Positions 1-64,000 of a stretch of 64,000 bases of DNA are shown here, in pieces. Source of the DNA: Myxococcota bacterium (GTDB lineage: Bacteria > Myxococcota_A > UBA9160 > JAFDDA01); contig OZ245817.1 of the NCBI GenBank assembly GCA_965228475.1, positions 2,144,001 to 2,208,000 of the forward strand. The letters are read 5' to 3'. The translations under genes and the position numbers were made by a program. The notes under the pieces were generated by a model. That model did no database searches, was not told the origin of the DNA, and saw nothing but the letters and a program-made list of their open reading frames with translations. How positions within the stretch are numbered: the first letter of the stretch is position 1; the number at the start of each line of letters is the position of its first letter.

Positions 1-588
1 CTCGGCCGGGTCGTCTCGGGCCACAGCCAGCAGCCGCAGGGCGTCTATGGGCCCGACGATCGGGTGGCCTACACGGAGATGCGCGGCGGCCGGAACGCCG
101 ATCCGAGCCTCTCGATCTGGGTGACGACGGGGGCCGGGCGGCCCGAGCCGGTGACCGCGGGGCCGGCCGATGCGGGCCCGGTCTGGTCGCGCGATGGCCG
201 CTGGCTCCTGTTCGAGAACACGGGCCCGCGGGGTGAGCGGCGCATCATGGCCCTCGACCGCTCCAAGGAAGGCGCCGAGCCGCGGATCGTCGCTCGAGGC
301 GCCGACCCCGTGATCTCGCCGCGGGGCGACTGGGTCGTGTACTCCCGGGAGACGCGCGCCGGCTGGCGGCTCTGGCGCATGCGCCCCGACGGGTCGGGCA
401 AGAGTGCGCTCGGCGTTCGCAACCAGGGCGAGGCGGACGAGCGTGCGCCCACGATTTCGCCGGACGGACGCTACGTGGCGTACGTCGCGGACAAGGATCT
501 GCGTCAGCGGCTGCGTGTGCGCCGCATCGACGGAACCGGGGATCGGCCCCTGTTCGAGGATGGAGACGGCTCGCTTCCGGCCTGGTAG
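1..588 (+). CDS. TolB-like/PD40 beta-propeller protein, C-terminal part (5' end lies outside the window)
   Basis: Frame 1 is open from base 1. Repeated PD40-type motifs: PVWSRDGRWLLF, PVISPRGDWVVY, PTISPDGRYVAY. Confidence 0.75.
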   Translation, partial: LGRVVSGHSQQPQGVYGPDDRVAYTEMRGGRNADPSLSIWVTTGAGRPEPVTAGPADAGPVWSRDGRWLLFENTGPRGERRIMALDRSKEGAEPRIVARGADPVISPRGDWVVYSRETRAGWRLWRMRPDGSGKSALGVRNQGEADERAPTISPDGRYVAYVADKDLRQRLRVRRIDGTGDRPLFEDGDGSLPAW

Positions 589-662
589 GCCAGCCGCGAG
601 CTCGAGGAAACGGCGCCGTGTGGCCCGGGCGGGCCCGAGCGTTCGAGAGGAGTCAGCTGAAG

Positions 663-1934
663 ATGGGTGCGGAAAACGAAGCGAAGCAGGATCTCGTTCC
701 GGTTCACGGAGGTCTCTCGGCCCCGGTCGATCGGACGGTGCCGCTGTCCGAGCGCGCGGCCTTCCTCGAAGAGGCGTCCGGGCTGCCGAGGGTCCGGGTC
801 TCGCGCGCGGATCTCTCGACGGTGTATCGCTTCGGCGACGGCGCGCTCTCGCCGCTCGAGGGTCCGATGAAGGAGGCCGCCTGGCGGCGCGTGCTCGACG
901 AAGCCGTCGTCGAATCGGGCGGCAAGAAGTACGCCTGGGGCATCCCGCTCTCCCTGCCGCTCACCGACGCCGAGGCCTCCTCGATCTCGGCCGGTGGCGC
1001 CGCGGCCCTCGAGGACGAAGCCGGTACGGTCGTCGGCATCGTCGAAGACGCCGAGGTCTTCGACTGGGACAAGCCGGCGTACGTGAAGGGGGTCTACGGC
1101 ACCGAGCGCATGGATCACCCGGGCGGGGCCCAGGCGAACGACGACGAGCGCGGGAAGCTCCTCGGCGGGACGATCCGCGTCCTGCCCCAGCAGCACCCGA
1201 GCGAGTACGCCGAGTTCATGCTCTCGCCGCGCATGACGCGCGCCTTCATCCGCGACCGCAAGTGGGAGCGCGCGCTCGCCTTCCAGACGCGGAACCCGCT
1301 GCACCGCGCGCACGAGTACGCGCTCGTCGCCGGCGCCGAGCGGCTGACCGCGGCGGGCCACTTCACCGGCGTCGTTCTGAACCCGCTCGTCGGCGAACTC
1401 AAGGGCGACGACGTGCCGGCGGCGACGCGCATGCGCTGCTATCGCGAGCTGCACGACCGCGCGCTGCTCGGCGAGGGCGACCGCGATCCGTCGATCTGGG
1501 AGAAGGCCGGCTACGGACTGAACGAGGTCTTCGAGCTGATCGGTCTCGACATCAAGATGTTCTACGGCGGCCCGCGCGAGGCGATCATGCACGCGGTCTA
1601 CCGCCAGAACTACGGCTTCAGCGACATCGTGATCGGGCGCAAGCACGCCGATGCGCCGTACTTCGACGGGGACCCGATCTGGGGCGACTTCGACGCCCAG
1701 GAGATCTTCGAGAGCCTCCCGGGCGAGCTTCACATCCAGCCCTGCAAGATCGGCTTCGCGGCGTTCTACGAATCGCTCGGGCGGGTCGACCTGAACGAGA
1801 ACCACCCGGACGAGAAGCCCTACGGCATCAGCGGGACGAAGGTTCGCGAGCAGCTGAAGGGCGGCGAGCGGCCGGACGAGCGCATCATGCGCCCGGAGAT
1901 CGCCGACATCCTGATCGAGGCCTACCGCGGCTAG
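663..1934 (+). CDS. sat: Sulfate adenylyltransferase (Sat-type ATP sulfurylase)
   Basis: AFQTRNPLHRAHE and YGGPREAIMHA..RQNYG..IGRKHA motifs, plus ISGTKVRE. ATG at 663 with GAGGAG upstream. Confidence 0.92.
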   Translation: MGAENEAKQDLVPVHGGLSAPVDRTVPLSERAAFLEEASGLPRVRVSRADLSTVYRFGDGALSPLEGPMKEAAWRRVLDEAVVESGGKKYAWGIPLSLPLTDAEASSISAGGAAALEDEAGTVVGIVEDAEVFDWDKPAYVKGVYGTERMDHPGGAQANDDERGKLLGGTIRVLPQQHPSEYAEFMLSPRMTRAFIRDRKWERALAFQTRNPLHRAHEYALVAGAERLTAAGHFTGVVLNPLVGELKGDDVPAATRMRCYRELHDRALLGEGDRDPSIWEKAGYGLNEVFELIGLDIKMFYGGPREAIMHAVYRQNYGFSDIVIGRKHADAPYFDGDPIWGDFDAQEIFESLPGELHIQPCKIGFAAFYESLGRVDLNENHPDEKPYGISGTKVREQLKGGERPDERIMRPEIADILIEAYRG

Positions 1935-1958
1935 GGGCGGGGCCGGGAGGAGAGCCGC

Positions 1959-3068
1959 GTGAAGATCGGCGTCCCGCGCGAGACGAAGGATCGCGAGTAT
2001 CGCGTCGGGATCACTCCCGACGGCGCCCGGATGCTCGTCGGGCAGGGGCACACCGTGGTCGCCGAGCGCGGCGCGGGCCTGGGCAGCGGCTTCACGGACG
2101 CGGACTACGAGAGCGCCGGGGCGGCCCTGGTCGATGCGGAAGAGGCCTTCTCCTCCGCCGACCTCGTGGTGAAGGTGAAGGAGCCCTCGCTCGAGGAGGC
2201 CGGGCGCCTCCACGCCGGCCAGACGCTCTTCACCTACCTCCATCTCGCGCCGGCGCCCGAGACGACGGCCGCGCTGCGCGAGGCGGAGGTCGTGGCGATC
2301 GCCTACGAGACGATCCGCTCGCCCGACGGCACGTTCCCGGTGCTCGCGCCCATGAGCGAGGTCGCCGGACGCCTCGCCGCGCAGGTCGGCGCCAACCTGC
2401 TCCAGAAGAACGCCGGCGGGCGGGGCCTCCTGCTCGGCGGGGTCCCGGGCGTGCCCCGCGGCCGCGTGTGCGTGGTGGGGGGCGGCGTCGTGGGCATCAA
2501 CGCCGTGCGGGTCGCCCATGCGCTCGGGGCCGAGGTCGACGTGCTCGACGTCGACCTGAAACGCCTGGCCTACGTCTACGACATCTTCTCGGGCGATCTC
2601 AACACGCTCTATTCGAACCCGGCCAACATCGAGCGATCGGTCACGACGAGCGACCTCGTGATCGGCGCGGTCTACGTCCACGGCCGCCGTGCGCCGTGTC
2701 TCGTCACCGACGCGATGGTCGATGCCATGGCCGAGGGTTCCGTGGTGGTGGACGTCGCGGTCGACCAGGGCGGTTGCGTCGAGACGATCCGGCCGACCAC
2801 GCACTCCGACCCGACCTACGAGGTCCACGGCGTGGTCCACTACGGGGTGGCGAACATGCCCGGGGCCGTCCCCCGGACCTCGACCTTCGCGCTCACGAAC
2901 ACGACCTTCCCCTACGTCGAGGCGATGGCCGGGCAGGGCGTCGCCGAGGCCATCCGCGGGGACGCCTCCCTCGCCGCCGGGGTGAATCTCGTGCGGGGGG
3001 CGGTCACGTGCGAGGGCGTCGCGGAGTCGCTCGGGCTCGAGTACGAACCGCTCGAAGGCGTCCTCTAG
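1959..3068 (+). CDS. ald: Alanine dehydrogenase
   Basis: MKIGVPRETKDREYRV, PMSEVAGR, GGGVVG, DVAVDQGGC and YGVANMPGAVPRTST. Confidence 0.96.
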   Translation: MKIGVPRETKDREYRVGITPDGARMLVGQGHTVVAERGAGLGSGFTDADYESAGAALVDAEEAFSSADLVVKVKEPSLEEAGRLHAGQTLFTYLHLAPAPETTAALREAEVVAIAYETIRSPDGTFPVLAPMSEVAGRLAAQVGANLLQKNAGGRGLLLGGVPGVPRGRVCVVGGGVVGINAVRVAHALGAEVDVLDVDLKRLAYVYDIFSGDLNTLYSNPANIERSVTTSDLVIGAVYVHGRRAPCLVTDAMVDAMAEGSVVVDVAVDQGGCVETIRPTTHSDPTYEVHGVVHYGVANMPGAVPRTSTFALTNTTFPYVEAMAGQGVAEAIRGDASLAAGVNLVRGAVTCEGVAESLGLEYEPLEGVL

Positions 3069-3086
3069 CGCGAGGCGCCGCGGTCC

Positions 3087-5357
3087 TCAGACCATGCGGA
3101 TGCGGGGCGTCGCCGAGGCCTGGAGCAGCGCTTCGGGCTCGAGCGCGTCCTCCGGGTGGGTGGCGTAGCCGAAGGCCAGGGCCACGCGCGCCGGGGCATC
3201 GACGTCGTCACTCGAGATCGCCTCGGCCGCGGCGCGCGCGAGGCGCGAGACGGCCTCGCCCGGGGCCGGGTCCGCCTCGGGAAGCAGGAAGCGGAACTCG
3301 GAGACGCCGGTCCGCGCGAGCACGTCGAAGCCGCGGGCGTGGCTGCGCAAAGCGCGGGCGAGGTGCTGCACGATGCGGGTCATCTGCTCCGGGCGCGCGG
3401 CGGCCGCGAGCTCCTGCCAGTTCTCGATGCGGCAGCTCCCGAGCACGAAACGGCTGCCGCGCTCGGCGGCGCGGGCGATCTCCTCGGCGAGCCGCTCGCG
3501 CAGGTAGCGCTCGTTGCCGAGGTCGGTCTCTTCGTCGCGGCCGGGCTGCTGACGCGCCCAGGACTGGACCGTCGCGTGGGCGAGGGCGCGCTCGACGTAG
3601 GACCCGAAGTGGGTGAAGAGCTCGAGGTCCTCCTCGCCGAAGACGGTCGAGTGGAAGCGGTCCGAGGGGACCTTGTCATAGAGCGCGATCGTGCCGATCA
3701 CGCGGCCGTCGCGTTGGAGCGGCACGACCATCGAAGACTGGACGCCGGCGTCGAGGACGCGGTTCGCGTCGTCGCGGTTCACGTCGGCGTGGCGGCAGGC
3801 GCTGCGCGTCTTCACCGCCTCGGCGCTGATGCGCTGGTCGAGGCGGAAGAGCTTCTCCTGCTGACGTCCGTCGGCGGGGCCGTAGTAGGAGCGGATCACG
3901 AAGCGGCCCGTGGTGTCGTCCCGGAGGCGGAGGATCACGTGGTCGCACTCGAGGATCATGGCGATCGAGCCGGAGGCCAGGCGGATCACCTCGTTCGGCT
4001 CGGGCTTGCGCAGGAGCTGGAGGGCCAGCTCGTTCATCGCCGTCACGCGGGTGGCGCGCGTGGCGAGCCGCGCTTCGCGCGAGGCGTTGGCGACCTCGGC
4101 GGCGGCGGCCTGGGCGATCTCGCTGAGCGAGCGCTCGGGGTTCGAGCCGAGCCGGTCCGGGAAGTCGCCGGTCTGGATCGAGAGCAGGCCGACGAGCCCG
4201 TCCGGCGTCACGAGGGGCAGGGCGGCGTAGGCGACCTGTCCGGGCTCGCGATGCAGGAACATCGGCGTGCGGTCCCGTGCGGCGCGGCCGTCGATGCCGT
4301 GGCCGATCTCGACGCGGTACTCGCCGCCGAAGCCTCCCCCGGAGAGCGAGGTCGCCTCGAGCCGCAGGGCGGTCTCGTCCCGGTCGTAGAGGTAGAGCGT
4401 CACGATGCCGCCGCCGACCCGGCGCGCGAGGCTGCGGCACAGGCGCGTGAGCCGCTCCTCCAGCGGCGTGCTGCGGTCGCCGAGGACGGCGTGGAGGTCG
4501 TGGAGGGTGTCGTAACGGCCGGCGCGGTCGCGCGCGCGCTGGTGTTCGCGCGCCCGGACCATGAGTGCGCCGGCGAGGCTCGCGAGCTGCTCGACGAAGC
4601 CGAGGTCCGCTTCGGGGAGGGCCTCCGGGTCCGAGTGGTGCGAGAGGTTCAGGACGCCGAGGGTCTCGCCCTCGTGGCGCAGGGGGGCCGAGAGCGCGGC
4701 TTCCACGCCGGCGCGCTCGCGCACGAGCTGGAACGCGCGAGCGTCGGCGCGGCCCGAGACCCGGACCGCGGCGCCGTCGGCGGCCACGCGGCCGGCGATG
4801 CCGTCGCCGAGCGGCACGCGGATCTTCTTCCAGAGCTCTCGCTCGATGCCGACGGCGGTGCGCACGCGCAGATCGCCGCTCTCGGGGTCGAGCAGCATCA
4901 CCGAGCCGGCGTCGGCCCGGGTGGCGCCGATCGCGACGTCGAGCACGCGCTCCGCGACGACGTCGGCGTCGTCCGAGAGCTCGTGGGCGTCGACGACCTC
5001 GCGCAGGGCTTCGAGCAGCTCGGCCTTGCGCGCGGCCTCGCTCGGAGCCTGGCCCCAGAGCAACCGCGCCGAGAGCGGCGAGAGGACCCGGACGTCTCCC
5101 TCGGGTGCGTGCAGGGAGCGGGCCGCGTCGATCAAGGTGTGGATGCGGGCTTCCCGGCCCAGGGCCGCCGGGTCGTCCGTCAGGAGATGGCCCTGGGCTT
5201 CGGCGCGGGTGGCATCGACGCGTTCGAAGCGGGCGCGCGCCGCCGGCAGGTCCGCATCGAAGATCGCCACGATCTCGAGGTCCGGGTGGGCCTCGAGCAT
5301 GGGGATCAGCCGGAGCGCTTCTTCGCTGGCTCCGTGAATGGCGATGCGTTTACGCAC
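3087..5357 (-). CDS. Signalling protein with a Rossmann-like N-terminus, three GAF-like domains and a degenerate GGDEF domain
   Basis: GAF signatures (GDGIAGRVA, APLRHEGETLGVLNL, VPLQRDGRVIGTI). C-terminal DEETDLGNERYL..RGFDVLARTGVSEF. GTG start inferred at 5357. Confidence 0.75.
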   Translation of the reverse strand: MRKRIAIHGASEEALRLIPMLEAHPDLEIVAIFDADLPAARARFERVDATRAEAQGHLLTDDPAALGREARIHTLIDAARSLHAPEGDVRVLSPLSARLLWGQAPSEAARKAELLEALREVVDAHELSDDADVVAERVLDVAIGATRADAGSVMLLDPESGDLRVRTAVGIERELWKKIRVPLGDGIAGRVAADGAAVRVSGRADARAFQLVRERAGVEAALSAPLRHEGETLGVLNLSHHSDPEALPEADLGFVEQLASLAGALMVRAREHQRARDRAGRYDTLHDLHAVLGDRSTPLEERLTRLCRSLARRVGGGIVTLYLYDRDETALRLEATSLSGGGFGGEYRVEIGHGIDGRAARDRTPMFLHREPGQVAYAALPLVTPDGLVGLLSIQTGDFPDRLGSNPERSLSEIAQAAAAEVANASREARLATRATRVTAMNELALQLLRKPEPNEVIRLASGSIAMILECDHVILRLRDDTTGRFVIRSYYGPADGRQQEKLFRLDQRISAEAVKTRSACRHADVNRDDANRVLDAGVQSSMVVPLQRDGRVIGTIALYDKVPSDRFHSTVFGEEDLELFTHFGSYVERALAHATVQSWARQQPGRDEETDLGNERYLRERLAEEIARAAERGSRFVLGSCRIENWQELAAAARPEQMTRIVQHLARALRSHARGFDVLARTGVSEFRFLLPEADPAPGEAVSRLARAAAEAISSDDVDAPARVALAFGYATHPEDALEPEALLQASATPRIRMV

Positions 5358-5474
5358 TCGGCTCGCCCATCTCCGGCAACAGGCCGGCCCTCCGAATCCA
5401 GGCCCTCTTCGGCGAGAGGCCAGGATCCCTGGGGAGTGAGTGCCGCGTTCGCGCCCGGCCGTGACGCCCGCTCT

Positions 5475-5516
5475 GCTGCGAGCTGCCAGCCGGCTGCGAT
5501 CTGCCACCCGGCTGCG
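5475..5516. repeat. 18-bp tandem repeat, about 2.3 copies, in the 5' region of the GAF gene
   Basis: GCTGCGAGCTGCCAGCCG / GCTGCGATCTGCCACCCG / GCTGCG; the two full units match at 16/18. Confidence 0.7.
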
Positions 5517-5523
5517 CACGGTG

Positions 5524-5540
5524 TGCATGCGCGGTGCCGG
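5524..5540 (-). promoter_or_regulatory. Candidate sigma-54 (-24/-12) promoter for the GAF/GGDEF gene
   Basis: Minus strand CCGGCACCGCGCATGCA = GG-N10-GC with GGCAC and TGCA. Confidence 0.4.
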
Positions 5541-6593
5541 CTAGGCGCGGGGCAGACTCCCGAGGTCGAGGGTGAGCACCAGCTCGCCCTCCCGCCCATC
5601 TTGATCGACCACCCGGAGGGGCAGCCGTAGGCGTCGTTCCGATTCGACGATCGGGGTCCCGCTCTCGACCAGCTTCAGGTCCAGGGGCTCGGCCGGCCCG
5701 GTCCGGGCGTCGAACCCGCCGGTGGCCGCGTCCCAGTGGTCGTCGAACACGCGCTCGGCCCGGCGGGCGGCGGCGTCGATGGCCTGGGCGACGCTGTCGC
5801 CGGTGCTGGAGGCCGGGGGCGCCGGCGGGGTGGCTTCCGGGGCGGTGTGCGCCTCGGGCTGGGTCCGATCCTCGGGGATCGTCGATTCTTCGGGAAGGGT
5901 GGACTCCCCCGGGACGGTCGATTCCTGATCGAAGGTCGGCACCGTCGTCCCGGGATGCTGGGGCAGGGTGACGCCGCCGCCCGGCTGGGTGACTCCGCCC
6001 GGGGGCAGCGTCAGCCCGGCGGCTTCGCGCCGGTTGCGGACCACGCGCTTCGAGATCGTCGTGAGGCTCTCGAGCACGCCGATGCCCCGGGTCGCGATGG
6101 CCTCGAAGGCGGCCGCGCGCAGGCCGATCTTGCGGTGGAGCTCCTCGACCGCGAGGTCGTCGGCTTCGTCCCGGTGGTTGTACTGAAGGACGACCGGCAC
6201 CTCGCCGAGGTCGCGGCCGTAGTCGGCGAGGACATCCCGGAGCTCCTCGAGGGAGGCGAGGTTCTCCGAGAGGCGGTCGCGCCGGGCGTCGATCACGAAG
6301 ACGACGCCGTCCACCTGATCGACGAGCTGCTTGCGCGTGCCCGTGTGCTCGGGGCCGCCGGGCAGGGCCATGACCTGGAGGCGCGTGCGGACGCCGGAGA
6401 TCTCGCCGAGTTCGATCGGCATGACCTCGTAGTGGACGCCCGGGTTCTCGGGGGTGGCGAGCCGCTCGAGTTCGCCGCGGTGGTCCGGGCGGAGCTTCTG
6501 GTGGATGCGCTCGAGGTTGGCCGTCTTCCCGGCCCCCGCGATGCCCCAATAGACGATCCGCGCGTTCACCACCTGCGTCGGCCCCTGAGCCAC
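5541..6593 (-). CDS. MglA-like small Ras-family GTPase, degenerate, with a T-x-P repeat linker and C-terminal extension
   Basis: NARIVYWGIAGAGKTANL (P-loop), DGVVFVIDA, VVLQYNHRD and FEAIATRGIGVLESL follow the MglA pattern. GTG at 6593. Confidence 0.8.
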   Translation of the reverse strand: MAQGPTQVVNARIVYWGIAGAGKTANLERIHQKLRPDHRGELERLATPENPGVHYEVMPIELGEISGVRTRLQVMALPGGPEHTGTRKQLVDQVDGVVFVIDARRDRLSENLASLEELRDVLADYGRDLGEVPVVLQYNHRDEADDLAVEELHRKIGLRAAAFEAIATRGIGVLESLTTISKRVVRNRREAAGLTLPPGGVTQPGGGVTLPQHPGTTVPTFDQESTVPGESTLPEESTIPEDRTQPEAHTAPEATPPAPPASSTGDSVAQAIDAAARRAERVFDDHWDAATGGFDARTGPAEPLDLKLVESGTPIVESERRLRLPLRVVDQDGREGELVLTLDLGSLPRA

Positions 6594-6643
6594 TAGATCC
6601 GCCCCTTCATCGTCCGAACCCGCGCCACTAGATCTTCCCCTTC
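6589..6643. repeat. 20-bp direct repeat duplicating a stop/start junction
   Basis: GCCACTAGATCCGCCCCTTC (6589-6608) vs GCCACTAGATCTTCCCCTTC (6624-6643), 18/20 identical. Confidence 0.75.
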
Positions 6644-7743
6644 TTGACGAGCAGTCGCCGCGCATGACTCGATACCGCAGACGGGACGTCTTTGCTCTTC
6701 ATGATCGCGCGCAGATCGCGATCCTGGAGGTGATTGACGAACTTCATGGCGGTCGGGGCCGGGCACTTGGGGTTCGTCGCCAGGCCGAGCTTGACCTGGT
6801 ACGCCCGGGTCCACTCCCGGTTCGTGGCGATCACGCGGATGACGTCGTCGCAGAGGTTCCGCGCCTTGGCGAAGCCGGCGACCTCGCCGTCGGTGATCTT
6901 CGGGCTGCGGATCGCCGCCGTCGCCACGATCTTGTTCTTGTCCCGGACGAGCAGGCCGCGGGCCTCCTTGTTGCCCACGCGGGCCAGCTTGATGCGGCCC
7001 ATGACCGACATCGTCTGGACGCGTTGGTAGAGGCTGCCGCGCTCCTCCTCGGACATCTCCTCGTCGCTGTCCTCGACGAGGCGCCGGTCGAGGTCGCCGT
7101 GCTCGTCGCCGAGGACGGCCGCGAGGGCCGCCCGGGCCGCCTCGTCGGTGATCTCCTCGGGGTCCGGCCACTCGTCCTGGCGCTCGGTCGTCTCCGGCAC
7201 TTCGGCCTCGCTCCGTTCGAGACCGAGGAAAGAGAGGATGCGGTCGATCTGGGCGCGTCCCGTGAGCGGGTTGTCGCCGAGCACGTCGACGATCTCCGGT
7301 CGCCGCAGGAGCCGCTGCTGGTTGTTGCAGATGATGTCCACGACGCGCCGGTGCGGAAGGCTCGCGAGGTACTCGATCGTGGCATCGTCGCAGGCCGCGT
7401 TCAGCGCGAGCTTCTCGGAGACGTCGGCGTCGTCCTTGTGGACCTGGGCCAGGTAGGAGAGCACCGCGGGGTTCGTCGGGCCGGTGACGACGGGCTCGCG
7501 CACGTTCTCCGGCAGCCCCTCGAGGCTCTCCCGGGCCCGAGCCTTGACCTCGGCGTCCGGGTCGTGACAGAGGACGAACAGGACCGTCGCGAGTTCGACC
7601 GGCGGCAAGGGCAGGGCGCCGCCGGCGGCCATGCGCCGCGCCTCGACCGGCGCGTCGCGCCGGCAATAGCGCTCCGCCTCCGGCGAGAGCCGGAGCTTGA
7701 TCGTCTGCTTCGCGCCCGCTTGTTTCGTGCCCGGTTCGGGCAT
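6628..7743 (-). CDS. Conserved helical-repeat (HEAT/LRV-like) hypothetical protein
   Basis: GALPLPPVEL, LALNAAC, LGDNP, RIKLARVGNKEAR.LLVRD and LATNPKCP. Lies between the EF-G paralogue and the MglA-like gene. Confidence 0.7.
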   Translation of the reverse strand: MPEPGTKQAGAKQTIKLRLSPEAERYCRRDAPVEARRMAAGGALPLPPVELATVLFVLCHDPDAEVKARARESLEGLPENVREPVVTGPTNPAVLSYLAQVHKDDADVSEKLALNAACDDATIEYLASLPHRRVVDIICNNQQRLLRRPEIVDVLGDNPLTGRAQIDRILSFLGLERSEAEVPETTERQDEWPDPEEITDEAARAALAAVLGDEHGDLDRRLVEDSDEEMSEEERGSLYQRVQTMSVMGRIKLARVGNKEARGLLVRDKNKIVATAAIRSPKITDGEVAGFAKARNLCDDVIRVIATNREWTRAYQVKLGLATNPKCPAPTAMKFVNHLQDRDLRAIMKSKDVPSAVSSHARRLLVKKGKI

Positions 7744-7804
7744 GCCTGCGTCACCCCCCGCGACGCGGCGTCGTCCCCGGGCCCGGCCGTCCGCCGGGCC
7801 GCCT

Positions 7805-9853
7805 TCAGGAATCCGCCGCCTTCGCCGCCTCCGCTTCTTGAACGATCTTCTCGCGCACCTGCGCCGGCGCCTCGTCGTAGTGGGAGAACTCCATGTGGAA
7901 GGCTCCCTGACCGCCGGTGATGCTGATGAGCGAGCTCTGATACTCGAGGATCTCGGCCATCGGGACCGACGCCTTCACGACGGTGGCGTGGCCGCGCGCC
8001 TCGGTGGACTGCACGCGCCCCCGCCGGCTCGAGAGGTCGCCCATGATGTCGCCGGTGAAGGCCTCGGGCGCCGTCACCTCGAGGTTCATGATCGGTTCGA
8101 GCAGGGCCGGCCGGGCGGCTTCCATCGCCGCGCGGAAGCCCATCGAGCCGGCGAGCTTGAAGGCCATCTCGTTCGAGTCCACGGAGTGGTGCTTGCCGTC
8201 GATGCAGCGCACGCGGACGTCGACCACGGGGTAGCCCGCGAGCGGTCCGCCGGACTCCATGGCCTCCCGCACGCCCTTCTCGACGGCGGGAATGAGCGCG
8301 CGCGGGATGGCCCCACCCACGATCTCATCCGAGAATTCGAAACCGGTTCCGCGTTCCATGGGCTCCACGGTCAGGAAGCAGACGCCGAACATGCCCTTGC
8401 CGCCCGTCTGCTTCTTCAGCTTGCCTTCGACGTTCTCCGCCTTGCGCGTGATGGTCTCGCGGTACGGCACCTTCGGGGTGGAGAGCTCGACCTCGACGTC
8501 GAACAGACGCCGGAGCTTCTCCACCGTCGTCCGGATGTGGAGCTCCCCCATTCCCGTGAGGAGGAACTCCCCCGTCGAGGCTTCGCGTGCGAGACGGAGA
8601 GTCGGATCCTCTTCCACGAGTCGGCCGAGCGAGGCGTGGACTTTATCCTCGTCCCCCTTGGATTTCGCGTGGATGGCGTAGGAAAGCACGCCCTCGGGAA
8701 TGGTGATCTCGGGCAGCCGCGCGCCCCCCTTCTCGGCCGTCAGGCTGTTGCCCGTGTGGACGCCCTTGAGCTTCGCGATGGCGACGATGTCCCCGGGGCC
8801 GGCGTCGCCGGTCTCCGCGTGCTCGCTGCCCTGGACCCGCAGAAGCTTCCCGAGGCGGACCTTCTCCCCCGTCGTGGCATCGAGAACGGGGCTGTCGCCG
8901 CGGAGGGTCCCCGAGACCACCCGCACGAAGGAGAGCGAGCCGGCGTAGCGGTCGAGGGTGGTCTTGAAGACCTGGGCGGTGAGGGGGGCTTCGGCCTCGG
9001 GGGAAAGCTCCAGGAGGTCGTCGGCCTCCATGGCCTGGGCCGCGCGCGGGCCGCGATCGACGGGCGAGGGCAGGAGACCCCCGACGGCCGCGAGCAGGTC
9101 GCCCACGCCGATCTCCTTCGTGGCCGACCCGCAGAGCACGGGCAGGACCTGGCCGGCGTGGACGCCGAGGACCAGCCCACGCATGGTCTCGTCCGGCGTG
9201 AGGTCGCCTTCCTCGAGGTACTTCTCGAGCAGGTCGTCGTCGCATTCCGCCGCGGCTTCGACCATGCGCTCGTGCGCCCGCTGGGCCTCGGCTTCGAGCT
9301 CGGCCGGGACGTTCTTCATGTCGAGCAGGTTCACGACGCCCTTGAAGCCCTCGCCGCTTCCGACCGGGAGGACGACGGGGACGGGATTCACCTCCAGCCC
9401 GCGCAGGGATTCGATCGCGGTCTCGAAGTCCGCGCGGTCGGAGTCCATGCCGTTCACGAAGGCGAGGCACGCGACGTCGGCTTCGCGGGCCGCCCGGAGC
9501 ATGCGGTCGGTCCCGACCTTCACGCCGTCGACGGCGGAGACCACGAGGATCGCGCCGTCGAGCGCGGCGAGGGCGACCAGGCCGTCGGCCTGGAAGTTCG
9601 GGTCGCCGGGGGTGTCGACCAGGGTGAGGGGCCGGCCTTCGTGCTCGAAGCTGAAGACCTTGGAGGAGAGCGTGTGGCGGGTGTGGCCGTCCTTCTCCTC
9701 GGGAAGGGTGTCGAGGTGGGACGTTCCCTCGTCCACCACCCCGAGCTTCGGCGTCGCTCCGGCGGTATGGAGGATGGCCTCGCCGAGCGAGGTCTTGCCA
9801 TCGTGGGAATGCCCGATCAGGGCGAAGTTCCGGACGTCGGCGGCTCGGGTCAT
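7805..9853 (-). CDS. fusA: Elongation factor G paralogue (EF-G2-like)
   Basis: RNFALIGHSHDGKTSL, DTPG, GMGELH, PKVPYRETI, KKQTGGKG, HSVDSNEMAFKLAGS and LLEPIM. ATG at 9853 overlaps the coaX stop. Confidence 0.88.
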   Translation of the reverse strand: MTRAADVRNFALIGHSHDGKTSLGEAILHTAGATPKLGVVDEGTSHLDTLPEEKDGHTRHTLSSKVFSFEHEGRPLTLVDTPGDPNFQADGLVALAALDGAILVVSAVDGVKVGTDRMLRAAREADVACLAFVNGMDSDRADFETAIESLRGLEVNPVPVVLPVGSGEGFKGVVNLLDMKNVPAELEAEAQRAHERMVEAAAECDDDLLEKYLEEGDLTPDETMRGLVLGVHAGQVLPVLCGSATKEIGVGDLLAAVGGLLPSPVDRGPRAAQAMEADDLLELSPEAEAPLTAQVFKTTLDRYAGSLSFVRVVSGTLRGDSPVLDATTGEKVRLGKLLRVQGSEHAETGDAGPGDIVAIAKLKGVHTGNSLTAEKGGARLPEITIPEGVLSYAIHAKSKGDEDKVHASLGRLVEEDPTLRLAREASTGEFLLTGMGELHIRTTVEKLRRLFDVEVELSTPKVPYRETITRKAENVEGKLKKQTGGKGMFGVCFLTVEPMERGTGFEFSDEIVGGAIPRALIPAVEKGVREAMESGGPLAGYPVVDVRVRCIDGKHHSVDSNEMAFKLAGSMGFRAAMEAARPALLEPIMNLEVTAPEAFTGDIMGDLSSRRGRVQSTEARGHATVVKASVPMAEILEYQSSLISITGGQGAFHMEFSHYDEAPAQVREKIVQEAEAAKAADS

Positions 9854-10674
9854 GCTTCGTTCTCCTTGCGTGCCTCCCCGGGTTCGGGGCGGTTCTTCTC
9901 GAACAGGATCCGCAGGCCCTCGAGCGTGAGGAAGGGCTCCACGCGCTCGATGGTCTCGGTCTCGGTGGAAATGCGCGCCGCCAGTCCCCCCGTGGCGAGG
10001 ACGCGCATCTCGTTGCCGAGCTCTTCGCGGATGCGTTCGACCATGGCGTCCACCATGCCGGCGTACCCGAAGAGCAGGCCGGACTGGAGGGAGGCGGTGG
10101 TCGTTCGCCCGATGACGGATTTGGGCCGCGCGATCTCGACGCGGTGGAGCATGGAGGCGCGCTCGAAGAGGGCCTCCATGGAGATGTGGATCCCCGGGAA
10201 GATGGCGCCGCCGAGGTATTCGCCCTTCTCGGAGACGCAATCGAAGGTGGTGGCCGTGCCGAAATCGACGGCGACGACCGGACCGCCCATCAGCGAGAAG
10301 GCGGCGACGGAGTTCACGATGCGGTCCGCCCCGACCTCGCGGGGATTCTCGTAGCGCACCGGCATCCCGGTCTTGATGCCGGGGCCGACGACCATCGGCG
10401 CCGTGTCGAAGAGCTTCGTTCCGACGCGCTCCCAGATCGGGAGGAGCGGCGGCACGACGCTCGAGATCATCACGTTCGTGACCTCGTCGATGTCGCGCCC
10501 GGCTTGCTGGAAGAGGGCGTTCAGCGCGATCGCGACCTCGTCCGAGGTCTGCTCCCGGCGCGTGCCGATGCGCCAGTGGTGCGACAGCACGGCCTCCTCG
10601 TCGCGGTAGTCGAAGATGCCGAGCGAGACGTTGGTGTTGCCGACGTCGATGACGAGCAGGCAGGTCCGGGTCAT
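9850..10674 (-). CDS. coaX: Type III pantothenate kinase
   Basis: LLVIDVGNTN, ISSVVP, NPREVGADR, VDFGTATTFD and ATGG. Confidence 0.95.
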   Translation of the reverse strand: MTRTCLLVIDVGNTNVSLGIFDYRDEEAVLSHHWRIGTRREQTSDEVAIALNALFQQAGRDIDEVTNVMISSVVPPLLPIWERVGTKLFDTAPMVVGPGIKTGMPVRYENPREVGADRIVNSVAAFSLMGGPVVAVDFGTATTFDCVSEKGEYLGGAIFPGIHISMEALFERASMLHRVEIARPKSVIGRTTTASLQSGLLFGYAGMVDAMVERIREELGNEMRVLATGGLAARISTETETIERVEPFLTLEGLRILFEKNRPEPGEARKENEA

Positions 10675-11729
10675 GAGGCTCCACCTGGGAGCCCTGAGGC
10701 TCCCCCTGGGCTTGGCGCGGAAGCCTCGGCAGCGGGGGGCCGCGCCGAGAGCGTCACGTCGCCAGCGAGGACGCGTTCGATCCGACCGTCGGCGCGGGCC
10801 ACGAGCAGGGCGCCGTCGTGGTCGATGCCACGGGCTTCGCCGTGAAGCTCCGGGCCGTCGAGGTCGCGCACCCGGACGGACTGGCCGGCCATGGCGAAGC
10901 GCGCCTCGAAGCGCGGCCGCACGGCGTCGAAACCGCCGGCGGCGTGAAGGTCGAGCACGTCCTCGAGGCCGCCGTAGAGCGTCCGGGCAAAGGTGGCGCG
11001 GTCGACGGCGGCGCCGGAGAAGCCGCGCAGGCTCGTGGCGGTGGCGCGGAACTCCTCGGGGAACTCCGCCGGGTCCACGTTGAGGTTCACGCCGATGCCG
11101 AGCACCAGGTAGGCCACGCGGGCCGCCTCGGAAGCCATCTCCATGAGGATGCCGCAGGTCTTCTTGCCCCCGAGCAGGACGTCGTTCGGCCACTTGATGC
11201 GAACGGCCTCGTCGTCACCCACGGTGGCGGCCACGGCTTCGGCCACGGCCACGGCGGCCGAGAGCACGACGGTGGGCGCCTCGGCGATCAGCATGTCCGG
11301 GCGCAGGACGATCGAGGTGTAGAGATTCGTTCCGGCCGGGGAGTAGAAGGATCGGCCGTGGCGGCCGCGCCCGGCGCCCTGGGCTTCGGCGACGACGACG
11401 GTGCCGTGGGGCGCACCGGCGCGGGCGCGCTCGTGGGCCTCGTCGTTGGTCGAGCCGATCTCTTCGAACCAGTGGATCTCGGTTCCGAGCCAGCGGGCTT
11501 CGAGGCCCGCCTGGATCTCTTCGGCGTAGAGCCGGTCCGGCGCTCCGGCGAGCGAATAGCCGCCTCCCGGTTCGCCGCCGATCTCGTAGCCGAGCTTGCG
11601 GAGGGCCTCGACGTTCTTCCAGATCTGGTTTCGCGAGACGCCGAGGGCCTCGGAGAGGGTGGCGCCGGAGCACGGCTGCCCGCCTTCGCGGCGCAGGAGG
11701 TCGAGAACGCGCGCCGCGCCCGGATTCAT
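10671..11729 (-). CDS. birA: Bifunctional biotin ligase / biotin repressor (N-terminal HTH)
   Basis: SGATLSEALGVSRNQIWK HTH, GSTNDEA, QGAGRGRHGRSFYSP and KWPND. Confidence 0.95.
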   Translation of the reverse strand: MNPGAARVLDLLRREGGQPCSGATLSEALGVSRNQIWKNVEALRKLGYEIGGEPGGGYSLAGAPDRLYAEEIQAGLEARWLGTEIHWFEEIGSTNDEAHERARAGAPHGTVVVAEAQGAGRGRHGRSFYSPAGTNLYTSIVLRPDMLIAEAPTVVLSAAVAVAEAVAATVGDDEAVRIKWPNDVLLGGKKTCGILMEMASEAARVAYLVLGIGVNLNVDPAEFPEEFRATATSLRGFSGAAVDRATFARTLYGGLEDVLDLHAAGGFDAVRPRFEARFAMAGQSVRVRDLDGPELHGEARGIDHDGALLVARADGRIERVLAGDVTLSARPPAAEASAPSPGGASGLPGGAS

Positions 11730-12622
11730 GCCGCCACACCTCCAGTCGGCCGCGCCTCTTCCTGGCTCGGGGAGCTCATCTCGAGGGCGACGTCCGCGAC
11801 CGGCGCCGAGTGCGTGAGCGCGCCGATCGAGATGCGATGCACGCCGGTCTCGGCGTAGGCCCGGACGTTCTCGAGCGTGATGCCGCCCGACGCCTCGAGC
11901 GTGATGCGGTCGCCGAGGGCTTCCACGATCGCGCGGATCTGGTCGGGGGTCTGGTTGTCGAGCAGGAGGGAGTCCGCACCGGCATCGGCGGCCGCCCGAG
12001 CATCCGCGAGGGACTCGACTTCGACCTGGAGGTGGAGGCCCTCGGCGGCTCCGGCGCGGGCCGCGCGGGTCGCCGCCGGGACGCCGCCGGCCGCGGCGAC
12101 GTGGTTGTCCTTCACCAGGAGCGCGTCGAAGAGGCCCATCCGGTGGTTCGTGCCGCCACCGGCCGCGACGGCGTACTTGTCGAGCACGCGCCAGCCCGGG
12201 AGGGTCTTGCGCGTGTCGACGATGGCGGTGCCCGTCCCGGCCACGGCGTCGACGTAGTGACGGGTCTCGGTGGCGATGCCGCACAGGCGGCCGAGGAAGT
12301 TGAGCGCCGTCCGCTCCCCGGAGAGCAGGGAGGTCACGGGCCCCTCGAGGCGGGCCAGGACCTGGCCGGGCTCGGCGGCCTCGCCTTCCTCGCACGCCGC
12401 GGCGCATCGCACCGCGGGGTCGACCTCGCGAAAGACGGCGGCGGCCAGCGGCAAGCCACAGGCGACCAGTGCGCAGCGCGCTTCGATGACGGCATGGCCC
12501 CGGGCATCGGCCGGGAGCACGGCGAGGGAGGTGGCGTCGCCCGGGCCGAGGTCTTCCGCCAGGGCCCGCTCGAGGAGCGGGAGCCAGGTCGCTTCGGCCG
12601 GGAAGGGCGGTCGCGTGCTCAT
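11726..12622 (-). CDS. nadC: Nicotinate-nucleotide pyrophosphorylase (quinolinate phosphoribosyltransferase)
   Basis: AEDLGPGDATS, ERTALNFL, DTRKTLPG, NHRMGLFD.LLVKDNH, LLLDN and EASGGI. Confidence 0.96.
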   Translation of the reverse strand: MSTRPPFPAEATWLPLLERALAEDLGPGDATSLAVLPADARGHAVIEARCALVACGLPLAAAVFREVDPAVRCAAACEEGEAAEPGQVLARLEGPVTSLLSGERTALNFLGRLCGIATETRHYVDAVAGTGTAIVDTRKTLPGWRVLDKYAVAAGGGTNHRMGLFDALLVKDNHVAAAGGVPAATRAARAGAAEGLHLQVEVESLADARAAADAGADSLLLDNQTPDQIRAIVEALGDRITLEASGGITLENVRAYAETGVHRISIGALTHSAPVADVALEMSSPSQEEARPTGGVAA

Positions 12623-12741
12623 CAGGCCCCCAGTCTACCAGCCCCGGCGCGGGCGCGAGCGCTTTCGGAGGCCGGCGGGGAGGCGGCGAGCGGGACGCAG
12701 AAGAGAGCGAAAGGGCGCCGGGTGGCGAGGGCGCGGTCTCG

Positions 12742-15402
12742 CTAGGCGACGAGGGCGCGGAGTCGTTCGAGGCGCTGCCCGAGGGCGGCGGCTTCCTCTT
12801 CGAGGTCTTCGTGCTTCTCGCGTTCGCCCTCGACCACCTCGGGCTTCGCGCGTTCGAGGAACTTCGGGTTGTCGAGCTTGCGCGCCACGAAGGCGAGGTC
12901 CTTGGCCACGGTCTTCTGGCGCTTCTCGAGCCGCTTCACCTCGTCCTGCAGGAAGCGCGGGTCGTCGAGCTCGACGGCGACGGAGAACCCGCCGGCGCGG
13001 ACGACGGCCGCCGTCTCCGGCAGGGCGTCGTCGCTGAAGCGCCAGGACTCGGCCCGGAGCAGCGAGCGCAGCCCGGCTTCGTGCCGCGAGACGAGGGCTT
13101 CGAGCTCCGTCGGGAAGATCACGCGAATGGCCTGCTGCGGGGCGAGCCCGAGTTCGCCGCGGATCTGGCGCACGCGCGAGACGATCTCGGTGAAGGTCTC
13201 CATCTCCTGCGCTTCGTCGGCGTCGAGCCGCTGGCCGAGGCGGGGCCAGAGCTCGGAGAGTTCGGCGAAGCGGTGCTCGAGCACCGTGCGGTCCGCCGAG
13301 CCGGGCAGGGCGCGGAAGATCTCCTCGGTGATGAAGGGCATGGTGGGATGGAGGGCGACGAGCGAGCCCGAGAGCACGGCGACGAGCGTGTCCTGGGTCG
13401 CCGTGCGCGCGGCGGCCTCCTCGCCGTGGAGGCTCTGCTTCGCCAGCTCGATGTACCAGTCGCACAGCTCGCCCCAGACGAACTGGTAGAGGCCGCTGGC
13501 CGCGTCGTTGAAGCGGTACTCCTCGATCGAGTGCTTGTACTGCGCGAGGGCCTCGTCGAAGCGGGTCGTGATCCAGCGGTCGTAGAGGTTGCCCTCCGCC
13601 TCGGCGGAGGCGCCGCCGGGGGCGTAGCCTTCGAGGTTCAACAGGCCGAAGCGGGCGGCGTTCCAGAGCTTGGTCACGAAGGTTCGGCCGGTCGAGAGCT
13701 GTGCTTCGCCGAGCTTGATGTCGCGGCCCTGGGCGGTCAGCGCCGTCAGCGTGTAGCGGAGGGCATCCGTGCCGTGCGCGGACATCAGCTCGATCGGGTC
13801 GATCACGTTGCCCTTCGACTTCGACATCTTCTTTCCCTCCGCGTCGCGCACGAGCGGGTGGATGTAGACGTCGCGGAAGGGGACCTCCTTCATGAAGTGC
13901 ATGCCGAGCATCATCATGCGGGCGACCCAGAAGAAGATGATGTCGAAGCCCGTCGAGAGGACGGAGGTCGGGTAGAAGCGCTCGAGCTCGGGCGTGTCGT
14001 CGGGCCAGCCGAGGGTCGAGAAGGGCCAGAGCCCGCTCGAGAACCAGGTGTCGAGGACGTCGTTCTCCTGCTCGAGATCTTCGCTGCCGCACGCGTGACA
14101 GTGCGCGGCGTCCTCGACGGAGACCGTCCAGTCGTTGCAGGATCTGCAGCGCCAGGCCGGGATGCGATGGCCCCACCAGAGCTGCCGGGAGATGGTCCAG
14201 TCCCGGATGTTCTCGAGCCAGTGGAAGTAGGTGTTCTCCCAGCTCTTCGGGTGAAAGGTCGTGCGGCCGTCGCGGACGGCGGCGAGCGCCGGCTCGGCCA
14301 GCGGCTTCATGCGCATGAACCACTGGTCCGAGAGCAGGGGCTCCACGACCGTGTGGCAGCGGTCGCAGTGGGGCACCTCGTGGGCGTGCGGCTCGCTCCC
14401 GACGAGGGCGCCTTCGCGCTCGAGATCCTCGACGACGCGCACGCGGCCCTCGGCGGCGGGCAGGTTCGCGTAGGCGCCGGCGTTGTCGTTCAGCCGGCCA
14501 TCCGGGTGCAGCAGGTTGATCGCCTCGAGGCCGTGGCGGCGGCCACACTCGAAGTCGTTCGGGTCGTGGCCGGGCGTCACCTTCACGGCGCCCGAACCGT
14601 ACTCGGGGTCGACGAAGTCGTCGGCGATGATCGGGATCTCGCGCCCGACCAGCGGCAGACGGACCCGCCGGCCGACGAGCTCGCGGTACCGCTCGTCTTC
14701 GGGGTGCACCGCGACGGCGGTGTCGCCGAGCATGGTCTCGGGCCGGGTCGTCGCCACCTCGATGGCCCCCTCGCCGTCGACGAAGGGGTATCGGATCGAC
14801 CACAGGTGGCCCGCGGTGGATTGGTGCGGACTCTCGAGGTCGGAGAGCACCGTGGTGCAGCGCGGGCACCAGTTGACGAGCGACTCGCCGCGGTAGATCA
14901 GTCCTTCGTGGTAGAGCCGGACGAAGGCCTCGCGCACGGCGCGCGAGAGGCCCGGATCCATGGTGAAGCGCTCCCGGCGCCAGTCGCAGGAGGCGCCGAG
15001 GGCCTGGAGCTGCTCGATGATCCGCGCGCCGGACTGGCCCTTCCACTCCCAGACGCGGTCGACGAAGGCCTCGCGCCCGAGGTCGTGGCGCGTCTTGCCC
15101 TCCTTGCCGATCTCGCGTTCGACGACGACCTGCGTCGCGATGCCGGCGTGGTCCGTGCCCGGGAGCCAGAGCACGTTCTTGCCGTCGATCCGGTGGTGGC
15201 GGGCGAGCAGGTCCTGGAGGGTGTTGTTCAGGGCGTGGCCGAGGTGAAGCGTGCCGGTGACGTTCGGCGGCGGGATCACCATCGAGAACATCGGGCGCTC
15301 GTCGCCCGCATCGGCGTCGAACAGGTTGCGCTCGCGCCAGGTGGCGTACCACTTGGACTCGACCGGTCTCGGGTCGAAACGTTTCGGAAGGGCTTCGGTC
15401 AC
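12742..15402 (-). CDS. valS: Valine--tRNA ligase
   Basis: PPPNVTGTLHLGH, GTDHAGIATQ, ISRQLWWGHRIP, KMSKS and a C-terminal coiled coil. Confidence 0.98.
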   Translation of the reverse strand: MTEALPKRFDPRPVESKWYATWRERNLFDADAGDERPMFSMVIPPPNVTGTLHLGHALNNTLQDLLARHHRIDGKNVLWLPGTDHAGIATQVVVEREIGKEGKTRHDLGREAFVDRVWEWKGQSGARIIEQLQALGASCDWRRERFTMDPGLSRAVREAFVRLYHEGLIYRGESLVNWCPRCTTVLSDLESPHQSTAGHLWSIRYPFVDGEGAIEVATTRPETMLGDTAVAVHPEDERYRELVGRRVRLPLVGREIPIIADDFVDPEYGSGAVKVTPGHDPNDFECGRRHGLEAINLLHPDGRLNDNAGAYANLPAAEGRVRVVEDLEREGALVGSEPHAHEVPHCDRCHTVVEPLLSDQWFMRMKPLAEPALAAVRDGRTTFHPKSWENTYFHWLENIRDWTISRQLWWGHRIPAWRCRSCNDWTVSVEDAAHCHACGSEDLEQENDVLDTWFSSGLWPFSTLGWPDDTPELERFYPTSVLSTGFDIIFFWVARMMMLGMHFMKEVPFRDVYIHPLVRDAEGKKMSKSKGNVIDPIELMSAHGTDALRYTLTALTAQGRDIKLGEAQLSTGRTFVTKLWNAARFGLLNLEGYAPGGASAEAEGNLYDRWITTRFDEALAQYKHSIEEYRFNDAASGLYQFVWGELCDWYIELAKQSLHGEEAAARTATQDTLVAVLSGSLVALHPTMPFITEEIFRALPGSADRTVLEHRFAELSELWPRLGQRLDADEAQEMETFTEIVSRVRQIRGELGLAPQQAIRVIFPTELEALVSRHEAGLRSLLRAESWRFSDDALPETAAVVRAGGFSVAVELDDPRFLQDEVKRLEKRQKTVAKDLAFVARKLDNPKFLERAKPEVVEGEREKHEDLEEEAAALGQRLERLRALVA

Positions 15403-15510
15403 GGGAGGCGGAGTCTACCGGACGCCGCGGGCCGCTGCCCTCGAACGGTGCCGCTGGACAGGGCCTGGAAGGGATGGCACGGAGGGAACGGTCGCCCGTT
15501 CCCTCCGGCG

Positions 15511-17220
15511 CTATTCCTCTTCGCTGCCCGCCTTCATGCGCTCGATCTCTTCGCGCACGAGGGTCTCGGCCATCTTCGGGATGACCTCCCAGGCGACGGC
15601 TTCGATCTGGGCGAGGGCCTGCTTGACGACCTGCTCCGAGAGGTCGCTGAAGGCCTCCCAGGCGACCTTCTCGAGGCTCGCGTGGATCTGCTGCTGGAAC
15701 CCGGGCGGGAGTTCGGTCCCGGTGCCGTCGGAGACGGCGCTCGGGCTCGGCTCGGCCGGCGTCTCGGGCTCGTTCGTGCCGTGCGGCGGGACGTCGGCCG
15801 GCGCCTGGACGCGGAGCGGATCGGCGTCTTCGACGACCCTCGTCGTGTCCTCGCCACCCGTGGCTTCGGCCTCGGGGGCCGGGTCGGCGACGAGCTGGGT
15901 CGGCTCGACGTCGAAGCGTTCCGCCCCAGCCGGGTCGATCTGGATCGCCTCGCCGCGCTGGGCGTCGTCGAAACCTTCGCCCACGCCCATGCCCACGCCG
16001 TTGCCCACGGGCTCGGAGACGGGGACCACCTGGGTCGCATCGAGGTCCGCCCCGGCGGGCTCGGCCGTTTCGGGCTGGGCCACCGGCGGGGTTCCGCCCG
16101 CGGCGGGGCCGGCGAGATCGAAGCTCACGAGCGGGTCCGTCGCGTCGGGCGAGGGCGTCGCCGCCGGCGGCTCCGTTCCCAACGGTGCTTCCGCCGCCAT
16201 GGCGGCGTCGAGATCCTTCACGGCCGGCGCGCTCGGCGTCGCCTCGACCGCAGGGGCGGGCTCTGCGTCGACCGCGGGAGCGGGATCCGGGGTCTCGGAG
16301 GCGGGCGCAGCGTCGAGGTCGGTGACCTGGGGCGGGCTCGCCATGGAGAAGGTGAGGTCGGGCGCGGGCGGCGCCACTTCCGGGACCGTGCTGGCCATCG
16401 AAAGGTCCGCCGTCTCGATGTCGAAGCCGCTGTCGCCGCCGACGGTCAGGTCACCGCCGCCGGAAAGCTCGTCGGCGTCGTCGACGTCGTCGCCGTCGTC
16501 AGGATCGGCGAAAGAGCGTTCGCCCGGCGCGTCGAAGGCCGCCGCCTCGACGGCCGCGTCGAAGGCCGGATCCTCGGCCGTCTGGCTGCCGTCGAGCAGG
16601 ACCGTCTCGTCGGCGTGCCCCGGCGAAACGCTCGGGCCCGAGTCGCTCATCAGGTCCGCGCCGCCGAAGGGCGAGGTTTCCTCCGGAGCGCTGGCCGCGC
16701 TCGGAGCCGAAGAGGCTTCCTGGCCGTTTCCGCCGGACGCGCCGCCGGCGCCGGCGAAGAAGTCGAAGGCCGCGCCGCCCTGGTTGGCCGGCGTCTGGGC
16801 CGCGGCGGGCGGAGCGTCGATCTTCGCGGCGGCGTCGTCGCCCATCGGCGTCGACCGGGCGAGGAGCTGGTTCACCTGATCGACGAGGGCCTGGGCCTCG
16901 AAGGGCTTCGTGATGTGTCCGTCGGCACCGGCCTGGCGGGCCCGCTCGGCGTCGAAGGCTTCGAAGGTCCCCGTCAGGAGGAGCACGGGCATCTGCGCCA
17001 GGCTCGGGTCGCCCTTCAGGGCTTCGCAGACCTCGTAGCCGTTCTTCCCGGGCATCACGATGTCGGCCAGGACGATGTCCGGCCGCAGCTCCTGGGCGCG
17101 CGACACGGCATCGTCGCCGTTGTCCACCGTCACGAGCTCGATGTCCTCGTTGGCGAGACTGATCCCGACCACCTTCTGAATCGTCACACTGTCGTCCGCA
17201 AGCAGCAGGGTCTTGGGCAT
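15511..17220 (-). CDS. romR: RomR-like polarity response regulator (receiver, acidic/Pro-rich linker, RomR C-terminal helix)
   Basis: Receiver MPKTLLLADDSVTIQKVV..GTFEAFD..KPFE. C-terminal AVAWEVIPKMAETLVREEIER. Adjacent to valS, as in myxobacteria. Confidence 0.88.
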   Translation of the reverse strand: MPKTLLLADDSVTIQKVVGISLANEDIELVTVDNGDDAVSRAQELRPDIVLADIVMPGKNGYEVCEALKGDPSLAQMPVLLLTGTFEAFDAERARQAGADGHITKPFEAQALVDQVNQLLARSTPMGDDAAAKIDAPPAAAQTPANQGGAAFDFFAGAGGASGGNGQEASSAPSAASAPEETSPFGGADLMSDSGPSVSPGHADETVLLDGSQTAEDPAFDAAVEAAAFDAPGERSFADPDDGDDVDDADELSGGGDLTVGGDSGFDIETADLSMASTVPEVAPPAPDLTFSMASPPQVTDLDAAPASETPDPAPAVDAEPAPAVEATPSAPAVKDLDAAMAAEAPLGTEPPAATPSPDATDPLVSFDLAGPAAGGTPPVAQPETAEPAGADLDATQVVPVSEPVGNGVGMGVGEGFDDAQRGEAIQIDPAGAERFDVEPTQLVADPAPEAEATGGEDTTRVVEDADPLRVQAPADVPPHGTNEPETPAEPSPSAVSDGTGTELPPGFQQQIHASLEKVAWEAFSDLSEQVVKQALAQIEAVAWEVIPKMAETLVREEIERMKAGSEEE

Positions 17221-17267
17221 GGTCCCCCCCGGAAGACCGGCGTTGCCGGTGTTTGAGCCCTGTGGTC

Positions 17268-17295
17268 TCATCGACGGGGCTCGCCGGCGAATTTA
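17268..17295 (-). promoter_or_regulatory. Candidate sigma-28 promoter for romR
   Basis: Minus strand TAAA-N16-GTCGATGA. Confidence 0.5.
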
Positions 17296-17346
17296 ACGGT
17301 TTTTGCGCGCTCCTGAGCGGCTCTTGCCGGGGGCGGGCCGGCCGCG

Positions 17347-17374
17347 TCAAGTCACGCAAGTGCGCGGCCGATGG
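17347..17374 (+). promoter_or_regulatory. Candidate sigma-28 promoter for the PP2C phosphatase
   Basis: TCAA(GT)-N16-GCCGATGG, ending 18 nt before the ATG. Confidence 0.55.
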
Positions 17375-17392
17375 ACTCTTCAGGAGCTCCTC

Positions 17393-18124
17393 ATGCGTTT
17401 CGAAACCGCCGCGATTTCCGACGTAGGCCGCCGGCGACAAGCCAACGAGGACCGCTACGCCCTCGATCCGGATCTGGGGCTTTTCCTGGTGGCGGACGGC
17501 ATGGGCGGGCACCGGGCCGGCCGGACCGCGAGCGAGCTGGCGAGCGCCGCCGTCCTGGCCGCCATCCATACGCTCCAGGACGCGCCCGCGAGCCTCGCCG
17601 AGCGGCTGCGCTACGCCGTTTCCGCCGCCAATCGCGAGATCTTCTCCATGGCCGCCGAGCAGGCCGAGCTCGCCGGGATGGGAACCACCCTGGTCGTCCT
17701 GCTGGCGGGCGACGAGCGGGTCAGCCTGGCCCACGTCGGCGACAGCCGCGCCTACCTCGTGCGGGCCGGCGGGATCCGCCAGCTCACCGACGACCACAGC
17801 CTCGTGGCCGAGCTCCTGCGCCGCCAGAAGATCACCGCGGACGATGCCCGCGAGCACCCCCATCGACACGTTCTCACGCGCGCCCTCGGCGTGCGCCCGA
17901 GCGTCGAGCCGGATCTCGCCGAGATGACGCCCCTCGACGGCGACGTCTTCGTGCTCTGCTCCGACGGCCTGACGAACCACCTGCAGGACACCGAGATCGC
18001 GAAGATCGTGAGCTCGACGTCGGTGCTGGAAGATGCGGCACGTGCGTTGGTGGAGTGTGCGAATTCACGAGGTGGAGAGGACAACATCACGGTCGTCCTC
18101 GTCCGGTCCCGGTCTCAAGACTGA
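17393..18124 (+). CDS. PP2C-family Ser/Thr protein phosphatase (Stp1/PrpC-like)
   Basis: SDVGRRRQANED, VADGMGGH, MGTT, HVGDSRAY, LCSDGL and GGEDNIT. AGGAG RBS. Confidence 0.93.
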   Translation: MRFETAAISDVGRRRQANEDRYALDPDLGLFLVADGMGGHRAGRTASELASAAVLAAIHTLQDAPASLAERLRYAVSAANREIFSMAAEQAELAGMGTTLVVLLAGDERVSLAHVGDSRAYLVRAGGIRQLTDDHSLVAELLRRQKITADDAREHPHRHVLTRALGVRPSVEPDLAEMTPLDGDVFVLCSDGLTNHLQDTEIAKIVSSTSVLEDAARALVECANSRGGEDNITVVLVRSRSQD

Positions 18125-18256
18125 GCGCCGCGCGCTCGGGCAGGTGGGCCTTCCGGCTCATGGCTCGCCCGGCTAGCACTCATCGCACGGGTACGACTTG
18201 GTAGTCCCGGGCTGCGCTTTACTTCCCCGGAAGGCCCACCTGCCCGAGCACGCTCC
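18125..18256 (+). repeat. Structured intergenic element, copy 1 (23-bp perfect stem, conserved internal motifs)
   Basis: 18134-18156 is the perfect reverse complement of 18227-18249. Contains TCCGGCTCATGGCTCGCCC and GGGCTGCGCTTTACTTC. Confidence 0.85.
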
Positions 18257-18318
18257 CAGGCCGCTAGCGACTCCGCGCTCACGATAGAAAAAAACAAAGA
18301 GAGACTACGAGCCGTCGA

Positions 18319-18448
18319 GGAGCGTGGGAGGCTGACGAGGGCCTCAGGCGAAGTAAAGCGCAGCCCGCACTCGGCAATCAGAAACGTCTCGGCAGTTCGA
18401 CAGGGCGAGCCATGAGCCGGAGGCCCTCGTCAGCCTCCCACGCGGCGC
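18319..18448 (-). repeat. Structured intergenic element, copy 2, inverted (24-bp perfect stem of different sequence)
   Basis: 18322-18345 pairs with 18420-18443. Same 19- and 17-nt internal motifs and same 8-nt termini as copy 1, on the minus strand. Confidence 0.85.
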
Positions 18449-18463
18449 CCGGTCGAAGGGCGA

Positions 18464-19228
18464 CTAGCGCTCGGCCATCGCCTTGAGCCGGCTCCGCAGT
18501 CGGAGCACGGCCTTGGTGTGGATCTGGCACACGCGGGACTCGGTGATCCCGAGGATGTTCCCGATCTCCTTCATGTTCAGATCTTCGTAGTAGTAGAGCG
18601 AGACCACGAGCCGCTCCTTTTGCGGGAGCGAGGAGATCGTGTCCGCCACCACGTGCTTCATCTCGATCAGCTTGAGCGAAGCGAAGGGGTTCTCGGCCTG
18701 GACGTCTTCGATGATGTCCGTGTATCCGCCGGTGCGTTCGCCGTCGGCGTCGCGGCTGCGGATCTCTTCCAGGTTCACGAGCGAGATGCCGCGCACCTGG
18801 TTCAGCAGTTCGTGGAACTTGTCGAGCTGGATGCCGAGGGAGTCGGCGACTTCTTCCTCGTTGGCGGCGCGGCCGAGGCGCTGCTCCATGTCCGCGTAGG
18901 CGCGCTCGATCTTGCGGCCCTTCTGGCGCACCGAGCGCGGCACCCAGTCGAGGGATCGGAGCTGGTCGAGGATCGCGCCCTTGATCCGGAACTCCGCGTA
19001 GGTCTTGAACTTGCAGTTCTTCTCGGGGTCGTATTTCTCGATCGCGTCCATCAGCCCGATCACGCCGGTGTTGTGGAGGTCGTCGAGGTCGATGTGGGAA
19101 GGGAGCCGGACGGCGATGCGGTTCACGATGTACCGGATGAGCGGCGTGTGCTCGAGGACGATGCTCTCTCGCACCTGGTTGGTGATGCCCTCGCTTTTCT
19201 CCTTGGCCTCGCGCAGCATCGTTTCCAT
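18464..19228 (-). CDS. fliA: RNA polymerase sigma-28 factor (FliA/WhiG family)
   Basis: RLPSHIDLDDL, GLMDAIEKYDP, RIKGAILDQLRSLDWVPRSVR and LYYYEDLNMKEIG..TESRVCQIH. GGAGGG before the ATG at 19228. Confidence 0.92.
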   Translation of the reverse strand: METMLREAKEKSEGITNQVRESIVLEHTPLIRYIVNRIAVRLPSHIDLDDLHNTGVIGLMDAIEKYDPEKNCKFKTYAEFRIKGAILDQLRSLDWVPRSVRQKGRKIERAYADMEQRLGRAANEEEVADSLGIQLDKFHELLNQVRGISLVNLEEIRSRDADGERTGGYTDIIEDVQAENPFASLKLIEMKHVVADTISSLPQKERLVVSLYYYEDLNMKEIGNILGITESRVCQIHTKAVLRLRSRLKAMAER

Positions 19229-19322
19229 CGTCCCCTCCATTTGAACCCCCAGAAGTTGCGCGGTGGGCCTGGCGTCCCTGCCTAGGCTTTGCCCCCGCGA
19301 TGCGCCTTGGAGCAGGGGACAA

Positions 19323-19339
19323 AGCACGGCTCATGCCAA
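19323..19339 (-). promoter_or_regulatory. Sigma-54 promoter upstream of the sigma-28 gene
   Basis: Minus strand TTGGCATGAGCCGTGCT = GG-N10-GC. Confidence 0.65.
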
Positions 19340-19593
19340 GCAGCAGAAACTTGCGGAGCGGGTGCGGGGCGCGGGCGGGGAGGACGCTGCCGGCGCGGGC
19401 AGGACGCGGTGGTAAGTCTTCGTTCGGATTGAGGAATCGGTCCGGGCGGCGGGCGGCGGTGCGGCGGGATTCAACCCGGGGTCGGGCTGCCGCGACGGGC
19501 TGCGGCCCATGCGGCCGTAGGCAAGAGCGTCGGGCCGCCGACGGGCCCGAGGGGCGAAGCGTCGGGATTCCGACCGCCCGCCGGGAAGCCGGG

Positions 19594-20979
19594 CTAGGGC
19601 TCGATCTCGAACTTCTTGATCTTCTCGAGCAGGGTGGTCCGGTTGAGGCCGAGGAGCTGGGCGGCCCGGTTCTTGTTCCAGCCCGTGAGTTCGAGGGCTT
19701 CGCGGATGAGCCGCGCCTGCAGGGAATCGACCACCTCGTTGAAGTTCAGGCCCTCGTGGGTGACGTGGACCTCGCCGCCGCGGGCCGTGCCCTGGCTCTC
19801 GCGGTACTCCGGGGGCAGGTCGTCGAGACCGATCTCGCCGTCGCGCCGCAGGATGACGAGGCGCTCCATCAGGTTCTCGAGCTCGCGCACGTTCCCCGGG
19901 AAGGGCTGCCGGCAGAGCACCTCGAGGGCCTCCGGCGAGATCCCCTTCACGCCGCCCCCGTTGCGCTCGCCGTGGGTCTCGATGAAGTGCGCCACCAGGG
20001 CCGGGATGTCCTCGCGCCGCTCGCGCAGGGCGGGGACGTGCACCGGAATGACGTTCAGGCGGTAGTAGAGATCCTCCCGGAAGCGCTTCTCCTGGATCAG
20101 CTCGGGCAGGTTCTGGTGGGTCGCGGCGATCACCCGGACGTCCACGGACTGGCTCTTCGAGGAGCCGACCGGCTCGAAGGTCCGCTCCTGCAGCACGCGC
20201 AGGAGCTTGACCTGGAGGTTCATCGACATGTCCCCGATCTCGTCGAGGAAGATCGTGCCGCCGTCGGCGAGGCTGAAGCGGCCCTCCCGGTGGGAGACCG
20301 CGTTGGTGAAGGCGCCGCGGACGTGGCCGAACAGCTCGCTCTCGAGCAGCTCCTCGGGGATGGCGCCGCAGTTCACCGTGATCATGGGGCGCCCGCTGCG
20401 CGGGCTGTTGTAGTGGAGGGCGCGGGCGATCAGTTCTTTGCCCGTGCCGCTCTCGCCGGTCACGAGCACCGTGCTGTCCGCGGCGCTCACGCGCTCGACC
20501 ACGTCGAGCACCTGGCGCAGGGCGTGGCTGTCGCCGACGACGTTGTCGAACTCGTAGCGGCTCTCGAGCTGCCGCTGGAGGTGCCGGTTCTCGGACTTCA
20601 GGCGGCCGTGCTCGATGGCCTGCTCGGCCAGGCGCCGGACGACGTCGAGGTGCCCCTGCTCGAAGGGCTTCTCGAGATACCAGAACGCGCCCGCGCGCAG
20701 GGCGTCGACGGAGCTCTCGGCGCTGCCGTAGCCCGTGATCACGATGCAGGGGAGGTCGGGCTGGATCTCGTGGACCTGGCGCACGAGTTCGAGGCCGTTG
20801 ATGCCCGGCATCTTGACGTCGGACAGGACGAGGTCGAGCGGCTGGGACGAGACGACCGCCATGGCCTCGCTCGCATCCCGCGCGGTCAGGACTTCGTAGC
20901 CGACCCGCTTGAGGATGCGTTCGAGGGCGCGCCGGTAGAGTTCTTCGTCGTCGACGACGAGAACGGTGACCTTGCGCAG
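19594..20979 (-). CDS. NtrC-family sigma-54 enhancer-binding response regulator, probable CTG start
   Basis: VLVVDDEE receiver, GESGTGKE, GAFTNA, RFREDLYYRLNV, PGNVREL and a Fis-type HTH. AGGAG lies 6 nt before CTG at 20979. Confidence 0.88.
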   Translation of the reverse strand: MRKVTVLVVDDEELYRRALERILKRVGYEVLTARDASEAMAVVSSQPLDLVLSDVKMPGINGLELVRQVHEIQPDLPCIVITGYGSAESSVDALRAGAFWYLEKPFEQGHLDVVRRLAEQAIEHGRLKSENRHLQRQLESRYEFDNVVGDSHALRQVLDVVERVSAADSTVLVTGESGTGKELIARALHYNSPRSGRPMITVNCGAIPEELLESELFGHVRGAFTNAVSHREGRFSLADGGTIFLDEIGDMSMNLQVKLLRVLQERTFEPVGSSKSQSVDVRVIAATHQNLPELIQEKRFREDLYYRLNVIPVHVPALRERREDIPALVAHFIETHGERNGGGVKGISPEALEVLCRQPFPGNVRELENLMERLVILRRDGEIGLDDLPPEYRESQGTARGGEVHVTHEGLNFNEVVDSLQARLIREALELTGWNKNRAAQLLGLNRTTLLEKIKKFEIEP

Positions 20980-21157
20980 GGGGTACTCCTTCCGAGGGGG
21001 CCTTGGAAACTAAGGATTCGTTTTCGCGCCTTCAAGGCTGATTCGGACCGCGCCGGGGCCTCCGAGAGCGTCGAGATCACTCGGACGGCTGCCCGCAGCC
21101 CGGCGGATCAGCTAGCCTTTCGCCGCCTGATCGACACGCCCCCCGCGGAGCCGATCC

Positions 21158-22863
<1,706 letters not shown>

Positions 22864-22867
<4 letters not shown>

Positions 22868-23226
22868 AACCCGTTCTGTTGATCGTCGACGACGAGGTGC
22901 GCGTGCTCTCGGCGCTGCGCCGGGTGCTTCGCCGCGAGGGCTACGAGATCCTGCTCGCCTCGACTTCGAACGAAGCGCTGAGTCTGCTGGCCGAGCGCGA
23001 GATCGACGCCATCCTGTCGGACCACAAGATGCCGGGCATGAGCGGCATCGAGATCCTGAGCGAAGCGGCGCGCCAGCGGCCCGGAGCCGCACGGCTCCTG
23101 ATCAGCGGGTGGCCGGAGGCCGTGACCCAGGAGGAGCTCGACGCCCTCTCGATCCACGCGTTGATTCCGAAGCCCTGGCGCGACGCGGAGCTCAAGGCCG
23201 AACTCGCGCGGGCCATGGGCCGCTAG
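22864..23226 (+). CDS. Single-domain response regulator
   Basis: LLIVDDE, ILSDHKMPGMSG and KPW. GTG overlaps the kinase stop codon. Confidence 0.88.
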
Positions 23227-23232
23227 AACCGT

Positions 23233-24513
23233 TCAGTCGCGAACGACGACGCGGCTCAGGTACTCGAGGTCGGGCTTCTGGGTGTTCTTGGCGCCCACGC
23301 ACAGCACGCGGAAGCGGCGCTGGCGGCCGTGGGTGTAGTAGATGCGGCCCTTGCCCGCGAAGCCGAGTTCGAAGCACGGAAGGCCCGGCGGGAGCCCGCC
23401 GACCTTGCGCCGCACCGCCGCGTTCTCCGCTTCGTCGCAGAGCCGCTTGAGCGCCTCCTCGGCCTTGAGCTGCATGGTCTGGTCGCGCAGGCCGACGAGG
23501 TCCTGGAGCGCGCGGTCGTCCACCTCGAGATTCTTGTAGAGCGTGCGCATCCGGCGCTCGAGGAGTTCGGCCTCGCGGCCGGCCTTGCTCCCGGACTTGC
23601 CTCCCGGCGCCTTCTTCTCGGCTTTCTGCACGCGGCTGCGCAGGGAATCGATCTCGCTGTTCTTCTCGTCGAGATCGCGCAGGGACTCGTCGAGCAGCTC
23701 CTCCAGGGTATGGAGCTCGTCGTCGAGCTCGAGGCTGCGCGCGGCCTTGGCGGAGAGCTCCTCCTCACGCCGCGCGAGTCCGGCGAGCTTGTCCTGCAGC
23801 GCGCGGCGCTCGGCGCGCATCCGCCGGATCTCCTCGGCGTGGGGCGTCTCGGCCGGGTCGACGTCGTGGGCGCGCCGCCGCGCCGCTTCGAGCTCTTCTT
23901 CGATCTTGCCCGCACGGCGCGCCGCCTCCTCCCGCGCGGTCTCGGCCGAAGCGAGCAGGGCCTCCTCGTGGCGGCCGAGGGCGCGGGTGTAGAGGAAGAG
24001 CGCCCAGAGCAGGGTGGCCGCGTAGCCGAGCAGGATGCTCACCGCGAGGAGCGAGTTGTGGGGGACGGAGACGGCGACCTGGTAGCTCGCCGGCAGGATG
24101 GACGCCGCCTCGCGCGTGGCCGCCTCGGGGTCGAGGAGACCGGCCACCCCCGATGGGGCCGGGTGGATCAGCCGGCCGTCGGCGCCGTAGACGAAGACCA
24201 GCACCCGCACCCGGCCGAAGCGGATCCAGGGGCTCGTGGTGACGTCGCGGCGGATGGCGGAGCGGATCTCGTTGGCGAAGCCGGCGGTGCTCGGCTGGCT
24301 CGCGTCGACGGCGACCGCCCGCTCGACGGCCGCCTCGAAGCGCGCCTGGAGCACCCATTCGGCGGCTTCGACCGTGAAGATGTAGAGCACCGCGAAGGCG
24401 AAGATCGCGGCGTAGATCACCCGGAAGGAAGCGATCCGGTCCACGCCCCGAGCGGTGGCGGCCTCGGAGGCGCGGGGAAAGAAATTTCCCTTCTGCGGAA
24501 CGGACTTTTCCAT
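23233..24513 (-). CDS. Two-TM membrane protein with a long coiled coil and RelE/HigB-like C-terminal domain
   Basis: Two hydrophobic segments, an E/L/A-rich heptad region, and C-terminal FELGFAGKGRIYY..VLCVGAKNTQKPDL. Start uncertain (24513 or 24444). Confidence 0.65.
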   Translation of the reverse strand: MEKSVPQKGNFFPRASEAATARGVDRIASFRVIYAAIFAFAVLYIFTVEAAEWVLQARFEAAVERAVAVDASQPSTAGFANEIRSAIRRDVTTSPWIRFGRVRVLVFVYGADGRLIHPAPSGVAGLLDPEAATREAASILPASYQVAVSVPHNSLLAVSILLGYAATLLWALFLYTRALGRHEEALLASAETAREEAARRAGKIEEELEAARRRAHDVDPAETPHAEEIRRMRAERRALQDKLAGLARREEELSAKAARSLELDDELHTLEELLDESLRDLDEKNSEIDSLRSRVQKAEKKAPGGKSGSKAGREAELLERRMRTLYKNLEVDDRALQDLVGLRDQTMQLKAEEALKRLCDEAENAAVRRKVGGLPPGLPCFELGFAGKGRIYYTHGRQRRFRVLCVGAKNTQKPDLEYLSRVVVRD

Positions 24514-24605
24514 CGCGCTGCGGATCATAACGATTCCCGGGAGAGGGCGGCCCTGGGCCACTTCTGGCGGCGTCCCGGGGCATGTTTCTTGCGTCACCGG
24601 GGGCC

Positions 24606-24920
24606 ATGGAGGACACCCGGGCAAAACCCCGCACCCGCTTCGACGACTGGGTCGAGGTCGAGTGGGATGGGCACCGCGCGCGCGGCGCCGGCGTCGACCT
24701 GTCCGTCGCCGGCCTGGGGCTCGCGCTTCCCGAGGGTGGCGTTGCCCTCGGCGGCCGGGTGATCTCGGAGTTCCCGCTCCCCGGGATCGCACTCCCGGTC
24801 GAGGTGGCGGGCCGCTGGGCCTGGGTGGATCCGTCGGCCAAGCGCGCCGGGATCCGGTTCGAGTCCGTCGACCCGGGCATCGCCGACCTGCTCGCGAACT
24901 TCGTCGCGGGCCGGCTCTGA
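24606..24920 (+). CDS. Stand-alone PilZ-domain protein
   Basis: RAKPR (RxxxR) and DLSVAG (DxSxxG) c-di-GMP motifs, plus GIRF. Confidence 0.8.
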   Translation: MEDTRAKPRTRFDDWVEVEWDGHRARGAGVDLSVAGLGLALPEGGVALGGRVISEFPLPGIALPVEVAGRWAWVDPSAKRAGIRFESVDPGIADLLANFVAGRL

Positions 24921-24958
24921 GCCACGTCAGGCCGACGTTCAGCGCGGGCCGGCTCTGA
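24905..24958 (+). repeat. 16-bp exact direct repeat of the PilZ gene 3' end
   Basis: CGCGGGCCGGCTCTGA at 24905-24920 and 24943-24958. Confidence 0.75.
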
Positions 24959-24964
24959 ACAAGG

Positions 24965-25750
24965 CTACGCGGGCCCCGAGCGCGGGTGGCCCGCCAGGAC
25001 GATCACGTCCGAGAGCCGAGGAAACGCGCGGCCGAGGGCATCGAGGCCGCGCAGCAGCGCATCGGCCACCGGCTCCGGGAGCCGGTTCGAGGTGCGCGTC
25101 CAGGCCGGGAGCCCCCATCCGACGGAGATCCCCTCGACGACCTCGATCTCGATGTGGCGTTCCGCCTGCTCGCGCATGAGGTCGAGTTCGTACCGGGTGA
25201 AGTGGTCGCTCGGGACGTCGTAACCACGGCGTCCGCTGCGCACCGGCTGGCCGAGGGCCTGCTCGCGGAAGTCGTCCCAGCCGCGGGCGGCGCGGCAGGC
25301 CAGGGAGTCGAAGTTCGCGATGGCGAGCACGACGTAGCCGTCCGGCCGGACGACGCGCGCCATCTCGGAGATGGCGAGCTCCGGGCGGTCGAAGTGGTCG
25401 ATCGCGCCCTTGCACAGGGCCGCGTCGAAGCTGTCCGCGGCGAAGGGCAGCGCGTCCGCCCAGGCGCGCACCCAGGCGGGGAGCGGGCCTTCGGTCTTCG
25501 CGGCCTGGAGCTCGGCCAGCCCGATCATGCGGTGCGAGGGCTCGGCGCCGACGACGCTGGCGCCGGCCGCCTGGAGGGCGATGGCGTCCTGGCCGACGCC
25601 GCTGCCGACGTCGAGGATGCGCCGGCCCGGCCCGGGCAGGGTCTTCTCGAGCGTGGCCTCGGTCATGCGGGCGAACAGGTACTCGCTGTCCCGGGTCGTT
25701 CCGGTGGGGATCACGTCCTGCATGTCCCGGTCGAGGTCAACGACGCGCAC
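24965..25750 (-). CDS. Class I SAM-dependent methyltransferase
   Basis: ILDVGSGVG, LPFAADSFD and EMARVVRPDG. AAGGAG RBS. Confidence 0.85.
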   Translation of the reverse strand: MRVVDLDRDMQDVIPTGTTRDSEYLFARMTEATLEKTLPGPGRRILDVGSGVGQDAIALQAAGASVVGAEPSHRMIGLAELQAAKTEGPLPAWVRAWADALPFAADSFDAALCKGAIDHFDRPELAISEMARVVRPDGYVVLAIANFDSLACRAARGWDDFREQALGQPVRSGRRGYDVPSDHFTRYELDLMREQAERHIEIEVVEGISVGWGLPAWTRTSNRLPEPVADALLRGLDALGRAFPRLSDVIVLAGHPRSGPA

Positions 25751-25776
25751 GGGCTCGCTCCTTCATTCCTTGGGCG

Positions 25777-27087
25777 TCAATCGAGAGCACGGGCTCGGTT
25801 CTCCTCGACGGCTTCACGGTAGACGTCGACGGTGCGGGCCGCGATGACCGGCCACGAGAATTGCGACACGACCCGCTCGCGGGCGCGCTCGGAGAGCTCG
25901 CGGCGGGCCTCGGGCTGCTCGATCAGCGTGAGCAGCGCCTTCGCCAGGGCCCCCGGATCGCGCGGCGGCACGAGCAGGCCGCCTCCGCCCGCGCGAACCA
26001 CCTCCGGCAGGGCGCCGGCCGTACTCGCGACGACGGGCGTCCCGCAGGCCATCGCCTCGGCGGCGGGCAGGCCGAATCCCTCGAAGTTCGAGGGGACGGC
26101 GACGACGGTCGCGCGGTTGTAGAGGCGAACGAGCTCGTCGTCGGAGACGCGGCCGGTCACGTGCAGGCGATCGCCGCAGCCGAGCTTCGCGGCGCGCTTT
26201 CGCGCCCGGTGGCCCGGCGCGTCCTGATCGACCAGGGTGACCGTCACCGAGTCCGGGAGCAGGGCCAACGCATCGACCAGGGTGTCGACGCCCTTGGTCG
26301 GGTCGCCGGCGCGTCCGACGCACAGGACCTCGCCGCTCGCGCGCTCGATGCTCGGATCCGGGCGGAAGTGGTCCGTGTCGAGGCCGTTCGAGAGGTTCCG
26401 GATGCGCTCGGGGCGGACGTCGAAATCGCGCTCGATCTCCCGGGCCGAGACCTCCGAGGAGGTGATCACGCGCGCCATGCGCCGGGCCACGCAGGCCTGC
26501 ATCGCCACCGGATGGAACTTCACGGTGCCGACCGCGTCCGAGAGCGTCTTGTCGCGCTGGAAGGAGTGGCGCCGGTCGACCGAGAGCGGGTGATGGATGG
26601 TCGTCACCATCGGCATGCCGAGCCGGGCGATGCCGAGCTCGCCCCAGCCGAGGGTCTGCACGTCGTGGAGCAGGTCGAAGCGGTCGCCGGCCTTCACGCG
26701 GGCCACGAGCGCCCGCCACGCGCGCAGGCTGAATGCGAAGGGCTCGGGCAGGAAGCCGAACCAGCTCGCGCCGAGCTCGTAGAAGTTCAACGGCTCGAAC
26801 AGGCGGAGCCAGCCGCCCTCGGGCTCGAAGGCCGCGGGGTCGCGGAAGAACCACTTCCCCCAGAACTGGCCGTTCGGGAACTCGACGACGGAGCGCGCGA
26901 AGGGCATCGGGGCGGGGTGGGGCGGCCCGACGAAGACGTCGACCCGGTGGCCGAGGCGCGCGAGCTCCCGCGCCAGGTGCCAGAGGTAGATGCCCTGTCC
27001 GCCGCAGCTCATGTTGCCGCGGTAGGCGAGGAAGCCGAGGCGCAGGGGGCGCTCGGTCGCGGACGGAGCTGCGTGCAAGCCGGCCAT
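25777..27087 (-). CDS. GT4 glycosyltransferase
   Basis: YRGNMSCGGQGIY and PSNFEGFGLPAAEAMACG. Confidence 0.88.
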   Translation of the reverse strand: MAGLHAAPSATERPLRLGFLAYRGNMSCGGQGIYLWHLARELARLGHRVDVFVGPPHPAPMPFARSVVEFPNGQFWGKWFFRDPAAFEPEGGWLRLFEPLNFYELGASWFGFLPEPFAFSLRAWRALVARVKAGDRFDLLHDVQTLGWGELGIARLGMPMVTTIHHPLSVDRRHSFQRDKTLSDAVGTVKFHPVAMQACVARRMARVITSSEVSAREIERDFDVRPERIRNLSNGLDTDHFRPDPSIERASGEVLCVGRAGDPTKGVDTLVDALALLPDSVTVTLVDQDAPGHRARKRAAKLGCGDRLHVTGRVSDDELVRLYNRATVVAVPSNFEGFGLPAAEAMACGTPVVASTAGALPEVVRAGGGGLLVPPRDPGALAKALLTLIEQPEARRELSERARERVVSQFSWPVIAARTVDVYREAVEENRARALD

Positions 27088-27845
27088 CAGGCGGCGACCG
27101 CGGCCTTGCCCCGTTCGACTGTGTTCTCTCGCCCTGCGGCGGCCTGGCCTCGCTTCTGGGCATAGAGGATGACCGACTTCGGACAGATCCAGTTCAGGCC
27201 GCGTTCGACCTGGCTCATCAGCGGCGAGCCGACGACCTGGATCAGGAACTTGCGGTACGCCCGGACGAGGGCGCTCTCGTCCGCGTCGGGCAGGTGCATG
27301 GCGGAGCGCAGCACCCAGTAGGGCGTGTGAAACCCGTGGGCGAAGCCGCAACCGAGGGTGGCGAGCCCGGCGTCGGCGAGGGCCACGGCGAGGTCGCGCG
27401 GCTTGAAGATCCGGATGTGGCCGCCCGGGGATTCGAAGTACTCGTCGCCGAGGCGCAGGTAGAGGTGTTCGCTCGTGGCGGTCGGGATCGTCACCGCCAC
27501 GATGCCGTCCGGGCGCGTCACGCGCGCGAGCTCCCGCGCCGCCGCCGGGTAGTCATGGACGTGCTCCATCACCTCCGAGCAGATGACCTTGTCGAAGGTC
27601 TCGTCGCGGAAGGGCAGGCGGAAGACGTCGCCCTGCATCATCGCGGCGAGCTGGCCGAGCTCCTCGCCCCGGTTGCGCAGAGCCTTGCTGGCGGCCTTCA
27701 GGGACGGCAGGTCGAGGTCGAGGCCGACCACCCGGGCGCCGCGCTCGAGGGCGCCGAAGCAGTGGCGCCCTTCGCCGCACCCGGCGTCGAGCAGGGTCTC
27801 GCCGGGCCGGAGCCTAAGCCGCTCGAGATCGACCGTGAGCAGCAC
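27087..27845 (-). CDS. Class I SAM-dependent methyltransferase
   Basis: LLDAGCGEGRH, FDKVICSEVMEH, GGHIRIF and HTPYW. Confidence 0.88.
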   Translation of the reverse strand: MLLTVDLERLRLRPGETLLDAGCGEGRHCFGALERGARVVGLDLDLPSLKAASKALRNRGEELGQLAAMMQGDVFRLPFRDETFDKVICSEVMEHVHDYPAAARELARVTRPDGIVAVTIPTATSEHLYLRLGDEYFESPGGHIRIFKPRDLAVALADAGLATLGCGFAHGFHTPYWVLRSAMHLPDADESALVRAYRKFLIQVVGSPLMSQVERGLNWICPKSVILYAQKRGQAAAGRENTVERGKAAVAA

Positions 27846-29073
27846 GGACCGTCTCCTCGAAGATCTCGGCGAGCCCGGCCGCCGCCTGATCCCACTGGAA
27901 CAGGTGAGCCACGCGCTCCCGGGCAGCGCGGCCCATGGCGGCGGCGCGCTCGGGGTCTCCGATCACCTCCCGGATGGCGTTGGCCAGGGCCTGCGGGTCG
28001 CGCGGCGGGACGAGCCGGCCCGCGGTGCCATCCGTGCCGATCACCTCGGGCAGGGCGCCCGCGGCGTTGGCGATCACCGGAAGGCCCGCGGCCATGGCCT
28101 CGCTGGCGGGGAACCCGAAGCCCTCGAAGAAGGAGGGCACCACGGCGGCGCGTGCCGTCGAGTACTGCGCCACGAGGTCCGGCAACTCGAGCATCTCCTT
28201 GTGCAGAACGACGCGCTTCTCGAGCCCGAACTTGCGGATCAGCCGGGGCACGAGGCCGTCTTCCGGGATGCGGCCATCGACGATCTTCAGCGTGACGTCC
28301 TCGGGCAGGAGCGAGAGCGCCTCGAGCAGCGTCCCCATGCCCTTCTTGCGGTCTTCGGTCCGGCCCACGAAGAGGAGGTCCGTCTCGACCGGCGTATCCG
28401 GGACGGGCTTGAAGATGTCGAGATCCGTCCCGTTGTAGACGACGCCGATGTCCTTCTCGGGAATCCCGAAGTAGCGCTCGATCTCCCTGCGCGACGCCTC
28501 GCTCACCGTCACGATCTTGGCGAGCCGCGGCGCGACCTGCTGCTGCATGAAGAGCGGGAAGTAGAGCGTGCGCTTGATCTTCATCTTCAGGCGCGGGTCG
28601 ATCGCGAAATCCGCCTCGCGATCGATGTGCAGCGGGTGGTGGATCACCGAGACGACCGGCGTGCCGGCCGCCTGAATCCCGAGGAGGCCCCAGGCCAGGC
28701 ACTGGTTGTCGAAGACGACGTCGAAGCGGTAGCGCTGCTGGAGCTGCTTCCAGCGCATCAGGAGGCGCAGGCCGAAGGTCTGCATCTCCGGGAAGACGCC
28801 GAAGCGCGAGACGCCGAGCTCCCACAGCGTGATCGGGTTGAACAGTTCGAACGGATCGTCGCGGCGCGCGAAGTCCGGGTGCGGGACGCCGAAGACGTTC
28901 GCGTTCGGGATCTCGTGGAGCGGAATGCCGGGCTCGAGTTCCGGGAGCGGCGGGCCGGCGATCACGTGCACGTCGTGCCCGGCCTTCTTCCACTCGCGTG
29001 CCAGGTACGCGGCGTAGATGCCCTGGCCGCCGCAGTACATGTTGCCGCGATAGGTGAGGAGCGCGATCCGCAA
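27814..29073 (-). CDS. GT4 glycosyltransferase, paralogue of 25777-27087
   Basis: YRGNMYCGGQGIY and PSFFEGFGFPASEAMAAG. TTG start at 29073. Confidence 0.88.
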   Translation of the reverse strand: MRIALLTYRGNMYCGGQGIYAAYLAREWKKAGHDVHVIAGPPLPELEPGIPLHEIPNANVFGVPHPDFARRDDPFELFNPITLWELGVSRFGVFPEMQTFGLRLLMRWKQLQQRYRFDVVFDNQCLAWGLLGIQAAGTPVVSVIHHPLHIDREADFAIDPRLKMKIKRTLYFPLFMQQQVAPRLAKIVTVSEASRREIERYFGIPEKDIGVVYNGTDLDIFKPVPDTPVETDLLFVGRTEDRKKGMGTLLEALSLLPEDVTLKIVDGRIPEDGLVPRLIRKFGLEKRVVLHKEMLELPDLVAQYSTARAAVVPSFFEGFGFPASEAMAAGLPVIANAAGALPEVIGTDGTAGRLVPPRDPQALANAIREVIGDPERAAAMGRAARERVAHLFQWDQAAAGLAEIFEETVRAAHGRSRAA

Positions 29074-29084
29074 GCGCGGCGGTC

Positions 29085-29336
29085 CTAGCTGGCGGAGGAG
29101 CCGCCGGGGGCGGGCTCCGAGGGCGGGGCGTCGACGGGCGGCTCGGGCTCCACCTGGATGGTCATGATCGTCCAGCCCACCCAGAAGGCGAGGCCGAGCA
29201 CGAACAGCGTCAGCGCCGCCACGGGCAGCGCGAGCGCCCAGTAGCTCCCCGAGAAGATTCCGGAGAGGAACAGGAGGGCCAGGATCGTCACCGCAGCGCA
29301 GATGATTCCGCCCTGGGTCCGGGAGGAGTCGTTCAT
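29085..29336 (-). CDS. Small two-TM membrane protein
   Basis: GGAG RBS, two hydrophobic helices; heads the GT-MT operon. Confidence 0.65.
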   Translation of the reverse strand: MNDSSRTQGGIICAAVTILALLFLSGIFSGSYWALALPVAALTLFVLGLAFWVGWTIMTIQVEPEPPVDAPPSEPAPGGSSAS

Positions 29337-29471
29337 GCTCATCTCTCCACAACGTCGTTTGGGGAAGTTCCGAAAAAGCGAGGCCGCGCCGAGTATTCGG
29401 GCGGGCAGGGCGCCCGTCAAGGGCCGCCGAAAGTCGAGGGTCTCGCAGGGAAAGTGCCTAACATCGCGGGC

Positions 29472-30602
29472 ATGCTGGTGATCGGCCTGATGTCCGGGAC
29501 CTCCGCGGACGGCATCGATGCGGCCCTCGTCGAGTGGCCCGACGGCCCGGAGGTGCGCCCGTTCCGCCTGCTCGCCTACCGGGAGGCGCCCCACCCGCCG
29601 GAGCTGCGGGCGCGCATCCACGCGTTGGCGGACGGGGAGACGGCACCCGGCGAGACCGTGCGCGAGCTCGCGCGTCTGGACGTCGCGCTCGGGGAGGCCT
29701 TCGCCGTGGCGGCCCGGGCGGTCGCGGAAGAGGCGGGGGTGCCGGCCGAGGCCGTCCATGCCGTGGCCTCCCACGGCCAGACCGTCGGGCACTACCCGGA
29801 GGATCGCGCGACGGTCCAGATTGGCGATCCCTCGGTGATCGCCGAGCGCACGGGCTGGGTGACCGTCGCGGACTTCCGCACGCGCGACGTCGCGGCCGGC
29901 GGGCAGGGCGCCCCGCTCGCGCCCTTCTTCCACCACGCGGCGCTCTCCGACCCCGCGGAGTCCCGCGTGGTGCTGAACCTCGGCGGCATCGCGAACGTCA
30001 CCTGGCTTCCGGCCGGCGGGCGTGCGGACGACGTCGTGGCCTTCGACACCGGCCCGGCGAACAGCCTGCTCGACGAGTGCGTTTCCCTCGCGACCGGCGG
30101 CGCCGAGCGCGTCGACCGCGACGGTGCGCGCGCCGCGAACGGGCAGGTCGACGAAGCCTTGCTGGCCGAACTCCTGGACGATGCGTACTTCCGCCGCGAG
30201 CCGCCGAAGTCGACCGGCCGCGAGCGCTACGGGCGCGCCGAGGCCGAGCGGATCTTCGGCATCGCGCAGGACCGCAAGCTCGCGGTCGAAGACCTCCTCG
30301 CCACGCTCGTCGCACTCACCGCGGAGACCGTCGCGGGCGCGTGCCGCACACTCGGGCCGCCCGCCCGCGTACTCGTTGCGGGAGGGGGCGGGAAGAATCC
30401 CAGCGTGCTGGCGGCCCTCGCCGAACGGCTCCCGGGCGTGGCTCTCGATCCGCTCGAGGCCCACGGCGTTCCCTCGGAGGCGGCCGAGGCGATGGCGTTC
30501 TCGTTGATGGGCCGGAACACGCTGCTCGGCGTGCCGAATCACCTGCCGCGGACCACCGGAGCGCGGGCCGCGCGCGTTCTCGGCGAAGTCGTCCGGCCCT
30601 AG
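29472..30602 (+). CDS. anmK: Anhydro-N-acetylmuramic acid kinase
   Basis: IGLMSGTSADGID, SHGQTV, DFRTRDVAAGGQGAPL, NLGGIAN, FDTGPAN and PPKSTGRE. Confidence 0.95.
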   Translation: MLVIGLMSGTSADGIDAALVEWPDGPEVRPFRLLAYREAPHPPELRARIHALADGETAPGETVRELARLDVALGEAFAVAARAVAEEAGVPAEAVHAVASHGQTVGHYPEDRATVQIGDPSVIAERTGWVTVADFRTRDVAAGGQGAPLAPFFHHAALSDPAESRVVLNLGGIANVTWLPAGGRADDVVAFDTGPANSLLDECVSLATGGAERVDRDGARAANGQVDEALLAELLDDAYFRREPPKSTGRERYGRAEAERIFGIAQDRKLAVEDLLATLVALTAETVAGACRTLGPPARVLVAGGGGKNPSVLAALAERLPGVALDPLEAHGVPSEAAEAMAFSLMGRNTLLGVPNHLPRTTGARAARVLGEVVRP

Positions 30603-30627
30603 CGGCCGGCACGCACGCCGAAGTCTT

Positions 30628-31365
30628 TCAGACGCGGATGATCAGGCCGTCGTCGGCGGTCGGCAGCTGGCACTGGCCGCGCAGCTTCGCCATCTCGGTG
30701 CCGAGGTGGGTGAGGATCATCTCGCCCACGTCGAACTGGTCCTGGCGTTCGACGAGCTCCTCGAGGCTCAGGTGGTACTCGTACCCCGGTTCGACCTGGG
30801 TGCACTCGCTGATGAAGAGGTCCGAGCCGCGGACGAGGTCCGGGAGCGCGTCGAACCATCCGGTGTCGCCGCTGTACGCGACGCGTTTGTCGCCGACCGT
30901 CACGACGTAGCCCTGGGGGTTCGCCTCGGGGTTGTGATGGGTCTGGAAGCCGACCACGTCGACCGGGCCGAGGTGCGTCGGCTTGCCGGGCTCGAGCACG
31001 GTGAACTCGGTCTTGAAACTCCAGAGCCGGTCCTCGAGCGGGTGACCGAGTGCGTCGCACGCGGCGCGCACGCGCTGCTCCACCTCGGGCGGCCCGGCGA
31101 TGCGCAGCTTCTCGCCGCGCTGGTCCTCGTAGAGCATCGCGATCAGCATGCTCGGGACGCCCGCGAAGTGGTCCGCGTGGAAGTGCGAGAGCACGATGGT
31201 GTCGACCTCGCCGCGTTCGATGCCGAGCTCGTTCATGCCGCTCAGCGTGGTGCCCGCGCAGTCGAACATCAGGCCGCCGCTCGGGCCGCGCACCAGGGTG
31301 CTCGATTGGCGCCGCCCGCCCGCCCCGAAGGCGTCGCTGGTTCCGATGAAGACGACCTCGCTCAT
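30628..31365 (-). CDS. MBL-fold metallohydrolase (RNase Z-like)
   Basis: GTSDAFGAGGR, SHFHADH, YSGDT and LTH. Confidence 0.85.
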   Translation of the reverse strand: MSEVVFIGTSDAFGAGGRRQSSTLVRGPSGGLMFDCAGTTLSGMNELGIERGEVDTIVLSHFHADHFAGVPSMLIAMLYEDQRGEKLRIAGPPEVEQRVRAACDALGHPLEDRLWSFKTEFTVLEPGKPTHLGPVDVVGFQTHHNPEANPQGYVVTVGDKRVAYSGDTGWFDALPDLVRGSDLFISECTQVEPGYEYHLSLEELVERQDQFDVGEMILTHLGTEMAKLRGQCQLPTADDGLIIRV

Positions 31366-32330
31366 TCCACTGCTCCGTTGCCGCTGCTCGCATCGTCCGC
31401 TGCGCTGCCCGAGACATCCACCGCGTGAAAACGGCCGCCGGCGAAGACGCCGTGGCTTCCGGAGAACCCGTCCGGGACGTGCTCGCCGTCCCAGACCACC
31501 GCGCGTTCGAGGCGCGCGCCCGCGCCGAGGGTCGCCCCGGCGCCGAGCACGAGGCCCGCATCGACGCGGGTTCCCGTGAGGTCGGCGGCGTCGGCCGGAT
31601 CCAGGTAGGAGAGCCGCGGGCAATCGAGGTTGGCGGCGAGGTACTCGGCGACGGTCCCGACGGGCTCCCAGGTGCACTCGTTCTCCGAGAGCACGACGCC
31701 ATGGACGTCGTCCGCGCCCTCGGCCAGTCGCGGCACGATCCAGTCCGTCAGGTGGTTCGACGGCTCCTGGGCCGGGAGGGAAGCGAGGGTCTCCCCCGAG
31801 ATCACGGTCGCATGGACGTACACGCCGGCGCTCACTTCGCCCCCGAGATCGAAGTGGCGGCCGATGCGCCGCACGCGCCCGGCGGAATCCACCCCGATCG
31901 TTCCGAACAACGACCCCCGCCGATCTTCCTTGAGCAGAAACGTGACAGCGGCGCCACGGGCGCGGTGGGCATCGGCGAGTTTCGTGAGATCCGCGTCGAG
32001 CAGCATGTCGCCCGCAAGTACGATGCACTGCTCGCTCGCCGCGAGGAATTCCGCCGCGCGGCGCAGGCCGCCGCCGGTGCCGAGCGGTCCCGGCTCGTCG
32101 GACCAGGAGAGTTCCATCCCCGAAGGACGGACGGCCTCGGTGCGTTCGGTCAGCACGGAAGCCAGGTAGTGGCGGTTGATGACGACCTCATCGACGCCGT
32201 GGCGTTCGAGCAGCCGTAGCCCGAAACCGATCACCGGCATGCCGCGGACGGGAAGGGCGGGCTTCGGGCGCAGCGCGGAGAGGGGCCGCACGCGCTCTCC
32301 GAGACCGGCGGCGAGGATCATGGCTCTCAT
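31362..32330 (-). CDS. Sugar-phosphate nucleotidyltransferase (MurU-like) with a short beta-helix tail
   Basis: MRAMILAAGLGERVRPL..PKP and LGTGGG. Translationally coupled to the AmgK-like gene. Confidence 0.8.
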   Translation of the reverse strand: MRAMILAAGLGERVRPLSALRPKPALPVRGMPVIGFGLRLLERHGVDEVVINRHYLASVLTERTEAVRPSGMELSWSDEPGPLGTGGGLRRAAEFLAASEQCIVLAGDMLLDADLTKLADAHRARGAAVTFLLKEDRRGSLFGTIGVDSAGRVRRIGRHFDLGGEVSAGVYVHATVISGETLASLPAQEPSNHLTDWIVPRLAEGADDVHGVVLSENECTWEPVGTVAEYLAANLDCPRLSYLDPADAADLTGTRVDAGLVLGAGATLGAGARLERAVVWDGEHVPDGFSGSHGVFAGGRFHAVDVSGSAADDASSGNGAVE

Positions 32331-33493
32331 GCCGGCGCCGCCCCGGGGCTCGCGAGGGGCAGCGCTTCCACCAGCTCCGCGATCGGCGCGAAGCGCGCAT
32401 CCGCGCTGCCGAGCCGGCGCGCTGCGGCCTTCAGCGCGCGCACGGTGGTCGGAACGTGGCGCAGGAAGCGGCGATCGCGCCGCGTCTCCGCCGCGTAGAG
32501 GAACCGGGCGTGGTCCTTGCCCTTGCGCGTGAGCGTCAGGGCGTCGAAGCGCAGGGCGAACTCCTGGCTGCGCGGATGGTCCGGCAGCCGCGGCCGGATC
32601 CGCTCGAGCTGGTGGGTGACCTCTTCCTCCGGCAGCTCGACGTAGGAGTCGCGGAGCAGACAGACCAGGTCGTATTCGGGCGGCGCGAGGAAGGCTCCCT
32701 GGAAGTCGATCACGGCGAGCCGGTGTCCGGCGCGCCGCCCCGACCGCACGAACAGGTTCGCGCTCTGGAAATCCCGATGGGCGAGCCGCTGGGGCGCGGT
32801 GCGGGCGAGCTCGGCGACGTGCGCGAAGGCGTCGGTCACGACGGTGCGTTCGGCCGGCGTCGCGGCGCGGCCGAGCGCCGCGGGGAGGCTCCAGTCGGCG
32901 AACAGCGCCGCCTTGTACTCGAAGTACGGTGCGTCGAGGTGCCGGTCGTGGGCCGGGATCGCCGGGTCCCGGTCGAAGCCGGCTTTCTGGAAGCGCGCCA
33001 CGAGGTCGCAGGCTTCCTCGTAGAGGCTGCGGAGCTCCTGGCTCCCGGCACCCCCCGCCACTTCCTCGAGCGAGCGGTCGCCGAGATCTTCCAGGTAGTC
33101 GACGCCCGCGCCGCCGCCGAAGCGCAGCGGAACCGGAATGCCGTGCTCGGCGAGGAAGGTCAGCGTCGGCTCGAGGGGCGGCTCGGGCGGGATGCCCGGC
33201 GGGCGCCCGCCCGGGTCCTCCGGTGCTTCGACCCGCACGATCAATCGGGCGGGCGTGCCGGCGGTCTCCACGCGGTAGAAGCTCCGCAGCCCGAGTCCTC
33301 CCGCGATGGCTTCGATCGACCGCACCGTCACGCCGAGGGCGGCTTCGACCTCGGCGGCGAGCTGGGCCTCGGCGGCGTCGCCGGTCCCCGTCTGGCCGGC
33401 GGCCATCTCGGGTTCCCCGTCTTCCCTCGGGGAGGCCCCGGCTTCTTCCGCGAGCTCCGGCGCTCGATCCATCGCCAAGGTCACCTCGGACAC
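32327..33493 (-). CDS. APH-family phosphotransferase (AmgK-like MurNAc/GlcNAc kinase)
   Basis: RSFYRV, LEDLGD, HRDFQSANL, IDFQGA and YDLVCLLRDSY. Start uncertain. Confidence 0.8.
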   Translation of the reverse strand: MSEVTLAMDRAPELAEEAGASPREDGEPEMAAGQTGTGDAAEAQLAAEVEAALGVTVRSIEAIAGGLGLRSFYRVETAGTPARLIVRVEAPEDPGGRPPGIPPEPPLEPTLTFLAEHGIPVPLRFGGGAGVDYLEDLGDRSLEEVAGGAGSQELRSLYEEACDLVARFQKAGFDRDPAIPAHDRHLDAPYFEYKAALFADWSLPAALGRAATPAERTVVTDAFAHVAELARTAPQRLAHRDFQSANLFVRSGRRAGHRLAVIDFQGAFLAPPEYDLVCLLRDSYVELPEEEVTHQLERIRPRLPDHPRSQEFALRFDALTLTRKGKDHARFLYAAETRRDRRFLRHVPTTVRALKAAARRLGSADARFAPIAELVEALPLASPGAAPA

Positions 33494-33556
33494 TCCTCGG
33501 GCCGCGTCAGGGCCGGTCGCAGGCGATCCCGCGGGGTCGAGTTGCGCGGGGGCGAA

Positions 33557-34867
33557 TCAGCCAAAGAACCAGTGGCAGGCGACCAGCGCTCCGACCAGAC
33601 CACAGAAGTCTCCAATCAAACAGGCCGCCAGGCCGTGACGGCCGTCACGGATGCCGGCGGCGCCCAGGTAGAGGGCCAGAACGTAGAACGTCGTTTCGGT
33701 CGAGCCCTGTAGTGTGCTCACCACGTACCCGACGAAGGAGTCCGGGCCGCTGCTCTGGAGGATCTCCGCCATCACCCCGTAGGCCCCGGAGCCCGAGAGC
33801 GGCCGCAGGAGGGCCATCGGCAGGGCCTCGGCGGGCATGCCCACGGCCGAGGTCAGGGGGGCGATCCACGCGACCAGGGCGTCGAGCGCCCCCGAGGCCC
33901 GGAGCATGCCGACGGCGACCACGATCGCGATCAGGTAGGGCGCGATGCGGACGGCCACCTCGAGGCCTTCGCGCCCACCGGCGACCGCGGCCTCGTAGAC
34001 GGGGACGCGCCGCCGCGCGCCGAACCACAGGAGGAGCGCGATCAGCCCGGCGAGGAGCCAGGTGCTGGCCACGTCCAGGAACACGTCGAGCCCGCTCGCG
34101 GCTTCGATGCGCCGGACGTGGAGCACGAGCGCGACCCCGAAGGCGAGCCAGAAGCCGCGCAGCGTCCAGAGCACCCAGGGCGCGGCGAGCGGCGGGAGCT
34201 CGTCCGGGATCTCGGTGTCGATGTCCTCGGCGCTCGGGGGCTCGGCGGCGGCCGCGGCGGCCGGCGGCTCGGGCCGGTCCTCCTGGCGGAGCCCGCGGAT
34301 GCGCTGCAGCAGCAGGCAGGCCGTGACGGCGCCGATCGTCGAGCAGAGCGTCGCGAACAGCGTCGTCGGGAAGATCGCCGCGGCGTTGGCGGACCCCTCG
34401 GCCGCGCGCAGCGCGATCACGCCCGAAGGCAGGAGCGTCACGCTCGACGTGTTCACGGCGAGGAAGAGCACCATCGAGTTGCTCGCGACGCCGGGCCGCG
34501 TGTTCAGCCGGTCGAGCTCGGCCATGGCCTTCAGCCCGAAGGGCGTCGCGGCGTTGCCCAGCCCGAGCATGTTCGACGCCATGTTCATGATCATGGCGCC
34601 CATGGCCGGGTGGTTCGCGGGGACGTCCGGGAAGAGGCGGCGGAGCAGCGGGGCGATGGCGCGGGCGATCAGGGTGAGGAGTCCGCCGGCGCGGGCCACG
34701 CTCATCAGGCCGAGGAAGAGCACCATCGGGCCGGTCAGCTTGATGGCGAGCATGAGCGCGTCGACCGCCGAGGCGACGATCTGCGCGTTCAGCTCTCCCA
34801 TGCGGCCGTTGAAGGCCGCCCAGAGCACCGAAATCAAGATCAGCGCGAGCCAGATCCCGTTGAGCAC
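33557..34867 (-). CDS. Fused SpmA-SpmB (nucleoside-recognition/gate domain) membrane protein
   Basis: LFPDVPANHPAMG..NMLGLGNAATPFGLKAM (SpmA part); LRPLSGSG and GSTETTFYVLALY (SpmB part). Confidence 0.88.
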   Translation of the reverse strand: MLNGIWLALILISVLWAAFNGRMGELNAQIVASAVDALMLAIKLTGPMVLFLGLMSVARAGGLLTLIARAIAPLLRRLFPDVPANHPAMGAMIMNMASNMLGLGNAATPFGLKAMAELDRLNTRPGVASNSMVLFLAVNTSSVTLLPSGVIALRAAEGSANAAAIFPTTLFATLCSTIGAVTACLLLQRIRGLRQEDRPEPPAAAAAAEPPSAEDIDTEIPDELPPLAAPWVLWTLRGFWLAFGVALVLHVRRIEAASGLDVFLDVASTWLLAGLIALLLWFGARRRVPVYEAAVAGGREGLEVAVRIAPYLIAIVVAVGMLRASGALDALVAWIAPLTSAVGMPAEALPMALLRPLSGSGAYGVMAEILQSSGPDSFVGYVVSTLQGSTETTFYVLALYLGAAGIRDGRHGLAACLIGDFCGLVGALVACHWFFG

Positions 34868-35034
34868 CCCACCCCCCGGAAGTGTGCTCGTCCGCCGGCC
34901 CAACCCGGGGCGGACGCGCCGGTTCGCGCCCGGGAAAGCCCGGGCGCGGACGTGCTTGTTCGCGCGCAAGCTCCCGGATAACTTCGGCGGCGTCAACCGC
35001 ACTCGCCCCCCGCGAAAACGAGGAGACGCAGCCC

Positions 35035-36540
35035 GTGTTGCGTTCGAAGTTCGCGCGCCCGCGGCCCGGAATCCTGCTGGCGGCTCTCGGGACGCTCGGC
35101 CTGGGGCTCGGGTGCCTGGCCGTGCCGCGGCCCGGGACGGCCGACGAGGCGCCCGGCGGCCGGGCCTCCATGCCGGTCCCGGGGGCGCCGTCGCCGCCGT
35201 CGCGGGCCTGGGAGCAGGGGGTCCGGCGGGCACTCGACGCGCGCGGCCTGCGCGGGGCAACACTCGGGGTGCTCGTCGCGGACGCGGACACCGGCGAGCG
35301 TTGGTTCGAGCGCGGCGCCGAGCGCGCCCTGATCCCCGCTTCGAACATGAAGATCCTGACCGCTCTGGCGGTCGGCGAAGAGTTTGGTCCGACCCATCGC
35401 TTCACGACGCCGGTTCGCGTCGGCGCCGCGCCCGACGCGGCGGGCGTCGTCCCCTGGCTTTCGGTGGAGGGTAGCGGGGATCCGTCGCTGACTTCGGAGC
35501 AGTGGTGGCGCCTGGCTGCGGACGTGGCGCGTCTCGGGGTGCGGCGCGTCGCGGGCGACGTCTTCCTCGACGCCTCGGCCTTCGACGAGCACCGCTGGCA
35601 CCCGAGCTGGGGGACGCCGAGCGCCCGGGCGTACTTCGGGCCGGTGGCGGCGCTGTCCGCGAACTACGGCGCGTTCGCGGTCGTGGTCGAGCCGGGCGCC
35701 GCGGGCGGCAAGGCGCGCGTGAGGACGGATCCGGCCGTCCCCTACCTCGCCGTCGAGAACCGCGCCACGACCGGGAAACGCACGAAGCTCGCGGTCGAGC
35801 GCAGGGCTGGCCCCGGCGTTCTGCGCGTGATCGTGAGCGGCACGATCGCCGCAGGGGCGGAGCCGGAGACGATCTGGCGCAGCGTGCTCGACCCCGTGGC
35901 CTACGCCGGGGCGGTCTTCCGCATGCAGCTCGAAGGGCTCGGGATCGCCGTCGACGGCCGCTTCCGCGCGGACCGTCCCGCCGGAACGAGCCCCGGCATC
36001 GAGCTGCACGCTTTCGAGGGCCAGGACGTGGGACAGCTCCTGCGCCTGCTCGGGAAGTACAGCAGCAACTTCATCGCCGAGGCCCTGGTGAAGGCCATGG
36101 GGCGTCACGCCTTCGGGACGGTCGGCGCATGGGATCCGGGCATGGAGGCCGTGCGCACGCGCCTGGCGGCGTTGGGCCTCGATCTTCGAGGCGCCCGCCT
36201 GGTCGACGGTTCCGGCCTCTCTCGCGACAACCGGGTGTCGGCGCGGCTGCTGGTCGAAGCGTTGCAGGCGGCTCGCGGCTCGTTCCGCATCGGGCCGGAG
36301 GTGCTCGCTTCGTTCCCGATCGCCGGCGGCGACGGCACGCTCGAGAAGCGCGCCTCGGGCGCGGCCGGTGCGGTGCGCGCGAAGACCGGGCTGCTGAACG
36401 GGGTGACGTCGCTCTCGGGCTACGCGGAGCGGGCGGACGGCCGCGTGGCGGCGTTCTCGATCCTGGTGAACGACTTCCAGAACGGCGCACCCGCGGCGCG
36501 GGCGGCCGTGGACGGATTCGTCGAGGCCCTCGTTCGCTGA
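35035..36540 (+). CDS. dacB: D-Ala-D-Ala carboxypeptidase/endopeptidase (PBP4, peptidase S13)
   Basis: PASNMK (SxxK), GSGDP, SSN, DGSGLSR and AKTG. Signal-like N-terminus and GAGGAG RBS. Confidence 0.92.
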   Translation: MLRSKFARPRPGILLAALGTLGLGLGCLAVPRPGTADEAPGGRASMPVPGAPSPPSRAWEQGVRRALDARGLRGATLGVLVADADTGERWFERGAERALIPASNMKILTALAVGEEFGPTHRFTTPVRVGAAPDAAGVVPWLSVEGSGDPSLTSEQWWRLAADVARLGVRRVAGDVFLDASAFDEHRWHPSWGTPSARAYFGPVAALSANYGAFAVVVEPGAAGGKARVRTDPAVPYLAVENRATTGKRTKLAVERRAGPGVLRVIVSGTIAAGAEPETIWRSVLDPVAYAGAVFRMQLEGLGIAVDGRFRADRPAGTSPGIELHAFEGQDVGQLLRLLGKYSSNFIAEALVKAMGRHAFGTVGAWDPGMEAVRTRLAALGLDLRGARLVDGSGLSRDNRVSARLLVEALQAARGSFRIGPEVLASFPIAGGDGTLEKRASGAAGAVRAKTGLLNGVTSLSGYAERADGRVAAFSILVNDFQNGAPAARAAVDGFVEALVR

Positions 36541-36586
36541 GGGCGACCGAAGACCTGAGGGCTCGCGATCGGCGCGCTGAGGGCGG

Positions 36587-36919
36587 TCAGCCGCCGATCA
36601 GCGAGAGGCCCATCGTGCGGGCGGCGACGATGTTGTTGGCCACGGCCAGGCCGGTCCAGAACACCGAGAAGGCCAGGAACGAGACCTTGATGAGGTGCGG
36701 CACTCGGGGCGTCCACGCCAGGAAGGCCAGGGCGACGACGGTGACCGCCGAATCGATCAGGAGCCCCTCGACCAGGCCGGCGCGCTTGAAGAGCCAGTCG
36801 GCGATGGGGTTGGCTTCGGTCACCTCCCACCCGGGTGCGGCGGAGGAGAGGCACAGGTAGGTGGTCCAGTGGTCGGCAGCGCTCAACAGCACGGTGAGCA
36901 GGAGCAAGACGGCAAGCAT
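36587..36919 (-). CDS. Small membrane protein (DUF5658-like)
   Basis: ADHWTT..EANP motif with about three TM segments. Confidence 0.65.
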   Translation of the reverse strand: MLAVLLLLTVLLSAADHWTTYLCLSSAAPGWEVTEANPIADWLFKRAGLVEGLLIDSAVTVVALAFLAWTPRVPHLIKVSFLAFSVFWTGLAVANNIVAARTMGLSLIGG

Positions 36920-37152
36920 TGCGGGTCCTCGACCCCCATTCCCGGCCCGGAGGAAGAGCAAGAAGCATGCCTCGTCCGGCGGCATCGCGCGGAGTGGCCC
37001 GCGGCGCATGGCCTTGGCGGAGCTTCTACGGGTGCGCTGCCGCGGGGCTGCGGCCGAGGCTCCGCGCGGGAGAGGGCAGGGCGGCGCTTCGGGCGCCGCG
37101 GAAGGGAACTCCACGTAACCCGTGCAAGAATCTGCGCAGTGGCGGGCGGGCC

Positions 37153-37395
37153 CTAGCGGGACCGCTTCATCTTTCCCTTGCCGAGCAGGAGCCAGTCGAG
37201 AGAAATGTTCTCCTTCATGGCCAGGGTGATGAGGAAGTCCGTGTGAGGGGTCGTTCCGTTCTCGTAGCGGTTCACGTTCTGTTGGAACACGCCGAGGTCG
37301 CGCGCGAACTGTCGCTGCGAGCGCTCGCCGCGCAGTTCGGACAGCCGGTCCGGGATTCGCTTCTTCATCCGCTTCATCTGCGCCGGCGACGCCAT
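37153..37395 (-). CDS. XRE-family HTH protein
   Basis: RLSELRGERSQRQFARDLG..YENG..P..ISLDWLLLGKG. AGGAG RBS. Confidence 0.85.
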   Translation of the reverse strand: MASPAQMKRMKKRIPDRLSELRGERSQRQFARDLGVFQQNVNRYENGTTPHTDFLITLAMKENISLDWLLLGKGKMKRSR

Positions 37396-37504
37396 CGGAA
37401 CTCTCCTGAAGTCTTTCGCGCGAGCCGTCTTCGGCGACGGGGCGCGCGTTCGGTGGAACGGAAACGAGAACGACGAACGCGGCGCAGGGCCGCGCGGGCG
37501 CCGG

Positions 37505-37533
37505 AGTGTACGCGAGGCCTTGATCGTGTCCAA
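37505..37533 (-). promoter_or_regulatory. Sigma-70-like promoter for the XRE gene
   Basis: Minus strand TTGGAC-N17-TACACT. Confidence 0.5.
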
Positions 37534-37727
37534 CAGAATTTCGTTTCTTTCGAGGGGCGATCTCGCGAAGCTCGACGGCCGGCCGGTGCGGCGCGATGCT
37601 GCGACGCAAGGACGTGTCGACGGGGACGCGGTCCGCGCGTTCTTCGCGTTCCGGATGGCGCGTTCGGGCCCAACCGGGCCGCCCGCCCGTACGATTCGGT
37701 CCGGGCGGTGTTGCAGGCGGTGTCGCA

Positions 37728-38810
37728 GTGAGGGTCACCGGCGGACGCCTCGGAGGCCGCAGGCTCCGCGTCCCGCGCGGTGACCTCGTCCGCCCGACGG
37801 CGGACCGGGTCCGGGAGTCCCTGTTCGCGCGCCTCGGCGGGCTCGACGGCGCGCGGGTCCTCGACGCCTTCGCGGGAACCGGAGCCCTCGGCATCGAAGC
37901 GCTCTCGCGCGGCGCGGGTCACGCGGTCTTCGTCGAGCGGGCGAAGCCGGCGTTGGCCGTGCTCCAGGAGAACCTGCGGAGCCTCGAGCTCGGCGCCGTG
38001 AGCCGCGTCGTGCGCGGGGACACCCGCGGCGCGCTCCGCCGGCTCGGCCGCACGAAGGAGCGCTTCGATTGGATCTTCCTCGACCCGCCCTACGGCGACG
38101 AGACCCTGGCCGAGGTGCTGGCGCTCGCCGCGGAGGTGCTCGCCGGGGAAGGCTCGATCCTCGTCGAATCGGACCGCAGGACCCCCTTGCCGGAAACGCC
38201 CGGGCTCGCGATTCTCGACGCCCGTCCCTATGGGGACACGGTCGTCACCCGGCTCTCGCGCTCCGGTACCCAGGGGGCGGAGGCGCCCGCCAGGAGCCCC
38301 AAGCCCATGAGCCAATCCGACGGATCGCGCGTCGCGCTCTTCCCGGCCAGCTTCGACCCGGTCACGAACGGCCACCTCGACATCATCGAGCGGTCCCTGC
38401 GCGTGGTCGATCGCCTGATCGTGGGCGTGGCCCACAACGTGGCGAAGAAGGGGGCCTTCTCGGTCGAGGAGCGGCTCGAGATCCTGAACGAGGTGCTCGG
38501 CGACGAGCCTCGTATCGAGGTGACGGCCTTCGAAGGGCTGCTGGTCGACTTCTGCCGCGAGGCAGGCGCGCGCATCGTGATCCGGGGCCTGCGCGCCATG
38601 TCGGACTACGAGTACGAGTTCGAGATGGCGCTCATGAACAAGCACCTGAATCCCGACGTCGAGACGGTCTTCATGATGGCGAGCCAGGAGTATCTCTACG
38701 TGAGCTCTTCGCGCCTGAAGGAGCTCACGCGCTTCGGCGGCAACGTCTCGGACTTCGTTCCGGCGGTCGTCGAGAAGCGGCTGCGCGAGAAGCTCCAGCC
38801 CGGGCAATGA
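37728..38810 (+). CDS. rsmD: 16S rRNA m2G966 methyltransferase, reading in frame into coaD (apparent RsmD-CoaD fusion)
   Basis: RVTGG..GRRL, RPTADRVRESLF, LDAFAGTGALGIEALSRGA and DPPY. No stop codon before coaD. Confidence 0.85.
   Translation: MRVTGGRLGGRRLRVPRGDLVRPTADRVRESLFARLGGLDGARVLDAFAGTGALGIEALSRGAGHAVFVERAKPALAVLQENLRSLELGAVSRVVRGDTRGALRRLGRTKERFDWIFLDPPYGDETLAEVLALAAEVLAGEGSILVESDRRTPLPETPGLAILDARPYGDTVVTRLSRSGTQGAEAPARSPKPMSQSDGSRVALFPASFDPVTNGHLDIIERSLRVVDRLIVGVAHNVAKKGAFSVEERLEILNEVLGDEPRIEVTAFEGLLVDFCREAGARIVIRGLRAMSDYEYEFEMALMNKHLNPDVETVFMMASQEYLYVSSSRLKELTRFGGNVSDFVPAVVEKRLREKLQPGQ
38307..38810 (+). CDS. coaD: Pantetheine-phosphate adenylyltransferase
   Basis: FPASFDPVTNGHLDII, RGLRAMSDYEYE and SSSRLKE. 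Internal ATG with AGGAG upstream. Confidence 0.93.
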   Translation: MSQSDGSRVALFPASFDPVTNGHLDIIERSLRVVDRLIVGVAHNVAKKGAFSVEERLEILNEVLGDEPRIEVTAFEGLLVDFCREAGARIVIRGLRAMSDYEYEFEMALMNKHLNPDVETVFMMASQEYLYVSSSRLKELTRFGGNVSDFVPAVVEKRLREKLQPGQ

Positions 38811-38817
38811 ACTTCGG

Positions 38818-40257
38818 ATGAAGCCGCGTCCGCGACCCATCCGCTTCGGGACGAGCGGATGGCGGGGGATCTTCGGCGAGGAGATCACGATCGCCCGTGC
38901 GGCTGCGGTGGCGACGGCGGTGTCGCGTTGGCTGGCCGAGACCGGCGCCAAGGGTCCGGTCCTGCTCGCCCGCGATGTCCGGGCCGGCGGCGCGGCCCTC
39001 GTCGAGGCGGCCTCCGAGGCCCTCGTTCGCACGGGAACGTCGGTGGATCGGGCCGACGCGCCGCTGCCGACTCCGGCCGCCACCCGGGCCGTCGCCCGGG
39101 GGCACTACGCCGCGGCGCTGGTCTTCACGGCCAGCCACAACCCGCCGGCCTATCAGGGGCTGAAGGTCTTCGGTGCCGAGGGGGCCGGCCTCGAACCCCG
39201 GGCGACGCGCCGGCTCGAGCGGCTGGCCCTCGAAGCGCTGGCGGGCCCCGACCGGTCGGCGTCGCGCCGGCGCGGCCGCGTCCGGCGCATCGACCCGCTC
39301 GCGGCCTACCTCGACGCCCTTTCCGGCGTGATCGACCGCGAGGCGATGGCCCGGCGCCGCCCGACCCTTCACTACGACGCCCTGCACGGGGCCGGCGCAG
39401 GCGTCCTCGACCGGGTCCTCGCCGAGGCGGGCGCCCGGGTGGTTCCCGAGCGCTGCGGACGCGACGCGCGCTTTGCCGGCGGGAGTCCGGACCCGGTGCC
39501 CGAGCGGCTGGGCGGTCTCATGCGCCGCGTGCGCAAGACGCGAGGGCTCGTGCTCGGTCTGGCCACCGACGGGGACGCCGACCGCTTCGCGGCCGTCGAC
39601 GCCTCGGGGCATCTCCTGACCGCGACCCAGGGCCTCGCGCTCCTCGTCGACCACCTGGCCGAGACGGGGCGCGTCACGCGCGGCGTGGCCCTCTCCGTCG
39701 CGACGGGATCGCTGGTCGAGCGCGTTGCGCGCGCCCATGGCTTGCGGGTCGTACGCCACCCGATCGGCTTCAAGTGGCTCTCGCGCTCGCTCCTCGCGGG
39801 GGACTGCGACTGCGCGGGCGAGGAGAGCGGCGGCTTCGCCTGGGGACGGCACGGCGTCGACAAGGACGGCGCCCTTGCCGGAGCGCTGTTGGCGGACCTC
39901 TTGGCGCGTTCGGGAGAGCCGCTCGGCCGGCGCATCGAGCGCCTCGAGCGGCGCTTCGGTGCGAGCCGCTGCGGGCGCGTGGCGACGCCCGCGAGCGACC
40001 GCGCCGACCGTGCCCTGGCGCGGCTCGTCCGAACGCCTCCGGCCCGGGTTCTCGGCGAGCGGGTGACCGACGTCGACCGCCGGGACGGCCTTCGCCTCGG
40101 CCTGGCCGATGGCTTCGTGATGCTGCGGCGCTCGGGGACCGAGCCCCTGGTCCGGATCTATGCCGAGGGGCGCTCTGCCGCGGCCCTGGGCGCGCGCCTG
40201 GCGGAGGGGGCTCGCTGGCTCGGAGGGGAGCCGTCGGGTAACTTCGCAGAAGGATGA
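38818..40257 (+). CDS. Phosphoglucomutase/phosphomannomutase family protein
   Basis: FGTSGWRG, TASHNP, DGDADR, GEESGG and RSGTEP. Confidence 0.9.
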   Translation: MKPRPRPIRFGTSGWRGIFGEEITIARAAAVATAVSRWLAETGAKGPVLLARDVRAGGAALVEAASEALVRTGTSVDRADAPLPTPAATRAVARGHYAAALVFTASHNPPAYQGLKVFGAEGAGLEPRATRRLERLALEALAGPDRSASRRRGRVRRIDPLAAYLDALSGVIDREAMARRRPTLHYDALHGAGAGVLDRVLAEAGARVVPERCGRDARFAGGSPDPVPERLGGLMRRVRKTRGLVLGLATDGDADRFAAVDASGHLLTATQGLALLVDHLAETGRVTRGVALSVATGSLVERVARAHGLRVVRHPIGFKWLSRSLLAGDCDCAGEESGGFAWGRHGVDKDGALAGALLADLLARSGEPLGRRIERLERRFGASRCGRVATPASDRADRALARLVRTPPARVLGERVTDVDRRDGLRLGLADGFVMLRRSGTEPLVRIYAEGRSAAALGARLAEGARWLGGEPSGNFAEG

Positions 40258-40381
40258 AGGATTTTCGCCCCTTGGCGGTCGCGGCGCGTGTCGTTCCTGG
40301 ATCCCGTTCCGGCGCAGGCCGGGTCCCGGGCTTCCAGCCGGGCGCCTCGGTCCGGGCCGGGCCTGAACTCGGAGGGGGCGC

Positions 40382-41590
40382 ATGAGTCCGCGCCGCGTCC
40401 TTCTCATCGTCTCGGGCGGCATTGCGGCCTACAAGGCCCCGGAGCTGGTCCGGGCCCTTCGCGCGGCGGGACACGAGGTCCGCTGCGTCCTCACGGCGGC
40501 CGCCGAGCGCTTCGTCGCACCGCTCTCGCTACAGACCGTGTCCGGCCAGCGGGTGCGGACGGCGCTCTTCGACGCCGAACAGGAAGGCGAGATCGATCAC
40601 ATCGCCCTGGCGGATACCGCGGAGCTGGTGCTCGTGGCGCCGGCCACGGCGGACCTGCTGGCGAAGATGGCTCACGGCCTCGCCGACGATCTCGCGTCCA
40701 CGCTGCTCCTGGCCACGCGCGCGCCGGTGCTCGTCGCGCCGGCGATGAACGTCAACATGTGGCAGCACGCGGCCACGCGGCGGAACGTCGAGACGCTGCG
40801 GGAGCGCGGCGTCCGCTTCGTCGGCCCCGATGCCGGGGCCCTGGCCTGCGGCTGGGAAGGCGAGGGCCGCATGAGCGACCCGTCGGCCATCGCGGCGGCG
40901 GCGGAGCTCGCGCTGGGGACGCGCGCCTGGGAAGGCGAGACGGTGCTCGTCACCGCGGGCGGCACGCGCGAAGCGATCGACCCGGTGCGGAGCCTCACCA
41001 ACCGCTCTTCGGGGAAGATGGGTTTCGCCATCGCGGCCGAGGCGGCGCGGCGCGGCGCGCGCGTCGTGCTCGTCGCGGGGCCGGCTTCCCTGCCGACGCC
41101 CGCCGGCGTCCGCCGGGTCGACGTCGAGTCGGCGCTCGAGATGCACCGGGCCGTCTTCGCCGAGCTGGCGGAGGCCACCGTCGTGGTGAAGGCCGCGGCC
41201 GTCGCGGACTTCCGGCCGAAGCAGGCCGAGGGCCGCAAGATCAAGAAGGAAGGTCTCGCCGAAGACGCGGGGCTCACGCTGGAACTCGTTCCGAACCCGG
41301 ACATCCTGGCCGAGGTCTCCCGCGAAAAAGGGCCGCGGATCGTGGTCGGGTTCGCGGCGGAGAGCCACGACCTCGTCCCCGCCGCCCAGCGCAAGCTGGC
41401 CCGGAAGGGGTGCGACCTGATCGTGGCCAACGACGTCTCCCGCGCCGGCGTGGGCTTCGACGCCGACCAGAACGCGGTGACCCTCGTCTGGCCCTCGGGC
41501 GAGGTGGAGGAGCTGCCGGTCCAGCCGAAGGCGGCCGTCGCCGGCCAGCTGCTCGACCGCCTCGAGAAGCTTCGGAGCGGGCGCGGATGA
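40382..41590 (+). CDS. coaBC: Bifunctional phosphopantothenoylcysteine decarboxylase/synthetase
   Basis: GGIAAYK, APAMNVNM, LACG..G.GRM, TAGGTRE.IDPVR..NRSSGKMG and GFAAES. Confidence 0.96.
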   Translation: MSPRRVLLIVSGGIAAYKAPELVRALRAAGHEVRCVLTAAAERFVAPLSLQTVSGQRVRTALFDAEQEGEIDHIALADTAELVLVAPATADLLAKMAHGLADDLASTLLLATRAPVLVAPAMNVNMWQHAATRRNVETLRERGVRFVGPDAGALACGWEGEGRMSDPSAIAAAAELALGTRAWEGETVLVTAGGTREAIDPVRSLTNRSSGKMGFAIAAEAARRGARVVLVAGPASLPTPAGVRRVDVESALEMHRAVFAELAEATVVVKAAAVADFRPKQAEGRKIKKEGLAEDAGLTLELVPNPDILAEVSREKGPRIVVGFAAESHDLVPAAQRKLARKGCDLIVANDVSRAGVGFDADQNAVTLVWPSGEVEELPVQPKAAVAGQLLDRLEKLRSGRG

Positions 41591-42978
41591 ACCCGAGGAG
41601 GAAACGGACACCGATGATTCCCAGAGGGGCCGAAGCCTCGTTCTCTGCGCTTCGCGCCATGGCCGTGGCCCTGCTGATCGCCAGCGCGGCGCTCGCGGCG
41701 AGCCCGGCGGCGGCGGTGGGCCACATCAACGTCGCGACGATCTCCGGGTCGATCAACCCGGCCTCGGCGGACCACCTGATGAAGGTGATCGCGCGCAGCG
41801 AGCAGGACGGCGCGGCGGCGGTCCTGATCGAGCTCGACACGCCCGGCGGCCTCCTCGCGGCGACCAAGGACATCGTCCAGGCGATCCTGAACGCGAAGGT
41901 TCCCGTGATCGTCTACGTCTCGCCCCACGGGGCCTGGGCCGCCTCGGCGGGCACCTTCATCACCATGGCCGGGCACGTCGCGGCCATGGCGCCCGGCACG
42001 AGCATCGGTGCGGCGCACCCCGTCGGCATCGCCGGCGGCAACAAGGGGCCGGCCGAGGACGAAGAAGGCAACGCCCAGCGCGACTTCGCGGCCGAGAAGG
42101 CCGAGAACTTCACCTCGAGCTTCATCGAATCCATCGCGCGCGAGCGCGGGCGCAACGCCGAGTGGGCGGTCGAGGCCGTCCGCAACTCCGTCGCGATCAA
42201 CCAGGACGAGGCGGTCGAGAAGAAGGTCGTCGACTTCGTGGCGGACACGCGGGCGGAGGTCATCGCCAAGGCCAACGGCCGGACCGTGAAGCTTCCCGGC
42301 GAGGAGCGGACCCTCGATCTCGAGGGCGCCGAGGTCGTCGACGTCCCGATGTCGCGCATGAACCGCTTCTTCGACGTGCTCGCGAGTCCGGACCTGGCCG
42401 TGCTGCTGATGCTCGCGGGCATGCTCGGGATCTACGTCGAGGTCACGAACCCGGGTCTCATCTTCCCCGGCTTGATCGGCGCCGTCTGCCTGATCCTCGG
42501 CTTCGTGGCGCTGCAGATCCTGCCGTTCTCCTGGCTCGGGCTCTTCCTGCTCGCCGGGGGCCTGGCGCTCTTCGTGGCGGAGATCTTCTTCACCTCCTTC
42601 GGGCTGCTGTTCGCCGCGGGGGTGGTGTGCCTGTTACTCGGGGGCTCGATGCTCTTCGACATGCCCGAGGTGAACGACCTGAACGTCTCGTTCTTCCGGG
42701 TGCTGCTGCCGGCGGTGGTGGGGATGTCGGCCTTCGTCGGCCTGGTCATCATCGCGATCACCCGCAGCATGGCCCTGCCCGAGATCACGGGGCAGGGCGA
42801 GCTGGTAGGGCTCGCCGGGAAGGCCCAGACCGACCTCTCGCCCGAGGGGATGGTCTTCGTACGCGGGGAGATCTGGCAGGCCGAGGCCGAGGGAGAGATC
42901 GCCTCGGGCGACCGCATCGAGGTGGTCGGCGTGGATGGTTTGCGTTTGCGGGTACGCAAGGCGGGCCAGGCCAGCTAG
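41587..42978 (+). CDS. nfeD: NfeD (ClpP-like membrane protease, long form)
   Basis: LDTPGG, AASAGTFI, MAPGTSIGAAHPV, a TM block, and C-terminal OB motif GEIWQA. Confidence 0.9.
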   Translation: MNPRRKRTPMIPRGAEASFSALRAMAVALLIASAALAASPAAAVGHINVATISGSINPASADHLMKVIARSEQDGAAAVLIELDTPGGLLAATKDIVQAILNAKVPVIVYVSPHGAWAASAGTFITMAGHVAAMAPGTSIGAAHPVGIAGGNKGPAEDEEGNAQRDFAAEKAENFTSSFIESIARERGRNAEWAVEAVRNSVAINQDEAVEKKVVDFVADTRAEVIAKANGRTVKLPGEERTLDLEGAEVVDVPMSRMNRFFDVLASPDLAVLLMLAGMLGIYVEVTNPGLIFPGLIGAVCLILGFVALQILPFSWLGLFLLAGGLALFVAEIFFTSFGLLFAAGVVCLLLGGSMLFDMPEVNDLNVSFFRVLLPAVVGMSAFVGLVIIAITRSMALPEITGQGELVGLAGKAQTDLSPEGMVFVRGEIWQAEAEGEIASGDRIEVVGVDGLRLRVRKAGQAS

Positions 42979-43005
42979 CGTCCGAGCATAGAGAGAGGAG
43001 GGGGC

Positions 43006-43794
43006 ATGCTTCCGAGTGCTGGAATCGCACTGATCGTCCTGCTTGTGCTCGTCATCACGGGCTTCAAGGTCATCAAAGAGTACGAGCGCGGCGTCGTGTT
43101 CCGGCTGGGCCGGTACGTCGGCATCCGGAACCGCGGCCTCCAGTGGATCATCCCGATGGTGGATCAGATGACCCGCGTGAGCCTGCGCGAGGTCGTCATG
43201 GACGTGCCCTCGCAGGAGGTCATCACCCGCGACAACGTCTCGGTGAAGGTGAACGCGGTGCTGTACTTCCGGGTGCTCCACCCGGAGCAGGCCGTGATCC
43301 AGGTCGAGAACTATCTCTACGGCACTTCGCAGCTCGCGCAGACGACGCTGCGCAGCGTGTGCGGCCAGGCCGAGCTCGACGAACTCCTCGCCGAGCGCGA
43401 CCAGATCAACCAGAAACTCCAGGAGATCATCGACCAGCAGACCGAGCCCTGGGGCGTGAAGGTCCGCGCCGTCGAGGTGAAGCAGATCGACCTGCCCCAG
43501 GAGATGCAGCGGGCCATGGCCAAGCAGGCCGAGGCCGAGCGCGAGAAGCGCAGCAAGATCATCCACGCCGAGGGCGAGTTCCAGGCGGCCGAGCGCCTGG
43601 CCGAGGCCTCGCAGGTCCTCTCCGCCCAGGGTGGATCCGCCATGCAGCTGCGCTATCTGCAGACCCTCGCGGAGATCTCCACGGAGCGCTCCTCGACGAT
43701 CGTCTTCCCGCTGCCCCTCGATCTGATCAAGCCGCTGGTCGGCGCGCTCGGTGACGGCGAAGGCGGATCGAATCAAGGTCAGGGACAGGGATAG
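43006..43794 (+). CDS. Slipin/stomatin-like SPFH protein
   Basis: [35 protein letters not shown] and LRYLQTL. Confidence 0.92.
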
Positions 43795-43806
43795 GAGAGT
43801 CCGGAG

Positions 43807-44784
43807 TTGGTCGACGAAGAACGGGTCCCGCCGCCCGAGAAGGTGAGCGGGCAGGTGGGACGACGGTTCGCCAACGGCGCGACGGTGCTGCTCTCCCTCG
43901 TCCTGCTCGGGGCGTGGGCCTTCTTCGGGTACTACGAGCTCGAGCCCGGCGAGCATGCGGTGATCCTGCGCATGGGCACCTACGACCGCACCGTGACCTC
44001 GCCCGGGCCGAAGGTGCATCTGCCGCCGCCGCTCGAGAGCCACGAGATCGTGCGCGTCGCCGAATCCCAGCGCGAGCAGTTCGGCGGCGCCCAGCAGGAG
44101 CCCGACTCCGTCGAAGGGCGGCTCGAGGCCGGAATCCAGACCCAGGCCAACAACGTCGTGCTCGTGCAGTTCTCGATCCAGTACCGGATCAAGGATGCCT
44201 TCTACTCGCGCTACCGCGTGGCGAGCCCGCGCGAGGTGGTGCGCGACGCCGCCCAGGCGGCCATCCGCGAGGTGATCGGCCGGACCGAGGTCGACGGCGT
44301 TCTCTACGGAAAGAAGGCGCTGGTCGCGAGCCAGACGCGGCAGGTCCTCCAGGACATGCTCGACGGCTACGAGGCCGGCCTGGCCATCGACGAGGTGAAC
44401 CTCGAGGACGTCCAGGCGCCCGACGCGGTGAAGCAGGCCTTCAGCGACGTCGTCTCCGCGGACCAGGACCGCGAGACGCGCATCAACGAAGCCCAGGGCT
44501 ACGCCAACGAGGTGCTGCCGAAGGCACGGGGCGAAGCCAGCGAGCTGCGCGAGGCGGCCCAGGCCTACCGCGATTCCAAGATCGCCCAGGCCACCGGCGA
44601 GGCCCAGCGCTTCAGCGCGCTCTACGCCGAATACAAGAAGGCTCCCGAGGTCACGCGCAAACGGCTCTACCTCGAGACCATGGAAGAGGTCCTCCCGGAC
44701 GTGGAGAAGGTGATCATCCAGCCGGGGAGCCAGGTGCTGCCCTACCTCCCGATCGGCCCGAGCGGAAAGGTGGGCTCCCAATGA
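43807..44784 (+). CDS. hflK: FtsH modulator HflK
   Basis: SPFH domain, AFSDV..A..D, INEAQGYANEVLPKARG and APEVTRKRLYLETME. Confidence 0.92.
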   Translation: MVDEERVPPPEKVSGQVGRRFANGATVLLSLVLLGAWAFFGYYELEPGEHAVILRMGTYDRTVTSPGPKVHLPPPLESHEIVRVAESQREQFGGAQQEPDSVEGRLEAGIQTQANNVVLVQFSIQYRIKDAFYSRYRVASPREVVRDAAQAAIREVIGRTEVDGVLYGKKALVASQTRQVLQDMLDGYEAGLAIDEVNLEDVQAPDAVKQAFSDVVSADQDRETRINEAQGYANEVLPKARGEASELREAAQAYRDSKIAQATGEAQRFSALYAEYKKAPEVTRKRLYLETMEEVLPDVEKVIIQPGSQVLPYLPIGPSGKVGSQ

Positions 44785-45668
44785 GGCGGCTGCTGAGCAT
44801 CGCGCTGGTCGTGCTCGCCATCGTGGCCGGCCTGCTGTTCGCGGGAAGCCGCGGCATCGGCCCCGTCCTGATCACCCACGAGGGCGAGCAGAAGATGGTG
44901 CTGCGCCTGGGTTCGGTCGCCGCGGTGCGGACGGAGCCCGGCCTCTGGTGGCGCATTCCGCTGATCGACGACGTGCTCGTCTTCGAGCGACGCCTGCTCT
45001 ACTTCAACGCCGACCCGATCTCGATCCAGACGGAAGACGCCCAGCCGATCATCATCGACTACTACGTGCTCTGGCAGATCGAAGACCCGCGCCTCTTCTA
45101 CGAGTCCTTTCCGGGCGGCGTGAACGTGGACCGGGCCGTGGATCAGATCCGGCAGGTGGTGGGTGCCGACGTCCAGGAGCTGGTCGGCCAGTACAAGCTC
45201 GACGAGGTGATCACGACGGAGCGCGCAGCGCTCATGGAGAAGATGACGAGCCAGGCGAACGAGGCCCTCGCCCGCTACGGCATCTCGGCCGAGGACGTCC
45301 GCATCAACCGCACGGAGCTTCCGGAGGAGACCCTCGGCAACGTCTACACCCGGATGCGCACCGAGCGCGAGCGCCTCGCGCGGAAGTATCGGGCCGAGGG
45401 TGACGAAGAGGGCCGCCGCGTGAAGGCCGAAGCCGACCGGGACGCGCGGGTGATCGTCGCCGAGGCCGAGCGCGACGCCAACATCCTGCGCGGTGAGGGA
45501 GACGCCGAGGCGGCGCGCATCTACGCCGAGGCCTACAACGCCGACCCCGAGTTCTACGACTTCCAGCGGAGCCTCGAGGCCTACCGCAAGGCGATCGGCA
45601 AGGGCACCACGCTGGTGCTCCCGCCGGATTCGGAGTTCTTCCGGCTGCTCGGAAACCCCTCGCCCTAG
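44781..45668 (+). CDS. hflC: FtsH modulator HflC
   Basis: DVRINRTELP, RMRTERER.A..YRAEG, RGEGDAEA and FYDFQRSLEAY. Confidence 0.92.
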   Translation: MRRLLSIALVVLAIVAGLLFAGSRGIGPVLITHEGEQKMVLRLGSVAAVRTEPGLWWRIPLIDDVLVFERRLLYFNADPISIQTEDAQPIIIDYYVLWQIEDPRLFYESFPGGVNVDRAVDQIRQVVGADVQELVGQYKLDEVITTERAALMEKMTSQANEALARYGISAEDVRINRTELPEETLGNVYTRMRTERERLARKYRAEGDEEGRRVKAEADRDARVIVAEAERDANILRGEGDAEAARIYAEAYNADPEFYDFQRSLEAYRKAIGKGTTLVLPPDSEFFRLLGNPSP

Positions 45669-45681
45669 GTTCGGCCGGCCG

Positions 45682-46761
45682 CTAGGAGGGGATCCGGCGG
45701 AGCCGGAACCCGCCCAGCACCAGGAACAGGGCCGCGACCATCCAGGGTGCCCATTCTGCGTAGGCGAGGCCCCGGCTCGAGACCATCGAGGCGATTCCGT
45801 TCACGAACCAGAACGCGATGAGCAGCATGACGCCCTGGAGCGCCGGCTGCGCCAGGCTGCGCGTGCGCTCGGCCCGGAAGGCGACGGGCACGGCGAGCAG
45901 GGCGAAGAGGAAGACGGTCAGCGGCGCGGCCAGCCGGGCCTGGAGGATGCCGCGGAAGAGCCGGGTGTTCTCGCCTTCTCGCTCGCGCGCCTCGATGTAG
46001 CGGTAGAGGTCGCCGGCCGAGAGCATGGCCGGGTCGGCTTCGAGCACGCCGAGGTCCGGGTCGTCGGCGACGGTGAGCACGATCTCGCGGGTGCGCTCGA
46101 AGTCCGCGCTGCGGGACGGGTCGTCCGGGTCGAAGCGCCGGACGACGGCGTCGTGGAAGCGCCAGGCGTCGGGGCCCTCGATGGAGGCGCGCTCGGCGTG
46201 GACGCTGCGCGCGAGACGCTCCTTCGTGTCGCGCTCGTAGACGCTCACGCCGTACAGGGTGCCGCTCGCCGCGTCCGCCCGGCGGATGTTGTAGATCGTG
46301 CGCCCGCGGTGGTACCAGAACGAGCCCCCGCGGAAGACGATGTCCGGGCCGTCCGCCTGCTCGGGCCGCTCGACGTAGTGCCGGGCGCGCACGACCAGGG
46401 TGTCGTTCACGAAGCCCGTGAGCAGGGTCAGCACGGCGGCGGCGCCGAGGACGGGGAGGGCGAGGCGCAGGGGGGAGATGCCCCCCGCCTTGGCCGCGAT
46501 CACTTCGAGCCCCAGGGCCGCGGTTCCCAGGGTGAACAGGACCGCCGCGAAGGCGGCGATCGGAATCAGGTACTCGAAGTGCATGGCGGGAAGCCGCATC
46601 AGGAGGTAGACCAGGGGCTGCAACCCGTCGCCTCCGAGTTCGCGGACGCGCTCGAACTCGATCAACAGGTCGGCGCTGGCCGCCACGGCACACAGCAGGC
46701 CGAAGCACGTGCCGAACCAGAAGAGGAAGCGGACCAGGACGTAGCGCGAGAGAATTCGCAC
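45682..46761 (-). CDS. LptF/LptG-family LPS export permease
   Basis: MRILSRYV, EVIAAKAGGISPLRL and a 3+3 TM layout flanking a soluble domain. Confidence 0.82.
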   Translation of the reverse strand: MRILSRYVLVRFLFWFGTCFGLLCAVAASADLLIEFERVRELGGDGLQPLVYLLMRLPAMHFEYLIPIAAFAAVLFTLGTAALGLEVIAAKAGGISPLRLALPVLGAAAVLTLLTGFVNDTLVVRARHYVERPEQADGPDIVFRGGSFWYHRGRTIYNIRRADAASGTLYGVSVYERDTKERLARSVHAERASIEGPDAWRFHDAVVRRFDPDDPSRSADFERTREIVLTVADDPDLGVLEADPAMLSAGDLYRYIEAREREGENTRLFRGILQARLAAPLTVFLFALLAVPVAFRAERTRSLAQPALQGVMLLIAFWFVNGIASMVSSRGLAYAEWAPWMVAALFLVLGGFRLRRIPS

Positions 46762-46844
46762 GCGGCGGAGGCTAGCATTGCTTCTCCGCGCCCGGGTCGC
46801 CGAGCCCGAGGACCCCGGACCCTCCGGGTCGCGCGGTGAAGTGG

Positions 46845-47813
46845 ATGGAGACCGCCTTGCAGGTCGTTCGCAGTAGCCTCGCCTTGCCCGAGCCGCCGCC
46901 GGCTGCGGTGCTGACCATCGGGAACTTCGATGGGCTGCACCGGGGGCATCGCGCCATCACCGAGGTGGTCCGGACCCGGGCGAGCGCGCTCGGGGGGACG
47001 GCGGTCGTCTATACCTTCGAGCCCCACCCGCGCACGGTCCTCCAGCCGGACCACGCCCCGCGCATGCTGCTCACGCTGGATCAGAAGCTCGAGCTGCTCG
47101 AAGCCGCGGGCATGGATCTGGTCGTCCTCGAACCCTTCGACGCCGATTTCGCCAAGACCGCGCCCGAGCGCTTCGTCCGGGACTACGTCCACGCGCGCCT
47201 CGACCCGCGCGAGGTCTACGTCGGCTACGACTTCCACTTCGGCCGCGACCGCGAGGGCTCCATGCGGCTGCTCACCGAGATGGGCCCGCACCTCGGCTTC
47301 TCGGTCACCGTGATCCCCGAGGTCACCGTCGACGGCCGGGACGTGAACTCGACCCGCATCCGGGGGCTGCTCGCGGAGGGCGACGTCGTGGAGGCGGGTG
47401 CCCTCCTGGGCCGGGCCTACGCCGTGCGGGGGGACATCGTGCGCGGCGAGCAGCGCGGCCGGACGCTCGGCTTTCCGACGCTCAACTTGGCGCCGCAGAG
47501 CGAGGTCCTGCCCGGGGTCGGGGTCTACGCCGGGCGCGTGCGCTTCCTCGATGCCGGCGATCCGGAGAAGGGCGCCGAGTTCGAGACCGTCGTGAACGTC
47601 GGCTTCCGGCCGACCTTCGAGGCCGGCAGCCTGCCGCTCGCCGAGGCGCACCTGCTCGACTTCTCGGGCGACGTCTACGGCCGGCGCATCGAGCTGGCTT
47701 TCGAGCACCGCCTCCGCGAGGAGCGCCGCTTCCCGGGGCCGGACGCCCTGCGCGAGCAGATCGCGCGGGATGCCGAGCAGGCCCGGGAGCTTCTGTCCGA
47801 ACGATCGGCTTGA
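46845..47813 (+). CDS. ribF: Bifunctional riboflavin kinase / FAD synthetase
   Basis: TIGNFDGLHRGH, TFEPHP, VGYDFHFG and GRTLGFPT.N. Confidence 0.96.
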   Translation: METALQVVRSSLALPEPPPAAVLTIGNFDGLHRGHRAITEVVRTRASALGGTAVVYTFEPHPRTVLQPDHAPRMLLTLDQKLELLEAAGMDLVVLEPFDADFAKTAPERFVRDYVHARLDPREVYVGYDFHFGRDREGSMRLLTEMGPHLGFSVTVIPEVTVDGRDVNSTRIRGLLAEGDVVEAGALLGRAYAVRGDIVRGEQRGRTLGFPTLNLAPQSEVLPGVGVYAGRVRFLDAGDPEKGAEFETVVNVGFRPTFEAGSLPLAEAHLLDFSGDVYGRRIELAFEHRLREERRFPGPDALREQIARDAEQARELLSERSA

Positions 47814-47874
47814 CGCCGCGCGGTTCGCGCCAAGCGGGTTCGCGGTCCGGGCCAAACGGTGTTCCACGGGAAAC

Positions 47875-47913
47875 TCGGGCTTTCGCCCGAAAGCGTCTCG
47901 GGGCTTTCCCCGA
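47875..47913. repeat. Two related 16-bp palindromes between ribF and pilB
   Basis: TCGGGC-TTTC-GCCCGA (47875-47890) and TCGGGG-CTTT-CCCCGA (47898-47913). Confidence 0.6.
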
Positions 47914-48045
47914 TCCACCGCTCCTCACCGGATCGGCCGTTTCCGTGCCGCTTCGGGCCGCTTGCGCCCGCGTTTCCGTGAGTCGGCGCACGCTCTTGCC
48001 GGTGCCCTGCTGCAAGGCTGCCGGGCGCGGCCTTCGGGAGAACGG

Positions 48046-48073
48046 TCAAGTTCCCTCCCGGCGCCTCCGATAA
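48046..48073 (+). promoter_or_regulatory. Candidate sigma-28 promoter for the pilB operon
   Basis: TCAA(GTT)-N16-TCCGATAA. Confidence 0.55.
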
Positions 48074-48179
48074 CTCAGCGGGTTCGCGTCGTTTTTCGGT
48101 AGCCCGGGAAGACGTCGGAAGGGACGTCTTCGCGAGGACTGCCTGCGAAGGACGGCGCATAGCAAGCGGCGAGGTTGCG

Positions 48180-49883
<1,704 letters not shown>

Positions 49884-49891
49884 GGCGGACC

Positions 49892-50986
49892 ATGGCGAAT
49901 CTCCACCAGCTCTTGAAGGCGATGATCGAGAAGGGGGCGAGCGACCTCCACATCACGACGAACGCGCCGCCGCAGCTCCGCATCGATGGTCGGCTGCACG
50001 CGTTGAAGCTCCCGTCCCTGGCACCGCCGGAGACGAAGCAGCTCTGCTACTCGATCCTGACCGACTCCCAGAAGCACCGCTTCGAAGAGACCAACGAGCT
50101 CGACCTCTCCTTCGGCGTGCGCGGGCTCGCGCGCTTCCGCGCGAACATCTTCATGCAGCGCGGCGCCGTCTCGGGTGCGTTTCGGGCGATCCCGTTCAAG
50201 ATCAACACGATCGACGAGCTCGGCCTGCCGAAGGTGATCCACTCGCTGGCGGAGAAGCCGCGCGGCTTGATCCTCGTCACCGGGCCGACGGGTTCGGGCA
50301 AGTCCACGACGCTCGCGAGCATCGTCGACAAGATCAACACCGAGCGCAACGAGCACATCGTCACGATCGAGGATCCGATCGAATACCTGCACCCGCACAA
50401 GGGCTGCATCGTCAATCAGCGGGAAGTCGGGGCCGACACCTCGAGCTTCAAGAACGCCCTGAAGTACATCCTGCGTCAGGACCCGGACGTGGTGCTGATC
50501 GGCGAGATGCGCGACCTCGAGACGATCGAAGCGGCGCTGACCGTCGCCGAGACCGGCCACCTGGCGTTCGCGACGCTGCACACGAACTCCGCGGTCCAGA
50601 CCATCAACCGCATCGTCGACGTCTTCCCGCCCTATCAGCAGGCCCAGATCCGCGCGCAGCTCTCCTTTGTGCTGGAAGGGGTGGTGTGCCAGTCGCTGAT
50701 CCCGCGGGCCGGGGCTCCCGGGCGGGCGCTCTCGATGGAGGTCATGGTGCCCAACGCGGCCATCCGGAACCTCATCCGCGAGGACAAGATCCACCAGATG
50801 TACTCGGCGATGCAGGTCGGCCAGGACAAGTTCGGGATGCAGACGATGAACCAGTCGCTCGCGAGCCTCTACCAGCGGCGGCTGATCACGCTCGACGATG
50901 CGCTCGGACGTGCGGGTGACATCGAAGAGCTGCGGAACATGCTCGGCGTGAAGCCGGAAGACAAGAAGTTCCCGGGCGCAGCGTAG
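49892..50986 (+). CDS. pilT: Type IV pilus retraction ATPase
   Basis: GASDLH, GPTGSGKST, GEMRD and AIRNLIRE. Confidence 0.97.
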   Translation: MANLHQLLKAMIEKGASDLHITTNAPPQLRIDGRLHALKLPSLAPPETKQLCYSILTDSQKHRFEETNELDLSFGVRGLARFRANIFMQRGAVSGAFRAIPFKINTIDELGLPKVIHSLAEKPRGLILVTGPTGSGKSTTLASIVDKINTERNEHIVTIEDPIEYLHPHKGCIVNQREVGADTSSFKNALKYILRQDPDVVLIGEMRDLETIEAALTVAETGHLAFATLHTNSAVQTINRIVDVFPPYQQAQIRAQLSFVLEGVVCQSLIPRAGAPGRALSMEVMVPNAAIRNLIREDKIHQMYSAMQVGQDKFGMQTMNQSLASLYQRRLITLDDALGRAGDIEELRNMLGVKPEDKKFPGAA

Positions 50987-51076
50987 CCCGAGGGAGAAGG
51001 GGTTCCGGGTGAGGCGCGAGGCCGCCCGCTCGGGGCGGCACGGACGACCGTGGGGACGGTCGGAGGGGAGACGACA

Positions 51077-52288
51077 ATGCCGGTTTTCAACTGGAAGGCG
51101 CGGACGCGCCAGGGCGCCGTCAAGAAGGGCGTCATGGAGGCCCAGAACGACGAGGCCGTGATGGCGATCCTGCGTTCGCAGAATCTGCTGCCGGTCACCG
51201 TGAAGGCCGCCCCGAAGGATCTGCTGGAGTTCCTGCCGGACATCGGCAATCCCGTCAGCACGCGCGAGCTCGTCGTCTTCACGCGCCAGTTTTCGACGAT
51301 GATCGACGCCGGTCTGCCGCTCGTGCAGTGCCTCGAGATCCTCGGAGATCAGGAGCCGAACAAGAAGTTCAAGGACATCCTGGCCCAGGTGAAGTCCGAG
51401 GTCGAGCAGGGCTCGACCTTCGCGGATGCGCTGTCGAAGCACCCCAAGGTCTTCGACGAGCTCTACGTGAACCTCGTCCAGGCCGGCGAGATCGGCGGCA
51501 TCCTCGACACGATCCTGAACCGCCTCGGCACCTACCTCGAAAAGGCGGACTCCCTGAAGCGCAAGGTGAAGGGCGCCATGGTCTATCCGATCACGATTCT
51601 CGTGGTCGCGATGGGCGTGCTCCTGCTCCTGATGATCAAGGTCATCCCGGTCTTCGAGCAGATGTTCATCGACTTCGGCGGCGCGCTCCCGGGCCCGACC
51701 CAGGTCGTCGTGGATACGAGTCACTGGCTCCAGGCCAACGTCGGCTATCTGCTCGGTGGCGCCTTCTTGACCTACATGGCCTTCAGTCAGGCGCGCAAGC
51801 GCATTCCGAAGTTCCGCTACCACACGGATCACATCGCCCTGAAGATGCCCGTCTTCGGCAACCTGCTGCAGAAGACCTCGGTGGCCCGCTTCAGCCGGAC
51901 CTTCGGCACGATGATCTCGAGCGGCGTCCCGATCCTCGACTCCCTCGACGTGGTCGCGAAGACGGCGGGCAACAAGGTGATCGAGAAGGCACTCTTCCAG
52001 ACCCGGGCCGCCATCGCCGAAGGCCGCACCCTGGCGGAGCCGCTCTACGAATCGGGAATCTTCCCCGGCATGGTGGTGCAGATGGTGGGCGTCGGTGAAC
52101 AGACCGGTGCCATGGACAACATGCTCTCGAAGATCGCGGACTTCTACGAGGACGAAGTCGACAACGCCGTGGCGGCGCTCACCTCGATGCTCGAGCCCCT
52201 GATGATGGTGTTCCTGGGCGGCAGTGTGGGTTCGATCCTCATCGCGATGTACCTGCCGATCTTCAAGATCGCCGAGACCATCCAGTAG
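51077..52288 (+). CDS. pilC: Type IV pilus platform protein
   Basis: FTRQFSTMIDAGLPL, AMVYP, VGEQTG and AMYLPIF. Confidence 0.96.
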   Translation: MPVFNWKARTRQGAVKKGVMEAQNDEAVMAILRSQNLLPVTVKAAPKDLLEFLPDIGNPVSTRELVVFTRQFSTMIDAGLPLVQCLEILGDQEPNKKFKDILAQVKSEVEQGSTFADALSKHPKVFDELYVNLVQAGEIGGILDTILNRLGTYLEKADSLKRKVKGAMVYPITILVVAMGVLLLLMIKVIPVFEQMFIDFGGALPGPTQVVVDTSHWLQANVGYLLGGAFLTYMAFSQARKRIPKFRYHTDHIALKMPVFGNLLQKTSVARFSRTFGTMISSGVPILDSLDVVAKTAGNKVIEKALFQTRAAIAEGRTLAEPLYESGIFPGMVVQMVGVGEQTGAMDNMLSKIADFYEDEVDNAVAALTSMLEPLMMVFLGGSVGSILIAMYLPIFKIAETIQ

Positions 52289-52311
52289 CGCCGCGGACGC
52301 CAAGTCGTCCC

Positions 52312-54026
52312 ATGTCGACCGTCTCGGGACTCGACGATCGCCTTTCGCGACGCATCGCGTGGCTCATGCTGGCGCGCGTGGTGCTGTTGCTGGTGGTCCT
52401 GGCGGCCGCCGTCGTCCTGAACGCCTCGACCGGGCTGCTCTCCGAGGGGCACGAGACGCGCGTGCTCCAGGCCGTCCTGTTCGGCCTGGTGGCGACGGCG
52501 TTCTCGGGGCTCCTCGTTCGGCGCCTGCGCAACCCGCTGGCCTTCGGGAGCCTGCAGATCGCCACGGACGTCTGCGTCGCCACGGCCATCGTGCACGTGA
52601 CCGGCGGCAGCGAGTCGGTGTTCTCCTTCCTCTACGTGATCGTCGTGGCCTACGCGGCGTTGCTGTTCGACCGGCGCCTGGCCGTCGGGGCCGCGTTGTT
52701 CGCGGGGGCGGCTCATGCGGTCTCGCTGGTCGGCCTGTCCCGGGGCTGGGGCGTGCTCGATGCGAGCTTCCCGGTGGTGGCGCCGGGACTCGCCGTGGCG
52801 GACGCGGCGGTCAAGGCCTGCGCGCTCCTGGTGGTCGCCGCGCTGGCGAGCGGGCTTGCCCGCGAGCTCGCGCGGGCGGACCGCGCTCTCGACGAACGGA
52901 CGCGGGACTTCGGACGGCTCCAGAACCTCCACGAGCACACGGTCCAGAGCCTGGGAAGCGGCCTGCTGACGACGGATCTCCACGGCGTGGTCCGCTCCTT
53001 CAACCGCGAGGCCGAGAGGATCACCGGCGTGGGGGGTGCGGCGAGTCTCGGCCGCCAGCTCGACGATCTGCTGCCCGGAGCGGGCGGCCTCCTGGCGGAG
53101 GAAGACCCACGCCAGCGGGAACGCCTGGCCTTCGAGGCACCCGACGGAGCCTTGCTCCACCTGGGCTTCGCTTCCTCGGTGCTGCGCGACACGGAGGGCC
53201 GCGCGAGCGGCCACGTGGTGATCTTCCAGGACATCACGGCGATCGTGGCGATGGAGGACGAGCTGCGTCAGACCGAGCGCCTGGCCGCCGTCGGCGAACT
53301 CGCCGCGGGAATCGCCCACGAGGTGCGCAACCCCCTGGCGTCGATCTCGGGCTCCGTCGAGATGCTGCGCGCGGGGCTGCCGGAAGAGAATCAGGAGGAA
53401 CGGCGCTTGATGGACATCGTCCTCCGCGAAGCGGACCGGCTCGATGGCCTGATCTCCGACTTCCTCCGCTACGCGCGGCCGGCACCGCCGCGGCGCACCG
53501 AGGTCGCGCTGACCGGCCTCGTCGACGAGCTCCGCGAGATGTACGACCTCGCGCGCCCGCCCGGCGTCGACGTGAGCTTCGACGTTCCCGAGGGCCTCGA
53601 GGTCCTGGCGGACGCGGACCAGCTGAAACAGCTCCTCTGGAACCTGTTGCTGAACGCCGGCCAGGCCATGGACGAGGACGGCGAACTCACCGTCACCGCG
53701 CGCCGGACCGGAATTCAAGAACGAGGCCAGGACGGCCGAAATCCGGATGAGGGGGACGTTTCCGCTCGGATCGAGGTTGCGGTCGCGGACACCGGGAGCG
53801 GGATCTCGCCGGAGCTCCTCGATCGCGTGTTCGACCCGTTCTTCACGACGAAGGCGAACGGCTCGGGGCTCGGTCTCGCCATGGTCCACCGGATCGTGGA
53901 AGCGAACGGGGGAACGATCCGGGTCGAGAGCGAAGTGGGGAAGGGCACGACCTTCCGGGTCAATCTGGCGGATGCACAGGGAAGCGGCGAGGGGGCACCC
54001 GCCGCGACAGAAGCTGAGGGGACGGC

Positions 54027-54030
<4 letters not shown>
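52312..54030 (+). CDS. pilS: Sensor histidine kinase PilS
   Basis: Multi-TM N-terminus with TGG..S.FSFLY, then PAS and AHEVRNPL. Directly follows pilC. Confidence 0.85.
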
Positions 54031-55415
<1,385 letters not shown>

Positions 55416-55447
55416 ACCCGGTGCGAGGGCCGCGCCCCGTGCGAGGG

Positions 55448-56950
55448 ATGGCGCCCGTGGCCAAGCGGACGGGCCTCCAGGCAGAGGTACTGGTGAGCCT
55501 GGCGCTGGTGATGCTGGCGGCGACCGGCCTGCTGGCCCTGGTCGTTCGAAGCTACGACGAGGGCCGCGTCCGCGAGGTCGTCGGCCGCGCGCTCCAGGCC
55601 GAGGCCCGGAACCCCGCCGGTCCGGACCGGGCGCTCTATCCGGGAACGGTCTGGTGGCGGGTCGATTCGGCCGGCGTGGCCCAGAGCTACGGTCCCGTCA
55701 CCGATCGCATCGACGACGTCTCGCGCCAGCTCGCCGCGGAAGCGAGCGCGCGGCGCGCGACCGTCCTGCGCCCCGGCTACCCGTGGGAGTCCATCCGCTT
55801 CGCCACGGCGTTCGAGGACGGCTCGGTCGCGGTCGCGCGGTTGCCGGTCGAAGCCTCGACCCACCTTCGTGCGGTCCCGATGAACCTCCTCGCCGGCCTG
55901 CTGGCCCTGGACGCCGCCGTGTTCACGGCCTTCGGCGTGTTCCTGCTTCGGCGAAGGGTCGTACTGCCGCTCCAGCGCGTCGGAGAAGCCGCCCGGGCGC
56001 TCGCGGCGGGCGACCTGCGGGTCCGGGTGCCCGAAGAGGGGGCGCGGGAGGCGGGCGAACTCGCGCGGCACTTCAACGAGATGGGCGAGGCGCTCGAGGC
56101 GCGGACGGAAGCGCTCGAGAAGGCGGTGGCGGACCTGCGCTCGGCGAACCACGAGCTCAGCGAGACCCGCGAAGGGCTCGATCGCGCCCAGCGGCTCGCC
56201 TCCGTCGGGCACCTGGCCGCCGGGGTGGCTCACGAGGTCGGCAACCCGATCGGGGCGATGCTCGCCTTCGTGGATCTCGCCGGCCGCGACCCGGGCCTCG
56301 GGGAGGAAGCGCGCGCGCACCTCGCGCGCGCGTCGGAACAGGGCTCACGGGTCCGCGTGATCCTGCGCCAGCTGCTCGACCTCTCGCGGCCGCCCGAGGG
56401 GCGGATCGAGCCGGTCGACCTTCGCGTCTGTGCCGAACAGGCGGCGGGTCTGGTCCGCGCGCAGGCTCCGTATCGCAAGCTCGCGATCGAGGTCCGCCAG
56501 GAGGAGGAGGCCCCGCCGGCGCTCGCGGACGCCGGCGTCGTCGGTCAGATCCTCCTGAACCTGCTGCTGAACGCCGGAGACGAGCTGCGCGAGCGGGGCT
56601 CCGGACGCATCGAGGTTTCCATCGAGCCCGCCGTGGGCCGTGTTCGCGCAGGGGAGGACCCGGCGACGGCCCGGCCCCGCAACCCGGCCGATGCCGTCGC
56701 GGTGACGGTCTCGGACGACGGCCCGGGCATCGCGGAAGACGACCGCAGTCGGGTCTTCGACCCCTTCTTCACGACCAAGGACCCGGGGGAGGGGACGGGT
56801 CTCGGCCTCGCCACGGTGCAGCGCCTCGTCGAGACCCTGGCCGGCCGGGTCGACCTCGTTTCACCCGGCCCGCTCGGCGGCGCGTCGTTCCGCGTCACGC
56901 TCCCGGCGGCATCGGCAGCTCCTGCGCAGGCAGTGCGCGCGAGCGGGTGA
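55448..56950 (+). CDS. HAMP-domain sensor histidine kinase (PilS2-like) with no adjacent cognate regulator
   Basis: Two TM segments, HAMP, AHEVGNP and FDPFFTTKDPGEGTGLGL. Confidence 0.85.
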   Translation: MAPVAKRTGLQAEVLVSLALVMLAATGLLALVVRSYDEGRVREVVGRALQAEARNPAGPDRALYPGTVWWRVDSAGVAQSYGPVTDRIDDVSRQLAAEASARRATVLRPGYPWESIRFATAFEDGSVAVARLPVEASTHLRAVPMNLLAGLLALDAAVFTAFGVFLLRRRVVLPLQRVGEAARALAAGDLRVRVPEEGAREAGELARHFNEMGEALEARTEALEKAVADLRSANHELSETREGLDRAQRLASVGHLAAGVAHEVGNPIGAMLAFVDLAGRDPGLGEEARAHLARASEQGSRVRVILRQLLDLSRPPEGRIEPVDLRVCAEQAAGLVRAQAPYRKLAIEVRQEEEAPPALADAGVVGQILLNLLLNAGDELRERGSGRIEVSIEPAVGRVRAGEDPATARPRNPADAVAVTVSDDGPGIAEDDRSRVFDPFFTTKDPGEGTGLGLATVQRLVETLAGRVDLVSPGPLGGASFRVTLPAASAAPAQAVRASG

Positions 56951-57011
56951 AACGCCTTGCGTAGCTGCGCAAGGTCTTGCGCGGCTCCGGTCCGGCGCCT
57001 GAATCGAAAAA

Positions 57012-57039
57012 TCAAGGGAATCAGCGGGTTGGCCGAACG
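57012..57039 (+). promoter_or_regulatory. Candidate sigma-28 promoter for the minor-pilin operon
   Basis: TCAA(G)-N16-GCCGAACG. Confidence 0.45.
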
Positions 57040-57047
57040 AAGTCACG

Positions 57048-57063
57048 TGGCACGAGGCTTGCT
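57048..57063 (+). promoter_or_regulatory. Consensus sigma-54 promoter for the minor-pilin operon
   Basis: TGGCACGAGGCTTGCT = TGGCACG-N4-TTGC. Confidence 0.85.
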
Positions 57064-57084
57064 CTACCCCACGCCGGAGACGCT

Positions 57085-57765
57085 ATGAAACGGCACGGAT
57101 TCACGCTCTTGGAAATGATGGTGGTGATCGCGATCGTCGCGGCGCTCGTGGTGGTGGGCGCTCCCACGCTCCGCGACGGCTCCCGGCACACGCGGCTGAA
57201 GTCGGCGGCGCGCGACCTGGCGGGGGCGATCCAGATCGCCCGTGCGCAGGCCATCCGCACCCAGGTCAACCACGTCGTCATGTTCGGCACGACGCCCGCG
57301 GGCAACCCGCTTCCCGCGCCCGCGCTGATCCTGCAGGACGCCGACGCGGACGGGGAGATCGACCCCGGCGAACCGGTCACCTTCGTTCCCCAGGACGCGG
57401 GCAACGACTTCCAGGGCCGCCCCCGGACCACGGGCTACGGCATGACTTCGGCCGTGGGCGTTCCGGCGGACGACCCGGACCCGCTCGGTGTGTTCGCGGC
57501 CCCGGGCTTCGCCTACACGACCTTCCGCGCCCCGGCCGGCGCGAACGTGAACCAGCTCGTGTTCATGCCCGACGGCATCCCGCGCACCTACGACGCGGGG
57601 CCGCCCTTCAACGCGGGCGCCGTCGGCTCGGGCAACGGTGCGATCTATCTCACCAACGGAGACCCCAACACCGGCACCTCGGGGCGCGACTACGCGGTCA
57701 TCGTGAGCGCGCTCGGCGCGGTGCGCGTGTCGTCCTGGGATCCGGGGCAAGGAGTCTGGCAATGA
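57085..57765 (+). CDS. fimU: Minor pilin FimU/FimT
   Basis: Prepilin G|FTLLE and ARAQAI. GGAG RBS. Confidence 0.8.
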   Translation: MKRHGFTLLEMMVVIAIVAALVVVGAPTLRDGSRHTRLKSAARDLAGAIQIARAQAIRTQVNHVVMFGTTPAGNPLPAPALILQDADADGEIDPGEPVTFVPQDAGNDFQGRPRTTGYGMTSAVGVPADDPDPLGVFAAPGFAYTTFRAPAGANVNQLVFMPDGIPRTYDAGPPFNAGAVGSGNGAIYLTNGDPNTGTSGRDYAVIVSALGAVRVSSWDPGQGVWQ

Positions 57766-58241
57766 GGCGGGGTGACGTGAACGACGCAAAGAAGAAGGGG
57801 CAGGGCGGCATGACGCTGCTCGAGGTCCTGATCGCCGTCACGCTGCTCGCCGTCGGCATGGCCGGGATGATCGGCATCCAGGTCATGGCGATGCGCGACG
57901 AGGCCATCGCGCGTGAGGACAACGACGCGAGCCGGATCGCCCGCGACGTGCTCGAGCAGGTCCAGCGCCTGCCCTTCGCGAGCGTCGCCGCCACGGGCGG
58001 CGCCTTCGCCGTACCGGCTTTCGTGGACTACGGGGGCGCCTACGCGCCGGGCGAGGTCCCGGTCCAGGTGCAGACCGCCGGCGGCGCCGTCGAGGACTTC
58101 GGCCTCTACAACGTCACCTGGCGCGTGGCGAACGTGGTCGGTCAGGCCTCCCTGCGGACGGTCGACGTCCAGGTCGCCTGGACGGATCCGGTCGGCCGGG
58201 CGCAGACCTACACCGCTTCGACCCTGAGGTACAACCAATGA
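57762..58241 (+). CDS. pilV: Minor pilin, PilV-like
   Basis: G|MTLLEVLIA; position in the operon. Confidence 0.72.
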   Translation: MRRGDVNDAKKKGQGGMTLLEVLIAVTLLAVGMAGMIGIQVMAMRDEAIAREDNDASRIARDVLEQVQRLPFASVAATGGAFAVPAFVDYGGAYAPGEVPVQVQTAGGAVEDFGLYNVTWRVANVVGQASLRTVDVQVAWTDPVGRAQTYTASTLRYNQ

Positions 58242-59230
58242 GCGGCCGCCCGAACCGCCTTCAGGCGGGCTTCACGATCATCGAGTTCATGGTCGCCGTG
58301 GGCCTCTTCTCGGTGCTGATGCTCGCGGTCGCCCAGAGCTTCCCGGTGCAGCAGCGCACCTACGTCGTGACCGATCAGGTCGCCGAAGCGAAGCAGAACG
58401 TGCGCGTGATCGCGGACCTGATGGAGCGCGACATCCGCAACGCCGGCTACATGGTGCCCCGCACGGCGGCGCTGTGCGGCGTCGACGACGACGTCGGGTC
58501 GGACAAGCTCTACGTGAGCGACTACACCCGGATCGGGAACCTCGGGACCCTGCCGTCGAACCTGCTGAACGTGCCCCTCGGCGCCGAGATCTCCGGCGCC
58601 CCGGTTTCGGGCTATACGGCGACCGCCCATACCTTCATGGTCGATCGGGTCGACCTCGACACCCTCGGCGGAGGCTCCGACTTCGTGGTGGGGAGCGGCG
58701 TCATCGTGGCAGACCGCAACGTCGCGACCCGAGGGGTCGCTTGTGGGATGGTCACCGGCGTGGGGAACACGTCGCTCGCGAGCATCCCCGTAACCGTTGA
58801 GCTCGAGAATCCGACAGGGGCGCTTGCCAGCGGAACCCAGCTCGTGTTGATCCCGGCCGTTGTGTACGAAGTCGACAACAACGGCGTGCTGCTCCGCAAC
58901 GGCGTGGCCCTCGTCGACCAGGTGGAGGATCTCCAGGTCGCCTGGTTCTTCGACCTGAACGGCGACCGCAACGTCGACCCGGGCGAGTACATCGCAGACG
59001 GGCAGGGCGGCGCCGACGACTACGACGCCGAGGCCCTCGATGCGACCCAGCTCCGCGAGGTGCGCATCAACCTCGTCGTCCGCACGCGGGACGACGACCC
59101 GAACGACAGCTGGCGCCAGGGCATCGGCCAGGCGCTCGAGAACCGCACCGTCGGTTCGGTGCCCGCCGCCGACGGCGCGCGCCGGCGCACCCACACTTCC
59201 ACCATCCGCTTGCGGAACAACGTGAGCTAG
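58238..59230 (+). CDS. pilW: Minor pilin, PilW-like
   Basis: G|FTIIE, DIRNAGY, VEDLQV and IRLRN. Confidence 0.8.
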   Translation: MSGRPNRLQAGFTIIEFMVAVGLFSVLMLAVAQSFPVQQRTYVVTDQVAEAKQNVRVIADLMERDIRNAGYMVPRTAALCGVDDDVGSDKLYVSDYTRIGNLGTLPSNLLNVPLGAEISGAPVSGYTATAHTFMVDRVDLDTLGGGSDFVVGSGVIVADRNVATRGVACGMVTGVGNTSLASIPVTVELENPTGALASGTQLVLIPAVVYEVDNNGVLLRNGVALVDQVEDLQVAWFFDLNGDRNVDPGEYIADGQGGADDYDAEALDATQLREVRINLVVRTRDDDPNDSWRQGIGQALENRTVGSVPAADGARRRTHTSTIRLRNNVS

Positions 59231-59236
59231 GGGGCC

Positions 59237-59797
59237 GTGATGACCCATCTCCACCACACGACGCAGAAGGACCGGAACCGCCGCGAAGGCGGCATCGCGC
59301 TCCTGATCGCCATCCTGCTGATGGTGCTCTTCGCCGCGATGGCCGTCGCCTCGATGGATACGGTCAAGCGCGACCGTCAGCTCGCCGGCATCCACAGCCA
59401 GTCCCACCTGGCCTTCCAGGCGGCCGAGGCGGGCGTGGCGGCGGGTCTCGCGACGCTGCGCAACCCGCCCTCCACCTGGCCGAGCTCGGTCGCCGGGCTC
59501 GCGGCCTTCAACCCGCCGCTCCCGAACATCGCGCTCGGCAGCTCCTACGAGTACCCCCACGGCCAGCCGAGCTACGTGCCGGACCCGACGGCGGGGCAGG
59601 CGATCGACTACCTCGGCGTGGGCGGCCCCTGTGACGAGTGGGAAGCGAGCACGAACGTCCAGAACATCGGCGGCTCGGGCGGGATCACCGTCCTCGAGAC
59701 GCTCTTCGACATCCAGGTCCAGGGCCAGACCCAGACCGGGGCACGGGCCAACGTCGAGGCTGCCGCCGCCCGCTGTCACGTGTTCGAGCAGGGCTAG
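59237..59797 (+). CDS. pilX: Minor pilin, PilX-like
   Basis: G|IALLI lacking Glu5, plus AFQAAEAG. Confidence 0.78.
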   Translation: MMTHLHHTTQKDRNRREGGIALLIAILLMVLFAAMAVASMDTVKRDRQLAGIHSQSHLAFQAAEAGVAAGLATLRNPPSTWPSSVAGLAAFNPPLPNIALGSSYEYPHGQPSYVPDPTAGQAIDYLGVGGPCDEWEASTNVQNIGGSGGITVLETLFDIQVQGQTQTGARANVEAAAARCHVFEQG

Positions 59798-59851
59798 GGA
59801 AGCCCCGAAACGAGACCCATGACCCTGCCTTCGGATTCAAAGGAGAACGCC

Positions 59852-62800
59852 ATGAATCGCCAGCGCACCCCCTACAAGAATCAGATCGTGATTCTCGTTG
59901 CGGCCCTCGGGCTGCTCGCGCCGGGAACGAGCCAGGCCGACGATACGGTCCTGTTCAGCGCCGCCGTGGCGCCGAACGTGCTGCTGCACGTCGACAACTC
60001 CGGTTCGATGAATCACATCGTGTGGCACGAGGCCTACGACCCGTCCCAGGCGGTGACGTGTACGCGCTACAACAACACGGGTAGCTACTCGGTGAGCTCG
60101 GACACCGTGGTCAACAACGGGGGCTGGACCGGCTGCAACGCGGGCAACCAGACGATCTACGAAGATCCGTCGATCCCGAACAATACCCGCTACACCGGCC
60201 ACTACCTGAACTGGTACTACAGCCCGGTCAGCGTGCCGTTCCACACCGAGATCGCGCAGATGAACAACGGCACGCGGTCGACGTGCCTGGGCGGCGGGAA
60301 CTTCTCGCTCTACCGCCGCTCCCGCGTGACGGCTGCCAAGCAGATCCTCTCGGACGTGATCTGCCAGGTGAACCAGAACGGCGAGGTCCGCTTCGGCCTC
60401 TCGAAGTTCCGGCTCGGCAGCGACCCCCGCGGCGGCTACGTCCGCGTGGGCGTGGACGACTACTCGACCGCCCACGGCGTGGCCCTGGCGAACGCCATCG
60501 ACGAGCTCGAGGGCGAGACCTGGACCCCGCTCGGGGAGTCGGTCTACCAGATCTACTCGTACTTCCTCTCCCGGAACACCGCGGACATTCCGAACGGCCA
60601 GAACGGCACCACGGCCTTCCGCGAGTACAGCTTCGACACCAGCGGAAACAAGGTGACGCCCGGTGCCTCGTCGATTCCGGACGACCCGGTCCAGTACTCC
60701 TGCCAGAAGAACTTCGTCATCGTCATCACGGACGGCGAGCCCACGCGCGACGACTTCGACAACGGCGGCGGAGGGGGCACCGACTGGGGCTTCGAGCGCT
60801 TCATGCAGGTCATCGGCGACTACAACATGGACGGCGAGGTCGAAGTGCCGGGCGGCTGCTCCGAGTGCGCCTTCTATCTCGACGACATCGCGAAGTGGAT
60901 GCAGGAAAACGACATGCGTCCGGATCTCGACGGGGACCAGGTGATCGACACCTATACGGTGGGCTTCACCACCAACGCCGTGGCGAACGCCCTGCTCTCG
61001 AAGGCGGCGCAGAACGGCAACGGCCTGTTCTTCCAGAGCAACAACGCCGAGGAGCTGACCGAGGCGATCGTCGAGTCGGTCACGGACATCATCCAGAAGT
61101 CGCAGTCCTTCACGGCCGCGACCGTGCCGGCGAGCCGGACGACGGACGGCAACGACATCTTCTTCAGCTCCTTCGTCCCCTCGGACGACGCGGGCTTCTG
61201 GGAAGGCCACCTGAAGAACTACGAGTTCACCCTGGACGGCCGCATCCTCGATGCCAACGGCGACTGCGCCCTGGACGATCCGTCGGGCGACTGCCTGTTC
61301 GGCACGCTCCTTCCGACGGCCCCGCCGATCTTCGACGCGGCCGAGGAGATCGGGGACCCGGCGACGCGAAACCTCATGGTCTCGCTCGGCGGCGCGCTCA
61401 CGACCTTCGGAACGGGCCTCTCGGCGGCCGACCTGAACGTGGTCGACGACGAGATGGACGGCCCGGCGGACGAGATCGCGCTCTACGCGGACAGCAACGC
61501 CACGACCCTCGAGGAGCTCGCCGACGAGATCGTCGAGTACTTCACGGGCTGCGCTTTCGGGTCCACGCCCTGTCTGGCGCGGCGTGACCTGGCGCCGCCG
61601 GAGCCGATGCTCGGCGACATCTACCACGCGAACCCCGTGGTGATCGCTCCGCCGAACGCGGCCATCTCGGAACAGTCGTACATCGACTTCGCCACGAAGT
61701 ACCAGGAGCGCACGAAGATCATCTACGGCGGCTCGAACGACGGGTTCCTGCACGCCTTCCAGGCGGGCGCGTGGAACGGCGTCGCGAATGCCTTCGACCG
61801 GGGAACCGGCGAGGAGATCTTCGGCTTCATGCCCTACCAGGCGCGGCTGAACATGCAGCTCCAGCCGCTCGACAACGCCCCGCGCGACGTCTACTTCGTG
61901 GACGGCTCGCCCCAGGCGGCGGACGTCTGGATCCCGAGCACGACCCTGGACACGACCAAGGAGGTCGACGAGTGGCACACGGTGATGGTCGGCGGCATGC
62001 GCCAGGGCGGGACCCAGTACTACGCCCTCGACATCACCAACCCGGACGGACTGGCGGGCGGCCCGGCCTACCCGACGTACCTCTGGGAGTTTCCCTCGGA
62101 GAACCCGGCTCACCCGAACGCGGTCGAAGCGCCGTGGATGGGCGAGACGTGGTCCGAGCCGATCCTCACGCGCGTGAAGATCGGCGTGCCCTCGGGCCCG
62201 TCGACCACGCAGGTGGTCGAGCGCTGGGTGGCGATCTTCGGATCCGGCTTCTCGGTCGAGGGCGACCCGAACGACGACACGAACTACGACCCGAACAGCC
62301 TCGAGGGCCGGGCGCTCTACATCGTCGACATCGGGACCGGTGAGGTGATCGCGGCCAAGCGCTTCGATCCGCTCTCGACCGGCGTGGAAGCGGACCTCGA
62401 CTACGCGTTCCCGTCCGCGCCCTCGGTCTTCGACCTCGACCGAAACGGCGACGCCGACGTGGTCTACATCGGCGACCTCGGTGGGCAGGTCTTCCGCTGG
62501 GTCCTCCAGGGGACGGACCCGTCGGCCTGGGAGCTCGAGAAGGTCCTCCAGGCGGATCCCTTCGACTACACGGTCGCGGGCGTCCCGGAGACCTACTACA
62601 AGAGCTTCTTCTTCCCGCCGACGGGGCTCACGCGCAACGGCGTGCTCTGGCTCGGCATGGGAACGGGTGAGCGTCACCAGCTGAAGTTCGAAGGCGTCGA
62701 CATCGACGGCGACGGCGACCCGGACGTGGACGACGGTGACAACAACCGCTTCTACGTCTTCAGCGACCTGTACCCGGAGCAGGTGGGTGTCGACCCCGCA

Positions 62801-63253
62801 TTGCCGCTGACGGAGGCCGACCTCCTGAACGCGACCAACGCGGACTGCGACACGCCGATCGATCGCGGCTACTACGTGGTGGCCGATCACGCCGAGAAGT
62901 TCGTCACGAGCAGCGTGGTCTTCCTCGGAACGCTCTTCACCGGCTCCTTCGTGCCGATCGACTCGAGCGACCCCTGCGTCGCGGGCGGGTTGGCGTACCT
63001 CTGGCTCTTCCGCTTCAGCTGCGGAGAGGGCGACGGTCCGGGCACGACCGAGAACGAGAAGCGCAAGTCCGAACTCGGAACCGGCCTGCCGACGTCGCCG
63101 CGGATCTCCGTCGGCAACAGCGGCGAGGAAGAGGACGACGAGTGCGAAGAGATGAAGGTGGTGGTGATCACCAGTGAGGGCCAGGTGGCGACCGACTGCG
63201 CCGGGAAGCGCCCGAACTCGGGCACCTACCTGCGCGAGTGGCGCCAGGACTAG
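59852..63253 (+). CDS. pilY1: Pilus tip adhesin PilY1 (vWA-like domain plus beta-propeller)
   Basis: Signal peptide, DNSGSM, TPLGES, ITDGEP, LGDIYH, GSNDGFLHAF, GETWSEP and YIGDLGG. AAGGAG RBS. Confidence 0.9.
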   Translation: MNRQRTPYKNQIVILVAALGLLAPGTSQADDTVLFSAAVAPNVLLHVDNSGSMNHIVWHEAYDPSQAVTCTRYNNTGSYSVSSDTVVNNGGWTGCNAGNQTIYEDPSIPNNTRYTGHYLNWYYSPVSVPFHTEIAQMNNGTRSTCLGGGNFSLYRRSRVTAAKQILSDVICQVNQNGEVRFGLSKFRLGSDPRGGYVRVGVDDYSTAHGVALANAIDELEGETWTPLGESVYQIYSYFLSRNTADIPNGQNGTTAFREYSFDTSGNKVTPGASSIPDDPVQYSCQKNFVIVITDGEPTRDDFDNGGGGGTDWGFERFMQVIGDYNMDGEVEVPGGCSECAFYLDDIAKWMQENDMRPDLDGDQVIDTYTVGFTTNAVANALLSKAAQNGNGLFFQSNNAEELTEAIVESVTDIIQKSQSFTAATVPASRTTDGNDIFFSSFVPSDDAGFWEGHLKNYEFTLDGRILDANGDCALDDPSGDCLFGTLLPTAPPIFDAAEEIGDPATRNLMVSLGGALTTFGTGLSAADLNVVDDEMDGPADEIALYADSNATTLEELADEIVEYFTGCAFGSTPCLARRDLAPPEPMLGDIYHANPVVIAPPNAAISEQSYIDFATKYQERTKIIYGGSNDGFLHAFQAGAWNGVANAFDRGTGEEIFGFMPYQARLNMQLQPLDNAPRDVYFVDGSPQAADVWIPSTTLDTTKEVDEWHTVMVGGMRQGGTQYYALDITNPDGLAGGPAYPTYLWEFPSENPAHPNAVEAPWMGETWSEPILTRVKIGVPSGPSTTQVVERWVAIFGSGFSVEGDPNDDTNYDPNSLEGRALYIVDIGTGEVIAAKRFDPLSTGVEADLDYAFPSAPSVFDLDRNGDADVVYIGDLGGQVFRWVLQGTDPSAWELEKVLQADPFDYTVAGVPETYYKSFFFPPTGLTRNGVLWLGMGTGERHQLKFEGVDIDGDGDPDVDDGDNNRFYVFSDLYPEQVGVDPALPLTEADLLNATNADCDTPIDRGYYVVADHAEKFVTSSVVFLGTLFTGSFVPIDSSDPCVAGGLAYLWLFRFSCGEGDGPGTTENEKRKSELGTGLPTSPRISVGNSGEEEDDECEEMKVVVITSEGQVATDCAGKRPNSGTYLREWRQD

Positions 63254-63273
63254 TCCGAGACCACCGAGAACCC

Positions 63274-63298
63274 GGGGCGGGGGGAGAACCCCCGCCCC
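63274..63298 (+). terminator. GC hairpin after pilY1 (weak U tract)
   Basis: GGGGCGGGGG-GAGAA-CCCCCGCCCC followed by ATCTTT. Confidence 0.45.
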
Positions 63299-63351
63299 AT
63301 CTTTCGCGGGAAGGCCCGCCCCGCTCCGGCGGGAAGTTCAGGGAGACCGAC

Positions 63352-63690
63352 ATGAAGAGCATCCGACCCTTCCGATCCGTTCGACTGGCCCTCGTGGCAG
63401 CCGCGGCGCTCTGGACCCTGCAGGGGGGCAGCGTGGCCGCCGAGGATCTGCCGATCGGCGTGGCCTCGAGCAAGAATCTGGTTGAGCGGACCGTGGTGAT
63501 CGACGATCAGACCTTCCAGGTGGAAGGGTCGACCCGGATCGTCGATCGGCAGGGTCTGCCGATGACGTTCGAGCAGGTGAAGACGGAAGAGGACTTCGGG
63601 GGGCTCGTCCCGCTCGATGACGTCACCTACGCCTACGAAGCGAACGGGCGAAGCCTCGGTCTGCTGAAGGCCGTCGTTTCACCGCGCTAG
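63352..63690 (+). CDS. Small secreted protein, possibly PilY2-like
   Basis: Signal peptide, beta-rich TVVIDDQTFQV; follows pilY1. Confidence 0.55.
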   Translation: MKSIRPFRSVRLALVAAAALWTLQGGSVAAEDLPIGVASSKNLVERTVVIDDQTFQVEGSTRIVDRQGLPMTFEQVKTEEDFGGLVPLDDVTYAYEANGRSLGLLKAVVSPR

Positions 63691-63770
63691 CCGGGCCGTC
63701 GCGCGAACGCCACGGCCATCGAAGCCGCGCCATCGGGCGCGGAGGTCCCGTCTCCCCCCAGGAGAACATC

Positions 63771-64000
63771 ATGCAGCGGTTGCAGCAGATCGGACGCCTC
63801 GGAATCCTGGGGGCCTTCGCCGTCACCAGTGCCCTGGCCGGGTCGGGATGCGGGAGCGACGAAGTCGCGCCGCCCCCGGTCGCCGAAGCCGAGGTCGAGG
63901 CGGAGGACGAGGGCGAGTGGGAAGAGAACACCGTGCCGGTGATCTCGTGGGTTCGTCTCGAGCCCGACACGCCCGCCGCGGGCGCCAGCGTCAAGGCGCG
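63771..64000 (+). CDS. Putative lipoprotein, N-terminal part (runs off the window)
   Basis: AGGAG RBS, MQRLQQIGRLGILGAFAVTSALAGSGC lipobox-like signal, then NTVPVI (Ig-like domain start). Confidence 0.6.
   Translation, partial: MQRLQQIGRLGILGAFAVTSALAGSGCGSDEVAPPPVAEAEVEAEDEGEWEENTVPVISWVRLEPDTPAAGASVKA

Follow-up and report, generated by a model that had tools for sequence, protein, structure and literature searches.

A family of REPIN-like hairpin repeats from Myxococcota that may act as folded single-stranded DNA

The gap between two converging genes of a Myxococcota bacterium, located in a stretch of 64,000 nucleotides (the window), holds two inverted copies of a structured element of about 130 bp. 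What is this pair, an RNA motif or a mobile DNA hairpin, and what do its fixed and variable parts do? An earlier note on this stretch had considered both possibilities and had proposed that the variable core could be a guide or cargo. The pair and its flanking genes are laid out below; B denotes the folded strand, recognised by the beginning GAAGTAAAGCGCAG (GAARTAAAGCGCAG), and A is the complement of B.

17303..18124, plus strand: PP2C phosphatase gene (Pfam), flanking; its stop codon abuts copy 1
18125..18257, folded (B) strand minus: copy 1
18130..18156: outer arm of copy 1, gene-proximal
18156..18170, minus strand: invariant motif 2 of copy 1, GGGCGAGCCATGAGC on B
18171..18208, minus strand: variable core of copy 1, 38 nt, homologous filler and not a guide
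18209..18225, minus strand: invariant motif 1 of copy 1, GAAGTAAAGCGCAGCCC on B
18211-18217: GC-GCA-GC mini-hairpin word inside motif 1 of copy 1
18227..18253: outer arm of copy 1, spacer-proximal
18253-18256, minus strand: GGAG at the foot of the spacer-proximal arm of copy 1, on B
18258..18318: doublet spacer, with an A-rich tract at 18283-18301
18319..18448, folded (B) strand plus: copy 2
18319-18322: GGAG of copy 2
18322..18349: outer arm of copy 2, spacer-proximal
18350..18366, plus strand: invariant motif 1 of copy 2, with the mini-hairpin word at 18358-18364
18367..18402, plus strand: variable core of copy 2, 36 nt
18403..18417, plus strand: invariant motif 2 of copy 2
18416..18443: outer arm of copy 2, gene-proximal
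18464..19327, minus strand: sigma-70-family (FliA-like) gene (Pfam), flanking; its stop lies about 20 nt from copy 2

The element pair and its family in the source genome

The arms pair over 27 bp in copy 1 and 28 bp in copy 2, of which 23 and 24, respectively, are contiguous and perfect. These contiguous parts are the outer stems of the earlier note, whose other observations (two inverted copies between a PP2C and a FliA-like sigma gene, motifs of 19 and 17 nt, termini of 8 nt and an A-rich tract) are all found in the sequence, the genes being assigned by Pfam. The folding z-scores of the pair range from -5.9 to -7.7 over both strands with RNA and DNA parameters, and none of 200 shuffles folds as well in any strand/parameter setting. 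The pair is not an assembly artefact, since two DNA runs among the four sequencing runs examined contain the stretch unaltered, one of the two possibly representing the source sample itself; the single RNA run holds 5% of the words and has no depth over most of the pair. The copies had been thought to read in the sense of their upstream genes, but the folding strand is the opposite one. Either copy lies behind the stop of a gene and has A orientation with respect to that gene, so that the B strands point away from the spacer. No sigma-70-type promoter was found in this spacer, and an A-rich tract is also present in the orthologous spacer of G001, a relative of the same genus.

The genome-wide motif search that had been proposed reveals further copies. 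The source genome (G000, one contig, 96% complete) carries 16, including three doublets, one of which is the window pair; 15 have exact motif pairs and the sixteenth displays a one-base insertion. A covariance model retrieves the same 16 copies and nothing more at an E-value of 0.01, and the 17-mer motif occurs 15 times in the genome for 0.0005 expected. In the 15-copy alignment, 94% of the cells pair and 25 of the 35 pairs are changed on both sides, which exceeds all 500 shuffles and all slid registers. The arms depart from the consensus at 34% and 30% of positions and the core at 35%, as against 0 of 480 positions for the two invariant motifs. The proposed selection on structure and on invariant loop motifs is thus borne out. 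The copies are mutually distant, cores being at most 78% alike between any two, and no decayed copy was found in this genome. With regard to a replichore bias, the orientations of single copies are mixed along the chromosome, whose skew curve has no clean origin.

The two window cores had been described as unrelated, and taken alone they nearly are (34% identity vs 29% for shuffled sequences); across the 16 copies, however, cores are homologous, with a mean identity of 50% vs 29% after shuffling. Their length is 35-38 nt, their longest genome matches reach 12-17 nt vs 12-16 nt for shuffles, and they match their own flanks over 8.0 nt vs 7.8 nt for other flanks. Being homologous and matching the genome and their own flanks no more than controls do, the cores are not guides. 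The arms are also homologous between copies (51% vs 38% shuffled); together with the arm conservation seen in another carrier, G044, this excludes that they derive from target DNA.

The spacers of the other two doublets (genome positions 1389452-1389571 and 4018049-4018159) contain a hairpin resembling a bidirectional terminator, which has the centre GCGCAAAGCGC in both but a different stem in each, whereas the spacer of the window doublet keeps only the A-rich tract.

The folded strand and the nature of the molecule

Several features point to strand B as the one that folds. On B, G.T pairs are commoner than A.C pairs: 119 vs 9 in the 138 elements, out of 154, that have a stem, and 216 vs 56 with gapped alignment in the 219, out of 255, that have one. 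The two stem-closing positions, scored in 360 of the 392 elements found, form tandem G.A/A.G in 192, two Watson-Crick pairs in 157 and other combinations in 11; on strand A, the tandem form would correspond to pyrimidine mismatches. Mini-hairpin words in long cores are found 55 times on B vs 13 times on the other strand. The computed energies differ only modestly between strands, B being more stable in 139 of 219 elements as DNA and in 123 of 219 as RNA. These counts, like those of loops and orientations below, pool related copies and are not independent.

The loops are of the DNA mini-hairpin type. Among short cores, a c(GNA)g triloop is found in 49 of 67 from genomes and in 107 of 135 from metagenomes; the latter, retrieved with a pattern that left the triloop bases free, include no GNRA tetraloop. 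Furthermore, the invariant motif holds GC-GCA-GC in 321 of 360 elements and GC-GGA-GC in 27. According to Kimoto and Hirao, GNA alone among the 64 triloops forms a DNA mini-hairpin, RNA counterparts are considerably less stable (for the tetraloop form, melting at 39 C as against 76.5 C), and mini-hairpins occur at priming sites of phages and plasmids (PMC13037366).

The genomic context also bears on this question. All 53 doublet members are oriented alike, and among the 166 non-doublet copies, 63 lie between converging genes and 5 between diverging genes. Single copies between codirectional genes are found in either orientation (30 vs 22, p=0.33; gene strands come from our own codon score and 43 of 219 copies are unclassed), B being antisense to both neighbours in the 30; this does not fit the 3'-UTR motif in the sense of the upstream gene that had been suggested. 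A general sense bias (94 vs 31 pooled) vanished once doublets and convergent pairs were separated. From these features, we infer that the element is folded single-stranded DNA (ssDNA) rather than a 3'-UTR RNA. K-turn and ribozyme readings were dropped, since 157 of 360 copies have Watson-Crick pairs where the others have G.A pairs or, rarely, other combinations, as was a retron reading, the source genome having no reverse transcriptase gene.

Distribution, mobility and the search for a mobiliser

Copy number varies from 0 to 65 per genome and the distribution is patchy. A relaxed pattern matches 66 of the 225 genomes of the class and is absent from the other 159, including G002 of the same family; it matches none of the 32 genomes of the class's other order. 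The family is also found in 6 of 121 genomes of a gammaproteobacterial order (that of a Woeseiaceae record), with up to 65 copies, and in one further phylum, that of G044, where two of 301 genomes match and the second match looks like chance. Scans of sequence collections gave at least 112 genome loci, mostly from Myxococcota or deltaproteobacterial metagenome-assembled genomes (MAGs) by title, and at least 122 metagenome loci; viral contigs gave no match with long-core and short-core patterns, and annotated phages and plasmids only chance-level ones (E of 0.2 or worse among the matches listed). Across the family, the median stem length is 28 nt and the core ranges from a 3-nt loop to more than 100 nt. 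The 5' foot of 219 copies reads GGAG in 20, GTAG in 5 and CGAG in 32, and 45% have A at -1; both window copies have GGAG. A tandem array was seen once, in G055 (L327:808-1151), where three head-to-tail copies are spaced by 171-172 nt.

Comparison of related genomes indicates that doublets come and go as units. G001 carries, in the gap orthologous to that of the window pair, a doublet that differs from it in arms and core lengths and has a motif variant of its own; no doublet is present in G002. Among the 28 site groups of G001, 23 have both flanks syntenic in the source genome, where 6 are filled, by genome-specific variants, and 17 are empty. For three G001 doublet sites that are empty in the source genome, the gaps measure 410 vs 23, 413 vs 8 and 441 vs 52 nt. 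The doublets of G041 recur with shared spacers, and in G021 and G319 a heterodimeric unit of about 430 bp, with short outer inverted repeats, is found with 84-90% identity at no fewer than 14 other places. Its doublet spacing is fixed at 94-95 nt (94 nt in 6 G021 doublets). At one orthologous site of this unit, G320 and G040 lack the element, while G319 has a single copy that is decayed and of a different kind; at another site, a remnant with an internal deletion is left. Eight G021/G319 doublets show no target duplication, and TA flanks both sides of some G044 copies, where it can equally be read as part of an inverted repeat. The relatives are too distant for exact insertion junctions.

In the G044 subfamily, the arms are conserved and the ends are sharp, with YYA and TRR as flanking sequences; they frequently fall on a TAG stop. 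In 13 near-identical copies, 13 arm changes, one of them a single-base deletion, are mirrored on both arms and 11 affect one arm. This ratio points to arm-to-arm copying as the probable process, some of the mirrored changes possibly being shared by descent. One G044 copy has its core split by an island of about 10 kb (L306:1060-11256, G044:C10) with, by inspection, a subtilisin-like ORF and IS-like remnants, an unrelated cargo. In G289, a DUF5076 gene lies between two divergent copies (L469:718-1417) and may be a passenger; as a partner it was rejected, being a single case with no homologue in the source genome.

The earlier note had proposed to look for a co-occurring RAYT or IS110 gene; profile search detects neither in the source genome, which has no match to PF01797, PF00078, PF04480, PF13358 or PF02371 (Y1, RT, DUF559, IS630 and IS110, respectively) and no multicopy IS. 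None of the Y1 loci examined (30 of relatives and 8 of 15 in G041-G045) carries a full element, and the presence of Y1 does not track that of the element, the carriers G000, G006, G007 and G032 being devoid of it. Four of nine GIY-YIG loci were examined (two encoding 95-98 aa and two 292-299 aa) and none is flanked by the element; the other five genes encode 636-741 aa. IS630 was not found in G000, G041, G153 and G241, and no arm pair encloses a transposase among the G044 arm matches inspected. As MAGs lose IS genes, such absences in MAGs are weak evidence. The copies adjoin unrelated genes, for the most part housekeeping ones: when 318 and 294 neighbouring ORFs were clustered, no family exceeded 6 and 3 members, respectively, and Pfam searches on 63 small neighbours returned housekeeping families or none.

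Two Y1 loci deserve mention in their own right. In G042, a RAYT of 157 aa is accompanied by a classical GTAG REP array of its own (L228:1940-2079), which has no relation to the present family. In G045, long palindromic elements of 210 nt that end in GTAG stand on either side of a Y1 gene (L230:892-1106 and 2102-2312).

Known systems, rival explanations and related hairpins

No description of the family was found in the literature searched, including by exact motif strings, a coverage that leaves aside most subscription journals and the motif catalogues of supplements. The comparison with Rfam, proposed earlier, gave nothing at gathering score and only weak miRNA-hairpin noise at the E-value threshold. 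The family is real and, as far as searched, undescribed.

The closest known elements are REPs, REPINs and BIMEs, which are associated with RAYT (TnpA-REP) transposases. As described in the literature (PMC3116915, PMC8266576, PMC6006769, PMC3733652), they are likewise intergenic, located behind stop codons and between converging genes; REPINs are inverted doublets of fixed spacing that replicate as units, as found here, and strand-specific ssDNA hairpins with compensatory arm changes and patchy bursts, often with a word ending in AG at the 5' foot. The transposase cleaves ssDNA strand-specifically at C|T. However, REPINs have conserved arms, a variable spacer and stems of 6-20 bp, whereas here the arms are free, the centre is fixed and the stem is about 28 bp. 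The family works most like REPINs, yet it is not one of them: its arms are not conserved, and no RAYT is found beside any copy or in the source genome. Of 219 copies, 25 have the GTAG/GGAG foot.

Other systems share some of these properties. The NTS (SRM) repeats of the GIY-YIG ssDNA nuclease SsnA are likewise oriented ssDNA hairpins whose copy number varies, and a small nuclease cleaves them in trans; they differ by their size (20-50 nt), conserved stem, free loop and position beside their own gene (PMC11893778). None of the GIY-YIG genes examined carries the present element. RIME and Bru-RS are palindromic intergenic repeats of the same kind as ERIC and CIR. The latter resemble the element by their size (about 110-130 nt), long terminal arms, location at gene 3' ends and unclear mobiliser, but ERIC-type termini are conserved with a TA duplication (PMC3184786). 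Among the matches listed for plasmids of Rhizobiales or others, none of the element is above chance level. The TwoAYGGAY RNA (RF01731; 10.64898/2026.09.22.753630) is also a multi-copy structured intergenic motif with divergent doublets and variable copy number; the present element has neither AYGGAY loops nor an Rfam match, and its loops are of the DNA mini-hairpin type. The attC sites of integrons have RYYYAAC/GTTRRRY ends and are found in cassette arrays. The attC-likeness evoked in the earlier note is not supported, as the alignment reveals no such ends, the copies are dispersed without cassette arrays and the 32-nt centre is invariant. What the two would share is a strand-specific ssDNA hairpin of variable sequence recognised by its shape (for the ssDNA nature of attC, see PMC5737381).

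We favour, as a reading of the sequences that is rather probable, that the window pair is a doublet of a non-autonomous, REPIN-like repeat acting as folded ssDNA, a development of the ssDNA-hairpin option of the earlier note, which is supported. Strand B is built to form a stem of about 28 bp, free in sequence, on which a fixed asymmetric junction sits as a cap. This junction, on single-stranded B, would be bound by an unlinked nuclease/ligase, either of HUH or Ssn type or of an unrecognised kind, which would then cut close to the stem's foot, guided by distance and not by the sequence of the arms. The cut piece would be joined into intergenic DNA and survive mostly behind stop codons and between converging genes; its arms would be kept matched by arm-to-arm copying, through template switching or mismatch correction in the hairpin, and the core would only set length. 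It is possible, and we propose it only tentatively, that an unrecognised system of single-strand mobilisation uses the element as its substrate. Its enzyme, outside Y1, GIY-YIG and DDE, would read the mini-hairpin/tandem-G.A junction, measure a stem of about 28 bp regardless of its sequence and rebuild one arm from the other at each move; this system would have crossed at least three phyla and have at least two other families of the source genome, with variable stems and fixed centres, as further substrates.

The strongest point against a purely selfish spread, and for retention by the host, is the perfection of the motifs in old, mutually distant copies of the source genome. These intact motifs (0 of 480 positions off consensus, with arms and core at 30-35%), the lack of decayed copies and the six sites shared with G001, yet filled by genome-specific variants, look like site-by-site selection, and the copies of this genome may be old and now kept by the host. 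In its full form, this explanation holds that the copies spread once as a repeat and now serve as landing sites for a chromosomal protein, such as a primase or restart protein, an SsnA-like ssDNA nuclease linked to transformation or an enzyme that processes hairpins; the mini-hairpins at phage and plasmid priming sites (PMC13037366) and the SsnA/NTS precedent (PMC11893778) would suit it. We consider it rather unlikely: of the 225 genomes of the class, 159 gave no match, one of them from the same family; G044, G021 and G319 show bursts of near-identical copies together with decayed or internally deleted ones; and none of the Ssn-like genes examined adjoins a copy. It is unlikely that the element acts as an RNA, either one whose B form is bound by a protein and terminates or processes transcripts running through between converging genes, or a small RNA in itself. 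RNA, too, forms G.U and tandem G.A pairs, the distal copy would be in B form on any read-through transcript, and convergent gaps hold 63 of 166 non-doublet copies vs 5 in divergent ones; the spread resembles that of TwoAYGGAY RNAs, doublets and copy-number variation included, and covariation hardly tells ssDNA from RNA motifs (PMC5737381). Nevertheless, the loops are GNA triloops in place of GNRA or UNCG tetraloops, B is antisense to both neighbours in 30 codirectional copies, Rfam has no match and the spacer has no promoter-like site.

A classical MITE of the ERIC/CIR/RIME type, whose terminal inverted repeats would be recognised by a DDE transposase that duplicates TA or CTAG, is very unlikely. 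The conserved arms and sharp YYA/TRR-flanked ends of the G044 subfamily, the short outer inverted repeats of the G021/G319 doublets and a size and position matching those of ERIC-like repeats (PMC3184786) would agree with it. Family-wide, however, it is the arms that vary and the centre that stays fixed, eight G021/G319 doublets lack a target duplication, and neither IS630 (in the four genomes named above) nor an enclosed transposase (among the G044 arm matches inspected) was found. That the variable core selects targets, as in a bridge RNA or a CRISPR-like guide, is extremely improbable: the near-fixed core length within a subfamily (35-38 nt in the source genome) would fit, but cores are homologous, match the genome and their own flanks at control level, have no phage or plasmid match above chance level among those listed and shrink to 3 nt in many relatives, and IS110 is absent from the source genome. 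The same homology, lack of excess matches and 3-nt loops leave the guide or cargo role that had been proposed without support.

Comparative screens usually cannot separate structured RNA from structured ssDNA, but the loop alphabet, through GNA triloops, does so here and provides a cheap test for other 'orphan RNA' motifs. The 27-nt minimal core can be synthesised and used as bait, so that the missing protein can be searched for directly; if this protein is a shape-and-ruler nuclease or recombinase, it would represent a new class of tools. In addition, mirrored arm changes provide a way to gauge, in nature, how often the arms of bacterial palindromes convert one another. If the family is merely a decayed REP-like one, it would be a modest addition to a long list.

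The source genome also harbours other hairpin families. A second one with the same plan (genome positions 1259032, 1955029, 1955182, 2046523, 3261556, 3270546, 3364185, 3436107, 3436260 and 4495530, with two doublets) has arms of about 30 bp and a loop of 44-45 nt with a fixed TAAACC start and GACGY end; several of its copies have the foot word CCGAGKAG in common with the family studied here. A third (27666, 30998, 1252902 and 1253074) has a loop of 45-47 nt that begins GTCCCGACTCTCC, and families with longer loops lie at 207610/207850, 680757/680985 and 4317731/4319911. Finally, three near-identical perfect hairpins of 30-35 bp with short or 30-nt loops are found at 197094, 2033525 and 4473200, and a CTAG-ended MITE-like palindrome at 4306490.

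Follow-up and report, generated by a model that had tools for sequence, protein, structure and literature searches.

A RelE/HigB-like domain on the stalk of a predicted two-pass membrane protein, encoded without an adjacent antitoxin gene in an order of Myxococcota

What is a RelE/HigB-type domain doing at the end of a membrane protein whose gene has no antitoxin gene beside it? RelE/HigB domains are known from toxins that antitoxins hold in check, and toxins of the HigB type are generally each paired with a HigA-type antitoxin and have a patchy family distribution. The question is raised by a gene on the reverse strand (23233..24513, stop codon at 23233-23235) of a 64,000-nucleotide stretch of DNA from a Myxococcota bacterium, the whole of which is called the window here. 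The frame is open throughout and translates to 426 aa plus stop. An alternative in-frame ATG at 24528 gives the 431-aa form found in the database (P0002), and the start matching 24513 is shared by most of the relatives. That this is a real gene follows from its third-position GC of 0.87 and from its database relatives, which number 1071 proteins at E<=0.001 (7998 candidates scored). Nearly all of the best 120 of these 1071 are ~400-460 aa long, with a few shorter pieces, and they cover most of the query. The family comprises 242 sequence clusters at 50% identity and its named members come from two phyla; judged by these matches, the protein is no one-off but one member of a family that is large and conserved. 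When stand-alone short relatives (63-219 aa) were sought with a profile of the C-terminal domain, 174 matches were obtained, the best 120 of which are 58-82% identical and mostly on short contigs, and we read them as family fragments. Our literature searches found no account of a RelE domain on a membrane stalk or of its family, and neither the protein nor the domain profile found a relevant match when the sequences of solved structures were searched.

A sequence-only reading of the gene had described two membrane helices flanking an extracytoplasmic region, a long coiled coil after the second of them and a C-terminal domain of ~100 aa, and this layout was recovered by the structural model. 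Behind a short N-terminal tail that is poorly conserved, modelled with low confidence and presumably cytoplasmic (residues 1-27, 24433..24513), lies the first membrane helix (residues ~28-53, 24355..24432); the second is at residues ~155-177 (23983..24051). Both assignments combine hydropathy with the model, the centres of the hydrophobic 19-residue Kyte-Doolittle windows (35-46 and 163-167) falling within the AlphaFold helices 13-67 and 155-217. The small domain between them (residues ~54-154, 24052..24354), presumably periplasmic, is ~100 aa long, is of mixed helix and strand at residues ~68-150 in the AlphaFold model and has a homologous counterpart in a Desulfobacterales sister group. Its fold found no usable protein-atlas match (residues 25-180 searched), Foldseek with the full-length model returned matches to RelE/ParE proteins and none for the outside domain, and Pfam and NCBIfam scans of the whole protein showed no CARF or other sensor family. 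The matches that did appear in those scans (UPF0242, GAS, SMC, Rad50 and others) were below their cut-offs and were set aside as coiled-coil noise, as were weak matches to a defence-system library (DruC 9e-5, LmuB) that were confined to the stalk region.

The stalk (residues 178-296, 23626..23982) was assigned from model helices and from matches of coiled-coil type only; the AlphaFold helices 155-217 and 220-296 make a near-continuous helix from 155 to 296, which we read as a cytoplasmic coiled coil. It is followed by a flexible Gly/Ser/Lys linker (residues 297-311, 23581..23625) that varies in length and sequence, is gapped in the alignment, has the lowest conservation in the protein (0.42) and has a pLDDT below 50 at residues 294-311. 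A disordered linker disfavours rigid transmission of a signal down the stalk and so speaks against gating of the domain in that manner. The C-terminal domain, residues 312-426, ends in FELGFAGKGRIYY...RVLCVGAKNTQKPDLEYL, as had been described. It consists of a conserved extra helix (residues 312-325, 23539..23580), in which R321 is invariant, as is the next residue, Y326, and of a RelE/ParE-fold domain of the HigB (TIGR02683) type (residues 326-426, 23236..23538) assigned from profiles, structure and conservation. Since the structural matches begin at about model residue 19-24, helix 312-325 lies outside the RelE/ParE fold. Conservation peaks in the RelE-like domain (0.81, versus 0.57 for the outside domain). 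The 426-aa protein is therefore predicted to be a two-pass inner-membrane protein with an outside domain, a cytoplasmic helical stalk of ~120 residues, a linker and a RelE/HigB-like domain, with an inside/outside topology that is based on a weak charge bias. This weak basis also counts against regarding the protein as a gated effector.

The sequence-only reading, a membrane-tethered RelE-fold effector that was either a signal-gated RNase or an inactivated fold, stood or fell with the fold of the last part, and when the structure was predicted and searched a RelE/ParE fold was obtained. The domain model (pLDDT 86.6, pTM 0.79) has the DSSP pattern E24-26, H28-35, H40-55, E76-80, E84-90, E96-102, H107-120. 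In an exhaustive structural search of 48161 chains, ranks 1-24 all belonged to the RelE/ParE superfamily if the RelE domain of Cami1 is included, with Z from 5.3 to 9.7, although the tool itself cautions that models lacking a clear match often reach a Z of 7-8. Among the 31 Foldseek matches listed, all are RelE/ParE toxins or Cami1, the best E being 1.6e-3 and none <=0.001. Sequence profiles agree with the structure. The HigB-type toxin model TIGR02683 was matched by 43 of 46 family members at E<=0.1 (best 4e-6), all of these matches falling below the curated cut-off, and at E<=1 Gp49 was matched by 18 and ParE_toxin by 6 of the 46. In hhalign, the family profile aligned with 17 real TIGR02683 toxins from Myxococcota genomes, our canonical reference set, at 80% probability (E 1.4e-5, 78 columns) and the sister group did so at 89% (E 2.1e-6). 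The profiles and the model together show that the C-terminal domain belongs to the RelE/ParE (BECR-fold) superfamily and is related to HigB-type toxins. By score it is outside the curated families, with 18.5 versus 62.85 bits for TIGR02683 and 12.6 versus 23.9 bits for Gp49 (PF05973).

The nearest solved toxin of the HigB type is the ribosome-bound HigB1 of M. tuberculosis (PDB 7nbu), which has the same fold (Z 8.8). The C-terminal motif that had been given for HigB/RelE proteins was compared with the consensus of the 17 reference toxins, ...SELRIxYGPGYRVYF...LLxGGDKxxQxxDI, and the E of ELR, the R and Y of GYRVY and the K, Q and D of GGDKstQxxDI all align with residues of the domain. The domain is also basic like the toxins (median pI 9.4, versus 10.1 for real toxins). 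It differs from them in that the canonical HigB-type toxins collected are single-domain proteins of 95-120 aa, whereas this one forms the last quarter of a membrane protein of 426 aa; it is without the ELR arginine and the GNxGD loop, it carries a five-residue insert (GLPPx) and the extra N-terminal helix, and its gene is a lineage-wide core gene without an antitoxin. The replacement of ELR by ELG that had been seen in this one protein was confirmed, and the loss of the arginine holds throughout the family: none of the 119 sequences has it, K and R never occur at position 384, and N36 of the canonical GNxGD loop is lost as well.

Eleven residues (R321, Y326, E352, R369, K370, E382, R390, Y392, G407, K409 and Q412) are invariant in all 119 sequences of both groups. 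Five of them, E382, R390, Y392, K409 and Q412, are residues of the pocket, and of these E382, R390, K409 and Q412 align to the invariant E49, R59, K78 and Q81 of the canonical toxins. In our own alignment E382 and R390 correspond to E66 and R77 of HigB1 and R369/K370 are near the position of its K58, while K409 and Q412 are within the beta4-alpha3 loop that bears HigB1 K95, Q98 and K99, a loop whose mapping between the families is ambiguous. According to the excerpted text of PMC9098466, the catalytic/mRNA pocket of HigB1 is made of K58, E66, R68, N73, R77, K95, Q98 and K99, of which E66, R77, K95, Q98 and K99 touch mRNA. The same excerpt reports that alanine changes of R77, K95 and K99 abolished toxicity, that those of E66 and Q98 had a partial or mild effect, and that R68, which is matched to RelE K54 and is the equivalent of the ELR arginine, is required for toxicity. 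Conservation shows that most residues of the putative mRNA pocket are strictly kept, and RNA cleavage is a candidate activity. Invariant surface residues are equally expected for a protein-binding face, and the loss of the ELR arginine and of N36, the profile scores below cut-offs and the modest Foldseek E are likewise observations that do not favour a gated effector.

The lack of an adjacent antitoxin, which had been noticed from the sequence, was borne out. The stop codons of the gene and of a convergent receiver gene are only 6 nt apart, its start lies 68 nt from that of a PilZ gene, and no antitoxin-sized frame adjoins it. Across 71 related loci the distance to the convergent receiver gene has a median of 42 nt. 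A HigA-type antitoxin encoded in trans was considered and rejected, the best TIGR02684 score in the genome being 19.1 bits against a cut-off of 53.7; no canonical TIGR02683 toxin was found elsewhere in this genome, in which the protein studied here is the only match. Within one uncultured order of Myxococcota, 102 of 121 genomes have the gene, mostly in single copy; none of the 253 sampled Myxococcota genomes outside the order has it, and the protein has no match in plasmid and phage collections. These counts show that it is a core gene of this order, in core-genome synteny. Because the gaps on either side leave no space for an antitoxin gene and the genome holds no cognate one, and because the gene is mostly single-copy and in core-genome synteny, it is not a type II toxin-antitoxin module of the HigBA type.

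The surroundings of the gene are housekeeping genes. The convergent gene (22864..23226, forward strand; Pfam Response_reg E 7.9e-20) codes for a stand-alone response-regulator receiver of ~120 aa and is the last after a histidine kinase gene just upstream of it (21158..22867, forward strand); in the 80 related loci of the Myxococcota group the receiver gene is downstream and convergent in 71 and the kinase gene is nearby in 73. A sigma-54-dependent activator of the NtrC type (19594..20862, reverse strand; NtrC 430 bits), whose true start is probably further upstream, is also found in 73 of the 80; against the PrsR model it scores 370 bits, below the cut-off of 502.6. On the other side, the divergent gene is indeed a PilZ-domain gene, as had been noted (24582..24920, forward strand; Pfam E 6.7e-9, 36.5 bits against a cut-off of 22.5), and is present in only 19 of the 80 loci. 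Beyond it, upstream of our gene, two methyltransferase genes and two family-4 glycosyltransferase genes (24965..29352, reverse strand) recur in 64-75 of the 80. An XrtA-like exosortase gene is ~30 kb away in the same genome, and our gene is outside any exosortase operon there, a placement that also weakens the case for a gated effector tied to the envelope. An activator palindrome was considered and discarded: a GGAA-N6-TTCC match is present within codons 9-13, and the window has two matches versus 0.6 expected, which is not significant since 13 of 100 shuffles also reach two; no -24/-12 (sigma-54) promoter match was found near the gene. A predicted complex of the receiver protein with the RelE-like domain scored 0.00 in two runs whose controls did not fold, a score that speaks neither for nor against binding.

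A link to exopolysaccharide is seen in the Desulfobacterales sister group, in which proteins of the same architecture are encoded within XrtA/PEP-CTERM-like exopolysaccharide operons. There, in 44 of 55 loci, the -1 position on the same strand is taken by a gene for a PrsT-like TPR lipoprotein. The gene at +1 codes in 23 of 68 loci for an ATPase of the PEP-CTERM type (ExeA-like), after which come genes for a chain-length determinant and a tyrosine kinase, and in 9 of 68 for a small receiver. These neighbours score just under the PEP-CTERM cut-offs (300 vs 312, 258 vs 324.5, 265 vs 279 and 203 vs 231 bits), which likewise weakens the case for an effector tied to the envelope. The cultured species Desulfosalsimonas propionicica (WP_181551043.1) carries a member of this group. 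The excerpted text of Haft 2006 (PMC1569441) names PrsK, PrsR and PrsT and no RelE-domain membrane protein.

Membrane-anchored endoribonucleases are known in RNase Y, in which an N-terminal anchor is followed by a helical region and then by the nuclease, and in IRE1, which senses across the membrane and cuts membrane-associated mRNAs. Their folds and catalysis are unrelated to those considered here, so that we draw an analogy only and claim no homology. A RelE domain joined to a sensor is known in Cami1, whose soluble sensor domain, of the CARF type, binds cyclic tetra-adenylate and which is not known to have a separate antitoxin. This CARF-RelE ribonuclease of type III CRISPR (PDB 8phb, 8phj; entry title 'cA4-bound Cami1 in complex with 70S ribosome') has its RelE domain among the top structural matches (Z 8.2 over chain residues 263-366), and by analogy it sets a precedent for the gating of a RelE domain by a signal; it is mentioned twice in passing in bioRxiv 10.1101/2024.05.08.593097. 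Here the CARF domain is replaced by a membrane anchor, an outside domain and a stalk, and no CRISPR context was seen. The ToxM/ToxR systems proposed by Gerdes 2025 also join a RelE/ParE fold to a membrane segment, with the toxin domain predicted to be cytoplasmic (PMC11980606, in part). As described in that part, ToxM starts with a BECR fold, crosses the membrane once in its middle and ends in a domain on the outside, and toxM shares a transcript with an upstream gene for the antitoxin ToxR, which is of the RHH or HTH type. By comparison with this description, our protein has the reversed domain order, two membrane helices, a long stalk and no upstream antitoxin, and the motifs RRKVGGLP, GAKNTQK and GAKNSQK were not found in the searched part of the supplementary data of PMC11980606.

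How, then, might the domain act? Its homology to the toxins of toxin-antitoxin systems, and the example of the sensor-fused Cami1 and the membrane-fused ToxM, known or proposed as defence effectors (PDB titles; part of PMC11980606), could suggest a classical toxin or an anti-phage effector with an antitoxin or immunity partner elsewhere or in the same chain, where helix 312-325 could be a built-in inhibitor. We consider this very unlikely: the gene is in core-genome synteny and mostly single-copy in 102 of the 121 genomes of the order, its surroundings are of the housekeeping kind, the genome has no cognate antitoxin, the defence-library matches were coiled-coil noise, plasmids and phages gave none, and no part of the protein is better conserved than the C-terminal domain, which is not a variable one.

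A weightier alternative, though still an unlikely one, is that the domain is a retired nuclease whose RelE fold has been kept as a protein-binding module in a cytoplasmic complex for exopolysaccharide assembly or regulation, with no action on the ribosome or RNA; the ExeA-like ATPase, the stand-alone receiver protein or a transcription factor would be possible partners. The ELR arginine is gone in 119 of 119, the core gene is antitoxin-less, its operon is shared with the ATPase in 23 of 68 sister loci, and a receiver gene adjoins it in the window's group (71 of 80 loci), while a small receiver takes the +1 place in the sister group (9 of 68). M. tuberculosis HigB2 and HigB3, which are missing pocket residues, are non-toxic (excerpt of PMC9098466). 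No partner was found, however, the toxin-like basic charge is kept (pI 9.4 vs 10.1), and the invariant residues are those that line the mRNA pocket of HigB-type toxins. That the domain binds ribosomes or RNA and does not cut, as a membrane anchor or brake that places or pauses the translation of envelope proteins, for example, would suit the RelE fold, the basic surface and the conserved pocket with one catalytic-type arginine lost, and the stalk and flexible leash suit reach to ribosomes near the membrane. At high dose even inactive variants of HigB reduced translation (PMC9098466, same excerpt). Binding alone, however, need not keep E382, R390 and K409 all invariant, and we regard this explanation as quite improbable.

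The cytoplasmic end, which resembles toxins that cut mRNA on the ribosome, the missing antidote gene and the nearby genes for cell-surface sugar polymers point to a possible regulator of a new kind that is linked to the envelope. We tentatively favour, with doubt slightly outweighing confidence, a membrane-tethered, gated effector on ribosomes or mRNA that is tied to envelope polysaccharide biogenesis. The RelE-like domain would be a leashed effector that docks on ribosomes near the membrane and there cuts, or at least blocks, A-site mRNA. It would be restrained by tethering, by pairing of the stalk or by the conserved extra helix instead of an antitoxin, and it would be released by an envelope or polysaccharide-export cue that the outside domain senses, possibly with the TPR lipoprotein, the receiver protein or the PilZ protein. 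The result would be feedback from envelope/exopolysaccharide assembly onto the translation of membrane and secreted proteins. In a bolder form of the proposal, which is by analogy and which we think improbable, the protein would be an envelope sensor with its own leashed A-site nuclease, a counterpart of IRE1 and RNase Y in logic and not in ancestry. When the export of polysaccharide or of PEP-CTERM proteins stalls or starts, the outside domain, perhaps with the TPR lipoprotein, would free the RelE-like domain to cut mRNAs on membrane-bound ribosomes, so that envelope biogenesis would be fed back on directly at translation. Tethering and self-inhibition would stand in for the antitoxin, and a domesticated toxin fold would be serving as a housekeeping regulator in two phyla.

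RelE effectors fused to a cyclic-nucleotide sensor were already known (Cami1) and a membrane-associated form with an antitoxin had been proposed (ToxM). What is new is a conserved chromosomal family, free of antitoxins, in which a RelE fold is predicted to be carried on the stalk of a two-pass membrane protein and whose gene stands among exopolysaccharide and PEP-CTERM genes together with regulators of these. An inactive domain would plainly exemplify the reuse of a toxin fold for binding. With an active one, a toxin fold would have become a regulator that controls translation at the membrane in response to a signal, and a post-transcriptional layer would be added to the control of the biofilm matrix.

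The open frame at window 23233-24513 on the minus strand encodes a membrane protein of 426 residues, and this target is a real gene because its third-position GC is 0.87 and a protein-database search returned 1071 matches at E<=0.001 (7998 candidates scored). An alternative ATG at 24528, five codons upstream, gives the 431-residue form found in the protein database, while most relatives in the alignment use the start equivalent to 24513. The 120 matches listed are 49-100% identical and nearly all are about 400-460 residues long, with a few shorter pieces; where they carry names these are mostly hypothetical, with a few automatic names. Short forms of 93-211 residues (database proteins P0125, P0129, P0176, P0202, P0204 and P0232) lie on contigs of 157-302 kb and could reflect wrongly called starts, frameshifts or genuine truncations. 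A full-length AlphaFold model built from 30 relatives (mean pLDDT 80.4) shows a first long helix (residues 13-67) whose hydrophobic part has hydropathy window centres at 35-46, a small helix/strand domain (residues ~68-150), a second hydrophobic helix that runs from residue 155 almost unbroken to 296, a linker (residues 294-311) of low model confidence, and the C-terminal domain (residues 312-426). Every element of the sequence-only reading, namely, two membrane helices, a region between them, a coiled-coil-like helix and a C-terminal domain, was found in the model and the hydropathy. Matches of the target to a defence-system library were noise from the long helix, or stalk, and were rejected.

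The C-terminal domain has a RelE/ParE fold, of the HigB type. Modelled alone with 46 relatives (pLDDT 86.6, pTM 0.79), it has one extra helix followed by strand, helix, helix, three strands and helix. When this model was compared exhaustively with the structures of 48161 representative chains, ranks 1-24 were all RelE/ParE-superfamily chains, with Streptococcus pneumoniae HigB at the top (Z 9.7, rmsd 3.0 over 95 residues) and with M. tuberculosis RelE1 (Z 8.9), ribosome-bound M. tuberculosis HigB1 (Z 8.8), the Cami1 RelE domain (Z 8.2), YafQ, YoeB and ParE among the matches; since Z of 7-8 is common for models that have no clear match, the weight rests on the uniformity of this list and its agreement with sequence. 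Foldseek, run with both the domain and the full-length model, listed RelE/ParE-superfamily chains without exception, none of them at E<=0.001 (best 1.6e-3). The domain in the window scored E 0.002 and 18.5 bits against NCBIfam TIGR02683, below the cut-off of 62.85, and 43 of the 46 members of the window's group, the close relatives of the target, matched that model at E<=0.1 (best 4e-6); at E<=1, Pfam Gp49 was matched by 18/46 and ParE_toxin by 6/46. Profile-profile comparison with 17 canonical toxins of the TIGR02683 family, collected from other genomes of the Myxococcota, covered 78 columns at 80% probability (E 1.4e-5), pairing FEL--GF with ELRIxYG, GKGRIYY with GPGYRVYF, and VGAKNTQKxDL with GGDKstQxxDI. 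The RelE-like domain proposed earlier is therefore borne out by the structural ranks, the Foldseek matches and the sequence profiles.

Searched against the structure bank, the profile of the canonical toxins finds HigB1 of M. tuberculosis (E 1.9e-4). The accessible text of the HigB1 study (PMC9098466) gives the pocket around the A-site codon as K58, E66, R68, N73, R77, F93, K95, Q98 and K99, equates R68, R77 and K95 with RelE K54, R61 and R81, and reports that toxicity is lost in K58A, R68A, R77A, K95A and K99A. We aligned 119 sequences, 46 from the window's group and 73 from a sister group of the same architecture in Desulfobacterales, and found R321, Y326, E352, R369, K370, E382, R390, Y392, G407, K409 and Q412 to be invariant. 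By this alignment E382 corresponds to HigB1 E66, the glutamate of ELR, and R390 to HigB1 R77, the arginine of GYRVY; K409 and Q412 correspond to the lysine and glutamine in the loop that follows the last strand, and R369/K370 lie near the position of HigB1 K58. Nothing corresponds to the arginine of ELR: none of the 119 sequences has K or R at position 384, which is G in 44/46 of the window's group and, for most members of the sister group, one of V, L, I, E and A, so that the change from ELR to ELG pointed out earlier is real. The canonical GNxGD loop is also replaced in the profile alignment. The domain is basic (median pI 9.4 versus 10.1 in canonical toxins), and its majority-residue fraction of 0.81 is the highest in the protein, the outside domain having 0.57 and the linker 0.42. 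The pocket thus appears, from the alignment, to be largely kept under strong constraint minus one residue that is important in known toxins.

The target is neither a toxin-antitoxin module nor a mobile element. No frame for an antitoxin flanks it on either side, as had been claimed, and the convergent gene downstream codes for a stand-alone receiver protein whose stop is 6 nt from that of the target. This receiver gene is downstream and convergent in 71 of 80 related loci, with a median gap of 42 nt and a gap of <=107 nt in 64 of those 71. A search of the target's genome found no HigA-type partner (best 19.1 bits versus a cut-off of 53.7) and no canonical TIGR02683 toxin, and plasmid and phage collections gave zero matches to the target. 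By the domain profile the target is a core gene of the window's order, present, nearly always once, in 102/121 of its genomes (67/78 of those of high quality), and in a phylum sample it was found in 39/47 other genomes of the order and 0/253 outside it.

The surroundings of the target are core genome, with genes for valyl-tRNA synthetase, NadC, AnmK, CoaBC, RibF, LptF/G and type IV pili. All 80 records of related loci are bins from metagenomes, labelled Myxococcota or Deltaproteobacteria in most cases and otherwise in some, and synteny is kept among them at about 50% protein identity: the receiver gene and a methyltransferase are each present in 75/80 loci, a sigma-54 activator and a kinase each in 73/80, a second methyltransferase in 71/80 and two glycosyltransferases in 64/80 each. 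The divergent upstream gene, which Pfam confirmed as PilZ, is present in only 19/80. The methyltransferase gene at 24965-25750 is on the target's strand in the window and in L001, a locus of the window's group, and on the opposite strand in most related loci, which points to a single-gene inversion in the window's lineage. A palindrome, GGAAAGAAATTTCC, of the form GGAA-N6-TTCC lies at 24476-24489 within target codons 9-13, about 95 nt upstream of the PilZ start; this form is not significant in the window (2 versus 0.6 expected; 2 reached in 13/100 shuffles), and no sigma-54 -24/-12 match is near it. Elsewhere in the window is a type IV pilus block at 48180-55412 (PilB-like ATPase, PilC-like platform protein, PilS-like kinase and PilR-like sigma-54 activator). 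Genes for signalling lie around the locus: those at 3090-5528 and 15514-18121 encode a GAF-GGDEF protein and, next to a PP2C phosphatase, a protein with a receiver domain, and 18467-19327 encodes a factor of the sigma-70 family. Frames 5544-6665 and 6631-7743 on the minus strand have good codon bias and zero Pfam matches at 1e-10, and the ~4 kb at 7743-11729 have no frame that passes the codon-bias filter.

When the domain profile was run against all 1.84 billion cluster representatives, 242 clusters matched at E<=0.001, of which 31 at E<=1e-30 are the window's group. In a second tier at about 1e-18 to 1e-29, made up mostly of proteins 360-420 residues long that end in the domain and otherwise of shorter entries, the sister group is built as membrane helix, outside domain, membrane helix and stalk, followed by KRKVFG...FEVxFAYxGRLYF...IGTKNTQxKDL. 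The target aligns to 80/80 fetched sister loci, mostly near full length (23-36% identity, E 1e-18 to 1e-40). Named members come from Desulfosalsimonas propionicica and Desulfobacterales bins, and the proteins are mostly called hypothetical, a few automatically 'nucleic acid-binding Zn-ribbon protein'. After frames were called and neighbours clustered (4/80 loci were dropped as the target frame was not called), the sister group showed a link to exopolysaccharide loci. A gene for a ~760-residue TPR protein is just upstream on the same strand in 44/55 loci with a neighbour on that side, and one gene further off in 7 more; an ExeA-like ATPase gene is just downstream on the same strand in 23/68, and chain-length determinant, tyrosine kinase and PilZ genes come next in several. 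For all of these neighbours the best family name comes from an XrtA/PEP-CTERM system model, scored slightly under the curated cut-off in every case: PrsT (300 bits versus 312), the system ATPase (258 versus 324.5), the chain-length determinant (265 versus 279) and the tyrosine kinase (203 versus 231). A small receiver protein is at +1 in 9/68 loci, and in sister loci L172 and L173 a hybrid kinase/receiver gene replaces the TPR gene just upstream on the same strand. In the target's own genome glycosyltransferase genes adjoin the target; a chain-length determinant, a PEP-CTERM-type ATPase and an XrtA-like exosortase (156 bits versus a cut-off of 208) lie 30-37 kb to its left (genome ~2128460-2137329, outside the window), and another such ATPase ~57 kb to its right (genome 2224807-2225601, also outside). 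Across that genome the ATPase model is matched five times at E<=1e-37 and there are two exosortase-like matches, all of these below curated cut-offs. PrsK, PrsR and PrsT have been defined as regulators of PEP-CTERM-type systems, and the accessible text of that report mentions no protein resembling the target (Haft 2006, PMC1569441).

The nearest family is that of the TIGR02683 HigB-type toxins; because the target is below its curated cut-off and lacks the defining partner gene, we file it in the RelE/ParE superfamily and not in TIGR02683 or among toxin-antitoxin modules. Cami1 demonstrates that a sensor fused to a RelE domain can control it; there the sensor is a soluble CARF domain, unlike in the target. 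A membrane toxin, ToxM, was proposed by Gerdes 2025 (PMC11980606), but in the accessible part of that paper its domain order is the reverse of the target's and its antitoxin is upstream. The same part states that many multidomain proteins with no identifiable antitoxin were left out of the survey, and the motifs of our family are absent from three of its supplementary files, two of them available in part only. No description of the target's architecture was found in the literature searched. The view that this is a membrane-tethered RelE-fold domain without an antitoxin holds on fold, architecture and flanking frames.

What the domain does can be put forward only tentatively. The least probable explanation is an ordinary toxin or defence effector whose partner is hidden; the domain has the predicted fold of such toxins, and the searches for a HigA-type gene and an adjacent antitoxin were negative. 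Binding to the ribosome without cleavage is improbable too, if slightly less so. The main rival, to which we give a lesser but real chance, is that a retired nuclease fold has been reused as a binding module in a polysaccharide apparatus or its regulation; the sister loci carry genes of that kind, and a point against it is that the invariant residues include those aligned with the HigB1 pocket.

The reading that we prefer, while holding it to be somewhat short of an even chance, is a membrane-tethered RelE-like effector that acts on A-site mRNA once a cue sets it free. Both ends of the protein would be cytoplasmic, mainly because ribosome-directed folds work in the cytoplasm, and the flanking charges favour this weakly. 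The stalk would pair two chains, and the RelE-like domain, on a flexible leash of ~15 residues at the end of a helix of ~120 residues, could reach ribosomes near the membrane, where it would cut or block A-site mRNA. Tethering, chain pairing or the conserved extra helix (312-325) may hold it in check, and the cue that frees it would come from the envelope or the polysaccharide machinery.
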